Below, piece after piece: positions 1 to 64,000 of a DNA stretch of 64,000 nt (the stretch's first letter is position 1; every line of letters begins with the position of its first letter). A model generated the notes under the pieces. The model was not told the DNA's origin. It worked only from the letters and a program-made list of their open reading frames with translations, and did not search any database. The DNA comes from Mytilus trossulus (Eukaryota). Position numbers and translations under genes: made by a program. Where the stretch lies: assembly GCF_036588685.1 (NCBI RefSeq), contig NC_086376.1:17236001-17300000 (forward strand), read 5' to 3'.

Positions 1-49
1 ATTATTCTTTGGTTCTCTACACTATACAAACATATTAAGTGAAGTTCAC

Positions 50-330
50 TCATGCTATACTATACATGTAGCATATTTATCACAAGACAAGGGAAAAAGG
101 TTGCCTTTATCTTCAGTTGGATGAAAAGTATGCTATAACATACTCACAACAAAAAAGTGAAAAGGGACGCTTTATTATCTGGAGTAGGATGATAAATATG
201 CTATATCATACTAACCACATAACAAGTGAGAAGAAACGCATTTTTCTGGGGTAAGATGCTGAATATGCTATGATATACTCACAAAACAAGTGAAAAATTC
301 AATGGTAGGAAAGACATAAATATCTATTAA
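50..330. repeat. Degenerate tandem repeat, ~68-bp period, ~4 copies
   Basis: Recurring ATGCTAT..CATACTCAC..AACAAGTGA..A..GGATG motif. Confidence 0.55.
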
Positions 331-389
331 GCAGGTCACACGAATATATGTGACATTCCTATACAGGGCAGGTATATTTTTATTTTTAT

Positions 390-1660
390 TATGATTATTA
401 TTACAAGGCATTTTTATAGCGCATTATATAAAACTACAGTTACTCTTTGCGTTTTTCATGTTAAAACAAAAGTACACAAGTGTCTTCATACACGAAATTA
501 CAAAGTTAAAAATAAAGGCAACAGTAGTATACCGCTGTTCAAAACTCATAAATCCATGGACAAAAAACAAAATCGGGGTAACAAACTAAAACCGAGGGAA
601 ACGCATTAAATACAAGAGGAGAACAACGACACAACACCGAAACGCAACACACACAGAAACGGACCAATCATCAGACAAAATCCCACGAGAATAACACATA
701 TAACATCTAAACCAAATACATGAATTTGGGATAAACAAGTACCGTGCCACGTCTTATCTTAATATCTTAAAAATAAGAGAAAACAAACGACACAACATTA
801 AAATGCAACACACAGAGAAACGAACAATAATATAACAATGGCCATCTTCCTGACTTGGTACAGGACATTTAAAAAAAATATACCAAAAATTGTTTTAAAG
901 CATACAACATCAAATCAACTATAGAAAGATAAGACTCCAAAACTTGATTTGAAATAACTTAAAATAATTATTAATGAATAAGTAAAAATTTGAAAACTTG
1001 TTATCTTTACTAAATATTTCTAATTAGATATCAAAGGTACTTCTAAAATTGAATTTTGTATTTTAAAATAAGTTACTAAAATACTACAGCTTGTACAAAA
1101 TAAATAAAAATAAAAATGTTAAATCAAAATATACAGAGACACATAAAATCAGACTAAAATGTACAAAATATTAAAAACCAACATCAGTCAAATAAAACAA
1201 ACCACAGTTCCATGTCTTAACTATTAGCGATCCACAAATGCAACATTAAATAGATACGTCTTTATTCTTTTTTTAAATAGTTCTAGCGATTGTTCATTTC
1301 GAAGACTTTTTTGTAGGCCGCGACATTGAACCTCCGTTCACCATTCATTTTGGTCCATGCATTTTTTGGCATCTCAATTAAAGAAGCATTTCCAGATCGC
1401 AACGATCTTGCTGGTTTGTAAAAATTTATTAGTTCACTAAGATACAAAGGTGCAAGTCCATGCAAGGCTTTGAATGCATAAAGCAACAGTTTCTACTGGC
1501 ATCAGAATTTAAATGGTAGCCAATGAAGAGTCATAAGTGTTGGAGTTATATGTTCAAACTCCTTTTTGCGGGTCACAAGTCTGGCAGCTGTGTTCTGAAC
1601 ACGTTGAAGTTTGAATAAACTCGAGGCATTCACACCATACATCAAAGCATTATTGTAATA
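390..1660 (-). mobile_element. L2-clade LINE 3' fragment, decayed and interrupted by another repeat
   Basis: Minus-strand translation KLQRVQNTAARLVT..EHITPTLMTLHWLP..FKALHGLAPLYLSELI..PARSLRS is typical of an L2 ORF2 C-terminus, with stops; L2-like tail TATAATGCGCTATAAAAATG near 400-430. Confidence 0.8.
505..870. repeat. Interspersed repeat; inverted copies at ~9800-9945 and ~23090-23250
   Basis: AAATAAAGGCAACAGTAGTATACCGCTGTTCAAA..ACAAACTAAAACCGAGGGAAAC matches the reverse complement at the two other sites. Confidence 0.75.
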
Positions 1661-4050
1661 TTAAGATCAATTTTCTAAAGACAGTAAAAATTCAGCAAAG
1701 ACGATTTCTTACGAATAGAAAACATTCATATGAATGTTCACATTTACACCAAAGTTATATTACCAGATTGATAGATTAGGGATTGGACGTCATATATTTA
1801 TCGACGTAAATGATTAAGGAATGAAGCAATTGTTTTTAATATGTTGCATCAAAATAGTTACACTGACTCGCCAAATAAGAGTTTTCTCTACTTTTTCCCT
1901 TTAATACCAAAAGCCAAATATACTTTCAAATGTGAATTTTTCCTTTTGGTACTGTATGCTATCATGTCTCTATTGTAATGTTTTGTGTACCGAATGTTTC
2001 TTTTAAAAGTCAAGACTAAGGAAAGCTAGTGTTCGCTGTTCATGTTCTTCTCAATTCACATTCGGAATATCAAGTTTCAAGTATCAAGTACATTAAACCT
2101 TCGGATTCTTCGATTATAGACTGTACGTAATCAAAACTACATAAAGACATTGATTTTTTATCAATGGAACGCATTATAGTTTAGTGTAAGTGTGTAGGGC
2201 ACCTACATTATACCTAGTTTATGAACTATCTCAACTAGACACAAATAAAGTGTCTTTCAACAGGAAACCAACGCATTAAAGTAATACAATGTGATTCAAG
2301 AAAGTTATATATTTAGTTTGTCGTTGACATGTCATACAAATAAAGTAACCAAAATATATCCTCTAAATTGTGAGATTTTTTCTCTACTAATCACAATATC
2401 CAAAGCTCTATGACAGGTGAAATATCAATGTTTGTACCTTTTGAAATGAATGAAGTATAACCGAATAACAAACAAGTGATAAGTAAAATTCCGCAAATTC
2501 TGAACTCGAAAAGTCCCTAATCAAATAGCAAAATGGTGAGCTATTTCTATTTTTGTTTATTCCAGTGTAAAACCGATGAACTTCATCATTCAGTAATATC
2601 AAATTACTTTGATGCATGATTGAAACAAGTATAACATTTTTGATAAAACATTTATTCGAGAAATGTCAGTCCATTTCCATTATCTACGGTTTTACTGTTG
2701 TCATGGTAAAATTACACACTGCTAAATCTGCTGTCATCCCAACTTGTTCTCGACATCTACACGTTATATGGCTATTTACTTGGACATCCTTACCGGCTGC
2801 AATAATTTTGTTGCCAAAGTAACAGATTCAACATGTGATTTTCCGTGTTTAAATCTTATCGCTTTAAAATGCATGATAGATCAAAGCATATCTGTAGACG
2901 TTCATTTGTAAGCATCAAGAGACCGACACGCACACCAATAGTTCTTCATAAAAACGAATACATTTATTATCTAATTAAATTATTTCCATTATTTATAAAT
3001 GTGAGTTAATAATTGCCATTGTGGTTATAAATTGAGTCATAATATTATTTACGAAAACAAGCACTTATCTTTAAATCAATTTCGAATTTTTGACAACATT
3101 ATCTTTCATCATGATCTGCGAGACGATTAAGCTACGGACAAGTTACTGGTAAGACCTGCTACGAATGATTAAATCAACAGAAAAAGTTTTTTTGCTAGTT
3201 TTAGATAATTATTTCAGTTTAAATGAAATAACGCGTTTCAGTTCGACAGACAAACACAAAATCAAAATATTGGAAATGCGCAACCGAGTGTCGTTTCTTA
3301 AAAGTACGATATAGCTAACTTGTGTTATATGAATATAAAGGTTCATTTATATTGTTCTATAGACGAAGGCATTCAGATTTAGAGAACTAGACCACTAATT
3401 CAATCTTGGCCTCTATAAACTTGATCCCACGATAGTTAATTGCAGCAAAACTTTTATATTTTCATGGTGCTAACATATTAGTCTACATATTCTTGTATTC
3501 ATTGCACTATGTTCCACTCTTGACTTATATAGGATAATTAACTTTGATATGTTGCAGAATAAATTTAATAGCAAGTTTTAGAAGGATACACCATGACATT
3601 AAATTTCTCACTGTCAAACATACCCATAAATCTAATTTTCACACAGTTTCCAGAGAATGATTTGCAATTGTTGTTTTTTGTAAACTTTTAGTATCTCCAT
3701 AGTTCTAATATCATTATTTCTTTTGTTCATTATTTCTTTTCTCTTCACTATACAAACAAACAAATGGTGAAGTGCATTCAATATTTAAAAAAAGAACAAG
3801 GCATATCATTGACCGTTGTGATAAAACCCGACAGACATTCTTTAAACGCTACCAAGATAAAGATAGTACAGAAGTATCAAGACTACAAAAAATAGACTGA
3901 CCAAAAAGGAAAATGAAATAATCAGAGTGTGATACAAGATTTGTTGAAGAAAAACAGATTACAATTTTAACAAAACCAATAGCAAAGATAAAAACCAATT
4001 ACTCAAGAAAAGTTTAGATCATACGAAAATAAATAATATTTCATGGAAAA

Positions 4051-4210
4051 TAAATATTTAAATGGTGTGTTTTCTAATACAAACAAAACCCCAACACACT
4101 TGATACGGAGATTTTTACCCAGATAATGAATATTTAAATGATGTGTTTTCTAATTTAAACAAACCCCAAACACACTTGATACGGAGAATTTAACCAGACA
4201 ATGAATATCT
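4051..4210. repeat. Local tandem duplication, ~78 bp x2
   Basis: AATATTTAAATG.TGTGTTTTCTAAT..AAAC..ACACACTTGATACGGAGA occurs twice. Confidence 0.75.
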
Positions 4211-4955
4211 TACAGAACATTTAAGTTTTACTTTTAGAAATATAAGTAATGTAATTTCCAATAGGATTCCCTTATCGGCTAAATCTTTGAAACTTTTACT
4301 ATGAAGTTGCGTAACAAAACACAATACTTATGAATATTAGAGACGACAAAAGCCGTGTTTTGTGAATTAAGATGTATTTACAAAGTGTAACATCCAGTAT
4401 CTAACCACCTATACAGACATGTCTACAGTTAATGTGTGTTACTGATCGGACAAGCCGTTGTCAGTTGTTTTCCGAACGTTCTTTTAGTTGACACAGTATT
4501 ACGTTTGCTTTTGTCTGTTTTATGGGACTTCTTTCTTTGAATTTATTGAGGCATTCGGTGTTTTTGTTATATTTTTTCACATGTTTTGTCCTCTACTAAA
4601 CCATCAAACAGAAAAATATTTCATATCCAAAAAAATTATACCATGTTTCTATCATTTTATTTTACTGCATGTGAACAGACAAGTGACCCATTATAATATA
4701 GTTTATGTCTTCGTATATAAGTATCGTACCGTTTTGACAGACAGGACAACATTTGTCAGGGTACTGTACAGAATTTACACATTCCACTATAAAGCAGTCA
4801 GCGATAAAACATTGTGATTGACCATTTTAACAAGCACACCATTCACAAGGAGACTCCTTGCAGTGACTACCTTCTGGATGCCGCTTTCCATATCTGGAGC
4901 ACACGGATGGTCGAGTTGCAAAATGAGGAATGGTTAAAGAGATGACTACCGTAAT

Positions 4956-5227
4956 TAGTTATCAAAGGTACCAGGATTATAATTTAGTACGCCAGACGCG
5001 CGTTTCGTCTACATAAGACTCATCAGTGACGCTCATATCAAAATATTTGTAAAGCCAAACAAGTACAAAGTTGAAGAGCATTGAGGATCCAAAATTCCAA
5101 AACATTTAAAAAAATGCCAAATACGGCTAAGGTTATCTATGCCTGGGATAAGAAAATCCTTAGTTTTTCGAAAAATTCAAAGTTTTGTAACAGGAAATTT
5201 GTTAAAGTGACCACATTATTGATATTC
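4956..5227 (-). mobile_element. Non-LTR retrozyme, 5'-truncated, inserted in exon 1 of the VWC pseudogene
   Basis: Absent from the paralog (ACCGTAAT|AAATATGATTACG at ~8426-8446); homologous to copies at 15439, 45997, 54500 and 63078; contains a hammerhead. Confidence 0.9.
4990..5034 (-). ncRNA. Type I hammerhead ribozyme, intact core
   Basis: GAGCGTCA-CTGATGA-GTCT(TATGT)AGAC-GAAA-CGCGCG-TC^TGGCG: both conserved core boxes, stem II, palindromic short stem III, GUC cleavage triplet, stem I CGUCA/UGGCG. Confidence 0.9.
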
Positions 5228-6139
5228 AAATATCATTACGATTACATTAAGTATTTTCCGTGTATTCATTATAGGCGAATATTGTGATAAAGAAAACCTG
5301 GTAAAGTTCTTATCAGCACACTGACAGGTGTTGCAGAAAAGATCTTACTACTGTATGACCCTTGTGTTGGTAAATTTAACGGAATTTATTGACAAATATC
5401 TGTAATAGTAGGGAACATTTCCTTATTGGGAGCCTTGATTATGATAAAACAACAACGAAAAAGAGGTACACTGACAACCAAGTAAATCAGCAAAAGTAGC
5501 CACTTGAATACACTCCCAAACAGCCATTTTGATAACAAGGTCAAAATGATTTGTTTACCCTATTCTTTTATTAAACAATTTTGTTTTATTCTTTTTTTTT
5601 TTGCTTTCTTTTTGCGGCAATATTTTATCAATTTTCTTATTTTGTTGGTATATTCGCAATAAAGATACCATTTGAAATATTTTTATCATACATTTTCTGT
5701 GAAGAACTACAAGGTAAAATCACAAAAATACTGAACTCCGAGGAAATAAAATCGGAAAGTCCCTAGTCACACGGCAAAATCAAATGACAAAACATATTAA
5801 AAACAAACACAAACAACATTCTTTTACATAAATTAGGCCATTAGTTTTCTCGTTTGAATTGTTTCCATTGTTATTTCTGGGTCTTTTATAGCTGACTATG
5901 CGGTATGGGGTTTGTGCATTGTTGAAGTCCTTACGATTACATATTGTTTTGATCTCTCGTTGATATTTTTCTCATTGTCAATCATATCACATCTTCTTTT
6001 TTATAAATATGTTATTTTATAATAAAGCACAATATTGTGATATTCTTAGACATTTCAGATGTTTTAAGATCCATCCGTAAATGAAGATAGTAAATCTAAC
6101 ACATGTAAAACATATTGGCTAAAACTGGGAGTCTCCTGA

Positions 6140-6495
6140 ACTGAATTTTAATGTGCGTATTGTTATGCGTTTACTTGTTTACATTGGCTAAGGGTATAAT
6201 GAGAGGGTTGAGATCTCATAAACATGTTTAACCCCGACTGTCCCAAGTCAGGAGCCTCTGGCCTTTGTTAGTCTTGTAGGATTTTAAATTTTAGTTTCTT
6301 GTACATAATTCGGAGTTTAGTCCATTATCACTGAACTAGAATACATTTTTTTAAGGGACTAGCTGAAGGACGCCTATGGATGTGGGAGTTGTTGCTACAT
6401 TTAAGACCCATTGGTTGCCTTCGGCTGTTATCTGCTCTATGGTCGGGTTGTTGTCGCTTTGACACATTACCCATTTTCTTTCTCAATTTTATTTA
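6140..6495. repeat. Interspersed repeat; copies at ~20140-20362, ~49265-49312 and inverted at ~56028-56250
   Basis: Shared CAGCTGAAGGACGCC..TCTGCTCTATG..GTTGTTGTCGCTTTGACACATT.CCCATTT..TTCTCAATTTT with a common end. Confidence 0.8.
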
Positions 6496-6515
6496 ATACA
6501 GTTCATTTCCATAAT

Positions 6516-8478
6516 CTACGGTTTTACTGTTGTCATGGTATAATTACACACTGCCTTATGTGCTGTCATTCCGAATCCAAATTGTTCTGGACATCTACAC
6601 GAAGTATGGCTATCTACCTGGACATCCTTACCGGCTGCAATTATTTTGTTGCCGAAGTAACAGTTTTTACCTGCAATACAAATTAAATAATTTCTATGTT
6701 TATCTTTTGTCACTATAACATACCAGGACCACATCAAATCTGCACTTGTAAGCATAAAGACTTGCACATCTAGAATTCGAAGTTCCATTGTCTTTCTTTC
6801 ATTAAATGGTTGCCTTTCATTTTTTAGATATGATTTAACAACTAACCTATTGGGCATATTTATTCAAATTTTGACACAGGCCGTCCTAAAAAAATATAAA
6901 TTTAAATTACACATAGCCGTACCATTTCATATATTTTAGAATACTGACACCTGAACATTGTCATTTCCCTGTGAGTAGAATTTATTTACCATTTATCATT
7001 TTGTGAAAGATATAATGCACGCTTACAAAATAGCACGTTTTAGAGGGATATACGATCGAACAATCGTAATATATTGAAAGATCCCGACCGAGTTATTTCT
7101 AAAATGAAATATGAGATTGTTAACTCGTGTTCTATAAAGGTGTATATTTTTATGTGCCTGTGTGTATGGATTTCACATATTTAGCAACTAGGTGAGCAAT
7201 TCATTATTCGTGGTAAAACATGAAACCACAAATTTATAAGTCAATAATTAACCTCTCAACCAAATATGGTTCACGTTAATGAATACTAGTGTAAACACTT
7301 TACCAAAATTCTCTGTATATGCTGCAAAACTTGGATGTATATGTATGTATGTGCATATTATTTCAGACATCGGATCGATATATTGCATTATTTTTTTTGC
7401 CCATAGCATAAACTCTTAAACTTCGTACTTTGTTTAGCATTTTAACTGTTTTATCATTAGCGTTACTAATAAATCAACTGTAGACGAGACGTACAAAAAA
7501 ATAATCATAATATCGTGCACACGAGAAGTATTGTTTTAGTAACTCCATAGTTATATAACTTTGCACTACACTAACAGCTCAAACGGCAAGTTTCATTCAA
7601 TATTTTGAATAAGCAAAATGTCGAATCTCAAGACAGAAAAACATTAAGTATCAAGGCTACAAAAGACAATAACAATCAAAAACCAAAGAGTAAACAAAGA
7701 CTCATAAAACCAAAGGACATTTGCATCAACAGTTTACTAATAATAAATAAGAAACAACACGAACTACTAAAAACCAGTGAAATCAGGCGCCCCGGAAGGG
7801 TAAGAATTTCCTACACAAATACAATGACAAATCAAATAGAAAATACAACTGAACATCAAATTAGAGAGACACAATGGACGCGATAAAAAAATACGAGTTC
7901 AATTAAAACAAACAACACCATGACCAGAAAGATAAGCAACGACATGGTTTGCCATGTACTAAACCATCAGATAGATGATTGATTGCTTGATGTATAACGC
8001 CACTTTCAGCTCTGGTGAAAGACTCGGGCACTTGTAGTTGAGAGAAGGCGGAAAAGTAATGACTTTGTCCAGACAAAACTACCGGGCTTGATAGGACCAG
8101 TGTCAAAAATTATATCGAATATGCAATGTCGTCATCATTTAACTTCTCATCATGTGATAAGATCAGTCTACCATTATGATATATGCTTTCGTATATAAGT
8201 ATCTTACCATTTGGACAAACTGGACAACATTTGTCAGGATGTTGTACAGAATCTACACATTCCACTATAAAGCAGTCAGCGATAAGACACTGTGATTGAC
8301 CGTTCACACAATCACACCATTCACAAGGAGACACCTTCCAGTGACTACCTTCTGGATGCATTTTTCCATCCCTGAAACACCCGGATGGTGGAGTCGGTGG
8401 TTGAGGAAAGGTTAAAGAGTTAACTACCGTAATAAATATGATTACGAATACACTCCTAAGTAAATTCCGTGTATACAT
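6516..8478 (-). CDS. Secreted VWC-domain protein, Brorin/VWC2-like, 141 aa, 2 exons
   Basis: Exon 1 8478-8208: signal peptide + 10-Cys VWC (CFRDGK..PCEWCDC..CLIADC..CVD..CCPVCPN), donor G|GTAAG. Exon 2 6670-6516 after TTGCAG: GKNCYFGNKIIAAGKDVQVDSHTSCRCPEQFGFGMTAHKAVCNYTMTTVKP*. Phase-1 join is in frame (426 nt). Confidence 0.9.
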
Positions 8479-9166
8479 TATAAGAGAATATTGTGAAGAA
8501 GAAAAACGTGTAGAGTTCTTATCAGCACGTCGACAGGTCAGGTGTTACAGAAATGATCTTACTAGTGTTTGATGTGTGGTAAACTAAACGGATTTTATAT
8601 ATAAATACATGTTTCTGTAGAAATAGGGAAAATTGTTGCCAAATTCATTTTACGTTTGAGGTATTTTAAAATCGTTCCTTAAACTTTTTCGAATTTGTAC
8701 AGTATTACAGCTGTATATATGTCCTTCTAGGTTAAAATAAATTAATGATACCATGACTACAATTTTGGTAAAAAATGCATTTTTTTGTTGGCGGGGGGGG
8801 GGGGGGGGGGGGGGCTGAATTTGAAAGCGATGTAAAGGAATTATGAATAAAATGTATCTTCATCATTATCCAATTAGTAAACAACGTTGAATAATGAGAA
8901 TTCCTTGTTTGTACAAATCGTAGTTTTTCATTAAAACTATATATTAACACGTTTTGTTTTGTATAAGAACCCTTTGATAATGCACAGTGCACACCATCAT
9001 CTCGCCTTGTCCTATTCAATATATACATTGCTGTTTGTAATCTCAATCGAAGTGCATTATCTAATATTGAATATAGTTATCAAAGGTACCAGGATTATAA
9101 AAGTGTGTAATAGGCTTGATTTTAAATAACTTACAGTAACAGCAAGCATACCAAGTCAGGTAAAAA

Positions 9167-9790
9167 GTAAAATCACAAAAATATTGAACTCCGATGAAAG
9201 TTCAGAACGGAAAGTCAGTAATCATATGGCAAACCAAAAGATAAAACACATCAAATGACACCAACTGTCATATTCCTGATTTCGTACAGGCATTTTCGTA
9301 TGTAGAAAATGATGGACTGAACCTGGTTTGACAGCGCTAAATCTTTCACTTATTTAAAAGTCGGATTAAATTCCATTATATTGACAACGATTCGTGAGCA
9401 AAATAGACATAATAGGTAAAGTTCTCAAAACATGAATACAGCAGTCATCACCGTTTCATAATCTCAATCAGAACAAAAACAAGCAAATATTAATCACAGA
9501 AGCATGTATCAAATATAATTACCACGTTCATTGCTTAATTATTTTTTTATTCATTTACGTATGTTAATATAAACCTATAAATGATTGAAATAGTTTAAGT
9601 CCTGTTACCAAATTGATACATCAACTCTAGTGTATAATCATGCGTTTGACGTCAGAATGAAAACTTCACATAGGTAGAGATATTTAATAATTTTGACGTT
9701 CAAAGTATGCAAAAATTATAATAGAACAATAAATTAATGGCGGGAGGTTCAAAGTACAGAATCACGTTATATGTATCAAAGAGACACAAG
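9167..9790. repeat. Abundant interspersed repeat; shorter copies at ~2485, 5713, 11375, 20430, 33130, 45130, 46820; long inverted copy at ~57960-58515
   Basis: Shared end GTAAAATCACAAAAATACTGAACTC..GGAAAGTCC..CAACTGTCATATTCCTGA..GTAGAAAATG.TGGA.T.AACCTGG, variably truncated at the other end. Confidence 0.8.
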
Positions 9791-11797
9791 ACAGTTTTTT
9801 TTATTGCACTTCTGTGTTCTGTTGTTTTACTGTTTTCCTCTTATAATTAATGTGTTTCCCTCGGTTTTAGTTTGTAATCCTGATTTGTTTTCTCTCAATT
9901 TTTTATGACTTTTGAACAGCGGTATACTACTGTTGTCTTTATTTAACAAAATATCCAAGACATTTTTTTCAATTTTGAAATTGTTAGCACCTGCACCGCA
10001 TCATCTAGACATTTAAAGGTGATACAAAGAACAGATTATTCTTTCGTTTGCATCTTCTCATGAAATGGCGTAATCACTTGTTTTAATGAATCAACATTTT
10101 TTTCAAAACATTAGTCTTAACTGTCATTAATTTGCAAAACATGATAATGTTTTTTGAATTTGTGTTCGATGCCTATTTGAAATGTTTGAATGAAATATTA
10201 TCAAGTTAACTTAGGAAAACTTCAACAAATGGTTAAGTCAAAAGCTCAAAGCATATTGAACGAATTGAGAACAACTCTCATATACCTGACTTGGTATAGA
10301 CATTTTCTTAGGTAGAACATGATGGAAAACCCTGGTTTGAAAGCAAGCTTTACCTCGAGCTCTAACTTGTACGCATAAACGTTCATTACTTAAACAACAA
10401 TGTGTGAACAAAACAATTAGACATAATAAGTAAAAATGCAAAAGTAGGGAAGTCACAGTCAACATTTTTTTATTACCTTAATCACTATTAAAACGAATAA
10501 ATATGTCAGTAAAGAAAAACAAAAGTGCATATAGAAAAGCCCGTACGAAAAGCGGAGGACAAGAACACAAATATTAACGATAGCACCATAATACAACGCC
10601 GGGATGTATACGTACCAATCCAAGTCAAATGGTGTTACCAAAAATAGACTAAACAGTTATAGTAATAATTTACAAAGACTCCGAAAAAACAACACCTGAT
10701 TAAGACGATAAACGACGCAAGTACCTATAATTTATACTTCAAGACCATCGTGTATTATTTTTGAAGTTGATATTGAATATTTATCAACAAGGTTTTGATA
10801 TCGTCCGATGGACTCTGGTAACGTTTTACAAAGTAAGAGTAGCAGCTACAGCTCTTGAATACCAAACGAGTTTAGGAAATATATATCGCAAATGCAGATG
10901 AGAGTGGTATATTGCTACTTAGATGGCAATAATACTTTGCAAATATCTTTCCATTTTTGGCAATTTTGATGCATTTGGTGTTTTTGTGTGAATGTGTACA
11001 ATAGGTAGTGAAGTAGTCAAGTTGGCGAAAGTGAGTGACCGCATTTTGCACTGTAATATACACCATCGGGTAAGTGAAAGTGTATAACTATGAACAATAT
11101 CTGGTATATAAATTTTATCGCTATTTGTTCTCAGTATAGGACATCACAGTCGTTCCATTCATGACACAATAGAAAATGTATGACGTAACACAAGAAAGGG
11201 ATTGATGCACACTGTGTATAATAATCGTAATCAACCTATAGTAGCTTTATGTAAACGAAAAAGAAGTGTAATGTTAGTTAAGCAATAAGGAAATAAGGAG
11301 ATGTCCATAACAAATAGTCATTAAATTAAAGTAACGATTTTGCCTATTCTACGTTAACCTTGTAAAAATCACAAAAATCACAAAAATACTGAGCATGAGT
11401 AAAATTAAAAAAGGAAAGTCCCTAGTCAAATATAATTGACACTATAAATTGTCCCTCGTCAAACAGATAGCAGAAAACCTACCTAATTGACAATAATATG
11501 CTTTGTGATGTCTGCTTGATTGACGTGATTCCTATTGTTATTCACATGTAACATGTAATGATGGCGTGTAAGTTGTTTTAAATTATAGAATCTTTTGAAT
11601 TCTAAGCGAGAATCAAAGTGCCATAAACACAGGACTTCCAAAAAATTACGAGACCCACAAAACTTGCTCAGACAGTTGGGAGTCTTTTGCTCATAAATAA
11701 TGCTCGCTTCTTGATGCACTCGGTAGCTTATATACATCAGTGTGGTTTAATTACTATCCGACATGTTTGAAACAGAATAATTGTTGATAAATTTTAA

Positions 11798-13711
11798 TCA
11801 GTTTACATTTACAACTTTAGCTGTAACGGTATTGACCCTGATTTCACACACAGCTCTTAGTGCGGTCATTCCAAATCCAAATCTGGTCGGACAGTGGCAT
11901 GTGGTGTGGTCATCTATTTGTACAGACTTTCCTGCCTGAATAATTGTGTCTCCTGCGTAACAATTTCTACCTGCAATCACAAGAGTTAAGCTTGAGTAGA
12001 GACAATCAGTAGATTTAAATGTAAAAGGAAACGTACACAAAATAGCATACACAAGTAACTAGAGTTAAACAAGAAGAAAACAGATGAATGTCTATATACC
12101 CAAGCTGCAATATAATTAATTTTTGACAATGTAGTCCCTACAAATGTAATCAGACGACTATATAAACGTAACAGAACATGTAACGTTAGAAGAGCTCACA
12201 ACGAGTAACTGAATATATAAAACGCACAGTCAAATGCATTGTTGCATTTATCTAATTTTAGTAAGGTGCTTTATCCATTGATACTATAAATAAATCATCT
12301 TATATTTTAACAAAATTGCTCATATATACATTACTATGACACATACATTACGTTACTGTAATCACATGTGAATTAATCAAATGTCTTTACAGTATCTAAA
12401 ATTGAAATAAAATTTAGTCAAATCAAAAGAGTGAAACGAAAATTGTAAGGAATTGAGACAACATCCTAGGTAAGGTAAAAAAAAACCGGAACCTAACATG
12501 CTGTTGTTTATCATGCTGATGACTCAATGACAATGAGTTAACATTACAATCTTTTTAATATATAATATATCTTTGATTTCGTTATACTCATATGAGTTTC
12601 GTCGCAAGTTAGTAATTCGTATTATTTTATTTAGATTGTGCACATTTGATATCATACGTTATCACACTAAATCACAGGAATTAGATTCACAGAAATCACA
12701 CGTAAGTATATATATACTGAATTTTGCAAAACTTTCATCGCAAGATTATTTTTGTGAAGCTCATCATTGATACACGTCTTGACACCAAATCAGACGTAGA
12801 ATCGCACACAATATGGGCTTGTTCTGAAATGTATTTTTCAGTTATTTAAAACATTCTAATTAATTCATTTTACATAATTTTCACTACATTGAAGCTTCAC
12901 TTTCTCATCTGATAACCTTTTAGTAACCTCAAGTACAACTTAATTGGAAAGCTTAGACCAAAGTATATAAATCATAGTCATGTGTGCTACCGTCAAAACA
13001 TTATCATTTTCGTAGAACTGTTGTTTGACGTCAATAATCAAAATCTTACTGACATGAATACTTACATGATAAAGATTTGTAAAACCAAAACAATATCGCG
13101 AAGTCGTTAAAACCAACTGATTGAAATAAGTTTTAATATTAAATGGTATCCTTCATTTTTTGCTAATTTCTACAAACATCTAAATAATTTAAATCTTATT
13201 TAAATCTAAATTATTGATTTGATAGATAGTTAGAACCTAATAAAAAGATTTTTTAAACAATCGGTTGAAACTATGCACAGATAAATATTGCAATTACCCT
13301 GCTAAATAATGAACAAAAACTGTTTTAAACTGGTCTTGCATAGTACTGTATTTACCGTCGAAAGAAAGAAAACTAATAATAAATGAGCATGTATCTTCTG
13401 CAATGGTCATTTTAACTGTTGTTTTTCGGATGTATTAATGTTTGTAACTTACCATTTGGACAAACAGAGCAACATTTAGTAGGATCATGCACAGCGTCCA
13501 CACACGTTGGCATGAAACAGTCTGCAATCGCGCATATTACTTTGCCTCCATTACAAAAGCAATGCTCGCATGGGGTTGGTTGGAAAGATTCGCCTTCTTT
13601 GTATAATTTACCATTCTTACTACATCCAGACGCGACACTAATAGACGGTAAAGGATCAACAGCATACACAAGTGGAAGAATAAGGACACTGATTAACAAG
13701 AAGTTCGCCAT
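11798..13711 (-). CDS. Secreted VWC-domain protein, Brorin/VWC2-like, 143 aa, 2 exons
   Basis: Exon 1 13711-13453 MANFLLISVLILPLVYA-VDPLP..CSKNGK..PCEHCFC..CCSVCPN G|GTAAGT. Exon 2 11970-11798 GRNCYAGDTIIQAGKSVQIDDHTTCHCPTRFGFGMTALRAVCEIRVNTVTAKVVNVN*. Confidence 0.9.
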
Positions 13712-14248
13712 GTTCCCGAAAGGTTTCAATGTAATGTACTTGTGAAGTACGAACAGTCTTATCAGTTGAACGTGATCCACAATAAAGTTCTCTAGATACT
13801 ATCTTTGTGATTTATTTGTTTTATTGGATATAAATATTAATTGTAATCGACAAATTGCTAAATGGCTTATTTTAAAAACAAAGAGTTCGTGGGGTTTACA
13901 GTTCGATTATTTTTTATTACTGGTTACTGATCCCCACAGCCCTTTCCTTGAATACTGATATCACAACAAAAGAAGGTCTGACAACACAAAAGAAAAGCTA
14001 GTGTTGTATGAAAACAAGACATAAAGTGTTGCAAATTATCGGGTCATGTCTCGCATAATCATAAAACTGCGATACGAACTATTTATGATGCCTGGTTTTT
14101 TTTTAATGTTCTGGTTTAACTTCTACCATCCTCTGTTACTACTTTGAAGGGTAAAACAGAAGGCAAATATGTGAAGGGACAATACAATAAAGAATTTCAT
14201 TTTAAAGAAAAAATGTCATTTAAAAGAAGGCCACTTGAAAGATTTTAG

Positions 14249-16250
14249 TTATCATATACTTTGACTAAATAACATATAGTTTTTACCGTATGATAATAGC
14301 ATTAAATTAAAGTATTTTCCATATTTTTCGAATTGGTGCTTAGCGGGCTGATATGAAAATTTTATCACATGCTTTGATTGTTATCACATGCTTTGATTGT
14401 TATCACATGCCTTTCCGTGACGTTATCACATGGCGTTCCGGTGATACTCGGCAAATTCCGGAAAATACACCTCAATGCTATGTTTTCAGTGAAAAACATT
14501 ACAAAGTAGTGTACAAAACAATTATTTGAATACTGGAATGTATATTGTGAAAAATAATTAAATCAAATTAAAAAAAAATTTAAATTAAATAAATGCATTT
14601 TTTATAGTTTTTCTGAAACATGATTTAGAAAGTTACTTTAAAAAAGTTGACTTTTCCATACAATGTTCACTATGTATATTGTTGAATTATTTTGTGGTCG
14701 ATTCGTCCATATAAAAATATGTTTTTTTTCTCTGTTGAGGAATATGATAGAAAGATTTCATATTGAATGTATCAAATTTTGGGTCCGACGTCCGTGAACT
14801 TTTTACTCTTTAAACTTCTTTTCGGGAACCTCGTAAAAGGATCAATATATGAATCTGTTATTGTTCCCTTCTGTTTAAGCATATGATAAAAAGATCATAA
14901 CATGTCATTTTTCATATCACATATTATCAGCCCTCGGTCAATATCAGCCCTCGAGCCATGCGGCTCTTGGGCTGATATTGAACCGAGGGCTGATAATATA
15001 TGCGATATGAAAAATGACATGTAATAATCTGATATTATCATATACTTATACTAAATAACATATGAATTTTACTGTATGATAATAGCATTAAATTAGCCTA
15101 AATTCCATATTTTTCGAAAGGGTGCTTAGTGAGCCAATATGAAAATGTTATCACATGCCTTTCCGTAACGTTATCGCATGGCATTCCTGTGATACTCGGC
15201 AAATTCCGGAAAATACACCTCAATGCTAAGTTTTATATGAAAACATTACAAAGTAGTGTACAAAAACAATAATTTGGATAAAGGAAAGTATATTGTGTAA
15301 AATAATAAAAAAAAAAACACTAAAAAAATTACAAACAAATTATCAAATGAATGCATTTTTAAAAGTTTCAAAAATAATTTAGAAAGCTACTTAAAAAAGT
15401 TGACTTTTTCAAACAGTGTTCTTTTGTATATTTTTGATACTGATGAGTCTTTTGTAGAATAAGCGCGCGTCTGGCGTACTACATTATAATCCTGGTACAT
15501 TTGGTATCTATTTACACCACTGGGTCGATGCCACTGCTGGTGGACGTTTCCTCCCCGAGGGTATCACCAGCCCAGTAGTCAACACTTTGGTGTTGATATG
15601 ACTATCAATAATGTGGTCATTTTAATAAATTTCCTCTAACAAAAATTAGAATTTTTCGAAAAAATAAGGATTTTCTTTTCCCAGGCATAGATTATCTAAG
15701 CCGTATTTGGAACAACATCTTGGAATTTCGGATCCTCAATGATCTTCAACTGTGTACTTATTTGGCTTTATAAATATTTTGATATGAACGTCCCTTATGA
15801 AACTTTTGTAGACGAAACGCGCGTCTGGCGTACTTAATTAAAATCCTGGTACTTTTGATAAATATTTGTCGATGTGTCCATGTTAAAATATGTTTCTTCT
15901 CTGTTGAGGCATATGATAAAAATATTTTATATCGAATGTTCTAATTTTGGGGTCCGACATCCATGAAGTTTTCACTCTTTTGAAATTCTATTTGGGAACC
16001 GCGTAAACGGATTTCCCATATGTAAATTTTCTCCATTGTTGAAGCCTATGATAAAAAGATCATAAGATGGCATTTTTCATATCGCATGTATTATCAGCCC
16101 TCGGTCAATATGAGCCCTCGAGCAATACAGCTCTTGGGCTGATATTGATCCTAGGGCTAATTCCGAGACCCCCATATCAGCTCGAGACGGAGCCATGATA
16201 CCCAGGCTGATATGGAGAAGGCCATGTATTAATCGCTTTATCATATACTT
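14249..16250. mobile_element. Head-to-tail dimer of a ~780-bp non-autonomous element with a large subterminal hairpin, possibly Crypton-like
   Basis: Units 14249-15034 and 15035-16250 (second interrupted by a retrozyme); TTATCATATACTT at 14249, 15035 and 16238; ~120-bp hairpin at 14900-15022. Superfamily is inferred. Confidence 0.6.
15439..15864 (+). mobile_element. Non-LTR retrozyme, ~1.2 monomers (monomer 354 nt), two degenerate hammerheads
   Basis: GCGCGTCTGGCGTACT..ATCCTGGTAC occurs twice (CTGGCG at 15471 and 15825); absent from the sister unit of the host dimer. Confidence 0.85.
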
Positions 16251-17174
16251 ATGATAGTTTTATGTAAGGCAAATAAACAAGTAATAACTAAAACAAGTCA
16301 AAAACTTTATAAAGAAGTTAAATTATGAATCAAATATACTAAAATTGTCCAACAACTGCATTACTACCTCCGTATATTTAGGTATGGTAACATTTCCTAT
16401 AGAGGCATTTTGAAACATTGAAAATTTTGGAGAGTTTTATGACCATTATTACTCCCTGTGTGTTGTACTATAAAATGATTAATTGCCAATGGCATTTGTT
16501 ACCAAGTACTAAACTATCCCCACAAAAGTTCCCGTTAATTTTGACGTCGTCATCAAAATATTTGACGTCACAATGGAAAAGTAAACAACTGATACCGGAA
16601 ATACCGGAAGTAACTTGCACGAGAGGCACTATTATGGGTTTTGTGCACGAGATGCCCCGCATATTACATATTTCATATATGAACAAGGTGATTATATATA
16701 GCGGGATCCCAGTCTACTGATATGGGTTATAAGCCCGGTGGGAAATTATGGCTTGTGTACTTCCGCTCATTACACATATACAAAAGCTATTATATCAATG
16801 CTAAGTATATAATAAAAAACGCTGAATACGGGTATTTAAATCCAATAACAAAGCGGTCAGTTTGATAAAAGACATTAACCCTCTTGCTGCCGACCGTTTT
16901 TCAAGGTTGCATTTCATATGCCGGCAAATACGACAGCTCGACGTCTGTGACGTAACATGCCAAACAACGACGTCATTCGATATATGACGTCACGACATAA
17001 TGACCGTTACTTTTGGCACAAATTGGAGAAAAACATATCACTGTTTAATCTTCCGTTTTTTAATTGAAAGAAATATAACATTGATGAGAAGCTTACATAA
17101 ATTAAACCATGGACATATGTGTCTCTCCGGCTCATCTAGTAGTAAATATCTAGTAAACAAACTGCATTTACCCT

Positions 17175-17337
17175 TATACTGCCAACTGGCCGATCTGGAC
17201 CAATTGACGTTACCTTTAACTGCCAATGGGCCGATCGGGCCGATCGGGCCGATTGACGTTGTCTTTAACTGCCAAAGGGCCGATTGGGCCGATTAAGTTG
17301 TTCTTAAACTGCCAATGGGCCGATATGGCCGATGGGT
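17175..17337. repeat. GC-rich minisatellite, 4 units of 40-49 bp with an internal GGGCCGAT subrepeat
   Basis: AACTGCCAA.GGGCCGAT.GGGCCGAT repeated. Confidence 0.8.
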
Positions 17338-18259
17338 AAGGTTAATAAATACATATTGATTTTAAGCTAGAAAAGCGTAATATAATGATGTTCTGTCAAT
17401 GCCATTTCATTCTCGTTTCATTTTTTCATGACGTCATTTAGCCATTTGTATGACGTAACAATGATGTCATATATATTTCGCTGTCATACCTTAATTTTGT
17501 TGTACGTTAATCAATCCGTTGTTTTTTTGTTGTTGTTGTTGTTTTAACTGTTTTACATTTTGTCATTTCGGATTCTTACTATACGATATGGGTTTTGCTC
17601 ATCATTGTTGAAGGCCGTACGGTGGTTTACGATTTCATATTTCACGTCAATTGGTCTCGAAGAAGATATTTGGTAATTGCTACATTAGTAATCATACCAT
17701 ATCATACCTGGCCAATTGAAATATCCTAAAAATGTTAAATATTGGTAACAACATACTGAATTGATATAAAACATTTCCATATATTCGTTTTACCGCTTTC
17801 TGTAATGAACGCAATATAACCGATTAAAAATGAGACAACGATCAAATAGTAAATAAATGATATACTAATGGGGATGGCTAGAAGACAACATTGCGTTTAA
17901 GTAGCTGCAGTTGGAATCTCAGATGCCCCGGAAGAGTAAGCAGATCCTGCTCCACATGTGGCACCCGTCTTGTTGCTTATGTTATTACAAATCCAGATAA
18001 AAATTATAATTCGGTAGGTCACAGTCGTGAAAAGGAAATGGTATTGTTGTTACGACATAACAGTCGGAAACCAGGTTGTAATAGAACAAAAGAAACGAAG
18101 CTCTTTGTTAGAGAAGGCGATAATTGTTTAATGTATTGTTAACTATAGTGACAAAAGTTAATATAAACAAGCAAAATTACAATCTTCTTCTTAATTACGA
18201 GGTATTTTATGTTAAAACACCATTTGCATAAGTTTTCAATTTATCTAGTACATAGTTAA

Positions 18260-18997
18260 GGTTTATGTACCCTTCTGTACATATTTTTGTACGAATTTTT
18301 CAAACCTCAATTGTATCAAAACTACAGATATAATGAATAATAGAGATAGGCCATTTAGTACATATTCCAAGGGGAAACTTAATGCAAAGCATTATTTTTT
18401 TTTATTTCATTGCATTTGACAGAAAAAGAGGACTTTGTGGCAAATAAATCGAGATTTTTATAGAAAATCCATAGCCTTTGATACAGAGATTTTTGTTATA
18501 AAATTTGAAACATACATTACTCACTTGATTTTCTATGATGTGCTAGTGTCTATTTTTACAAAAAGTTCTAAGCAACCTGTAAAATCCAAAACACCTCGTG
18601 CTGAGTCACTAAAGTCGAGCGCACCCTAAAAGGTTTACTTGATTTTTGCCATATTTATATTTGTTATAACCAATAACTACATTTATAAAATTGTTTTAAG
18701 GAAATGAATGCTAGCACTGCATGCAATAATCCTATATCTATCAGTCATCAAATTGCCAACTATGAGCGTACAAGGATAAAGGCTGTGGATTTTCTATAAA
18801 AATCTTGATTTATTTGCCACAAAGTACTCTTTTTCTATTAAATGCAATGGAACAGTAAAACATAATGCTTTGCATCAATTTTCCCCGTGGAATATGTACA
18901 AAATGGCCTATCTCTATTATTCATTATATCTGTAGTTTTGATACAATTGAAGTTTGAAAAGTTCGTACAAAAATGGCTACAGAAGGGTACATAAACC
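18260..18997. mobile_element. MITE with ~220-bp terminal inverted repeats and TTAA TSD, Kolobok-type termini
   Basis: ttaa|GGTTTATGTACCCTTCTGTA ... TACAGAAGGGTACATAAACC|ttaa; arms ~18260-18479 and ~18778-18997. TTAA with RR..YY ends fits Kolobok rather than piggyBac (CC..GG). Confidence 0.85.
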
Positions 18998-20804
18998 TTA
19001 AGCAGAACAATTAAATATCAAGTCCACGACATGGGTATCTTTCAAGTTGGATGAAGAAAATGCATAACCTCTGTTTTAAAAAAAAAATGACCACGGACGG
19101 AAAACATATCAATCTATGAGTTCAGTTATTTTCGTGTCTGCCCTTCCATTATATGACTAAAACAAAATCCTCAAAATGGGTAACAAGTGTATCGAAAAGA
19201 TAAAATCGAGTGCACCTTATTATGTTAGGGCGTGCTTGAGTTGAATATTTTGTCTTAAATATCGTACAAAGTAAGAATATTTCATACATCGTCTCGCTTC
19301 AGATTCTATCATTTTATATATTAAAGCTACAGGTTGATTTTATAACACAAAAAATCACAGTACTAAAAGATGAAATATATGGGTCAAGTGAAATACCTGT
19401 CTAATGAGTCAAAAAAAGAGAGAAGGTGTGTTCGAATAGCTTTTTTTTTACTGAAAGTATTTGACGACAGTCTTTCAAGTTGGATGATGAAAATGCATAT
19501 CTTCGAAAAATTATTTATTTTCTGTGTATGATAACTAAGGTTTATAGTCTTCATACACTAAAAAATCTAGTCTGCCTTCCATGAAATATTTAATTAGATT
19601 TTTTTTCAATATTTATGAATTTTCGAAAATTCCACCTGACAACCGATTAGACAATAGTTTCAGGTTGAATCAATGCAGACAAGATCATTAACTGATGCTC
19701 ATTAACTAGTTGATACATTTGTCTTTTTAAATACAACTGACATATAAGGATCGTAATGGTGCAATGTGGATAGATTTATCGGTTTCCAAGAGCAAAATTC
19801 GAAGGGCGTGTCATCCCTACAATGGCTTCCATTTCTACGATTGTGAAAATGAACTGGCGTAATGGGGAGATAGTTTTGAGGAAGTAGAATCCTGACTGGT
19901 ATTGAATATATCTGATATCATCTATTAATTACCTGCAAGTTGATATATCTTACAAATATTGCATATTGGCCACACCATATAAATCAATTAAGAAACATTT
20001 TGATATAATCGTCCCATCGCTTCCTTAAAAAACACCCAAAAAGAATCATTAAAGATGAGACCACGACAACTTTATATTCAGATGAGTACGCAATAAAACA
20101 AAAAGGACGGTGAGTAGGCAACAATGTATACTTAGTATTCGATTTTTAATTTTAGTTTCTTGTGTATTCTAATCGGATTATTGTATGACGTCCAATATCA
20201 CTGAATTTGTATACATACTTTTTTAGGGGCCAGCTGAAGGACGCCTCCGGGTGCCGGAATTTCTCGCAACATTGAAGACTACTTGGTGGCTTTCGGCTGT
20301 TGTCTGCTCTATGTTCTGGTTGTTGTCGCTTTGATACATTCCCCATTTCCTTTCTCAATTTTAAGTTGCTTGTAATTATAATTTAGCACAAAAGTATTTA
20401 TCAATTATGTGTTTTGAGGTGAAAAAAATAAAATCACAAAAATACTGAACTCCGAGTAGAAAGCTCACACACACTGAAACGAATGGACAACAAATGTCAT
20501 ATTTCTAACTCGGTACAGGCATTTTTATAAACAAAAAATGATGGATCAAACCTCGTTTTAAAGCAACTAAACCTCTCAATTTTAGACAGTAGCATCAAAT
20601 TTCATTATATTGACAACGGTGTGTGAACAAAACAAACAGACAAAATAGGTAAAAATGTCAAAATTAGAGGACTAGTAATAGATTGTTATATCTCACCTAC
20701 TCTACCAGCTTTGATAAGTGTTTGGAATTACTATCATTTTTCAAATCTTCGTACTATGAACATCACAATTATTTCCTTTCTCTTTGTAAACTGTATATAT
20801 GTTA

Positions 20805-20955
20805 GCGGCAATAAGTGAAATTAGGCATTAAGCTTAAATCATAGGCAATAAACTAACGCCTAGACAGTAAGTCTAGTGCCTAAATGATGTTAGGCTTCAG
20901 TCTTAAATTCTAGGATTTAAGATTAAATGTTCAGGCATTAAGCTTAATGCCTCAA
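20805..20955. repeat. Short degenerate ~21-bp repeat array with a perfect 20-bp palindrome
   Basis: AGGCATTAAGCTTAA variants; AGGCATTAAGCTTAATGCCT near 20933-20952. Confidence 0.6.
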
Positions 20956-21129
20956 ATATAAATGGTAGTAAATGCAATGCATTTATTGATACAAATAAAT
21001 ATCTATTTGTTTCATAGTAGCACAATGAAAACTGAAGTTTAAAATGTCATCCATCGGATGACGGGATTGTGTTATGGAGCCTGTGAATGTCTGATTAACG
21101 TGTATCCCATATCTATTTAACTGTGTAAT

Positions 21130-22170
21130 TAGTAATCTCTATTAGTTTATAAGATATCTCTATTAGTTTATAAGATATCTCTATAAGTTAATAAGATTTC
21201 TCTATTAATTAATAAGATATCTTATAAAGTATATAAGATATCTAACTTCTTTATAAAGATATCTTTTAAATACATACTTTATAAGATATCTTATTAATTA
21301 ATAGAGATATCTTATAAACTAATAGAGATATCTTATCAACTTATGGAGATATCTTATATATTAAATAAGATATCTTTATAACCAATTTAATAAGATATAT
21401 CTACAAGTTAATAAGATATCTCTAAAAGTTTATAAGATATCTCTATTAGTTTATAAAATATCTCTATAAGTTGATAAGATATCTCTATATGTTAATAAGA
21501 TATCTCTAAAAATTTATAAGATATCTATATTAGTTTATAACATATCTCTATTAGTTAATAAGATATCTCTATTAATTAATAAGATATCTTATAAAGTATA
21601 TAAGATATCTTACTTCTTTATAAAGATATCTTTTAAATACATACTTTATAAGATAGCTTATTAATTAATAGAGATATCTTATAAACTAATAGAGATATCT
21701 TATTAATTAATAGAGATATCTTATACACTAGTAGAGATATTTTATTAACTTATGGAGATATCTTATTAAGTAAATCAGATATCTCTATAATTAACTATAT
21801 AAAAGATATCTTATAAATTAATAGAGATATCTTATATTTTAAATAAGATATCTTATATATTTAATAAGATATCTTTATAAACATTTTAATAAGATATCTT
21901 TATAAACATTTTAATAAGATATCTTATTTAATAAATAAGATATCTTATTTAATATATAAGATATCTTTTTTAATATATTAGATATCTTATTTAATATATA
22001 AGATATCTTATTTAATATATAAGATATCTTATTTAATATATAAGAAATCTTATTTAATAAATCAGATATCTCAATTAACATATAAGATATCTTATTTTGT
22101 TATTAAGATATCTCAATTAGTTTATTAGATATCTTATTTAACTTAAATAAATATAATAACGGCTTGCCAT
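21130..22170. repeat. ~1-kb satellite of 21-bp units built on the palindrome AGATATCT, with orientation switches
   Basis: TAAGATATCTCTATTAGTTTA-type units, their reverse complements, and TAAGATATCTTATTTAATATA units. Confidence 0.9.
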
Positions 22171-22171
22171 A

Positions 22172-22490
22172 GATATGTTCCTTACGTCGTAACTACAATT
22201 TCCTTCCCTCTCATGAATGTGATCTACAGAATTAGACTATTAACCGGGTTTTTAATAACATGAGCATCACGACGGGTGCCACATGTGGAGCAAGATCTGC
22301 TTTCCATTCCGGAGCATTTGAGCCACCCCCAGTTTTCGGTGGGGTTCTTGTTTCTTAGTCTTTAGTTTTCTATGTTTTGTCATGTGTAGTATTATTTGAC
22401 TGCTTGTCTTTTTCATTTTTAGCCATGACTTTGTCAGTTTATTTTCGATTTTTTTAGTTTGTGCCTTTGGTATCTTTCGCCCCTCTTTTA
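22172..22490 (+). mobile_element. 3' terminal fragment of a probable Penelope-like element; related pieces at ~17910-18060, 24360-24580, 26360-26530, 26772-26925, 27990-28180
   Basis: CACGACGGGTGCCACATGTGGAGCA.GATCTGCTT..GTCTTTTTCATTTTTAGCCATG..GGTATCTTTCGCCCCTCTTTT shared among copies with a common 3' end; begins with a short ORF end DMFLTS*. PLE assignment is from familiarity, not a search. Confidence 0.55.
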
Positions 22491-23425
22491 CACTTATTTA
22501 GTTATGCTGTTTCTTTTTAGGGTTCGGCTATGTATTATTGTTTGTGGTTTGAATTCTGTATGTGTGGTTATTTTACATATGTCATTATTGTTAGTATGGT
22601 CAAGCTAATTTACATTTTCCAGGATAAAGTATCGTGTTAGTCTTATAATTATATCGTGGCCACGAAATAAAATAAACTTTGAAACCTTCATATTTATGAT
22701 TATAAATTAAACTAATATTCATTATTATGAAAATAATTGTGAATTTCTGAATTTCGTTTCATATCAATTTCAAGATTCACGTACATCACAACAAAACGTT
22801 AATGATTGTGATGTCCATTGCTGTCGTTAATGAAAGTCGTTGGTTGGTATTTTGCCGTTTACATGTTGTAATGTACTAATATATTATTTATTCATGCGTG
22901 TTAGTGCTTAGTTTTCATGAGTTTGTGTGTACTATATTCCTGTCATGTAGTATTGATATTTTATCGGTATATTTTTTTAACATTGCTATATATATGCGAG
23001 ATTTTGCTAGCCATAAAACCAAGACTTTTGTAAAATATCATGTACCAAGTCAGGAATATGGCAGTGGTTATCAAATATACCATTTCTATATTTAATAGCG
23101 GTTGTTTTGTTGCACTTCAGTGTTTCTGTTGTTCCGTTGTCTTCCTCTTATAGTTGATGTGTTTTTTTTTCGGTTTTAGTTTGTAACCCGAATTTGTTTT
23201 CTCTACATCGCTCATGAATTTTGAACAGCGGTATATCAACGTTGCTCTTTTTAATTGCATTGTGAGTGCAGCTGGTAACAAGGGCTGTAACGCACGATTT
23301 CGGGAAAGATTGTATGGTCGACGAACGTTTCTTGATGCACTCTATAGTTAAATAAAGCTGTGTTGTTTAATCACTAGGCAAATTAATGAAACATAATAAC
23401 TATTGATAAATCACAGCTATTTTAA

Positions 23426-24960
23426 TCAGTTTACACTTTTAACAGTTACACTATCGACCCTGGTTGCACATACGGCTCTCTGTGCGGTCATTCCAAATCC
23501 AAATCTGGTTGGGCAGTGACATGTCGTGTGGTCATCTATTTTTACAGATTTTCCTGCCTGAATAATTGTGTTTCCTGCATAGCAATTTCTACCTGCAATC
23601 ACAAGAGTTAAGTTTGAGGAAAGACATTGCGTTAACGTCGATGCTACAGCAATCGAAGAAAACATATCATACAAACAGGTTAACAGAGTACCTTTCGCAT
23701 ACATTCAAGAAACGCTACAGCTATAAAATGGAGAGTACGTCGAAGAACGCACTAAGGGATACCAAAAAGTAGCTGTTAGGTTTTTTTTTTGCAAAAAGCA
23801 TGCATACCATGAAAAAGCAGTCTGTAACGTGATTTGAAAAGAATTAAGACAATAACAATCAAAACCAAGGAGTAAACAAAGACTCACAAAACTAAAAAAC
23901 ATTTACATCAGAAATTAATAAAAAGAAGCGTAAATTGTACAGTAAATTGAAGTGAGACCAGTCACCTAATAACTTAACCAGTGGACATCTATATTTTATT
24001 ATCGTCATGCTGCTGATGCATAAATGACAACCCATCATACTCATACAATACGAAATATCTGTCTTTACTCAAATTCAGATTCAAAGTCGTCAAATCAATA
24101 TAAATAGTTTTATAAAATGTACAAATTACTTTACAAGTGTTGTAGACCATTTTCTAAAAACTGTTGTATACTTGACTTCAGCATTTAATTATTTTATTGA
24201 TTAAGATATTAACATGGTTAACATTGAAAGGGCATTAAAGTGTTTGGAAGAATTTCTTGTCTTTTGCATCAAAGGAAAGCTAGAACAAAAAGTTCAAAAC
24301 TTTTATATCTTTTTTAATAAAAAGATTCTCAGACAGTTTAACCAATTTCCCTGTTTTTTTCACGAGCAACACGACGGTTACCACATGTGACACAAGAACT
24401 GTTCATCCTTCAATAACAATGAATTCAACCCGGTGTTTATTGGTGTTTATGTTGACCCCACGCTATGTCGTAGTTTTTAGATTTGTCTTTCTTTTTGGCG
24501 TTTTTTAATTTTTGCCATAGCGTTTTTTTTTATATATATTTGTGAGTTTTGAATGTCGCCATGATATCTCCAGTCACCTTTATAATATTATTTCAAATGT
24601 TTGAATTATTTGTATACAAGCTTAGAGTTATACGGTAGAACGAATGAAAAATAAACAAAATGATGATATGTACTTGATGTCATATGATGTTTGCAACTTA
24701 CCATTTGGACAAACGGAACAACACTTTGTAGGATCACGCACAGCGTCTACGCACGATGGCATAGCACAGTCTGTTATTGCACATAATACTCTGCCTCCAT
24801 TACAAAAGCAATGCTCACACGGGGTTGGTTGGAAAGATTCGCCTTCTTTGTATAATTTACCATCCTTACTGCAACCAGACACTACGGATATAGACGGTAA
24901 AGGATCAACACAATAAACAAGTGGAAGAATAAGAACACTGATTAATATAAAGTTCATCAT
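23426..24960 (-). CDS. Secreted VWC-domain protein, Brorin/VWC2-like, 141 aa, 2 exons
   Basis: Exon 1 24960-24702 MMNFILISVLILPLVYC..CCSVCPN G|GTAAGT. Exon 2 23592-23426 GRNCYAGNTIIQAGKSVKIDDHTTCHCPTRFGFGMTAQRAVCATRVDSVTVKSVN*. Closest to the 11798-13711 gene. Confidence 0.9.
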
Positions 24961-26078
24961 GTTTTCGATAGATTCCGATGTTCGTCTATGTATTCGTGGA
25001 GTACGTATATATGCTTATCAGTTGAACGTGATCCACAGATAATATCGTTATATTATCTATCACAGTTACATCGGATTTAAATAATAATTGTAATCTACAA
25101 ATTCGCTGAAATGGCTTATGTTGAATAAAGAGTCCATCGCGGGATAAAGTGCGATAAGTTTATAAGAAATTAAAAATAATTAAGCTTATTCTACAAAGGG
25201 GGTTTTGGAATACAAAAAAGTGTAAGAACAATACATGGTATTTAGACCTGATAACAATTTATCCACAATTACTGGAATTTACAGCCGTTCCTGGTAAATG
25301 TCACAACAAAAAATGTCGGATACCACAAAAGAAAAAGTCATTGTTGTATGACCACGCTGTCGCTAATGATCGGATCAGGTATCGCAAATTTCCAACGGAG
25401 TTCTGGCCTTACTCATAATAATTACAAGAAAATCTTGAATATTTATCAAATATGAAATTTCAAATTATGAAAATGAGACATACAAATTACAAATAAAAAC
25501 TGATATCATTAACCCAAATGAATAGGACCTCCACTATGAAGGGTCATGTTTCAAACAACAATGTCAATCGATCGTATATATATATATACAGATGAGTACA
25601 CACAGTGTACAGTTACGCCAACCAAGTATAGAGTCTTCACTATAAAGATTCATAATTCGAACAGCACTGTCATATGCGCAATCGTGTATCCAAGATGTAC
25701 ATTTACATTAATCAAGTATTGTCGTCACTGTATAGTTTCATGATCGTAACATCAATGCTAATATTAAACGTCAATCAAGTAGGAAATTCGATTTCTTCAT
25801 TACAAGGTTTTATATTTCAAACTGTTTATACACGAAATATACTTTTATATATGCTATCACTTCTGTGTTCACTAGAAAAAAAACTCTGTTTACCAAAACA
25901 ATTACCATGGTGCAAAAGTGTAAAACATTCAGACAGTTGTCTAAAATTTTATTTCATTGGCACCAATTACCCGTTTTCCATACGTTCAGCATTTTAATCC
26001 TATCTAAGTTTCGTTTTGCCTGATGTCAAATTTGATGAAAAAAGTGTTATCTTTAATATTAGAGTAAGTTAAGTTTGA

Positions 26079-26120
26079 GCGTTTCTGATGAAGGTAAACG
26101 AAGAAAATAGATTTGGACGC
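26079..26120 (+). ncRNA. Degenerate minimal hammerhead-like motif of a second family
   Basis: GCGTTT-CTGATGA-AGGTAAACGAA-GAAA-ATAGATTT-GGACGC; stem I pairs, stems II and III are broken. Confidence 0.35.
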
Positions 26121-27608
26121 TAAGTGTTTTTTTACAGCATTATATCGATACTGTTGCTATTGAACTATTAGCATATATGGTATATTCAGGTCAAAAGTCA
26201 CTGCTTTTATACTGAAATGATGTACAAGAAATCGATCTTAAATTGTGTCTACTCCATCGGAAAAGTTTCTTTAGACGGATTTGATTATTCTTTTTACTTC
26301 TTTTGTGGTCATATAGCTCTTCGACTGTTTCGGTTCTCGTTTAACCTATGGCTTCTAAAAGAGGAACGAAAGATACCAGAAGGACAGTCAAACTCATAAA
26401 TCGAAAATAAACTGACAACGCCATGGCTTAAAATGAAAAAGACAAACAGACAAACAATAGTACACATGACACAACATAGACAACTAAAGAATAAGCAACA
26501 CGAACCCCACCACAAACTAGGGGTGATTTAACACTCGGCTTTGGGTATTCATCCCCAGAAAGGAGCCTCGGACGCATGTAACTTGTAAAGTGTTGTTTTC
26601 ATTTTTATATAGTGACTAGTGGCATTTCAATCAGAATTTGTATTTGATAGAAAAGAAAATATATGGTCATTCTTTCATTCTACAAAATCTTTACAACCTA
26701 TTGACGAAACAAATACAAAACTGCTGTTATCGTTGTCTCCATCTTAAATTCACAGTGTTCAATGCTTGTTTAAAAGAGGGACGAAATATACCAGGGAGAC
26801 AGTCAAACTCATAAATCGAAAATAAACTGACAACGCCATGGAAAGGACAAACAAACAAACACCATGACACATGACATAACATAGAAAACTAAAGAATAAA
26901 CAACACGAACCCAACCAAAAACTAGACGATGTCTACCATCAATTGGAGTTTAATTCTTAACTAAATATCGAGCCTCGTCAATACAATTGTGTACAAAAGC
27001 ATCTTGTCTAAATGCTACGATCATGATATTTGTATGAACTGTATGAATTATCAAAGCATTTTGAGTTTTTGAGAAAAAAAAATAATTAAAAAAAATTCCA
27101 AATTAAATACCAAGAAATCTTTATATTATGAAACAGCAAAAGAGGTCGGACCAATATCAATTATGTATAGTCGTTTATAGTGAAATTCAAGTATGTTTTG
27201 GTACTTTCGATTTTTTTGCTCAATAGTTATTTGAATTCAGAAGAAGTATATCTTTCATCTACATTTGTGCAACACGGTTACATACATCATTGGTTTAGCT
27301 GTACTCACGGTTTGTCGTCCGTCATACCGATATAAGAGTACAGTGCTTATCTAAACTGATTTTTAACGAATGCACTTTGCTATTCCACTGATCGTGGTAA
27401 AAACAGAAAGGCTAGAATTAAAAATAAATTCGAGACCATGATGGATATGTTTTGTTATACCAACAAAAAGTCGATGATCGGCAACATGACCCTGACATTA
27501 AAATATGACCAAAATAAAACAGTTATACATATGCAACCAATTAAAAAAAACTGTCCTGATAATGACTGATAAAACAAATATACGAAGACATAAATTAAGT
27601 TTTTATTT

Positions 27609-28682
27609 TTATTTCCCAACAACCTTGTGAATAGGAAGACTGTCAACTGTTTGATAACAAGTTGCCACCAACACTGTCATGTCGAGCGATATTCTGTCTG
27701 GACACTGACATATTGTATGCTCATTCAGGTAAACCTTCCTACCAGCTGGTATGATTCTATCTCGCGCCAAACAATTACGTCCTGGAATTAAAGATACATA
27801 TAATAGTTTACAGAATCCTTACGAGTTTGTTGATAAAACTACTCATATGAAAGTATTTTTTCTGATGTTTTTACAAAATTGATAATTTTAGGTACTATTT
27901 AAACTTAAATTCCATCATGTAACTGTATTAAACCGCATTGTAGTATGTTATTTTAACCTATCCCCAAGTGTGAACTTATAGGTTCTTCCAACACTACCGA
28001 AGCACATGATATTACCCCCGGTTTTGTTGGGTTTCTTCTGGCTCAGTGTTTAGTTGTCTAAGTTGTGTTTTGCAGAATGAAGTTTGTCTTATGGTTATTT
28101 AGTGTTATTTTTTTGCTATGACGTTGCCAGTTTGTTGGACTTATGAGTTTCAATACCCTTTTGGTATCTATGCATCTCCAGTTTTTATTTTGAAAAGAAA
28201 ATTCTTGATGGAAGAAAACAGTCCAGGTAGGTTCGCTTTATACTATATAATAAACAAGAGAAGTTCTTGTATACTTTCGGGTGCTAGATTTATTCATATA
28301 TCTTACCTTCTTCCGCAATTATAAAAAATCAAGTACCCTGTACTAAATGGTAAATAAAATTTTGAAACTACAACTACCAAGGCACTTCTTAACCATATAT
28401 ACGTTGACACACATAAGGAATACACTTACCGTTCGGACACACAGGACAGCACATGTTCGGGTCATTAATTGGATCAACACAAAGTGTCACCAAACACTCA
28501 GCTACGGTACAACTAACGTTTCCTTGGTTACAGCTACAATGTTCACATGGTCTGGGTTGAAAATTGGATCCGTCTTGGTAATATTTTCCATCCTTAAAAC
28601 ATCCCGAAGTTTGTGGTATAGCATTCACGATTAGTACAGGAATTATACAACAAGACGTTAGAATGAAGAAATACTTCAACAT
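27609..28682 (-). CDS. Secreted VWC-domain protein, Brorin/VWC2-like, 141 aa, 2 exons; most divergent paralog
   Basis: Exon 1 28682-28430 MLKYFFILTSCCIIPVLIVNA..CFKDGK..PCEHCSC..CCPVCPN G|GTAAGT. Exon 2 27781-27609 (absent from the ORF track) after TTCCAG: GRNCLARDRIIPAGRKVYLNEHTICQCPDRISLDMTVLVATCYQTVDSLPIHKVVGK*. Confidence 0.9.
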
Positions 28683-29710
28683 TTTGTCTAAATGTAGTTC
28701 ATTAGATATAGGTAACGAAAGATAAGAATAACCAATAATTGTATAACACTACTGTTGACTTATTATGAGAAATTTATCCCAATCTTTAGAATAAACGAAA
28801 GAAAACAAATTGTATGTAGTTCTTAATTAACACGTGTATGTATGATACATATGAATAAAACAAACTGTTCATAATGAATATATTTTTTTAATGATTAAAA
28901 GCGGATCGGAATAAAAATTAATACAACACCGTTAATTAAATTTCATGCGAACTTTGCGGTTATCATGAATTATGGTAAATTTAGTTATATGAATAAAATC
29001 ATAGTTGGGTCAATATGACAGAAACACAACAGATCAACATACAGTTTTCCACAAAAGACATGTGACTATACTATAAAGCATACTCTAAATTGCCAAGAAA
29101 CTACATGTAGAAGTGAACAAATTTACAAAGTTTGTAAAATATTTATTGTTTATACCAGATACTCAAAATAGTAATAATTACACAGAAATGTCGAAAGATG
29201 AACAAAGCCCATTTAGCATAGTCCTCTATAAAAGACAACGATATAACAATGTAAAACAATTCAAACGAGAAAACTAACGGCCTTTTTTATATAAAAAATG
29301 AACGAAAAACAAATATGTAACACATACACAAACGACAACCACTGAATTATAGGCTCCTGACTTACATAAATAATGTGGCGGGGTTAAACCTGTAACACCA
29401 TATACAGTAATTAAATAAGACATCATGACATAAATACAACACCCAGAATTTCAAAATATTTGCAGAAAAACAAGCCACCGACTTAACAAGAAGTTATATC
29501 GTTCAATAATACATAAGAAAAGTGTAAATCTAATTAAAAATAATATATATACATTTGATTGCGTTATTATTCAATAAGTAAGCAAATTGCTATAGAACTG
29601 TCCGAAATAATCAGTTTGGAAAAGTGGGAAGACACCAATTGACGGACAAGGGGATTCGTATTCGGGATACAATAAATTCAAGTATAAACATTTAATTCAA
29701 TATCATTAAA

Positions 29711-30495
29711 AACCAGAGGCTCTTAAGAGCCGGTGTCATTAACCTTGGTCTTTGCGCATATTAAACAAAGGACACAAATGGATTAATGACAAAATTGTGT
29801 TTTGGTGATGGTGATGTGTTTGTAGATCTTATTTTACTGAACATTCTTGCTGCTTATAATTATCTCTATCTATAATGAACTCGGTCAAGTAGTTACAGTG
29901 GAAAAATTTACAAAAATTTACAAAATTTATGAATTTTGTTAAACATTGACTATTATGGCAATTACTCCTTAAGGGGTCAATTGACCATTTTGATCGTTCG
30001 ACTTATTTGTAGGTCTTACTTTGCTGTACATTATTTCTGTTTACAATTTATCTCTATCTATACTAATATTCAAGATAATAACCAAAAGCTGCCAAATTTT
30101 CATAAAATTACCAATTCAGGGGCAGCAACCCAACACCGGATTGCCAGATTGGTCTGAAAATTTTAGGCCAGATAGATCTTACCTAATGAACAATTTTATC
30201 CTGTAAGATTTGCTCTAAATGCTTTGGTTTTTAAAAAAATGAGCCAAAAACTGCATTTTACCCTACATACTATTTTTTAGCCATGTCGGCCATCTTGGTT
30301 TGTGGGCGGGGTCATCTGACACATTTTTAAAGATACCCTAATGATGATTGTGGACATGTTTGGTTTAATTTGGCTCAGTCGTTTCAGAGGAGAAGAGTTT
30401 TGTAAAAGTTAACAGACGACGCCGGACGACGACGACGACGGACGCAAAAAGATGAGGAAAGCTCACTTGGTCCTTCGGGCCAGGTGAGTTAAAAA
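29711..30495 (+). mobile_element. Non-autonomous Helentron/HINE-like element; related inverted piece at ~54790-55235
   Basis: 5' short hairpin GGCTCTTAAGAGCC, internal AT-rich repeats, (GAC)n microsatellite, 3' hairpin GCTCACTTGG-TCCTTCGGG-CCAGGTGAGT followed by an A-run. Confidence 0.7.
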
Positions 30496-30710
30496 GGAAA
30501 GAGATTACATTGTTGAACGTTATTCGTCCTTGATCCATGATTTTGATTTTAAGAGGTCATGAATAATACAATAAACACTAACAATTGTAACAAGTACTTG
30601 AAAAACAAGTAAATTTAATAATTTTAATCAACTAAAAGGAAGAAACAAATATATAACAAAACAACAATGAAAACATTATTTAGTACAAACAGTTTAAAAG
30701 TGTATGTAGA

Positions 30711-33081
30711 TTATGTACACATGCTATAATGATTTGGTTCCGCCAGTCGGGTGTCTTGTAATAGTAGGTACGAATTCCCGGTACCATCCTGATTTACATT
30801 AACACTTCTCATTGGTAACATTACATTGTCTGGTGTCATTTCTAAGTATTCCTTGACCTTGGTATTGTCAGCGATCACTGTAGTGTCAACAGTGGTGTCA
30901 TTTAATTTCTTTTCGGCTCTGTTTTCTACGTCTTGGTTTGTAACGGTGGAAACATTTCTTTCAATAAGCTCATAAGCACCTATTCTGTTGTCGCTATTTT
31001 CTTCGCTGTAATTATTTGACATCTTTAAGAAATATTTTCTTGTATGCCTTTTTGTAACGCCAAGATGTATGACTGTTGCGATGAATATCACCAAAATAAT
31101 TACACTTATAAATGTCACATATGCCAAAATTGTACCAAGCGTTATATCTGAAAACAAAATTATCGAGAAGCATTACCGTGAAATATGGTTACGCCGTGTA
31201 ATTTTTGCAAATATCGTGAAGTCTTAGAAAAAAAAAAGTTTATTCCATTTTTTTTCTAATTTCGCAGACAAGTAAGGAATAAAAAATATTGATATCAACA
31301 CGAGGTAATGTGGTGTGGTATGGTTGCCAATGAAACAACTACAATGTATCAACAAAACGGACTAACTATTATAGGCCAGCGTACGTAACAATGAGTAAAC
31401 CGTATAGTTAGAAGCTATAAAAGGCTTTAATGGATTAAGTCTGATTTTATTCAATTTTTTACATTTCATCGCAATCTTGTATATTTGATGAATGTTTTTT
31501 TTCAAAATTGCCTAGCTGTGTTTCTAGATAACATTCGAATTCATAATCAATCAAATGTAATTTAGTTTAGAAAAACACGCCCTATTCATAAAACCTAAAG
31601 AATATCACTACCTGCATCAATATGGGATTCTGTTGATGATGTTTCTGTAACAGTATACAGTGTGTTTTTGTCTGTCCCGACACCCATGCCATCTATTAAA
31701 ACAATGGCAAAATAATCATTATAAAATTATGATAATTTTCATATTTCAATGCAATTGACATAACTCCCAGTTTTTGTTGGTGGTCGTGTTGCTAGTTCTA
31801 TATACTGTTCAATGAAGATATACATATTTTAGTCGAACTTATATTTTGACCATAACGTTGTCAGTTTCTCTCGACTAATGAGTTTGGAACATTCGAATTG
31901 TAAAACTCTTTTTTTTTTATTACACTCTCTACCTAGGAGAAACATTTGATAAACAAAATCTGAATTCAAGATTTTATTGTATTTTTTTACGTTTAAAAAG
32001 AGCAACACCTTTAACATGTTTAAGCCAGAAACATTTTTGCTTTTTCTTTAGTCTTTTTTATTTTTATCACGCCACAGTTTTTAAGTTTACAGTATAAAAC
32101 TTCATGGTCAAGGTCGATGTTCGTTCGTATCCATTGACAATTCTAAAAGTCCCGTTAAAATATTGTCATAATGTACCGAAGACGTGGTAGTTTCTGCGAT
32201 TAGAAGAATGGGAAAACGAACTAAAGTTGCAATTTGATGTCCCAAATCTTTCTGAAAATTAAGATTTTTGCTATGAAAAATGAACCCTGGATTTAAGTAT
32301 TTAAAAGTTGACAGAGTTTTGTTTTATAACAATAGGGTCAGTAACAGAGGGTATAGTATCAAGAACTAAACAAAATAGAGAAAAAACTCATACAATGCTT
32401 TTTTTCTCAAAAATAAGACTCACATTCAAAGTGGTAATTTTCGCACAAAGACGAAATACTCGCAGAATTATGCTTCTTTGTATCAGTAGACATATATCTT
32501 TTATAGTATGGTGTTGACAATTTGTTTTTAATGTAAGCAATTTAGTATTTTAACAGTAATATATTGTTTGTTTATTTACAACTTATGTCGATAACAACAT
32601 TTTTTACATTTGTAGTAAAACATACCAATAATTATGACAAGCATTCATCATATAACGAGACAGAAACTGATGTGAATTCAAGTGCAACGCAATTGTTAAA
32701 GGCATATGTAAATGTATGTATAACTTTCACATTAAACAATGCATTAGTACTTTCAAATAAAAACAAATCAAAATATGCATATATACAAACCAACGATATT
32801 TAAAAGGACTTCGGTAGTATTAACTTTTCCATCTATAGTTTTGATACATTTGTATACTCCTGCGTCTGCCCTTGAAACATTCTCTATCTGCAAATTGTAT
32901 TCTCCCCTTTGTATGTTACCCACTATCTTTAACTTGTGTTTGTGAGGTAAATTGATATTAATAATGCCTCGATCACCGTAAACTGTATTCTCCCGTATCC
33001 ATTGACTTCGGTTCTCGAACGTCTGACAATGTAAGATAACTGTTTCTCCCACTCGTCCTATGATTTCTGTCATTGCATGCA
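30711..33081 (-). CDS. Ig V/I-set + stalk + transmembrane + ~110-aa Tyr-motif tail; distal module with no own signal-peptide exon found
   Basis: Exons 33081-32791 (GETVILHC..SQWIR..YNLQIENVSRADAGVYKC), 31692-31612 (DGMGVGTDKNTLYTVTETSSTESHIDA) and 31147-30711 (TM TILAYVTFISVIILVIFIATVIHLGV; tail motifs YELI, YLEM, YLLL, YSMC); all phase 1 with AG/GT. Confidence 0.85.
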
Positions 33082-33711
33082 CTAGTAATAAGAAAAATGA
33101 AAGATTTCAAATATGTGTGAAAAAAAAGGAAAATCACAAAAATACTGAATATTCAAGACTGAAAGTTCAACTCAAATAGCAAAATCAAAAGTTGAAACAC
33201 AACAAACGAATAAAATAACAACTGTTACATTTCCAACTTTGTACAGATATTTTCTAATGTAGAAAATGGTGGATTAAACCTGGTTTTAAAGCGTTTAGCC
33301 TCATCTTGTTTGACAGTCGCAAACTAAAATATACAACTCGTTTCATACACAATCAGAATATGCCGATTTGTCACCCACACAAATAAGGTAATTGTCTTTA
33401 ATATCAAAAGTTTAGATAAATGAGATTTTCATATCATATAAATTCTGAGGAAGAGTTGTCAATGGCAGTAAACTATTGGATAAAAACTTGACTCATATCT
33501 AAGTACCCGGCCACGTCCACTTGCATTTTTGTCCATCTGATGAGTTAAGCCTTTTTCAACTGATTTTTATAGTTCGTTCTTATGTTGTTTTGTTATATCA
33601 ATGTCCCAGGTTAGTGGGAGGGTTGGGATCCCGCTGATATTTTTTACCCCGCCACATTATTTATGTATTTGCCTGTCCAAAATCAGGAGTCTGTAAATTC
33701 AGTGGTAGTCG

Positions 33712-35154
33712 TGTAGTAGTGTCATTTTTACGCCTATAAAATAATAGTAAAAATATCTTTAAAATTCTTTAATTAATTGCATTTATTATAACGTTTAAAT
33801 CTAGAATTTTGATAAAGGAATATTATTATTTAAATCAAATCTACACTTTACTTTTTATATTGAGTTCATGAATATTCAAAAGGTTCTTACTTTAAATTAC
33901 GTATTTGATTGGTCATTGTGATTTCGCGGTCAATTTATATTTTGTATTGACCAGGTATAATTTGCACGGGAACTTGACAATTACAGTCGCATTATATTGT
34001 ATCCCGATTTATATAACTGTGTTATGGTTTTAATTCATTGTGGACACAACATATTACATATTGATGTAAGTTAACTTCTTTATTGTATAATTAGTATTTT
34101 TCACATGTAAATGATAAATTTAGCAAAGTTTCTATTGTATGACTTCGTTCTCCTCGTAAAGTTTGGTTATTACATAAGTATGATAGATGTACCCGAGAAT
34201 CTTTTATTTAGCTTCGTGCTACATGTATTTTATTATCTACCGTTAATTTGTCACGGTAGAACTAGATAGTTGCTTAGCTATTTGATTATTGACACAGATA
34301 ATTTATATTTCATAAATGGCGGCATATTAGACAAAATAAGGAAAAGAGATAAAGTTGATATTTATTTGTACATTTATATTATACATTGTAATGATAGAAG
34401 TATAACTATAAATGAACTTGAGTTATTTTGTCATATCGTATGTTTTAATATTTTATGAGTCCGAATGTTTATGATTGCATTTTGGTTTTAGGACTCCATT
34501 GATGTAATTATATACAGAATATACATTGTGAACTGTGCCTTGTCCTTGCCAGTAAAAACTCACTCCACAAGTGGTAAGAGTCAATCTATTTTTAACTATG
34601 TAATGTTGTAAACAAGACGTTATGAATTATTTCCCTTTAAATATGCGGTTTTAAGCATATTTAATATATTGGCTTAATTAGTCTTTATGAAAATAGTATT
34701 TACAATTCGACGATTGTTGTAACGTAATTGTATGTAAAGAACAAACAATATATTATGTTCCGATCAGTTAAATGTTATATTTGCAGTTTTAACTTTAGTT
34801 TTGTACCGTACACATAGTAAACCAGTAAACACTATATAGTACATTATTTACGATAATGGGTTACATTCTTGTGTAGTGTTTCACAATGAGAAATGAAAGT
34901 ACATGTAACATCAGCTCACTGATAGTCTATAATATGTAATAGCTGTTTAGTACACAGTATTAAAGTGCATTGTATTTTACCATAACTATATGTGATAATG
35001 TATAACTTAGGGTACTTGAGTTTTATAATAGATCTGTTATTTATAATTGTGATATTGTTATTTCAGAGTTTATTTGTATACTACTGGTATAATAAATAAT
35101 CCGAACCCTAAACAGAGTTTGTTATATCTTTATCCAAGAATCGAACCTGTTACA
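33712..35154 (+). repeat. 5' LTR (1443 bp)
   Basis: TGTAGTAGTGTC...GAACCTGTTACA; direct repeat of 41315-42759. Confidence 0.97.
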
Positions 35155-35157
35155 AAA

Positions 35158-35170
35158 TGGCGCCCAACGT
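35158..35170 (+). promoter_or_regulatory. Primer-binding site, tRNA-Lys(CUU) type
   Basis: TGGCGCCCAACGT, 3 nt after the LTR, matches the first 13 nt of the tRNA-Lys1,2 PBS. Confidence 0.85.
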
Positions 35171-36511
35171 AGTTTAATGGATTGATGGCACAGTCGAATT
35201 AGGGTACCAGTGTGTGTGTGTGTGTGTGATCACCGAAGCAGACGACAGACGAGACCACGTGATGTTTGTTTACCAACAATGCGCAGATGTCCGAAGATGC
35301 ACGTGCCAGTGTTTACATCCGTTGATGTCCACATGTGTTTATTTACATTAACATTTTATACCGTGTTCCAGTTATGAAGATTTGTGAAACCGGAAGTTAC
35401 TTTTAGTAACTTAGACTTTTAGATTTTCTTAATTGAAAATAGAACTTTTGTTGTTTAAATTAATTCTTATTTTTGTGATTGGAATTGGAAAAGTAACTTA
35501 GCTTTATAAGGTAGGCTTTTTACTTATATATATATTATAATTGTATACTGAAATAGTTTGCTTACACACTTTGAAAAAACATTTTACACATACATTAATT
35601 TGTTTACATAAAGAAGACTTTAATTAGATAGCATACATTGGTCCATTACTATATCGTATTGCAACATCAACACTTATTACAGCAACATACATTGATAGAT
35701 AGCATACATACATACATACATGTAGTGTTATTGGTATACCACAGTTCAACTTGAACTTAGTCACACTTAAACATTTTTTACACATTGACATTGTTCATTC
35801 ATTCATACACTTTTGGACTTTGAATTTTTTTTGTTAACGTCCTACATATTGACCTTTCATACTTAAACATTTTACATTCGAACATTATTTTTTTTTATTT
35901 TTGTTTATTGAACATTAGCATCACTTGGTGATTGATTGTTTACATTTAAAGGAGAGTGCAGATGTACTTGTAGAATTTATTGACTTATATTTTTACACAT
36001 TAAAAGTACATTTTATACAGAAAGCAACACTATCGTATACAGTTATAGTATATAGTACCTTTACTCTGTGTTGAACTTAGACAGAGTTTGAAAAATCTAT
36101 AGTTTGATTAAATAGATTTAAAATAAGTGACTGTTGAATTATTTTAATTTATTCAATTACAAATATAATTTGATTGAGGTGCACTCATTTGCATATGAGG
36201 CTAAATCATTTTAATATTTGGTAGTACTTATTTATCAATGCATACTCATGTGTATTTGATATAATTTGTTTGTATTTTAGTAATTGTAGAATTGAGTATT
36301 AGTTATTGATTAAAATTTACCATTTTGATTAACTGTAATTATGATACTCTAGTGTGGTGGTTATGTAGTTTATAGTTGTATTACATAATTTTTGTTTTGA
36401 AACACCTTTGATAGACATAGGCTTTTGGAAGTGAAAGTATTTTGTTTTTCATTTTCGGTTTTGTTGTTGGCATTTATTAAGTAAGGGGCTACTACATTCT
36501 TCCAATTAGTC

Positions 36512-39500
36512 ATGGAACAGTATGGTCCAAAGAAGAAACGCCATCGTCGTAGACGTAGACAACGACCCTACTGGGACAACGACTTTGACAACCAAGCCAA
36601 CCAAAACTACTCACCTACTGCAACTCCTATTCCAAAAGATCCTATTGTATGTTATAGATGCGGAGGACTTGATCACATAGCCATTGGTTGCCGTATACGA
36701 TTAGACCATTCACGACAAGCCTTTAACTTCCAGCAGATCAACACTGAAGATAGAACATATGCATACCAACAGCAACAGTCAACACAAGATGTCACTGACC
36801 AACTAATAGGTAACACCAACGAAGTCACTGTTAAGATACATGGTATTCCAGCTACAGCTTTATTAGACACAGGTTCCACAGTTAGCACTGTCAGCGAGTC
36901 ATTTCATCGAAAATACTTACCTGATCATACTATACAGACACTTAACCGTATTTTACACATTGAATGTGCTGATGGAGAGAACTTACCGTATCATGGTTAC
37001 ATCACTGTCGACTTAGAATTACCTGGAGCATCACCATCAGATTTACCACAACCTTGCTTACTACTAGTAGTTCCTGATAGCAACTACAACAAGGCCGTGC
37101 CTTTGCTACTTGGTACCAACGTATTGCATAGAGCTATGGATGATGTGAAACAACGTTTTGGTCATCGGTTTTTGCAAAACGCCAACTTGATTACACCATG
37201 GTATATGACGTTTCGATGCCTTTTACTCAGAGAGAAAGAACTCAACAAGAGAAACAACAGGTTAGCATTGATTAAATGCGCAGAGGGAAAGACTGTTCGC
37301 ATTCCACCGAATAAAGATGTTATGCTTCAAGGCTATATGGACCATGAGTTGCCGTACCACCCTGTATGTGGAATACTTCAACCAACACATAAGGCAGCAG
37401 TACCTGAAGACTTAGACATAGCTCCAACTCTTGTCAACTACCAATACAGAGATAACAGATTAGTACCTGTACATATCAGCAATGTTACAACGAGAACCAT
37501 AACAGTTTCACCGAACGCTATCCTATGTGAGCTGCAACCTGTCTCAATTGCTGATATAGAAACACCAGATGGTACAGATTATGATGTTTTGAATGACGTT
37601 CACTTACCAACAGACGTACTCAGTGATGAACAGTTAGAGAAAGGTAAACAACTACTTAGACAGTATAGAGATGTTTTTAGTATGTCAGACACCGACATTG
37701 GTCATACAGATGCAGTTCGTCATAGAATTGATCTCACTGATGATACACCGTTCAAGCAGAGACATAGGCGTATACCACCAGCCATGTTTGATGAAGTTCG
37801 TACACATCTACAACAACTACTTACAGCTGGAATAATACGACGTTCACACTCACCTTGGTCATCTAATGTGGTACTTTGTCGAAAGAAGGATGGGAAACTC
37901 AGAATGTGTATTGATTACAGACAACTTAATCAAAGGTCCGTGAAGGATTCCTACGCTTTGCCACGCAGCGAGGAGATACTAGACGCTCTTGGAGGTAATA
38001 CGCTATATACTGTACTGGATATGAAGAGCGGGTACCATCAGGTAGAGGTAGAAGAGTCCCATAAGCAGAGAACAGCTTTCACTGTCGGTCCACTAGGTTT
38101 TTATGAATTTAACCGCTTGCCGTTTGGATTAGTCAACAGTCCAGCGACATATCAGAGACTAATGGAAGAGATACTAGGAGACCTACATCTTGATATCTGC
38201 TTCATCTATTTAGACGATCTAATCATATTCTCCGATACGTATGAGGAACATCTAGTAAGATTAGAGAAAGTATTACAGAGATTAAGAGAAAGCAACCTGA
38301 AATTATCGCCAAAGAAATGCTCATTCCTTCAAGAGAAAGTCAAATATATAGGTCATATCGTCTCCAAAGATGGAATACAACCAGATCCTGCAAAGATAGA
38401 CAAGGTAACTAACTGGCCACGTCCAACAACACCAGAAGAAGTCCGTCGTTTCCTTGGTTTTGTAGGATACTACCGAAAGTTTGTTAAAGATTTTTCTAAA
38501 ATAGCAAGACCACTCACCGACTTAATGCCTCCACCGAAAAGCTCGTCAAAGAAACGCAAGCCAAAACCTCGAGATCCAAACAGTCAATCATGGATATGGG
38601 GAGATCTTCAAGAACAAGCTTTCCAGACACTCAAAACAGCACTTGCTTCACCACCTATACTTGGTTTTCCACGGTACAACAAACAGTTTGAGTTACACAC
38701 TGATGCATCCATGCAAGGTTTAGGAGCTGTATTATATCAAGAACAGGAAAACAAGAAGCGTGTCATTGCTTACGCCAGTAGAGGACTCAGTAAGACCGAG
38801 CGAAATTACCCTGTACATAAATTAGAATTTTTGGCATTAAAATGGGCTGTCACCGAGAAATTCCACGACTACTTATATGGAAACACCTTTACAGTATTGA
38901 CAGACAATAATCCTCTTACATACGTGCTAACATCAGCCAAACTAGATGCAACTGGACACCGTTGGATTGCAGCATTAGCATCGTACAACTTTAACATCAT
39001 GTACAGACCAGGTTCCAAGAATGCCGATGCTGATTCTTTATCAAGATTGCCCGAGTTACTTGGACGTTCACCATCCAACTTAGAGGCTACTTCTGTCAAA
39101 GCCATCTGCAATCTACAGCATACTCAACCTTTCGTCGATACTTTGTCGATGAATACTCTTGCAACTGTTGATGATACATCGTTACCAGCACAGCATTTGG
39201 TTGACATCAAATCAGAACAAAAGAGCGATTACAGAATTAAAGAATGGATTTATTGGGTCTCCGAACACCGCAAACCAAACAAGGAACAACTAGAAAGATC
39301 AGCAGAGAATACATGGTTCATTAACAACTTCGACAAGTTACAACTGAAAGATGGTATTCTATTCAGAGAAGCTACATTTGATTGCCAGACAGTTAAGCAA
39401 TTTGTTTTACCAGAAACTTGCGTTCCGAAAGTCATGAAAGCACTTCACGATGACATGGGCCACCAAGGACGAGACAAGACATTGTCACTTATAAGAGATA

Positions 39501-41224
39501 GATTTGTATGGTATGGGATGACAAGAGATGTAGATCAGTGGATTACACAATGCAACAGATGCATAAGACGAAAAACACCAACTAACGAAAGAGCACCACT
39601 AGTTAGTATTGAAACATACCAACCACTTGAACTAGTATGCATGGACTACTTATCACTGGAAAGATCCAAAGGAGGGTTTGAAAATGTTCTTGTCATTACC
39701 GATCACTTTACCCGGTATGCCTTGGCAATTCCAACGAAGAACCAAACAGCAAAGACTACCGCCGAAGCATTTTTCAACCACTTTGTAGTACATTACGGAT
39801 TGCCAGAACGTATTCACAGTGACCAAGGTGCCAACTTTGAATCGAACATCATTAAAGAACTATGTAACATCACAGGCATGCAGAAATCACGTACTACACC
39901 TTACCATCCTATGGGCAACGGTACTACAGAGCGTTTCAATCGAACATTACTGAGTATGTTAGGTACATTGGAAACAACACAGAAGAAAGATTGGAAAGCA
40001 CATATTGCTGGATTGGTACATGCTTACAACTGCACTAGACAGACAACTACCAGATACTCACCTTACTTCCTTATGTTTGGTAGAGAACCAAGATTACCGA
40101 TTGACATCGCCTTCAACCTTCCTGGTAATGAACAGAAGCAACCAGCAGTGACGAAGTATATTGAAACTGTACAGAAAAGATTGAAAGAAGCATACGAGTT
40201 GGCAACAAAACACTCGAGAATAGGGAAAGATAGACAGAAATACAACTACAACAAGAAAGCTAGATCAGCCATCTTACAAACCGGCGACAGAGTCTTAGTA
40301 AAGATCTTGGCCTTCGACGGGAAACATAAGCTAGCTGACAAGTGGGAAGAAGATCCATACCAGATTGTTAATCAGCCTAACAAAGAGATACCTGTGTATG
40401 AGGTCAAGAAAGAAAACGGAACTGGAAGGAAGAAGACACTTCATCGCAATCTTCTACTTCCAATTGGATTTCTGCCAAAGACTGTTGAGTCTGAGATAGC
40501 TCCTGCACCTAGACAGAGGCGTAAACCGCTGAGGTCTGGACGACCACCGACGAAGTCTTTTGGGAACAGCATTGAAAAGATGTCTGCATCGGAATCAGAT
40601 GAGGAGTCGGAGCAGGGGTATTGGATAATAGAGACAGGGAGGAGTACACCTAGCAACACTGACAGTGAAGCAGATATGGTGGAAAGACTTAGGGTAGATG
40701 ATGTAACTATCAGCGACACGGGTGACGATCTTGATGCCGTTGGTAGTAGCCAGGTTAATGGTTTAGTAGAGGACGCTTTACCTTCAGATATAGTAAATGC
40801 TGAAGAACCTAACCCTGGAACAGAGGATGTTGAACCTGCAGCGACTGGTCAAAATATTGAAGATGACACTTTAGAATCAGATAATGGCAGTGCGTTGACG
40901 GAGGATCCATCTCTAGATGAAATGGCAGATGAACCCACACATGATGAAACTACAAGAGTACAACCAGTAAGAGAAAGAAGACGTAGATACTTACCTACAC
41001 CACCACGGCACATACCAGAACCTACCACACTTGCTAGACCTCAGAGAAATCGAAAACCACCGAAGTACCTGCAAGATTATGTAACTACAACAAAGCAGGC
41101 TACAACTAAACCAGATTGGTTAGCTAAAGTACATTGGTTAGAAAGTCAGGCAGAAACAGGACGTTTTAGAGGTCTAGAGATTGAACTATCGAGGGCTATC
41201 ATCAAGATTATTGAGAACAGTTGA
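36512..41224 (+). CDS. pol: Gypsy polyprotein, 1570 aa: Arg-rich leader, CCHC knuckle, protease, RT, RNase H, integrase, acidic tail
   Basis: CYRCGGLDHIAIGC; LLDTGS; RMCIDYRQLN, LDMKSGYHQ, RLPFGLVNSP, YLDDLII; LHTDAS..ERNY..LEFLA..TDNNPL..N.DAD.LSR; HDDMGH..CNRC, MDYL, HSDQG, ERFNRTL. Confidence 0.97.
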   Translation: MEQYGPKKKRHRRRRRQRPYWDNDFDNQANQNYSPTATPIPKDPIVCYRCGGLDHIAIGCRIRLDHSRQAFNFQQINTEDRTYAYQQQQSTQDVTDQLIGNTNEVTVKIHGIPATALLDTGSTVSTVSESFHRKYLPDHTIQTLNRILHIECADGENLPYHGYITVDLELPGASPSDLPQPCLLLVVPDSNYNKAVPLLLGTNVLHRAMDDVKQRFGHRFLQNANLITPWYMTFRCLLLREKELNKRNNRLALIKCAEGKTVRIPPNKDVMLQGYMDHELPYHPVCGILQPTHKAAVPEDLDIAPTLVNYQYRDNRLVPVHISNVTTRTITVSPNAILCELQPVSIADIETPDGTDYDVLNDVHLPTDVLSDEQLEKGKQLLRQYRDVFSMSDTDIGHTDAVRHRIDLTDDTPFKQRHRRIPPAMFDEVRTHLQQLLTAGIIRRSHSPWSSNVVLCRKKDGKLRMCIDYRQLNQRSVKDSYALPRSEEILDALGGNTLYTVLDMKSGYHQVEVEESHKQRTAFTVGPLGFYEFNRLPFGLVNSPATYQRLMEEILGDLHLDICFIYLDDLIIFSDTYEEHLVRLEKVLQRLRESNLKLSPKKCSFLQEKVKYIGHIVSKDGIQPDPAKIDKVTNWPRPTTPEEVRRFLGFVGYYRKFVKDFSKIARPLTDLMPPPKSSSKKRKPKPRDPNSQSWIWGDLQEQAFQTLKTALASPPILGFPRYNKQFELHTDASMQGLGAVLYQEQENKKRVIAYASRGLSKTERNYPVHKLEFLALKWAVTEKFHDYLYGNTFTVLTDNNPLTYVLTSAKLDATGHRWIAALASYNFNIMYRPGSKNADADSLSRLPELLGRSPSNLEATSVKAICNLQHTQPFVDTLSMNTLATVDDTSLPAQHLVDIKSEQKSDYRIKEWIYWVSEHRKPNKEQLERSAENTWFINNFDKLQLKDGILFREATFDCQTVKQFVLPETCVPKVMKALHDDMGHQGRDKTLSLIRDRFVWYGMTRDVDQWITQCNRCIRRKTPTNERAPLVSIETYQPLELVCMDYLSLERSKGGFENVLVITDHFTRYALAIPTKNQTAKTTAEAFFNHFVVHYGLPERIHSDQGANFESNIIKELCNITGMQKSRTTPYHPMGNGTTERFNRTLLSMLGTLETTQKKDWKAHIAGLVHAYNCTRQTTTRYSPYFLMFGREPRLPIDIAFNLPGNEQKQPAVTKYIETVQKRLKEAYELATKHSRIGKDRQKYNYNKKARSAILQTGDRVLVKILAFDGKHKLADKWEEDPYQIVNQPNKEIPVYEVKKENGTGRKKTLHRNLLLPIGFLPKTVESEIAPAPRQRRKPLRSGRPPTKSFGNSIEKMSASESDEESEQGYWIIETGRSTPSNTDSEADMVERLRVDDVTISDTGDDLDAVGSSQVNGLVEDALPSDIVNAEEPNPGTEDVEPAATGQNIEDDTLESDNGSALTEDPSLDEMADEPTHDETTRVQPVRERRRRYLPTPPRHIPEPTTLARPQRNRKPPKYLQDYVTTTKQATTKPDWLAKVHWLESQAETGRFRGLEIELSRAIIKIIENS

Positions 41225-41303
41225 AATGTAAACAGCTTGACGAGGACGACAAGGTCATAAGAGGGGAGAAAGACACAATGACATGGAAGTCATTTTCTTC
41301 AAC

Positions 41304-41314
41304 AGAGGGGAGAA
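41304..41314 (+). promoter_or_regulatory. Polypurine tract
   Basis: AGAGGGGAGAA directly before the 3' LTR; identical copy at 41260-41270. Confidence 0.85.
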
Positions 41315-42759
41315 TGTAGTAGTGTCATTTTTACGCCTATAAAATAATAGTAAAAATATCTTTAAAATTCTTTAATTAATTGCATTTATTATAACGTTTA
41401 AATCTAGAATTTTGATAAAGGAATATTATTATTTAAATCAAATCTACACTTTACTTTTTATATTGAGTTCATGAATATTCAAAAGGTTCTTACTTTAAAT
41501 TACGTATTTGATTGGTCATTGTGATTTCGCGGTCAATTTATATTTTGTATTGACCAGGTATAATTTGCACGGGAACTTGACAATTACAGTCGCATTATAT
41601 TGTATCCCGATTTATATAACTGTGTTATGGTTTTAATTCATTGTGGACACAACATATTACATATTGATGTAAGTTAACTTCTTTATTGTATAATTAGTAT
41701 TTTTCACATGTAAATGATAAATTTAGCAAAGTTTCTATTGTATGACTTCGTTCTCCTCGTAAAGTTTGGTTATTACATAAGTATGATAGATGTACCCGAG
41801 AATCTTTTATTTAGCTTCGTGCTACATGTATTTTATTATCTACCGTTAATTTGTCACGGTAGAACTAGATAGTTGCTTAGCTATTTGATTATTGACACAG
41901 ATAATTTATATTTCATAAATGGCGGCATATTAGACAAAATAAGGAAAAGAGATAAAGTTGATATTTATTTGTACATTTATATTATACATTGTAATGATAG
42001 AAGTATAACTATAAATGAACTTGAGTTATTTTGTCATATCGTATGTTTTAATATTTTATGAGTCCGAATGTTTATGATTGCATTTTGGTTTTAGGACTCC
42101 ATTGATGTAATTATATACAGAATATACATTGTGAACTGTGCCTTGTCCTTGCCAGTAAAAACTCACTCCACAAGTGGTAAGAGTCAATCTATTTTTAACT
42201 ATGTAATGTTGTAAACAAGACGTTATGAATTATTTCCCTTTAAATATGCGGTTTTAAGCATATTTAATATATATTGGCTTAATTAGTCTTTATGAAAATA
42301 GTATTTACAATTCGACGATTGTTGTAACGTAATTGTATGTAAAGAACAAACAATATATTATGTTCCGATCAGTTAAATGTTATATTTGCAGTTTTAACTT
42401 TAGTTTTGTACCGTACACATAGTAAACCAGTAAACACTATATAGTACATTATTTACGATAATGGGTTACATTCTTGTGTAGTGTTTCACAATGAGAAATG
42501 AAAGTACATGTAACATCAGCTCACTGATAGTCTATAATATGTAATAGCTGTTTAGTACACAGTATTAAAGTGCATTGTATTTTACCATAACTATATGTGA
42601 TAATGTATAACTTAGGGTACTTGAGTTTTATAATAGATCTGTTATTTATAATTGTGATATTGTTATTTCAGAGTTTATTTGTATACTACTGGTATAATAA
42701 ATAATCCGAACCCTAAACAGAGTTTGTTATATCTTTATCCAAGAATCGAACCTGTTACA
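41315..42759 (+). repeat. 3' LTR (1445 bp)
   Basis: Matches the 5' LTR; the only difference noticed is one extra TA at ~42268. Confidence 0.97.
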
Positions 42760-42952
42760 GTCGTTTGTTTATGTGTTACATATTTGTTTTTCGTTCATTT
42801 TTTTTTATATAAATAAGGCCGTTAGTTTTCTCGTTTGAATTGTTTTACATTGTCTTATCGGGGCCTTTTATAGCTGACTATGCGGCATGGGCTTTGCTCA
42901 TTGTTGAAGGCCTTACGGTGACCTATAGTTGTTAATGACTGTGTCATTTTAG

Positions 42953-45900
42953 TCATAAGCTCATATAAACACATATTCTGTTGTCTCTATTTTCTTCGCT
43001 GTAATTGTTTGACATCTTCAAGAAATATTTTCTGGTATGCCTTTTTGTAACACAAAGATGTATGACTGCTGCGATAAATATCACCAAAATAATTACACTT
43101 ATAAATGTCACATATGCCAAAATTGTACTAAGCGTTATATCTGAAAACAAAAGTATCGAGAAGCATTACTGTGAAATATTGTTACGCCGTGTAAGTTTTG
43201 CAAATATCGTGTGAAGTCTTAGAAAAAAAAGATTATTCCATTTTTTTTCCTAACTTCGTAAACAAGTAAGTAATAAAAAATATTGATATCAATACGAGAT
43301 AATGTGGTGTGATATGGTCGCCAATGAAACAACTATCAACAAAACGGACTAACTATTATGGGCCAGCGTACGTAACAATGAGTAAAACCGTATAGTAAGA
43401 AGCTATAAAGGGCTTTAATGGATAAAGTCTGATTTATTCAATTTTTAACATTTCATCACAATCTTGCATATTTGATGAATATGTTTTCAAAATTGCCCAG
43501 CTATGTTTCTAGAGACACATTCGAATTCATAATCCATTAAAAAGTAATTTAGTTTAGAAAAACACGCCCTATGCATAGAAACCTAAAGAATATCTTTACC
43601 TGCATCAATATGTGTTTCTGTTGATGATCTTTCTGTAACAGTATAAAGATTTTTTTTGTCTGTCGCACCACCCATGCCATCTATTAAAACAATGGTAAAA
43701 TAGTCATTATAAAATTATTATGATTTTCATATTCTAAAGCATATGATATAACTCTCAGTTTTTATTGGTGGTTGTGTTTCTTATTCTTTAGTTCTATATA
43801 AAGTCTGATGACGATATATATTCATCTTTTAGTCAAACTTATATTTTGGACATAACGTTGTCAGTTTCTCTCGACTAATGAGTTTAGAATGTTCGAATTG
43901 TTCCCCCCCCTCCTTTTTGTGATTGCACTCTCTATCTAGGAGAAAACATCTTGTTTCAATTTTTTATTATATTTTTTTACGTTTTTGTAACGACCATTCC
44001 AAAAGCAGCAACTTGAACATGGTTATATCTCCCATGAAGTGAATACGACACTCCATTTAAGAATTAGAGTAACACCTTTAAGCCAGAAACATTTCTGCTT
44101 TTTCTTTTGTTTTTTGTTTTTATCACGCCACAGTTTTTAAGTTTACAGTATAAAACTTTATGGTCAAGGTCGATGTTCATCCATAACCATTGACAGCCAT
44201 AAAATTCTAAAAGACCCTATAAATTATTTTCATAATGTACCGGAGACTAAACAGTTTCTGAAATTAGAAAAATGGAACACGAACCAAAGTTGCAATTTGA
44301 TGTCCTAAATCTTTCTGAAAATTGACATTTTCGCTACGAAAAAAGAACCCCGAACTTAAGTATTTTAAGGTTGACACAGTTGTTTTTATAATAATACGGT
44401 CAGCAATAGCAAGGTAGACAAAAACCTAAATAACTCATACAATGCTTTTTAAAAAAAAAATAAGGCTCACATTCAAGATGGTTATTTCGCACAAAGACGA
44501 AATACTTATTTGTATCAGTATACATATATCTTTTAAAGTATGTGTTTTTTTAAGAACTTTAGTATTTTCACAGCTTTATATAATTGGTTTATTTATAACT
44601 TATGCCGCTTAAAGTTTTATTTCGCATTTTTAATAAAACATATCAATAATCAATCATATACACGGAAATAGACTGACGTGAATTCAAGTTCAACGCAATT
44701 GTTCAATGCATATGCACATATATATATATGTTTCACATAAAACGATGAATTAGTACTTCAAATCAAAGCAAATCAGAGTATGCATATACAAACCCACGAT
44801 GTTCAAAAGCACTTCGGTAGTATTAACGTTTCCATCTATAGTTTTGAAACATTTGTATACTCCTGCGTCTGACCTTGAAACATTCTCTATCTGCAAATTG
44901 TATTCTCCCCTTTGTATGTTACCCACTATCTTTAACTTGTCTTTGTGAGGTAAATTGATATTAATAATGCCTCGATCACCGTAAACTGTATTCTCCCGTA
45001 TCCATTGACTTCGGTTCTCGAACGTCTGACATTGTAAGATAACTGTTTCTCCCACTAGTCCAATGATTTCTGTCAATGCATGCACTAGTAATAAGAAAAA
45101 TGAAAGATTTCAAATATGTATGAAAAAAATAAAATCACAAAAATACTGAATATTCAAGACCAAAATCAAAAGCTCAAAGTCAACAAACGAATGAGATAAC
45201 AACTGTTATATTTTCAACTTTGTACAGATATTTTCTTATGTAGAAAATGATGGATTAAACCTGGGTTTAAAGCGCTAAGCATCACCTTGTTTTATAGTCG
45301 CAAACTAAAATATACAACTCGTTTCATACACGACCTAAAAATGCCGATTTGGCACCAACAAAAATATGGTAATGGTCTTTAATATCAAAAGTTTAGATAA
45401 ATGAGATTTTCATATCATAAAAAATTCTGAGGAAGAGTTGTCAATGGCAGTAATCTATTGGGTAAAACCTTGACTCATATCTAAGTATACCAAACAATAA
45501 GCAAAAAGGCCAATTTTGTCATATTTAACAATTTCCGTACTGTGTTTCTGATATTATAAATGACATTTCAAACCAAATTTTCCAGATAATTCCTTCCCAT
45601 TCATTTATCAACAAATAAACCAAAATTCTGAAGGAGTGAATCCTTATTTCATTTCAGTGTATTTATCTTTAGGAATTAGTAACCTAACAAAACAATGGGA
45701 GACTTTTTGCATTTCATCATCTATAATACGTTATTTAAACAATATGAAAATAAAGATATGTAGTATATGCTTGCCAATGAGACAATTATCCATCAAAGTT
45801 CAAATGAAGTGAACGTTAGCAATTATAAGCAATCGCACGGCCTGCAACAATTAGAAATACCCATTTAGTATAGTTGTCTATATAAGACTCCGACATGACA

Positions 45901-48900
45901 AGTATGAATTAGTTCAATTGTGAAAGCATCCGGCCTAGTTTATAACAAAATAATTCAGGGAAACCAAATACGACAGATATGAAACAACGACATTAATAGT
46001 TATCAAAGGTACCAGGATTATAATTTAGTTCGCCAGACGCGCGCTTCGTCTTCACAAGACCCACCAGTGACGCTCATATCAAAATATTTATAAAGCCAAA
46101 CTAGTACAAAGTTAAAGAGCTTGAGGATCCAAAATTCCAAAAAGTTGTGCCAAATACGGCTAAGGTAATCTATGCATGGGATAAGAAAATCCTTACTTTT
46201 TCGAAACATACCAAATTTTGTAAACAGGAAGAAATGTATCTTTTTTTTTGGTGAAATTAATTATTGATATAGTATTTTTATATTATATCGACATTGCTTG
46301 AAAGATCGTCAATATCGGATGACGAATTTATATCTTCTACTTGATTTTTTTCTACAAGTAACGGAAGTAACGGCTCAAAATGATACGGTCGAATATCTAA
46401 AGTTAGAGAGTTGCCTTGAAAACTGATGCTAACACTGTCCATTGTTTAATTATGAAGAAATATGATCGACTTCGTCCTCATTGAGACATTTTCTCGGCTT
46501 GTATCCACTGACGTCATCACGATCACGTGACCGGTATCTCATTAAAAATCAAAGATTACGACAAGCGCTGGATTCTTTGACCATTTAAAGGCCGTTAAAT
46601 GATGTTTTGACAAGAAAAATTTATTACAATATATTTTTTTTACCAATATTTATTAACTAATAAAAAAAAATAAAAAAATGTGTCACGTCTCCAACAGCTA
46701 CTACATGTTCCTCTTTTGGGACAGACACATAAATAAGGTTGCCGGGCTAAACATGTTTGTGAGCACTCAACCCTCCCCAACCTTAGACAATAGTTCACAG
46801 CACAATATAAGAATAAAAAGTAAAATCACAAAAATACTGAACTCAGAGAAAAATCAATTCGGAAAGTCCGTTATCATCAGATCGGTGCAAAACATAAAAA
46901 AAAATAAAAAAATAAAACAAATTCACAGATCAAAAGTTGCAGGGTATATCTACATCCCTGACAAAAAAAAGACAAAGAGAACATATATGAGATGACTCGC
47001 AGTTACCCGACAGCTAGTTCAAAGACAATACCAAATAATACAGGAAATCATGTATTCAGGACTAGAATATTAATCAGGAAACGCAACATCCGAAGGATTT
47101 AGCATAAAAACTTCATTTACCGTCAGCGAAAAAAACCGACTCTGTGCCATGCAAAAATAAAGGTATCGACAGAATGTAGTGTAGTAGTGCATATTAAGTG
47201 TATACTAATTATATTTAATATAGTTTTAATTCACTGATAATAAAATCAATACTTATTGATGCATGATTTTTTTATTAGTTGTTAGTGGCTTGGAACTAGC
47301 TATCAGATAGCTGCGAGTACTCTCAGATCTGTTCATTGTGTCTTTTTGTGTCTTGTATTTTTGTCCATCTGATGAGTAAAGCCCTTTTTAACTGATTATT
47401 ATAGTTCGTTCTTATGTTTTACTGTTATACCACTGTCCCAGGTTAGGGGGAGGGTTGGGATCCCGCTAATATGTTTAACCCCGCCACATTATTTATGTTT
47501 GTGCCTGTCCCAAGTCAGGAGCCTGTTATTCAGTGGTTGTCGTTTGTTTATGTGTTTCATATTTGTTTTTCGTTAATTTTTTTTATATATATAAAGGCCG
47601 TTAGTTTTCTCGTTTGTATTGTTTTACATTGTATAATCGGGGCCTTTTATAGCTGACTATGCGATATTGGCTTTGCTCATTGTTGAAGGCCGTAGGGTGA
47701 CCTATAGTTGTTAATGTCTGGGTCATTTTGGTCTCTTGTGGACAGTTGTCTCTTTGGAAATCATACCACATCTTTTACATATTATACCAATAAAGACAAT
47801 ATTCAAAGATCTAATTTGAATTGGTAACTTTTTTCGAATAAATGTATTCAAAGGATAGATAAGTTTATCAAAACCGTATATAAATATCTGGGTTTTGGAA
47901 CAACGTCTACGTTAAACTTAGAATGTGCTAATATATTTGAAATTCGCTTTTTATAGGTACAATCAAACTTGCAAACCTAATCTTTGTATCTATAAAAGTA
48001 AAGGTTAAAAGTTTTTTTGGGGAAACGAAATCCCTGACTTAATAATTTACCAGTGATACCTTATAATAGATTACGCTCATTGAAATCCCAAATCGTGACT
48101 ACAGACTACAACAGTGAAAAGTGAATAGTGCACATACTTCAGCCCGGACGTGTTATTTTATCCTTAAGGACTACAGTGAAGTATTTACGTCATACCACCA
48201 CCACAATGGTGAGCGTTTTGTCGGCCGCTATAAACACAGAACTCTTAACTTTCAAGTACTTTTGTTTTTAGTTCTATAGAGATGGGCGTTCTAATTACAT
48301 TTTGTTTTATTTCTAAACTATTTTTGAAATGTAATTTGGAATCAATTGACCTTTTTTTGTCAGATTTCTCACATTTACATCGAGTTCTTTAAACATCTAG
48401 GATTTTTTATTTTAAATATTTGCCTAATTTTTATTCTCAATTGTGATCACTTATACGGAACTTTGTAAGTAACTGCATGGCTAAGTATGAAAGTTTTTCT
48501 ATTAATATTTGATCGTCTAGTTTTATTTTGTAGTTTACTGTAAAGAAATAGTTTAAAACTAAAACGTTTTCTTCCCGTGAAAGAGACGCTGTTAAAGAAT
48601 TGCTGAAAAGTATGAATGATTATAAAAATCGACATAAATTTCTTTGTCGAATTTTAATCAAGCAATTATAACAATAGCAAAAGTGAACATTCATTTCAAT
48701 TACCTTCCTTACTTATTATATTGAACTGACAGTATTTGAACTTTATTTCCCAAAAAGAAAAATATCAATAACTTAAACACGATTTCGAATAAAAACAAAA
48801 CAAAACAAACAAAAATTAAAAAGAAAATCCATAAAACAAAAATTAAAAAAATAATAAAAAAACACCAAAAAACATTACCACTCTGGGATCATTTTACTTT

Positions 48901-49082
48901 CTATAATGATTCACTCATCTCCCAAAAAGTTTGTTCAAAATAAATTCAAGGAAGCATTTGCTTTTAACATGTAATTTGTATGATAAATTAATAAATACAA
49001 GCCTTATATGCCATGTATACTACTTACCTTGAGAAGATAATGTCATATACAACAAAACAGTTAAATTAGCTAGTTTGTACAT
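42953..49082 (-). CDS. Ig V/I-set transmembrane receptor: signal-peptide exon plus proximal module with truncated tail
   Basis: Exon 1 49082-49028 MYKLANLTVLLYMTLSSQ G|GTAAGT; exon 2 45084-44794 Ig; exon 3 43680-43600; exon 4 43140-42953 TM followed by a 2-nt frameshift (TATATGAG vs TATGAG) and a stop at the repeat junction. Confidence 0.8.
45997..46230 (-). mobile_element. Retrozyme copy with mutated hammerhead core, in intron 1 of the Ig gene
   Basis: Homologous to 4956-5227; core reads CTGGTGG..GAAG instead of CTGATGA..GAAA. Confidence 0.85.
47950..48230 (-). mobile_element. Internally deleted Penelope-like remnant
   Basis: ~47950-48110 resembles 51760-51912 and ~48160-48228 resembles 52960-53026. 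Confidence 0.65.
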
Positions 49083-49599
49083 TTCCACAAAAATTAACAA
49101 CATAAGACTGTATGTACCAATTTTTCTAACATTCCTATAAATAATATAAAAATCGTGTCAAGGAAATATTTAATGTTGCATCAAGTACATCACATTATTG
49201 TAGCAAATAGTGACACATATAAGAACAGAAACACTTATTATTCTTCAAATAAATAAACATATATGGTCGAGTTGTTGTCATTTTGACACATTCCCCATTT
49301 CCATTTTCAATTTTCTATAAAAGACAACTCAAGAAATTCAAGCATATTTTAAGGGTTAAGATAACGGTGTCTTCCTGGAATGTCTACGTTTAACAAATAT
49401 CTATAGGTCTTTTTTTTGTAGGGCACGCTTTTGTCGCCCTCTTAACAAAACAAATGTAATACAAAAAGTTAAGGCAGGGGCTTATCTCGCCCTTTATTTA
49501 TATGTATTCAAATACAAATTATTCTGTTCTGCCGTCTTTTTTATATCTTTCACTCGTTGCTCTGAGTATAGAAAGTTCTGATATCTAATCACTGGTCGC

Positions 49600-52500
49600 G
49601 GCATCTCTGACATCTCTGATCCTCGACATCTAGAGAAAGCCTGACCTAGTGACGATTATTCTACCTACCTGGATTCTACCTGGATTATTGCAACGATCAT
49701 TAAGTTGAACACTTTTTTTGCCACCTCATAATTTAATTTATATTAAAATTACTTATTTTAACTATAAGCTGTGGGCATAAATAGAACGAATAATTATTCT
49801 GTACTGGTATACATGTTGTACAATGGTTTCCACAATGTTTTAAATACTTGTCGCATACATTTATATACTGCTGCATTTATATTAAAATGTTATCTAATGT
49901 TGTGTAGGATTAAACTTCTTCCCATTCCAATGTTCATCATTTATAATATGATTGTTAACAAATATTGACAGATTCTGCACAAACTTTTACTATATATATG
50001 TTAAGACTATTCCATTATGTAGGATTAAACTTCTTCCCATTCCAATGTTCATCATTAATATGATTTTTAAAACATATTTTCAGATTCTGCACAAACTGTT
50101 ACTGTTGAAAGACTATTCCATTCATCAATCATGATCCTTTGTGAAAATGAATGGAGATGAATTACACCGCTTTTTACTTAATTTCTAAGGATGTCCTCTA
50201 GTAGAATTTGTAGATAACTCAAACATATTTTGCCATTTAATATCACCTATCCCATATAAAGCTTATTAAACTTGTATCATTGTATCATATCATAACGATC
50301 TCTTCTGTATTCAAGTGTTGGAAGGCCCAAGGCTCTCAATCTTTCAACATATCTTAACATTTTTATACTAGGCACTAATTTGGAAGCTCGACGCTGGATC
50401 TTTTCAATTCTCCTTATATCTTTCTTTAAATATGGTGACCACACTGGGGTGAAGTTTTCCAACAAGGGACGTATGATTGATGTATTTAAAATAATAAACA
50501 TATCTTTTTCCAAATAGTCAAAGGAAATACGGATTAATGCCAAGACTCTCTTGGCTTTATTCATACATTTAGTAATATGTTTATCAAACTTAAGGTTAGG
50601 CTCAAAAGTTATTCCTAAGTCTTTTTCTTCAGTAACAGGATTAACCTGGACATAATCATCTTCATTTTCTAGCATTGTGTATCTAGACAAGTTATTATTT
50701 TGACCAAAATGCATTACTTTACATTTACTTGCATTAAATGATAATTTCCTTTTTCTGGACCAATCACATAGTCTATATAAATCAGCTTGCAAGTCCTGGT
50801 GTTGTTGCTCCTTAACTCCAGATACATAAATTTTGTGTCGACTGCAAAAACCTTAATCAACCCAGCAACTGCATCCGGCATATCATTAATAAACACCAAA
50901 AATAATACGGGCCCAAGTACACTGCCCTGGGGTACGCCACTTATCACATCAGCTCTAGACGAGTATATATTATTAAGTCTAACTCGCTGGGATCTATTTG
51001 TTAATTTTTTTTTATCCAATCCAAAACTTTTGCTTTAATTCCTAGATTTGCCAATAAGACGCTCATGAGACACAGTGTCGAAAGCACGACTAAAATGTAA
51101 ATAAATTGTATCCACTGAACAAAAATTATCCACTAACGATGACCAATGGTCAAGTACTTGAACAGGAACGTCCAGGTCTAAAACCATACTGACAATCTGA
51201 CAACAGATTATTCTCTAATAAATACTTCATTATAAAAAAGAAGATGTGGTATGATTGCGAATGAGACAACTATCCACAAAAGACCAAATGACCTAGATAT
51301 TAACAACTATAGGTCACCGTACGGTCTTCAACAATGAGCAAAGCCCATACCGCATAGTCAGCTTTAAAAGGCCCCGATAAGACAATGTAAAACAATTCAA
51401 ACGAGAAAACTAACGGCCTTATTTATGTAAAAAAAATAACGAAAAACGAATATGTAACACATAAACAAACGACAACCCCTCAATTACAGGCTCCTGACTT
51501 GGGACAGGCACATCAATAAATAATGTGGCGGGGTTAAACATGTTAGCGGGATCCCAACCCTCCCCTAACCTGGGACAATGGTATAACAGTACAACATACG
51601 AACGAACTATATAAATCAGTTGAAAAAGGCTTAACTCATCAGATGGACAAAAATTTAATAGGACGTGGCCGGGTACTTATAGATCCCGACACAAAAGACA
51701 CAATGAACACAATTTCCGTACAAATGAGGATGTGCTATCCCGTTTGAAATAAGTTTTCTACAGGTACATCCAAACTTCAAAACCAAATCTTTATATCTAT
51801 GGAAAAATTTAGTAAAGGTTTAAAGTAATTTATGGTAACGATATCCCTGGTTTAATAATTAACCAGTAATACATAGGTTGCGTTCTTTAAAATCAAAAAC
51901 GTCACAACAGACACGGGCATAGCGAACAAGTTGTGAAATATAAACACCGTAAGATGGTGCCAAAGGAACATCACCATCTAAAAATTGAAAATTAACAATA
52001 GAGAACGAAAAATCGTCTCTTTTGTCGTAAATTTTAGTGTGGAGTTTCCCGTTTAAAACCGAAATATCAAAAAGGGGAAAGGACAGTTATTACCAAATAA
52101 ATTTGATTTATTTAAAGTAAGTTTCTTGGGGTAAATTTCAGCAGTATATTGAGAAAATTCTTGATTATTTAACGAAAATAATATCATCCAGATAACGGTA
52201 AGTGTTGTTGAATTTATCAATTAAAAGCAATTTCGACGGGTCTTTACTGAGTTTAGTCATAAACTGTGATTCGTAACAGTACAAAAACAAGTCTGCTATT
52301 AAAGGGACACAATTAGTGCCCATTGGGATACCTACAACCTGTCGATAAACTTTGTTGCCGAAACGTACATACATATTATCAAGGAAAAATTTAACAGCTT
52401 CAATCATCTCATCACACCTCCATTAATTATATCTAGCATATTTATCTTTCTCGTTAGAGAATAATGCTTTAAATGAGTTGCAGCAAATATACATTCACCT

Positions 52501-53560
52501 TTACAAAACGAACATTTAATTTAATAGGAAACCTTTTGTTTAATAAGATAGTGTGGAAGTGTAGTGTAAAGAGTAGAAAAATCAAAACTATTAACAGAAT
52601 CAAAAGGACCATCAAAAGCCAGTAATTTATCTAAAACATCCAAAGATTTTTTACACTCCAAAAATGGTTTATACCACTATGTTCATATATGTTATTACAA
52701 AATTTTATGATAAGCTCTTTAATAGTAGTTAATGAACTAGTTAAGAGCACTGACAGATTAGTTGTAGAACACTTACTAGAGACCGAGATGAAACGATATT
52801 TAAATGTTTTTTTGTGTAGTTTAGGTAGGCAATACATAGACAATGTAAATCAAATGTCCAGAAGAAGCCTTACGCTTTGATGTGGTTGTTATATGCTTGT
52901 TTACTATATGACTCTCTGTGAAGCTGATGGACTTGAATGTAGATGAATTTAAAATTTCATTCTTAAGAACGTCCGTGTAGTATTTACGGCATACCACCAC
53001 CACAATGTTGGCTGCTTTGTCGGCTGGTAATTTGTCTCTAATAAGTGATTCGCACACTTTACAAATAACGCATGTTAAACTTACTGGACGATAATTACAT
53101 GGCTGTTGTTTATCACCTTTATTTTTAAAAATAGGTGAAAGTATTACATTTTTCCATTCTTCTGGTAAAACACCTTCTGATAAGGATTTATCAAAAATTA
53201 TACATAACGTATAACTTATAGATTGTCTCACTTCATATAAAACTTTAGAATGAAGGTTGTCGGACCCTGCTTACTTGTATACATATAAATTGTTCAGCTT
53301 TTTTAAAACATCAACAGTAACTGAGATATCTAAAAGTATCTCTTCCATATCTTTCACATTAGATTGTTCATTTAAATCTTTTGGATGTGTAAATACACTA
53401 CTAAAGAAAGTATTAAGTACGTTTACGTTTTCAGTGTCATTAATAGCTAAAGAGCCATCAGACTTCATTATGTTACCCACACCAGTTATTGTTTTCAATT
53501 TAGATTTGACATATTTTCAGAACGACTAACAGTTAGTTTTAGACTCTAATGCTACCTTCA
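49600..53560 (-). mobile_element. CR1-clade LINE ORF2 fragment, decayed and split by a 1.8-kb insertion
   Basis: LNTFFSSVFT; EEWKNVILSPIFK.KG..CNYRPVSLTCVICK; QYGFRPGRS; FSRAFDTVSHERL; SGVPQGSVLGPVLFLVFINDMP; KCKVMHFG, EEKDLGI, IEKIQRRASK; frameshifts present; boundaries approximate. Confidence 0.9.
51234..53030 (-). mobile_element. Penelope-like retroelement fragment (RT + thumb + 3' terminal repeat) nested in the CR1
   Basis: PADKA, LPKLHK..RFI..KCST, FDFSTLYTTLPH, GIPMGTNCVPLIADLFLY, RYLDD, IYDKRDDFSFSIVNF, SYGVYISQLVRYAR; followed in the same orientation by the abundant repeat at 51712-51234. Confidence 0.88.
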
Positions 53561-53859
53561 GTGGATGTTTGTGGTGGGGGCACTAAATATTTCTTAGAAA
53601 CTTGCTCAGACGGTGACCCGTCGCCGAATCTGGCTTTTTATTTAGATTGAGCGATAATGCCTATAGTTCATCAGGGTTTGAAGAGTCGTTGTTTAAATTT
53701 AGAGCTGGAGGTGCAATCTCTGCAAATGACTCGGAATGTTTGGCCAAAAATAACCTTAGTCTGTGGTTATTCCTTACAGAACGGGACTTTGGTGACTTCT
53801 TTAAAGGTACATTGTATAGTTTGATTACATTCTAGCGATACTTGTACACATGAGAATGT

Positions 53860-54420
53860 TGATATTGTAATATTACATAAAATCAATATTTACTTAACAA
53901 GGAGCCTTTAATCTTTAAAAATAATTGATCGGACTAATTTTTGAACTCTTCTAAGACATTGAGGATATAAATCTACATGCATAATATAAATATCATAGAA
54001 AAACCTGCCAACATGAGAACGCTTATAAGACAAATTTCTATATAATTAATATTTCCAAGTGACATAGGTATTTTAGAAATTACTGATCGTCACTAATTTT
54101 CGAACTTGTCAAAGACTTTCTTAAATAAACCTATAATTTAAGTTTCATAGAATTGTGGCAAGAATTGTACATATGACAGCACAAATAATGCAATTTTCCA
54201 CAAATTTAATATTTCGAAGGGACATCACTCCTTTAAAGATAATTGATCAGCACTGATTTTCAAACTTGTCCAAAACTTTGTTGATTTAAATCAATATTGT
54301 AAGTTTTATGAAAATCTAGCAAGAATTGTACAAGAACAAGTGCTAACAAAACAATACAAACGGACGCACAGACGGAAGGACGGCGTTTCTATATCCCCCG
54401 CAACGCATTGCAAGGGGAAA
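53860..54420 (+). mobile_element. Helentron/HINE-like element with internal ~150-bp tandem units
   Basis: Three related units (..TGATC..CTAATTTT.GAACT..TC.AAGAC.TT), GACG/ACGG microsatellite, 3' hairpin CCCC.GCAA..TTGC..GGGG. Confidence 0.55.
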
Positions 54421-54499
54421 TTTATTGGGAAAAATTATAACAATTTGGTGTAATTTTTTGACAAATATCTAAATATTACGATAGACAGATAGAAACTTA

Positions 54500-54775
54500 T
54501 TGACATGAATATCAATTATATGGTCCTTTTATAAATTTTCTGGTTACAAAACTTTGAATTTTTCGAAAAACTAAGGTTTTTCTTACCCCAGGAGTAGATA
54601 ACCTTAGCCGTATTTGGCACAACTTTTTGGAATTTTGGATCCTCAATGCTCTTCAACTTTGTATTTATTTGGCTTTTTAACTATTTTGATCTGAGCGTCA
54701 CTGATGAGTCTTATATATGTAGACGAAACGCGCGTCTGGCGTATAAAATTATAATCCTGGTACTTTTGATAACTA
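54500..54775 (+). mobile_element. Non-LTR retrozyme, 5'-truncated
   Basis: Homologous to the other copies; ends CCTGGTACTTTTGATAACTA. Confidence 0.9.
54693..54741 (+). ncRNA. Type I hammerhead ribozyme, intact core with enlarged loop 2
   Basis: GAGCGTCA-CTGATGA-GTCT(TATATATGT)AGAC-GAAA-CGCGCG-TC^TGGCG. Confidence 0.88.
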
Positions 54776-56972
54776 ATTATTACCATAACAAAAATTCATC
54801 GAAAAATCAAGATCTACAAATGAGTTAATTAGTCATAATAGTCACCAACTCCTTATTACTATAGTTATTGACCTTTAAAGGCGATTTTTTCAGGTTCTAA
54901 GTTTTAATATTTTTGCATATTATCTTGAAAACTATACAGGATAAATAGACTCTTTGAATTGCAGAATTATCTAAAACAAGTTGAATCTATCCAAATCGTT
55001 CGAAGAAACTTTATACCTCTGGAATGATTGCCCTAAAATGAAGATCTTGTTTACCATGTTTACTCTATTGGACAAAAAACTAAAAATAGAAAGAAACTTT
55101 ACACCGAGCAGTTAAAAATCTCGAATAACATTTTCACGAATTCTACTTCAGTCTATGATGTTGGAGATTGTCCATTGTTGAAGATGCAAATATACCAAGG
55201 TGAGCGACACGCGCAGGTTCTTTAGAGCCTGTAGCTATTATATTACAATTTAGTTTGTAACGCTACTGGTGGACTATAAATCATCCATGGTACCATTAAA
55301 GTTCTGGAATTAATATTGCATACTTCATACAAAGTCAATGAATTTCATTCCGACCGGATAAAATCATGCAATGTAATGTTTTAATGGCTTTCCACTGGTC
55401 ATTTTACGGACACTTTATAGTTTGATGTTCGGTGTAAGCCAAGGCTCCCTGTTGAAAACCGTACTTTGACCTAAAATGGTTTATTTTTTACCATGTTTAC
55501 TCTATTGGACAAAAAACTAAAAATAGAAAGAAACTTTACACCGAGCAGTTAAAAATCTCGAATAACAAGATATCACCATAATGGATAGATGTATAAAGAC
55601 AAGGGCATCTAAAAAATAAGATCAGCAGCAACCAAGGCAAAGAACAACATCTTCTCAGCTAGGTTTTTAAATTAAAATTAAACTATTAAAATCTTCCTAC
55701 TTTTACGGCAGAACTCTTAATTGTTTAATCAGCATATTACATAGAAGCGACAAATGCCGATTATATATGTCAAGTCTGTTGAAATTGGTTAAACTTCCCA
55801 ATTTTTATAATAAAACAGGTTTTCCTGCACGTCATCCCAAATGATATGCACTATACTCTCCATGGTTAAATTAAAGACGTTCTCAAGTCAATTTCTTTTA
55901 TTCCTTCTATGCACATTTAAGAATTTAAGTTCCAAAAATTTAGTATTAAAGATTATTTAACATGCGTAGAAATTATGGGGAAAGTATACAAGTTTTAAAT
56001 CCATTTATTTCGTGACTTCAATGGCAGAAAATAGAGAATGGAAATGGGGAATGTGTCAAAGAGACAACTAACAGACCATGCATAGAGCAGACAACAGTCG
56101 AATGTTTTGTAAATGCAGCGAGAAACTCGCATCAGGAGGCGTCCTTCAGCCCTTAACAAATATGTATACTAGTTCAGTAATTATGAACGTCATACTAAAC
56201 TCCGAATTATAAACAAGAAACTAAAATAAAAAATGATACAAGATCTATTAATAATATGCCAAGCTTCTTGAATAAATAGTTACTATGCATCGACGTTTTT
56301 CCAGATTTGAAAAATTTCCAGTTCATAAAGTCCGAAAACTGGAAATTTTCTCTCTCGTGATCGTCATGTGTTTGTGTAAACCAATCACAATAACAATATT
56401 TACATATAATAATTTGTTTGCTGCTAAATACTGGAACATGTTCTTTGAAATCATCCAAGTGCTGCAATATCAAACAAAATGGTTAATATCGATTGGTTGC
56501 TTCCTATAAGGTAGGGACAATTTTATAATTGCATTTAAAACCAGCTCTTTAAAACGCGAAATAAAATCTCATTCTGGAAACATGTGATATATTATATATA
56601 ATAGATAAAAACCACGTTTGATTTGCAGATTAAAGTTGATAAAATTAAATTATAAAATAAATTCATACTATTTTATGTTGTAACATTTACCATACTGATG
56701 TTAAGTTTTATTTAAATGTTAATATTGCACCTCTGGAATTATTTCTTCCAATTGTCAAGTGGAGCGTGTCACTGTTTACACACAAAACCACGTGTCCCCA
56801 ACAAGGAAGTAAGATTATAGCACAAGAGATTATTGTTAATCATAAAGGAAAGTAAATATGTTATACACCTTAAATTCGAAATTGCTTTTAGACGTAGCAA
56901 CCTCGAGATGAGTCACTTATCTTGTTCCTGTAGTTAGTGGCCTAGCTTCATTGTAACATGCATGTTGTTGAC

Positions 56973-59900
56973 ATGAAAAGGAGCTACAATATACTTGATT
57001 GTAAGTTATTTTTATTAATATTTATACAGATTTGGCTACATTTAAGTTTTGGTTTGATCATCGGATCAACGTTTGTATGAAGTTTGGATTTTTAAATGTC
57101 TTAGTCTCAAACATCGCCGAAGAGACATAGGCTTATCTAGTGCAGTAAAATTAGCACAGTGTATGTTAACAAATTTAAATATAACGCTTCTATTTCTGTT
57201 TCGCAGGTATCATGCTGTCTTTGAGATTTACAGCATCTTGCTGTGGTGGCAGATTTCAATCCAAAAGATCGGCTGTGGTAAGTGTTGTAGTATTTTCCAC
57301 AAGCGTTTTAGTGAGAAAAAAAATGCTTTTAAAATATTAAATTTTCTATTTTTGTACCATCTATCCATAATAACTGCGCATGTCTAACCTAGATTCGAGT
57401 GAATTTACTTACTCTGATACACCCCCTCATTTTACTATTACGGTCACGGTTTGTACTTAACAAGAGTTCAAAGGCAAATCTCCTCATAGATACGGCGTAC
57501 TTGAATTATTACATTACGGAAAATATACGCTTGGTGAATGTATCCCCGATTTATGAATCTGTTTGTTTGTTAATTGTTAATTTTTATCAAATAAATGTTC
57601 TTTAATATTCCAACCTATGTTCATGTATTTATATATAAAATGTCCCTCGATATATTCTCATTTTCTACGTACATGTATAAGAATAAAAAATAAGGAATTA
57701 AATTGTTTATTATGGTGTCACATATTGAATGAAACAGGGCATTCACACAATATTCATATACACACAAACAACGATCAATATCCAGCCAAAAAATGACTTG
57801 AGAGACACTGATCCTTAAAACTAAAATATATACAAAAATGTACTATTGAAACTAAATTCTGAGTAAAAATTTAAATATTTAGAAAAAGGGGTTCTATGTA
57901 CGCCTGTTTTACGAACGACGTGATAATTTTTACTTGCGTATAATATCAATGTCACCCAAATTTAGATGGATTCTCATAAATTCTATGTATAACTTTTGGA
58001 CTAGTTTGAATCTCGGTCTATTTCTGTAATTTATTCTTACATACTTTTGATTTTTTAACCCTGTATGCGTACATTGCCTATGTAAATTTTAAAATTGTTT
58101 GTATGCACATTGACGTATATAATTTTTCTGACATCAGACACTCAAATCAATCCATGTGTTCGTAGATAGTAGATGTTTTTGTGTCCTGTTAAATTGTTCC
58201 TTTTAAAATTGTTATACGATGATGACTGATGTACCCATATTTTGACTATTTTATTAATTGTGACTGTTTATTTAACGCATCATGTAAATGTAGCGGAATT
58301 TGATGAGACTGTTATTAAAGTGAGAGGGTTAGCGCTATAGAACCAGGTTTAATCCACCATTTTCTACATTTGAAAATGCCTGTACCAAGTCAGGAATATG
58401 ACAGTTCTTGTCCATTCGTTTTTGATGCGTTTTGTTTTTTGATTTTGCCATGTGATTATGGACTTTCCAAATTGATTTTCCTCTGAGTTCAGTATTTTTG
58501 TGATTTTACTTTTTATAATTGTCCCTGAGCGGTCTATTGCTATTTCTTTTCTTTTTTTAAAATTTAAAAATGCTCCCTACTGCCTCCGTCAAACTATTAA
58601 ATGTTGATAGTACATGAAATGTAAAAGATAGATGTGCTATATCAAATAAAAGGCCAGAACAAGGATACATTTCTTTTCATTGTAGATGCGTTATGCTGCA
58701 GGCTAGAAATTATGCCGAGTCCGTTATTTGGAGAAGATATGAATATAACAGCATATGTATCAGAAGTCACTCATGATATTGGAATTCGTTGGACTAGGAG
58801 GGACTTTAATACTGAACGTCACAATGAAGATCAAAGTTTGATGTTCTATGGGTTACCTTTTAAGAGCGAGTTTAAACATAAATTCACAGAGCTGATAGGA
58901 TCACATACCTTCACTTTCACCATACACAATCTGACACATACAGATGTAAATAAGACGTACAAATTGTCGTATGGAATTGATACTTGTGAAGTGAATCTTA
59001 CTTTTGTTCATGAACCTATCATAAATGGTAAATTCAATTGTTAACTTTAATAGGTTTATCAGTTAGATGTCCAAACTATTCAAAAAATAAACACATTGTT
59101 ATCAAATATCATTGTATGGAAACATTAAAAGGGTATGAATATTTTCATATTACATTTCATGTTTATATATTAGGAAATTGGTAAACTGGTAATGTTACAG
59201 TAATTATATTTTAGTTCAGTAAACATGTTTTAATTGATCAGTTAGTAAGGATGTTATAAACACGTATTTTATTATGAAATATAAAAAAACCTTTTTTTTT
59301 ATAACTTAAATACAAGAAGTTATGACAAGTATATACTATTTAATTTCCAGACCAGTCTGCTGAAAGGAGTAGACCATTCAAAGTTACAATGATTGCTGGT
59401 ATCATAGCAACTACTGGAACAGTTTTGTGCTCAGTTTTGGTATTGTTTGTAATCGTGAAAATCTGTAGAAGAAAAAGGCACGAAAGACGTAGACGAATGA
59501 GCAAAATAGATGGTAATTGGCATATTCCTACTAATTGGAAGATAACTGTATTGTATTTTAAGTTTGGCCTTCGTAAAACGTCGATTTTACTGTCGCAAAT
59601 TGAGTTTACCTAAAATATTTGTCAACGTCTAATGAAAATTATCGTTACAAACTAATTGCATTATAATTGCATTTTACTGAGTTAATATTGATAGACAGTT
59701 AATTGAAATTCATAATTAACAAACATGTTTCAAATAAACACTGGAAATTTGTAGTGCCTCTATTGATCTTGGGTGTCCAAACTGAAGAATGCAGACCCAT
59801 TACGTTATATAGAGTACCGTTTTGCCCTTGGTAAATCGTATGTTTTATTTTACATAACTTGCTTAGTAAATATCGTTGTTATAGAATGATTAGAAAAAAG

Positions 59901-60045
59901 ACGTTGTATAATGACTTTAAATAGTATTTGTTTTTTAATATTTGTGTTATCATTCATGATAATTTCTAATTTATTTTATCATTTTTTTTAAGATCCACTT
60001 ACTGAGAATGTATCTGTACATACAACAATGATAACAGAAACGTAG
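56973..60045 (+). CDS. Single-pass membrane protein with a divergent Ig-like domain, 5 predicted exons
   Basis: Exons 56973-57070 (uncertain), 57207-57277, 58686-59027 (GEDMNITAY..IRWTR..FTFTIHNLTHTDVNKTYKLSYG), 59351-59512 (TM IAGIIATTGTVLCSVLVLFVIV + basic stop-transfer) and 59993-60045 (DPLTENVSVHTTMITET*); all joins AG/GT and in frame. Confidence 0.7.
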
Positions 60046-60558
60046 CATCGACTTATTTCATCGCCTTGGCCAGTTTGTAAGAAGACCACAAAGTGTTCAA
60101 GTAAAATCCCAGAGACACATGCACATGATGATTTCTGCTTTGGGACATGCATGTGCATTCAACGTTATATTGAACATTTGTATATGTAAATAATCACGTG
60201 AAGTAGAATGTACAATGCCTAATATATAACGTTGGTATTTTACTGATTTTGTTATGCCATTGAACTATATAAAACTATAAGACTATTGTTAAGTTAATCT
60301 GTCTACTATCGTACTGCTTTATGCATAATTTACTTTTAAATGAACGATATCAAATCAAAATTTGAGGTATAATATGTGCTGGATCTATAATTGTTATTTT
60401 TTATACATTTTAACTTGGATAGAGCGTTGTCTTATTCTCATACCCCATCTTCTTATTTATAATGACATGTCGGGCATATATATTTTTATATATTTTAGAT
60501 TTTTTGGAATGCATTTTTAAAAGGCATTTTATCAGTTATCTGTTTATTTATTTATCTG

Positions 60559-60594
<36 letters not shown>

Positions 60595-62859
60595 GTTGTC
60601 TCCTTTTTGTTATAGCTAAATATTGTCACATTAATGACATAAAACATGTTAGTCATGAGAGATTTTGGTATCTTTAGAATAGTTCAGGGAATATTAGTTT
60701 CATTTCAAGTGAAAACTTCCATACATTGCTTGTAAAATTTCTGCAGTACTTTTGAAGAACTACTTATATCTGAATATTATTTTTTTTTTATTTGTATGAC
60801 AGGTCATGTACAATATATCAAAACGCATTTTGTAAAGATCTGAAAATACCAGACTTTGTAATTTGTATACTGGAATTCAAACTATATCTTAACGAACAAA
60901 TTTTCCAAATTTCTATAATACGTAGGAAGTAGAAATAAGGAATATAGTTTCAGGTTTTAAATTTGGATTTATTGTAAACTTTCAAAACATGTAGCATTTA
61001 ATTATACATTGTTTACAGATTCATAAGAAATTGATATGTTAACGTAATTGAGTTTAGCTTTACAAACGTCTTTTTTTTAAGGTTTACATAATGACTTATA
61101 TTAGTATTTATTTTGAGTGGTTTTAAATGAACTAGTCAGTTTGTATATGTCAGCTGGTCTTAGACAGCTCACTCAAACAGATTCAGCATAGACATTGAAA
61201 AAATATGCTAGTTTTACAGTCTGTTCAGTATTATGCCCCCCCCCCCCCTAAGCGGAGGCGGCATAACATTTGATCCCTTGTCAGTTCGTACGTCCCGAAA
61301 CTGGTTTCCGTTCTGGTAATAGTTTGCCTCAACCAAATGTTATGAAATGTATGCACAATGCTTGTTACCACAACACAAAAATCAGATCAAGTGCAAATCT
61401 GTGTAGCATTTCATTTACCGTCCTTTAGTTATATGAATGCGGAGGTATCATATGTGTCCCATGTTCACGTTCCCCGTTTATTTGCTATTGTTGGCTGAGT
61501 TTTATTTCTTTAACATGAGTTCCAATTTATCCCCGAAATACATATACACACATTCCTATTATATTTCATCTATTGATAGTTGAGTTTATGATTATGTCCG
61601 TTTTATTCAAGTAATAAATCTCAGGTATATTGACTCTTGTTTCCTGTAACCAACTTAGTTCCCGCTTTAAGAATATTGTTAATATGCAAATTTTGTAAAC
61701 GATATCAATTCCAATACTTTACATAAACATATTGCATTAATAAACGCCCAAGGGTCCTCAAGACATTGCTTTAGAGATCTGAATTTGTGTGTTTTTAATA
61801 AGCAAGATGTGGGTTCGTAAAAATCAACACTGCCATTCTGCGATGTAGTTAGGTTTTGGAAGTTAAGAACATTAAGTGAAACCTTAATTTATAAAAAATG
61901 TCAAACAGACTTCGTTTCGACCCATAAGATGTTATTGATACTGCCGACAGCTCAAAAAATATTTTTTGTTATGTGTTTCTTTCAATTTTCCTTTTTTATT
62001 GTTAATATTATGTCGCATGAATTTATGCATGCTCATATCATTATATGTAATTTATATTGTAGTCTTCATTTTCTTCTTGTGTATTAACTATGGTAATAAA
62101 ATATACCAAATAAAGTATGTGTATACTAGTTCATCTTCAACCATATGCATTTATAAGGATATGGTATCTTTGATAGTAATTTAAATGTAATCATTTATTT
62201 ATGATCAGGATTAATTTGTATTTCATCAGCATTTAATGGACATTATTGTCGAGTTAATGTACACAAAAATAAGCATGTTTCTGTTGCTAAAATTTTGCGC
62301 TTCACTGGTAAAATGGCCTTTTAATTTGCTTTAATTTGTTTATTTTTCTTTTTTTTATATATTTTTAAAAAATTACTGATTTTAGCTTTTTCAAAAATTA
62401 ACTTATATAACTATTAAAATCATGCAGGTAAGCAAAAAGTCAGGTTCCTCGTCAGATTTTACCATTACCGTTAGATATAATATGTTGTTATTTGAAGTCT
62501 ATTTTTGACGATATCTGTTATTCTTTATATGTATTATTCATTTAAGAGAACGATAAATTCGTGTAATTTATATAGCTTGTATTTAGCAAAATAGATTTAT
62601 TTCTTGAAATTCGTCAGTTTTGACTTTTGAAGGATAGTGTTATCTTAGGTGTATATACATTTATAAAATGTTGTCCATTATTTTCCATTATTTCAAATTG
62701 ACTGAGACATCAATACGTTGTTACTTTTATCTTCCATAAACATAGAGTTGCGAGTATAATCATTCGTTTGGTATGTTTTCTTATGCATTATTGTAAGTTG
62801 TAATGAGAAGCATGTACATTCATTAAGAATGCATTTAACTGAGGAACACGAAAGTGTCA

Positions 62860-63343
62860 AAAGAACACGGATGCCCCACTTGCACTATCATTTTCTATGT
62901 TAATTGGACCGTGAGAAAAATCTCTAATATGGCATTCAGATAAGAAAGATCATATCAAAGGGAACATGTATACCAAGTTTTTAGTTGATAGGACTTCAAC
63001 ATCATTAAAATCAACATTTACCAAAAGCTTTAACCTCAAACGGGACACACGAACGAACGGACGGGTGCACAGAAAAAATATTATCAAAGGTACCAGGATT
63101 ATAATTCAATACTTCAGACGCTCGCTTAGTCTTCATTTTTTTCGAAATTTTAAAAAGTTGTGCCAAATACGGCTAAGGTAATTTATTCCTAGGATAAGAA
63201 AATCCTTAGTTTTTCGAAAAATTCAAAGTTTTGTAACAGGAAATTTATAAAAATGACCATATAATTGATATTCATATCAACAGAGAAGTTCTGACTAACA
63301 AAAACATAATGCCCCTCTACTATCGTAGGTGGGTCACAAAAAT
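62860..63343 (+). mobile_element. HINE-like element interrupted by an internally deleted retrozyme copy (63078-63297, minus strand)
   Basis: GATGCCCC subterminal motif, ACGA/ACGG microsatellite, then retrozyme sequence, then ATAATGCCCCTCTAC..GTAGGTGGG hairpin. Confidence 0.6.
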
Positions 63344-64000
63344 TGAAATGTCTAGTGAATCACAGTACGATTTCTTATGTAGCACACATGTTTGTAATTT
63401 AATTATTTTAATGAAAACAGTATTGTCAATTCGTCGTAAGCTCCATATGTTATATTTGTATGAAGTCTTTGATACCCAGCTTATGGATAACCATCTACTC
63501 CACTACAATGTTCCAAACAGTTACATGCAAACTTTTGCCATGCACACCTGGAATCACCTACAGGTTCACATATACCTATTGAAAACAACAATGACATATA
63601 AGTGAATAATGAAGTGTTCATTTTGCAAATGTATCCACATACAAGATACCTCCGATTAACCATTAAATCAAGTATTATTTTGTTTTAATTTACATACAAC
63701 ACAGGTATACAAAACAATTTTTTTTCAGCAGTCATGAAACTAATAAAAAAAATCAATCAGCTATAGGTGCAAAAACATACAACACATCTGTGCCATACAT
63801 TAGTTTTAGAATATAATGAACCCTTAAAATAGCAGTAGATAGGTATTGTAAAGAAAGATGACGACCGGGCGGAAGCGCGTGAAATTTGAATAACCACTTA
63901 AAAAGTGTCAGTATGTTTGATAATGAGATAAGTTTTGCCATGTAACAAGACATACTTTCCGTGTGATAAAATATATTTGAATAAGATATGTAAGACCGTA

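What the first reader, a model, noticed from the sequence alone, without database searches (positions are those of the whole stretch)
35155..36900. Recently mobile Gypsy element with an intact Pol but no capsid gene
Seen: LTRs appear identical except for one TA slip and the TSD is intact, so this structure transposed very recently. Yet the 1.34 kb between PBS and ATG is AT-rich with no ORF of 60 aa or more, and the polyprotein has only 46 residues before the single CCHC knuckle, which is fused in frame to protease. No room exists for MA/CA. The leader is instead PKKKRHRRRRRQR, an NLS/RNA-binding-like Arg tract. Knowledge: Ty3/Gypsy replication normally needs a Gag CA particle, and non-autonomous LTR elements more often lose Pol. 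Inference: either one half of a bipartite system with a Gag-only partner sharing LTR/PBS signals, a capsid parasite that supplies its own enzymes, or a capsid-independent, possibly nuclear, RNP mode. Best candidate in the window for an undescribed system.
Basis: partly seen in the sequence, partly recalled or inferred. Interest (0 to 1): 0.8.

Follow-up and report, generated by a model that had tools for sequence, protein, structure and literature searches.

The report
Capsid-less Gypsy retrotransposon lineage in mussels
A freshly inserted jumping gene in a mussel genome belongs to an old, still-spreading lineage that lost its capsid gene but keeps working enzymes and an RNA-binding tip, so it most likely borrows the capsids of related elements, a trick known from cereal plants.

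Summary
The 9.05-kb element (33712-42759) has LTRs with no substitutions, a GTCG target duplication, a tRNA-Lys primer site and one 1570-aa ORF: Arg tract, one CCHC knuckle, protease, RT, RNase H, integrase. A Gag profile from its nearest relatives finds nothing in six frames. The genome (probably Mytilus) holds four capsid-less families. They form one clade (100/100), synonymous sites are saturated between them, Pol is under purifying selection (dN/dS 0.03-0.18) and all four have young copies. Their sister group has fused Gag-Pol with a PNMA-type capsid. Two corrections: the 1.35-kb AT-rich leader is this lineage's normal 5' UTR, not decayed gag; and the N-terminus looks like a nucleocapsid (basic tail plus knuckle), not necessarily an NLS. 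No Gag-only partner with matching signals was found. Best reading (0.65): a capsid parasite carrying its own enzymes into particles of Gag-bearing, tRNA-Lys-primed relatives; helper not identified. Gag-less elements are known in plants (BARE2, Tos17), so this is a new variant; I found no animal Gypsy case in the searches run. The scan's earlier notes hold no such finding.

The parts
33708..33711 (+). Left target-site duplication GTCG
   Evidence: empty-site copy of the host repeat has it once
33712..35154 (+). 5' LTR, 1443 bp, TG...CA
34574..35066 (+). Candidate 493-nt GT..AG intron inside the LTR
   Evidence: one contig joint in run X2, whose RNA status is a guess; donor and acceptor read from the sequence
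35158..35170 (+). Primer binding site, 13 nt complementary to the 3' end of host tRNA-Lys(CTT) plus CCA
35171..36511 (+). Non-coding AT-rich leader (29% GC), like the leaders of Gag-bearing relatives
35390..35420 (+). Leader motif CCGGAAGTTAC..GTAAC.. with a predicted hairpin, kept in all four capsid-less families; candidate packaging or regulatory signal
   Evidence: (17 matches, control 0)
36512..41224 (+). Single ORF, 1570 aa: NC-like tip, PR, RT, RNase H, IN, acidic tail; no capsid
36527..36574 (+). Arg tract and PYW motif (aa 6-21), shared by families A-D and absent from the Gag-bearing sisters E and F
36650..36691 (+). Single CCHC zinc knuckle (aa 47-60), homologous to the knuckle of the sisters' Gag
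36824..37132 (+). Aspartic protease (aa 105-207, DTG), in frame with the knuckle; no slippery site
37880..38986 (+). Reverse transcriptase (aa 457-617, YLDD) and RNase H (aa 696-825)
39410..40039 (+). Integrase, zinc-binding and core domains (aa 967-1176)
41304..41314 (+). Polypurine tract, preceded by a clade motif GGAAGTCATTTT
   Evidence: 29 matches, control 0
41315..42759 (+). 3' LTR, 1445 bp
42760..42763 (+). Right target-site duplication GTCG

Best explanation
It is a young copy of family A of an old capsid-less lineage of Ty3/Gypsy retrotransposons. History (shown by tree and sequence, order inferred from the root): two-ORF ancestors with a -1 frameshift gave rise to a fused Gag-Pol form, and one branch of that form then lost the capsid once, keeping the nucleocapsid knuckle and gaining an Arg-rich tip. 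Working model (inferred): the element makes a NC-PR-RT-IN polyprotein. Lacking CA-CA contacts, it binds its own RNA through the basic tail and knuckle. RNA and enzymes are taken up together into particles built from Gag of co-expressed, tRNA-Lys-primed relatives. Its own RT and integrase then copy and insert it, so it needs only a shell from the helper and not matching LTRs. Likeliest donors are the frameshifting two-ORF families, which should make free Gag; the fused sisters are the alternative.
For: Shown: 23 of 23 RT matches at 79% identity or more lie at places with no capsid hit in the PNMA or Gag searches; 11 have open frames of 1544-1597 aa. Capsid-less rows form one clade, 100/100, sister to fused Gag-Pol, 99/97; grouping them with the two-ORF families is rejected, p-AU 0.015. 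dN/dS over aa 15-1330 is 0.03-0.18 in 7 of 7 within-family pairs (0.11 in the Gag-bearing control pair), and synonymous sites are saturated between families. LTR pairs are 99.7-99.9% identical in 8 of 8 full-length copies examined, and 6 of 7 have their own 4-bp target duplication. Gag-bearing relatives with the same kind of primer site and 99.6-100% identical LTR stretches are present at the same time. The TTTAAAC slippery site is in 4 of 4 two-ORF families shown and in none of A-G. The leader motif CCGGAWRT is in A-D and in 3 of 4 two-ORF leaders, in 0 of 4 fused ones. Raw RNA reads of a related species lie mostly in the sense direction over leader and ORF, at low depth. Precedent: BARE2 RNA is packaged in BARE1 particles (PMC3735527, passages).
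Against: No helper is identified, and nothing here shows packaging. No leader similarity was found between A-D and E, F or G, apart from a short 3'-end match of B to E. The shared leader motif is only 8 nt and may be a transcription-factor site (ETS-like; recalled). In the wider FastTree run the sister relation to the fused forms is unresolved. One young family A copy (L051) lacks half of the knuckle, so the knuckle may not be needed in cis. Capsid-less copies with long open frames (11) outnumber those of the fused sisters (4), which a parasite model must explain by other donors.
Confidence: 0.65

Rival explanations
1. Bipartite system: a dedicated Gag-only partner supplies the shell and is copied by this element's Pol in return.
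For: The genome has several young Pol-less families: Gag-only elements of 2.4 kb (445-449 aa, no knuckle, which would complement an NC-Pol) and 2.2 kb, and Gag+protease elements.
Against: They carry a different primer site (Leu-type; label recalled) and different LTR ends, lack the leader motif, show no DNA match to A-D, and their Gag is 22-27% identical to the sisters' Gag or does not match it; the Gag+protease ones are closest to another two-ORF family, L130. The 14 family A LTR loci fetched besides the two full-length sisters were solo LTRs, fragments or Pol-bearing deletion copies. None of 11 further loci picked by PPT or leader match held Gag. Searches scored only part of their candidates (150 of 257, 121 of 265, 40 of 72).
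Confidence: 0.12
2. Capsid-independent replication: the Arg tract and knuckle condense RNA, tRNA and enzymes into a ribonucleoprotein, possibly nuclear, without any shell.
For: One loss followed by long persistence and radiation with no cognate helper in view; a new conserved Arg/PYW tip; 16 more knuckle-first, capsid-less-looking polyproteins at other places in the tree.
Against: CA is critical for Gag multimerisation in Ty3 (PMC4974528, passages), and the tested gag-defective case is packaged in a relative's particles (PMC3735527). The protease is kept under selection, and retropepsins normally act in particles (own knowledge). Suitable Gag donors are present and young.
Confidence: 0.1
3. 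A capsid is encoded but hidden, by extreme divergence or by splicing from another part of the element.
For: A possible donor AAG|GTAGG sits 350-380 nt after the PBS in A, B and C, and a possible acceptor lies just before the ATG in A. The structure prediction was uninformative.
Against: No frame over 63 codons in the leader, no ORF of 100 aa in the LTRs, no Gag-profile hit in 8 of 8 elements, and only 46 residues before the knuckle. Leader conservation between families is in short non-coding blocks with indels. No joint in the leader was seen, at low depth.
Confidence: 0.04
4. One-off deletion or assembly error.
For: None found.
Against: Four more family A copies have the same N-terminus, three more families share it, a contig from an independent run spans the leader-ATG-knuckle junction, and NCBI proteins of Mytilus galloprovincialis begin with the A, B and C N-termini.
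Confidence: 0.01

Closest known systems
BARE2 of barley (Copia; PMC3735527, passages read)
   Same: Cannot make Gag, probably still translates pol, and its RNA is packaged in a relative's particles: the working model proposed here.
   Different: BARE2 is a subfamily of its helper BARE1 with an untranslatable gag. Here the capsid is physically gone, the element is a Gypsy in an animal, and no same-family helper exists; the nearest Gag-bearing relatives are 75-78% identical in RT.
Tos17 and RN304 of rice (Copia; PMC3977881, first of two parts read)
   Same: Active element with gag cleanly removed, pol, LTR, PBS and PPT intact; a sister element also lacks gag; helper (Lullaby) inferred from a shared PBS.
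   Different: Tos17 lacks the CCHC knuckle too. Here the knuckle is kept in frame with protease and an Arg tip is added, and the lineage has at least four families with saturated synonymous divergence.
Gypsy elements with PNMA-type capsid (Barthez lineage according to PMC3670739, Table 1 passage)
   Same: The sister families E, F and G carry a PNMA-type capsid, the same knuckle and the same Pol.
   Different: Capsid absent. Placement in Barthez is inferred from the PNMA match; no reference elements were in my trees.
Foamy virus Pol packaging (PMC3196705, PMC3705302; start of abstracts in the search listing only)
   Same: Pol made without a capsid fusion and taken into particles through viral RNA: an analogy for how a CA-less Pol could be packaged.
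   Different: Foamy viruses encode their own Gag and Env and are Retroviridae; analogy only.
TR-GAG (PMC4350172, listing only) and Sabrina/WHAM Gag-protease elements (PMC9744471, passages)
   Same: Partly coding LTR elements that live in long-term partnership with relatives; such families also occur in this genome.
   Different: They keep Gag and lose Pol, the opposite of this element.

Membership tests
Ty3/Gypsy LTR retrotransposon (Metaviridae) | Two LTRs TG...CA, PBS, PPT, short target duplication | tested here: met
Ty3/Gypsy LTR retrotransposon (Metaviridae) | Pol order PR-RT-RH-IN | tested here: met
Autonomous Ty3/Gypsy element | Gag with a capsid domain | tested here: not met
Autonomous Ty3/Gypsy element | Nucleocapsid with CCHC knuckle | tested here: met
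Barthez lineage | RT clusters with reference Barthez elements | not testable with these tools
   No reference set on hand; only the PNMA match of the sisters and PMC3670739
Mag C-clade / MolGy clades of molluscs | RT clusters with the reference elements of PMC6238403 | not tested
   Paper read in passages; its sequences were not fetched
Gag-defective parasites (BARE2/Tos17 type) | No Gag capsid, pol intact, recent mobility | tested here: met
Gag-defective parasites (BARE2/Tos17 type) | PBS shared with a Gag-bearing relative active at the same time | tested here: met
Gag-defective parasites (BARE2/Tos17 type) | RNA packaged in the helper's particles | not testable with these tools
   Needs native particle fractions
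Bipartite Gag-only plus Pol-only pair | Gag-only partner with the same PBS, LTR ends or packaging motif | tested here: inconclusive
   None found, but the searches scored only part of their candidates

The most novel reading that the evidence does not exclude
The lineage has escaped the capsid altogether: its Arg-rich nucleocapsid tip assembles RNA, primer and enzymes into a shell-free, perhaps nuclear, ribonucleoprotein, and the same step was taken several times among marine Gypsy elements (the 16 other knuckle-first polyproteins).
Probability: 0.1. Interest if true: 0.9.

Novelty: new variant of a known kind. Interest (0 to 1): 0.58.

Why it matters
The capsid is held to be a required part of LTR retrotransposon replication. 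A lineage that dropped it once, then split into families that stay active with selected enzymes, shows that capsid loss can be a stable long-term strategy in an animal and not a dead end. Because Pol is normally packaged through its capsid fusion, this element poses a clean question: how does a capsid-less Pol get into a particle, or does it need one? The genome also keeps the whole series (frameshifting, fused, capsid-less) and the mirror-image Gag-only families, so the question can be studied with native material. Annotation tools that call an element intact from RT and integrase alone would file these as autonomous.

Tried and rejected
Single-sequence structure prediction of aa 1-220: mean pLDDT 33, uninformative, no fold search run. 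Viral contig scan: no relative. Metagenome scan: 80 loci; of 55 examined, 41 had a Gag-profile hit and only L155 (a family C member) showed the capsid-less N-terminus; L204 has knuckle and protease in frame but no upstream DNA; 25 loci were not examined. So the 16 other knuckle-first proteins stay without genomic context. Sequencing runs: no RNA holder listed. No splice joint in the leader at a depth of 0-3: too thin to exclude one. A reversed frameshift giving free NC or Gag in the fused forms: no TTTAAAC site in A-G, one AAATTTG in the wrong frame in E. The extra hairpin-motif match at C6:56567226 is a family D-like fragment. My recollection that the cereal element Derami is Pol-only was wrong (PMC5738225 and PMC9744471, passages) and was dropped. 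My first label 'Mag C-clade' was recalled and is not tested. PMC3315495, PMC12440569, PMC10516033, PMC10294476 and PMC10886601 (passages) describe no such element; PMC11117352 (passages) reports fish CsRN1 and other families without detected gag by profile search, without follow-up in the passages seen. Earlier scan notes: nothing by sequence or place, no note with all words. Supplements of the papers were not opened; family tables there, and Repbase or GyDB entries, could already list these elements.

Full report
Observation. The element spans 33712-42759. Its LTRs (1443 and 1445 bp) differ by one 2-bp indel and no substitution, and GTCG flanks both ends. It sits inside a copy of a host interspersed repeat; another copy at about 47352-47733 is uninterrupted and has GTCG once. 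The primer site matches the 3' end of host tRNA-Lys(CTT). One ORF of 1570 aa holds an Arg tract, a CCHC knuckle at residue 47, protease, RT, RNase H and integrase. The leader has no frame longer than 63 codons. A profile built from 9 Gag proteins of the nearest relatives scores 406-468 bits on the 8 Gag-bearing elements in the test and gives no hit better than E 9 in six frames of 8 of 8 capsid-less elements.

It is a lineage, not an accident. The own genome (1.3 Gb; probably a Mytilus mussel, since NCBI proteins of that genus match these elements) holds four more family A copies with the same N-terminus and three further families, B, C and D, 61-68% identical over aa 1-250, all with an Arg tract, a PYW motif and the knuckle fused to protease. 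Eight full-length copies were examined; all have LTR pairs 99.7-99.9% identical (B over the 1362 bp held) and open frames of 1572-1597 aa. Six of 7 checked have their own 4-bp target duplication; L069 has a rearranged 5' end. In an RT search, 23 matches reach 79% identity or more; none lies at a place hit by the PNMA or Gag capsid searches, and 11 have open frames of 1544 aa or more. These counts are lower bounds, since only 97 of 2539 candidates were scored. A contig from an independent run spans the leader-ATG-knuckle junction. Proteins annotated in M. galloprovincialis start with the A, B and C N-termini, and unnamed proteins P0002 and P0148 look like further families.

Phylogeny and selection. 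In a 27-row RT-RH-IN tree from this genome the 9 capsid-less rows form one clade (100/100), sister (99/97) to families E, F and G, which encode a PNMA-type capsid fused in frame to Pol; two-ORF families lie outside. Holding the capsid-less rows with the two-ORF tRNA-Lys families instead is rejected (p-AU 0.015, 16 rows, 5 near-copies and the distant rows left out). A faster 127-row tree keeps the clade (99) but leaves its sister unresolved. Four of 4 two-ORF families shown have a TTTAAAC slippery site after the knuckle; A-G do not, and read straight through. With this root the order is frameshift lost, then capsid lost. dN/dS over aa 15-1330 is 0.03-0.18 in 7 of 7 within-family pairs and 0.11 in the Gag-bearing pair; between families synonymous sites are saturated. 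So the enzymes are being used, and the capsid has been gone for a long time.

First, the leader is ordinary for this group: 1.28-1.52 kb and 28-29% GC in E, F and G, 1.5-2.4 kb in two-ORF relatives, 1.2-2.1 kb in A-D. The capsid was removed cleanly between start codon and knuckle. Second, the N-terminus resembles a mature nucleocapsid. Ty3 NC is a 57-aa basic protein with one knuckle, and both parts bind genomic RNA (PMC4974528, passages). The sisters have a short basic patch before the same knuckle. An NLS role is possible but not needed.

Cis signals. All four families keep a leader motif 220-290 nt after the primer site, predicted to fold as a hairpin, with a two-sided change in family D. 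Genome-wide it has 17 matches and 0 in the control; 16 are at capsid-less loci and one is a D-like fragment. Its first 8 letters also occur in 3 of 4 two-ORF leaders and 0 of 4 fused ones, against 0.04 or fewer expected per leader. This is a weak lead to the donor and may be a transcription-factor site. A clade motif before the PPT has 29 matches, control 0; 7 of these that were not already explained were fetched and all were Pol fragments, deletion copies or a bare 3' end, none with Gag.

Search for a Gag-only partner. LTR, PPT, leader, PNMA and Gag searches found none with matching signals. The genome does hold young Pol-less families: Gag-only elements of 2.4 kb and 2.2 kb and Gag+protease elements. 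They use another primer site and other LTR ends, show no DNA match to A-D, and their Gag is far from that of E and F. The searches scored only part of their candidates, so a partner is unlikely but not excluded.

Expression. Raw RNA reads of a related species lay on the element in three runs (95, 74 and 22 reads). In X21 and X23 the first mate lies mostly on the minus strand over leader and ORF, as expected for sense RNA in most stranded libraries; X24 is sparse and mostly the other way. Depth is 0-4 and no leader splice was seen. One contig shows a 493-nt GT..AG skip inside the LTR.

Mechanism. Shown: anatomy, single loss, selection, recent mobility, and young Gag-bearing relatives with the same kind of primer site. 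Inferred: the element borrows a shell. A Pol without capsid cannot join a lattice by CA contacts, so the kept knuckle and new Arg tip most simply tie the polyprotein to its own RNA, and both enter a helper's particle, as foamy virus Pol does through RNA (PMC3196705, start of abstract only). Own RT and integrase free it from needing the helper's LTR ends, which fits the lack of LTR or leader likeness to any Gag-bearing family. A fused ancestor was probably already short of free Gag; a Ty3 fusion mutant is limited by capsid supply (title seen in the reference list of PMC4974528 only). I give this 0.65, a dedicated Gag-only partner 0.12, shell-free replication 0.10, a hidden capsid 0.04 and artefact 0.01.

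Against my reading. No helper is named and packaging is not shown. One young copy lacks half the knuckle. Capsid-less copies with long open frames outnumber the fused sisters 11 to 4. Sixteen other knuckle-first polyproteins without a capsid match fall at four other places in the wide tree, and one is a 51-member cluster. They may be independent losses, but I could not see their DNA; 41 of 55 metagenome loci examined had a normal Gag.

Comparison and novelty. Gag-defective elements that keep pol are known in plants: BARE2 is packaged in BARE1 particles (PMC3735527), and Tos17 with RN304 lost gag cleanly (PMC3977881). Both are Copia. This case differs in being an animal Gypsy, in keeping the nucleocapsid fused to protease, in having radiated into several families, and in having no close helper. 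Six literature searches aimed at this and the passages read gave no description of it; the library omits most subscription papers, Repbase and GyDB, and no supplements were opened. Verdict: real, a new variant of a known kind, interest 0.58.

Noticed in passing
L133, L134, L136, L138 (G000 C2, C1); L233 (C3): Two young Gag-only LTR families of 2.4 kb (445-449 aa, no knuckle, LTR about 297 bp) and 2.2 kb (322 aa with knuckle, LTR 518 bp), TR-GAG-like elements in an animal; no close Pol-bearing relative seen for the first.
   Followed up: partly
L121-L128, L140; L135, L137, L139: Young Gag+protease elements without RT or integrase, LTRs up to 2 kb and 97.5-100% identical, closest to two-ORF family L130.
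   Followed up: partly
proteins P0010-P0012, P0014, P0016, P0020-P0024, P0026, P0030, P0031, P0033, P0043, P0055: Sixteen polyproteins from other sources that begin with a short N-terminus and a knuckle (three with two) and have no capsid match: possible independent capsid losses.
   Followed up: partly
window 34574-35066: Candidate 493-nt intron inside the LTR, seen as one GT..AG joint in a contig.
   Followed up: no
L052, L060, L062: Family A copies or solo LTRs sit inside tandem-repeat arrays, a possible target preference or survival bias.
   Followed up: no
L055 (C14) and L145 (C7): Family A and B copies with most of the interior deleted and LTRs 99.6-99.8% identical; either mobilised in trans or deleted after insertion.
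   Followed up: no
L031, L032, L034 (C7:78.85 Mb): A family C copy carries three tandem repeats, 1240 bp apart, of the segment coding the Arg tract, knuckle and protease.
   Followed up: no
window 41240-41314: Two purine-rich, PPT-like stretches lie in tandem before the 3' LTR.
   Followed up: no
window 8110-8544 and 13412-13798 (minus strand): Open frames with von Willebrand factor type C domains, repeated in the left part of the window: exons of a host gene or tandem family.
   Followed up: no
window 30964-33505 and 42955-45487: An older tandem duplication of about 2.5 kb (84-86% identical) brackets the insertion.
   Followed up: partly
window 21105-22181: Array of 21-bp repeats, very AT-rich, with inverted blocks.
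   Followed up: no
L234 (C3:16.99-17.34 Mb): Large tandem array of tRNA-Lys(CTT) genes at 1.1-kb spacing, 277 pattern matches genome-wide; the family B copy at C3:17.13 Mb lies between two blocks of it.
   Followed up: no
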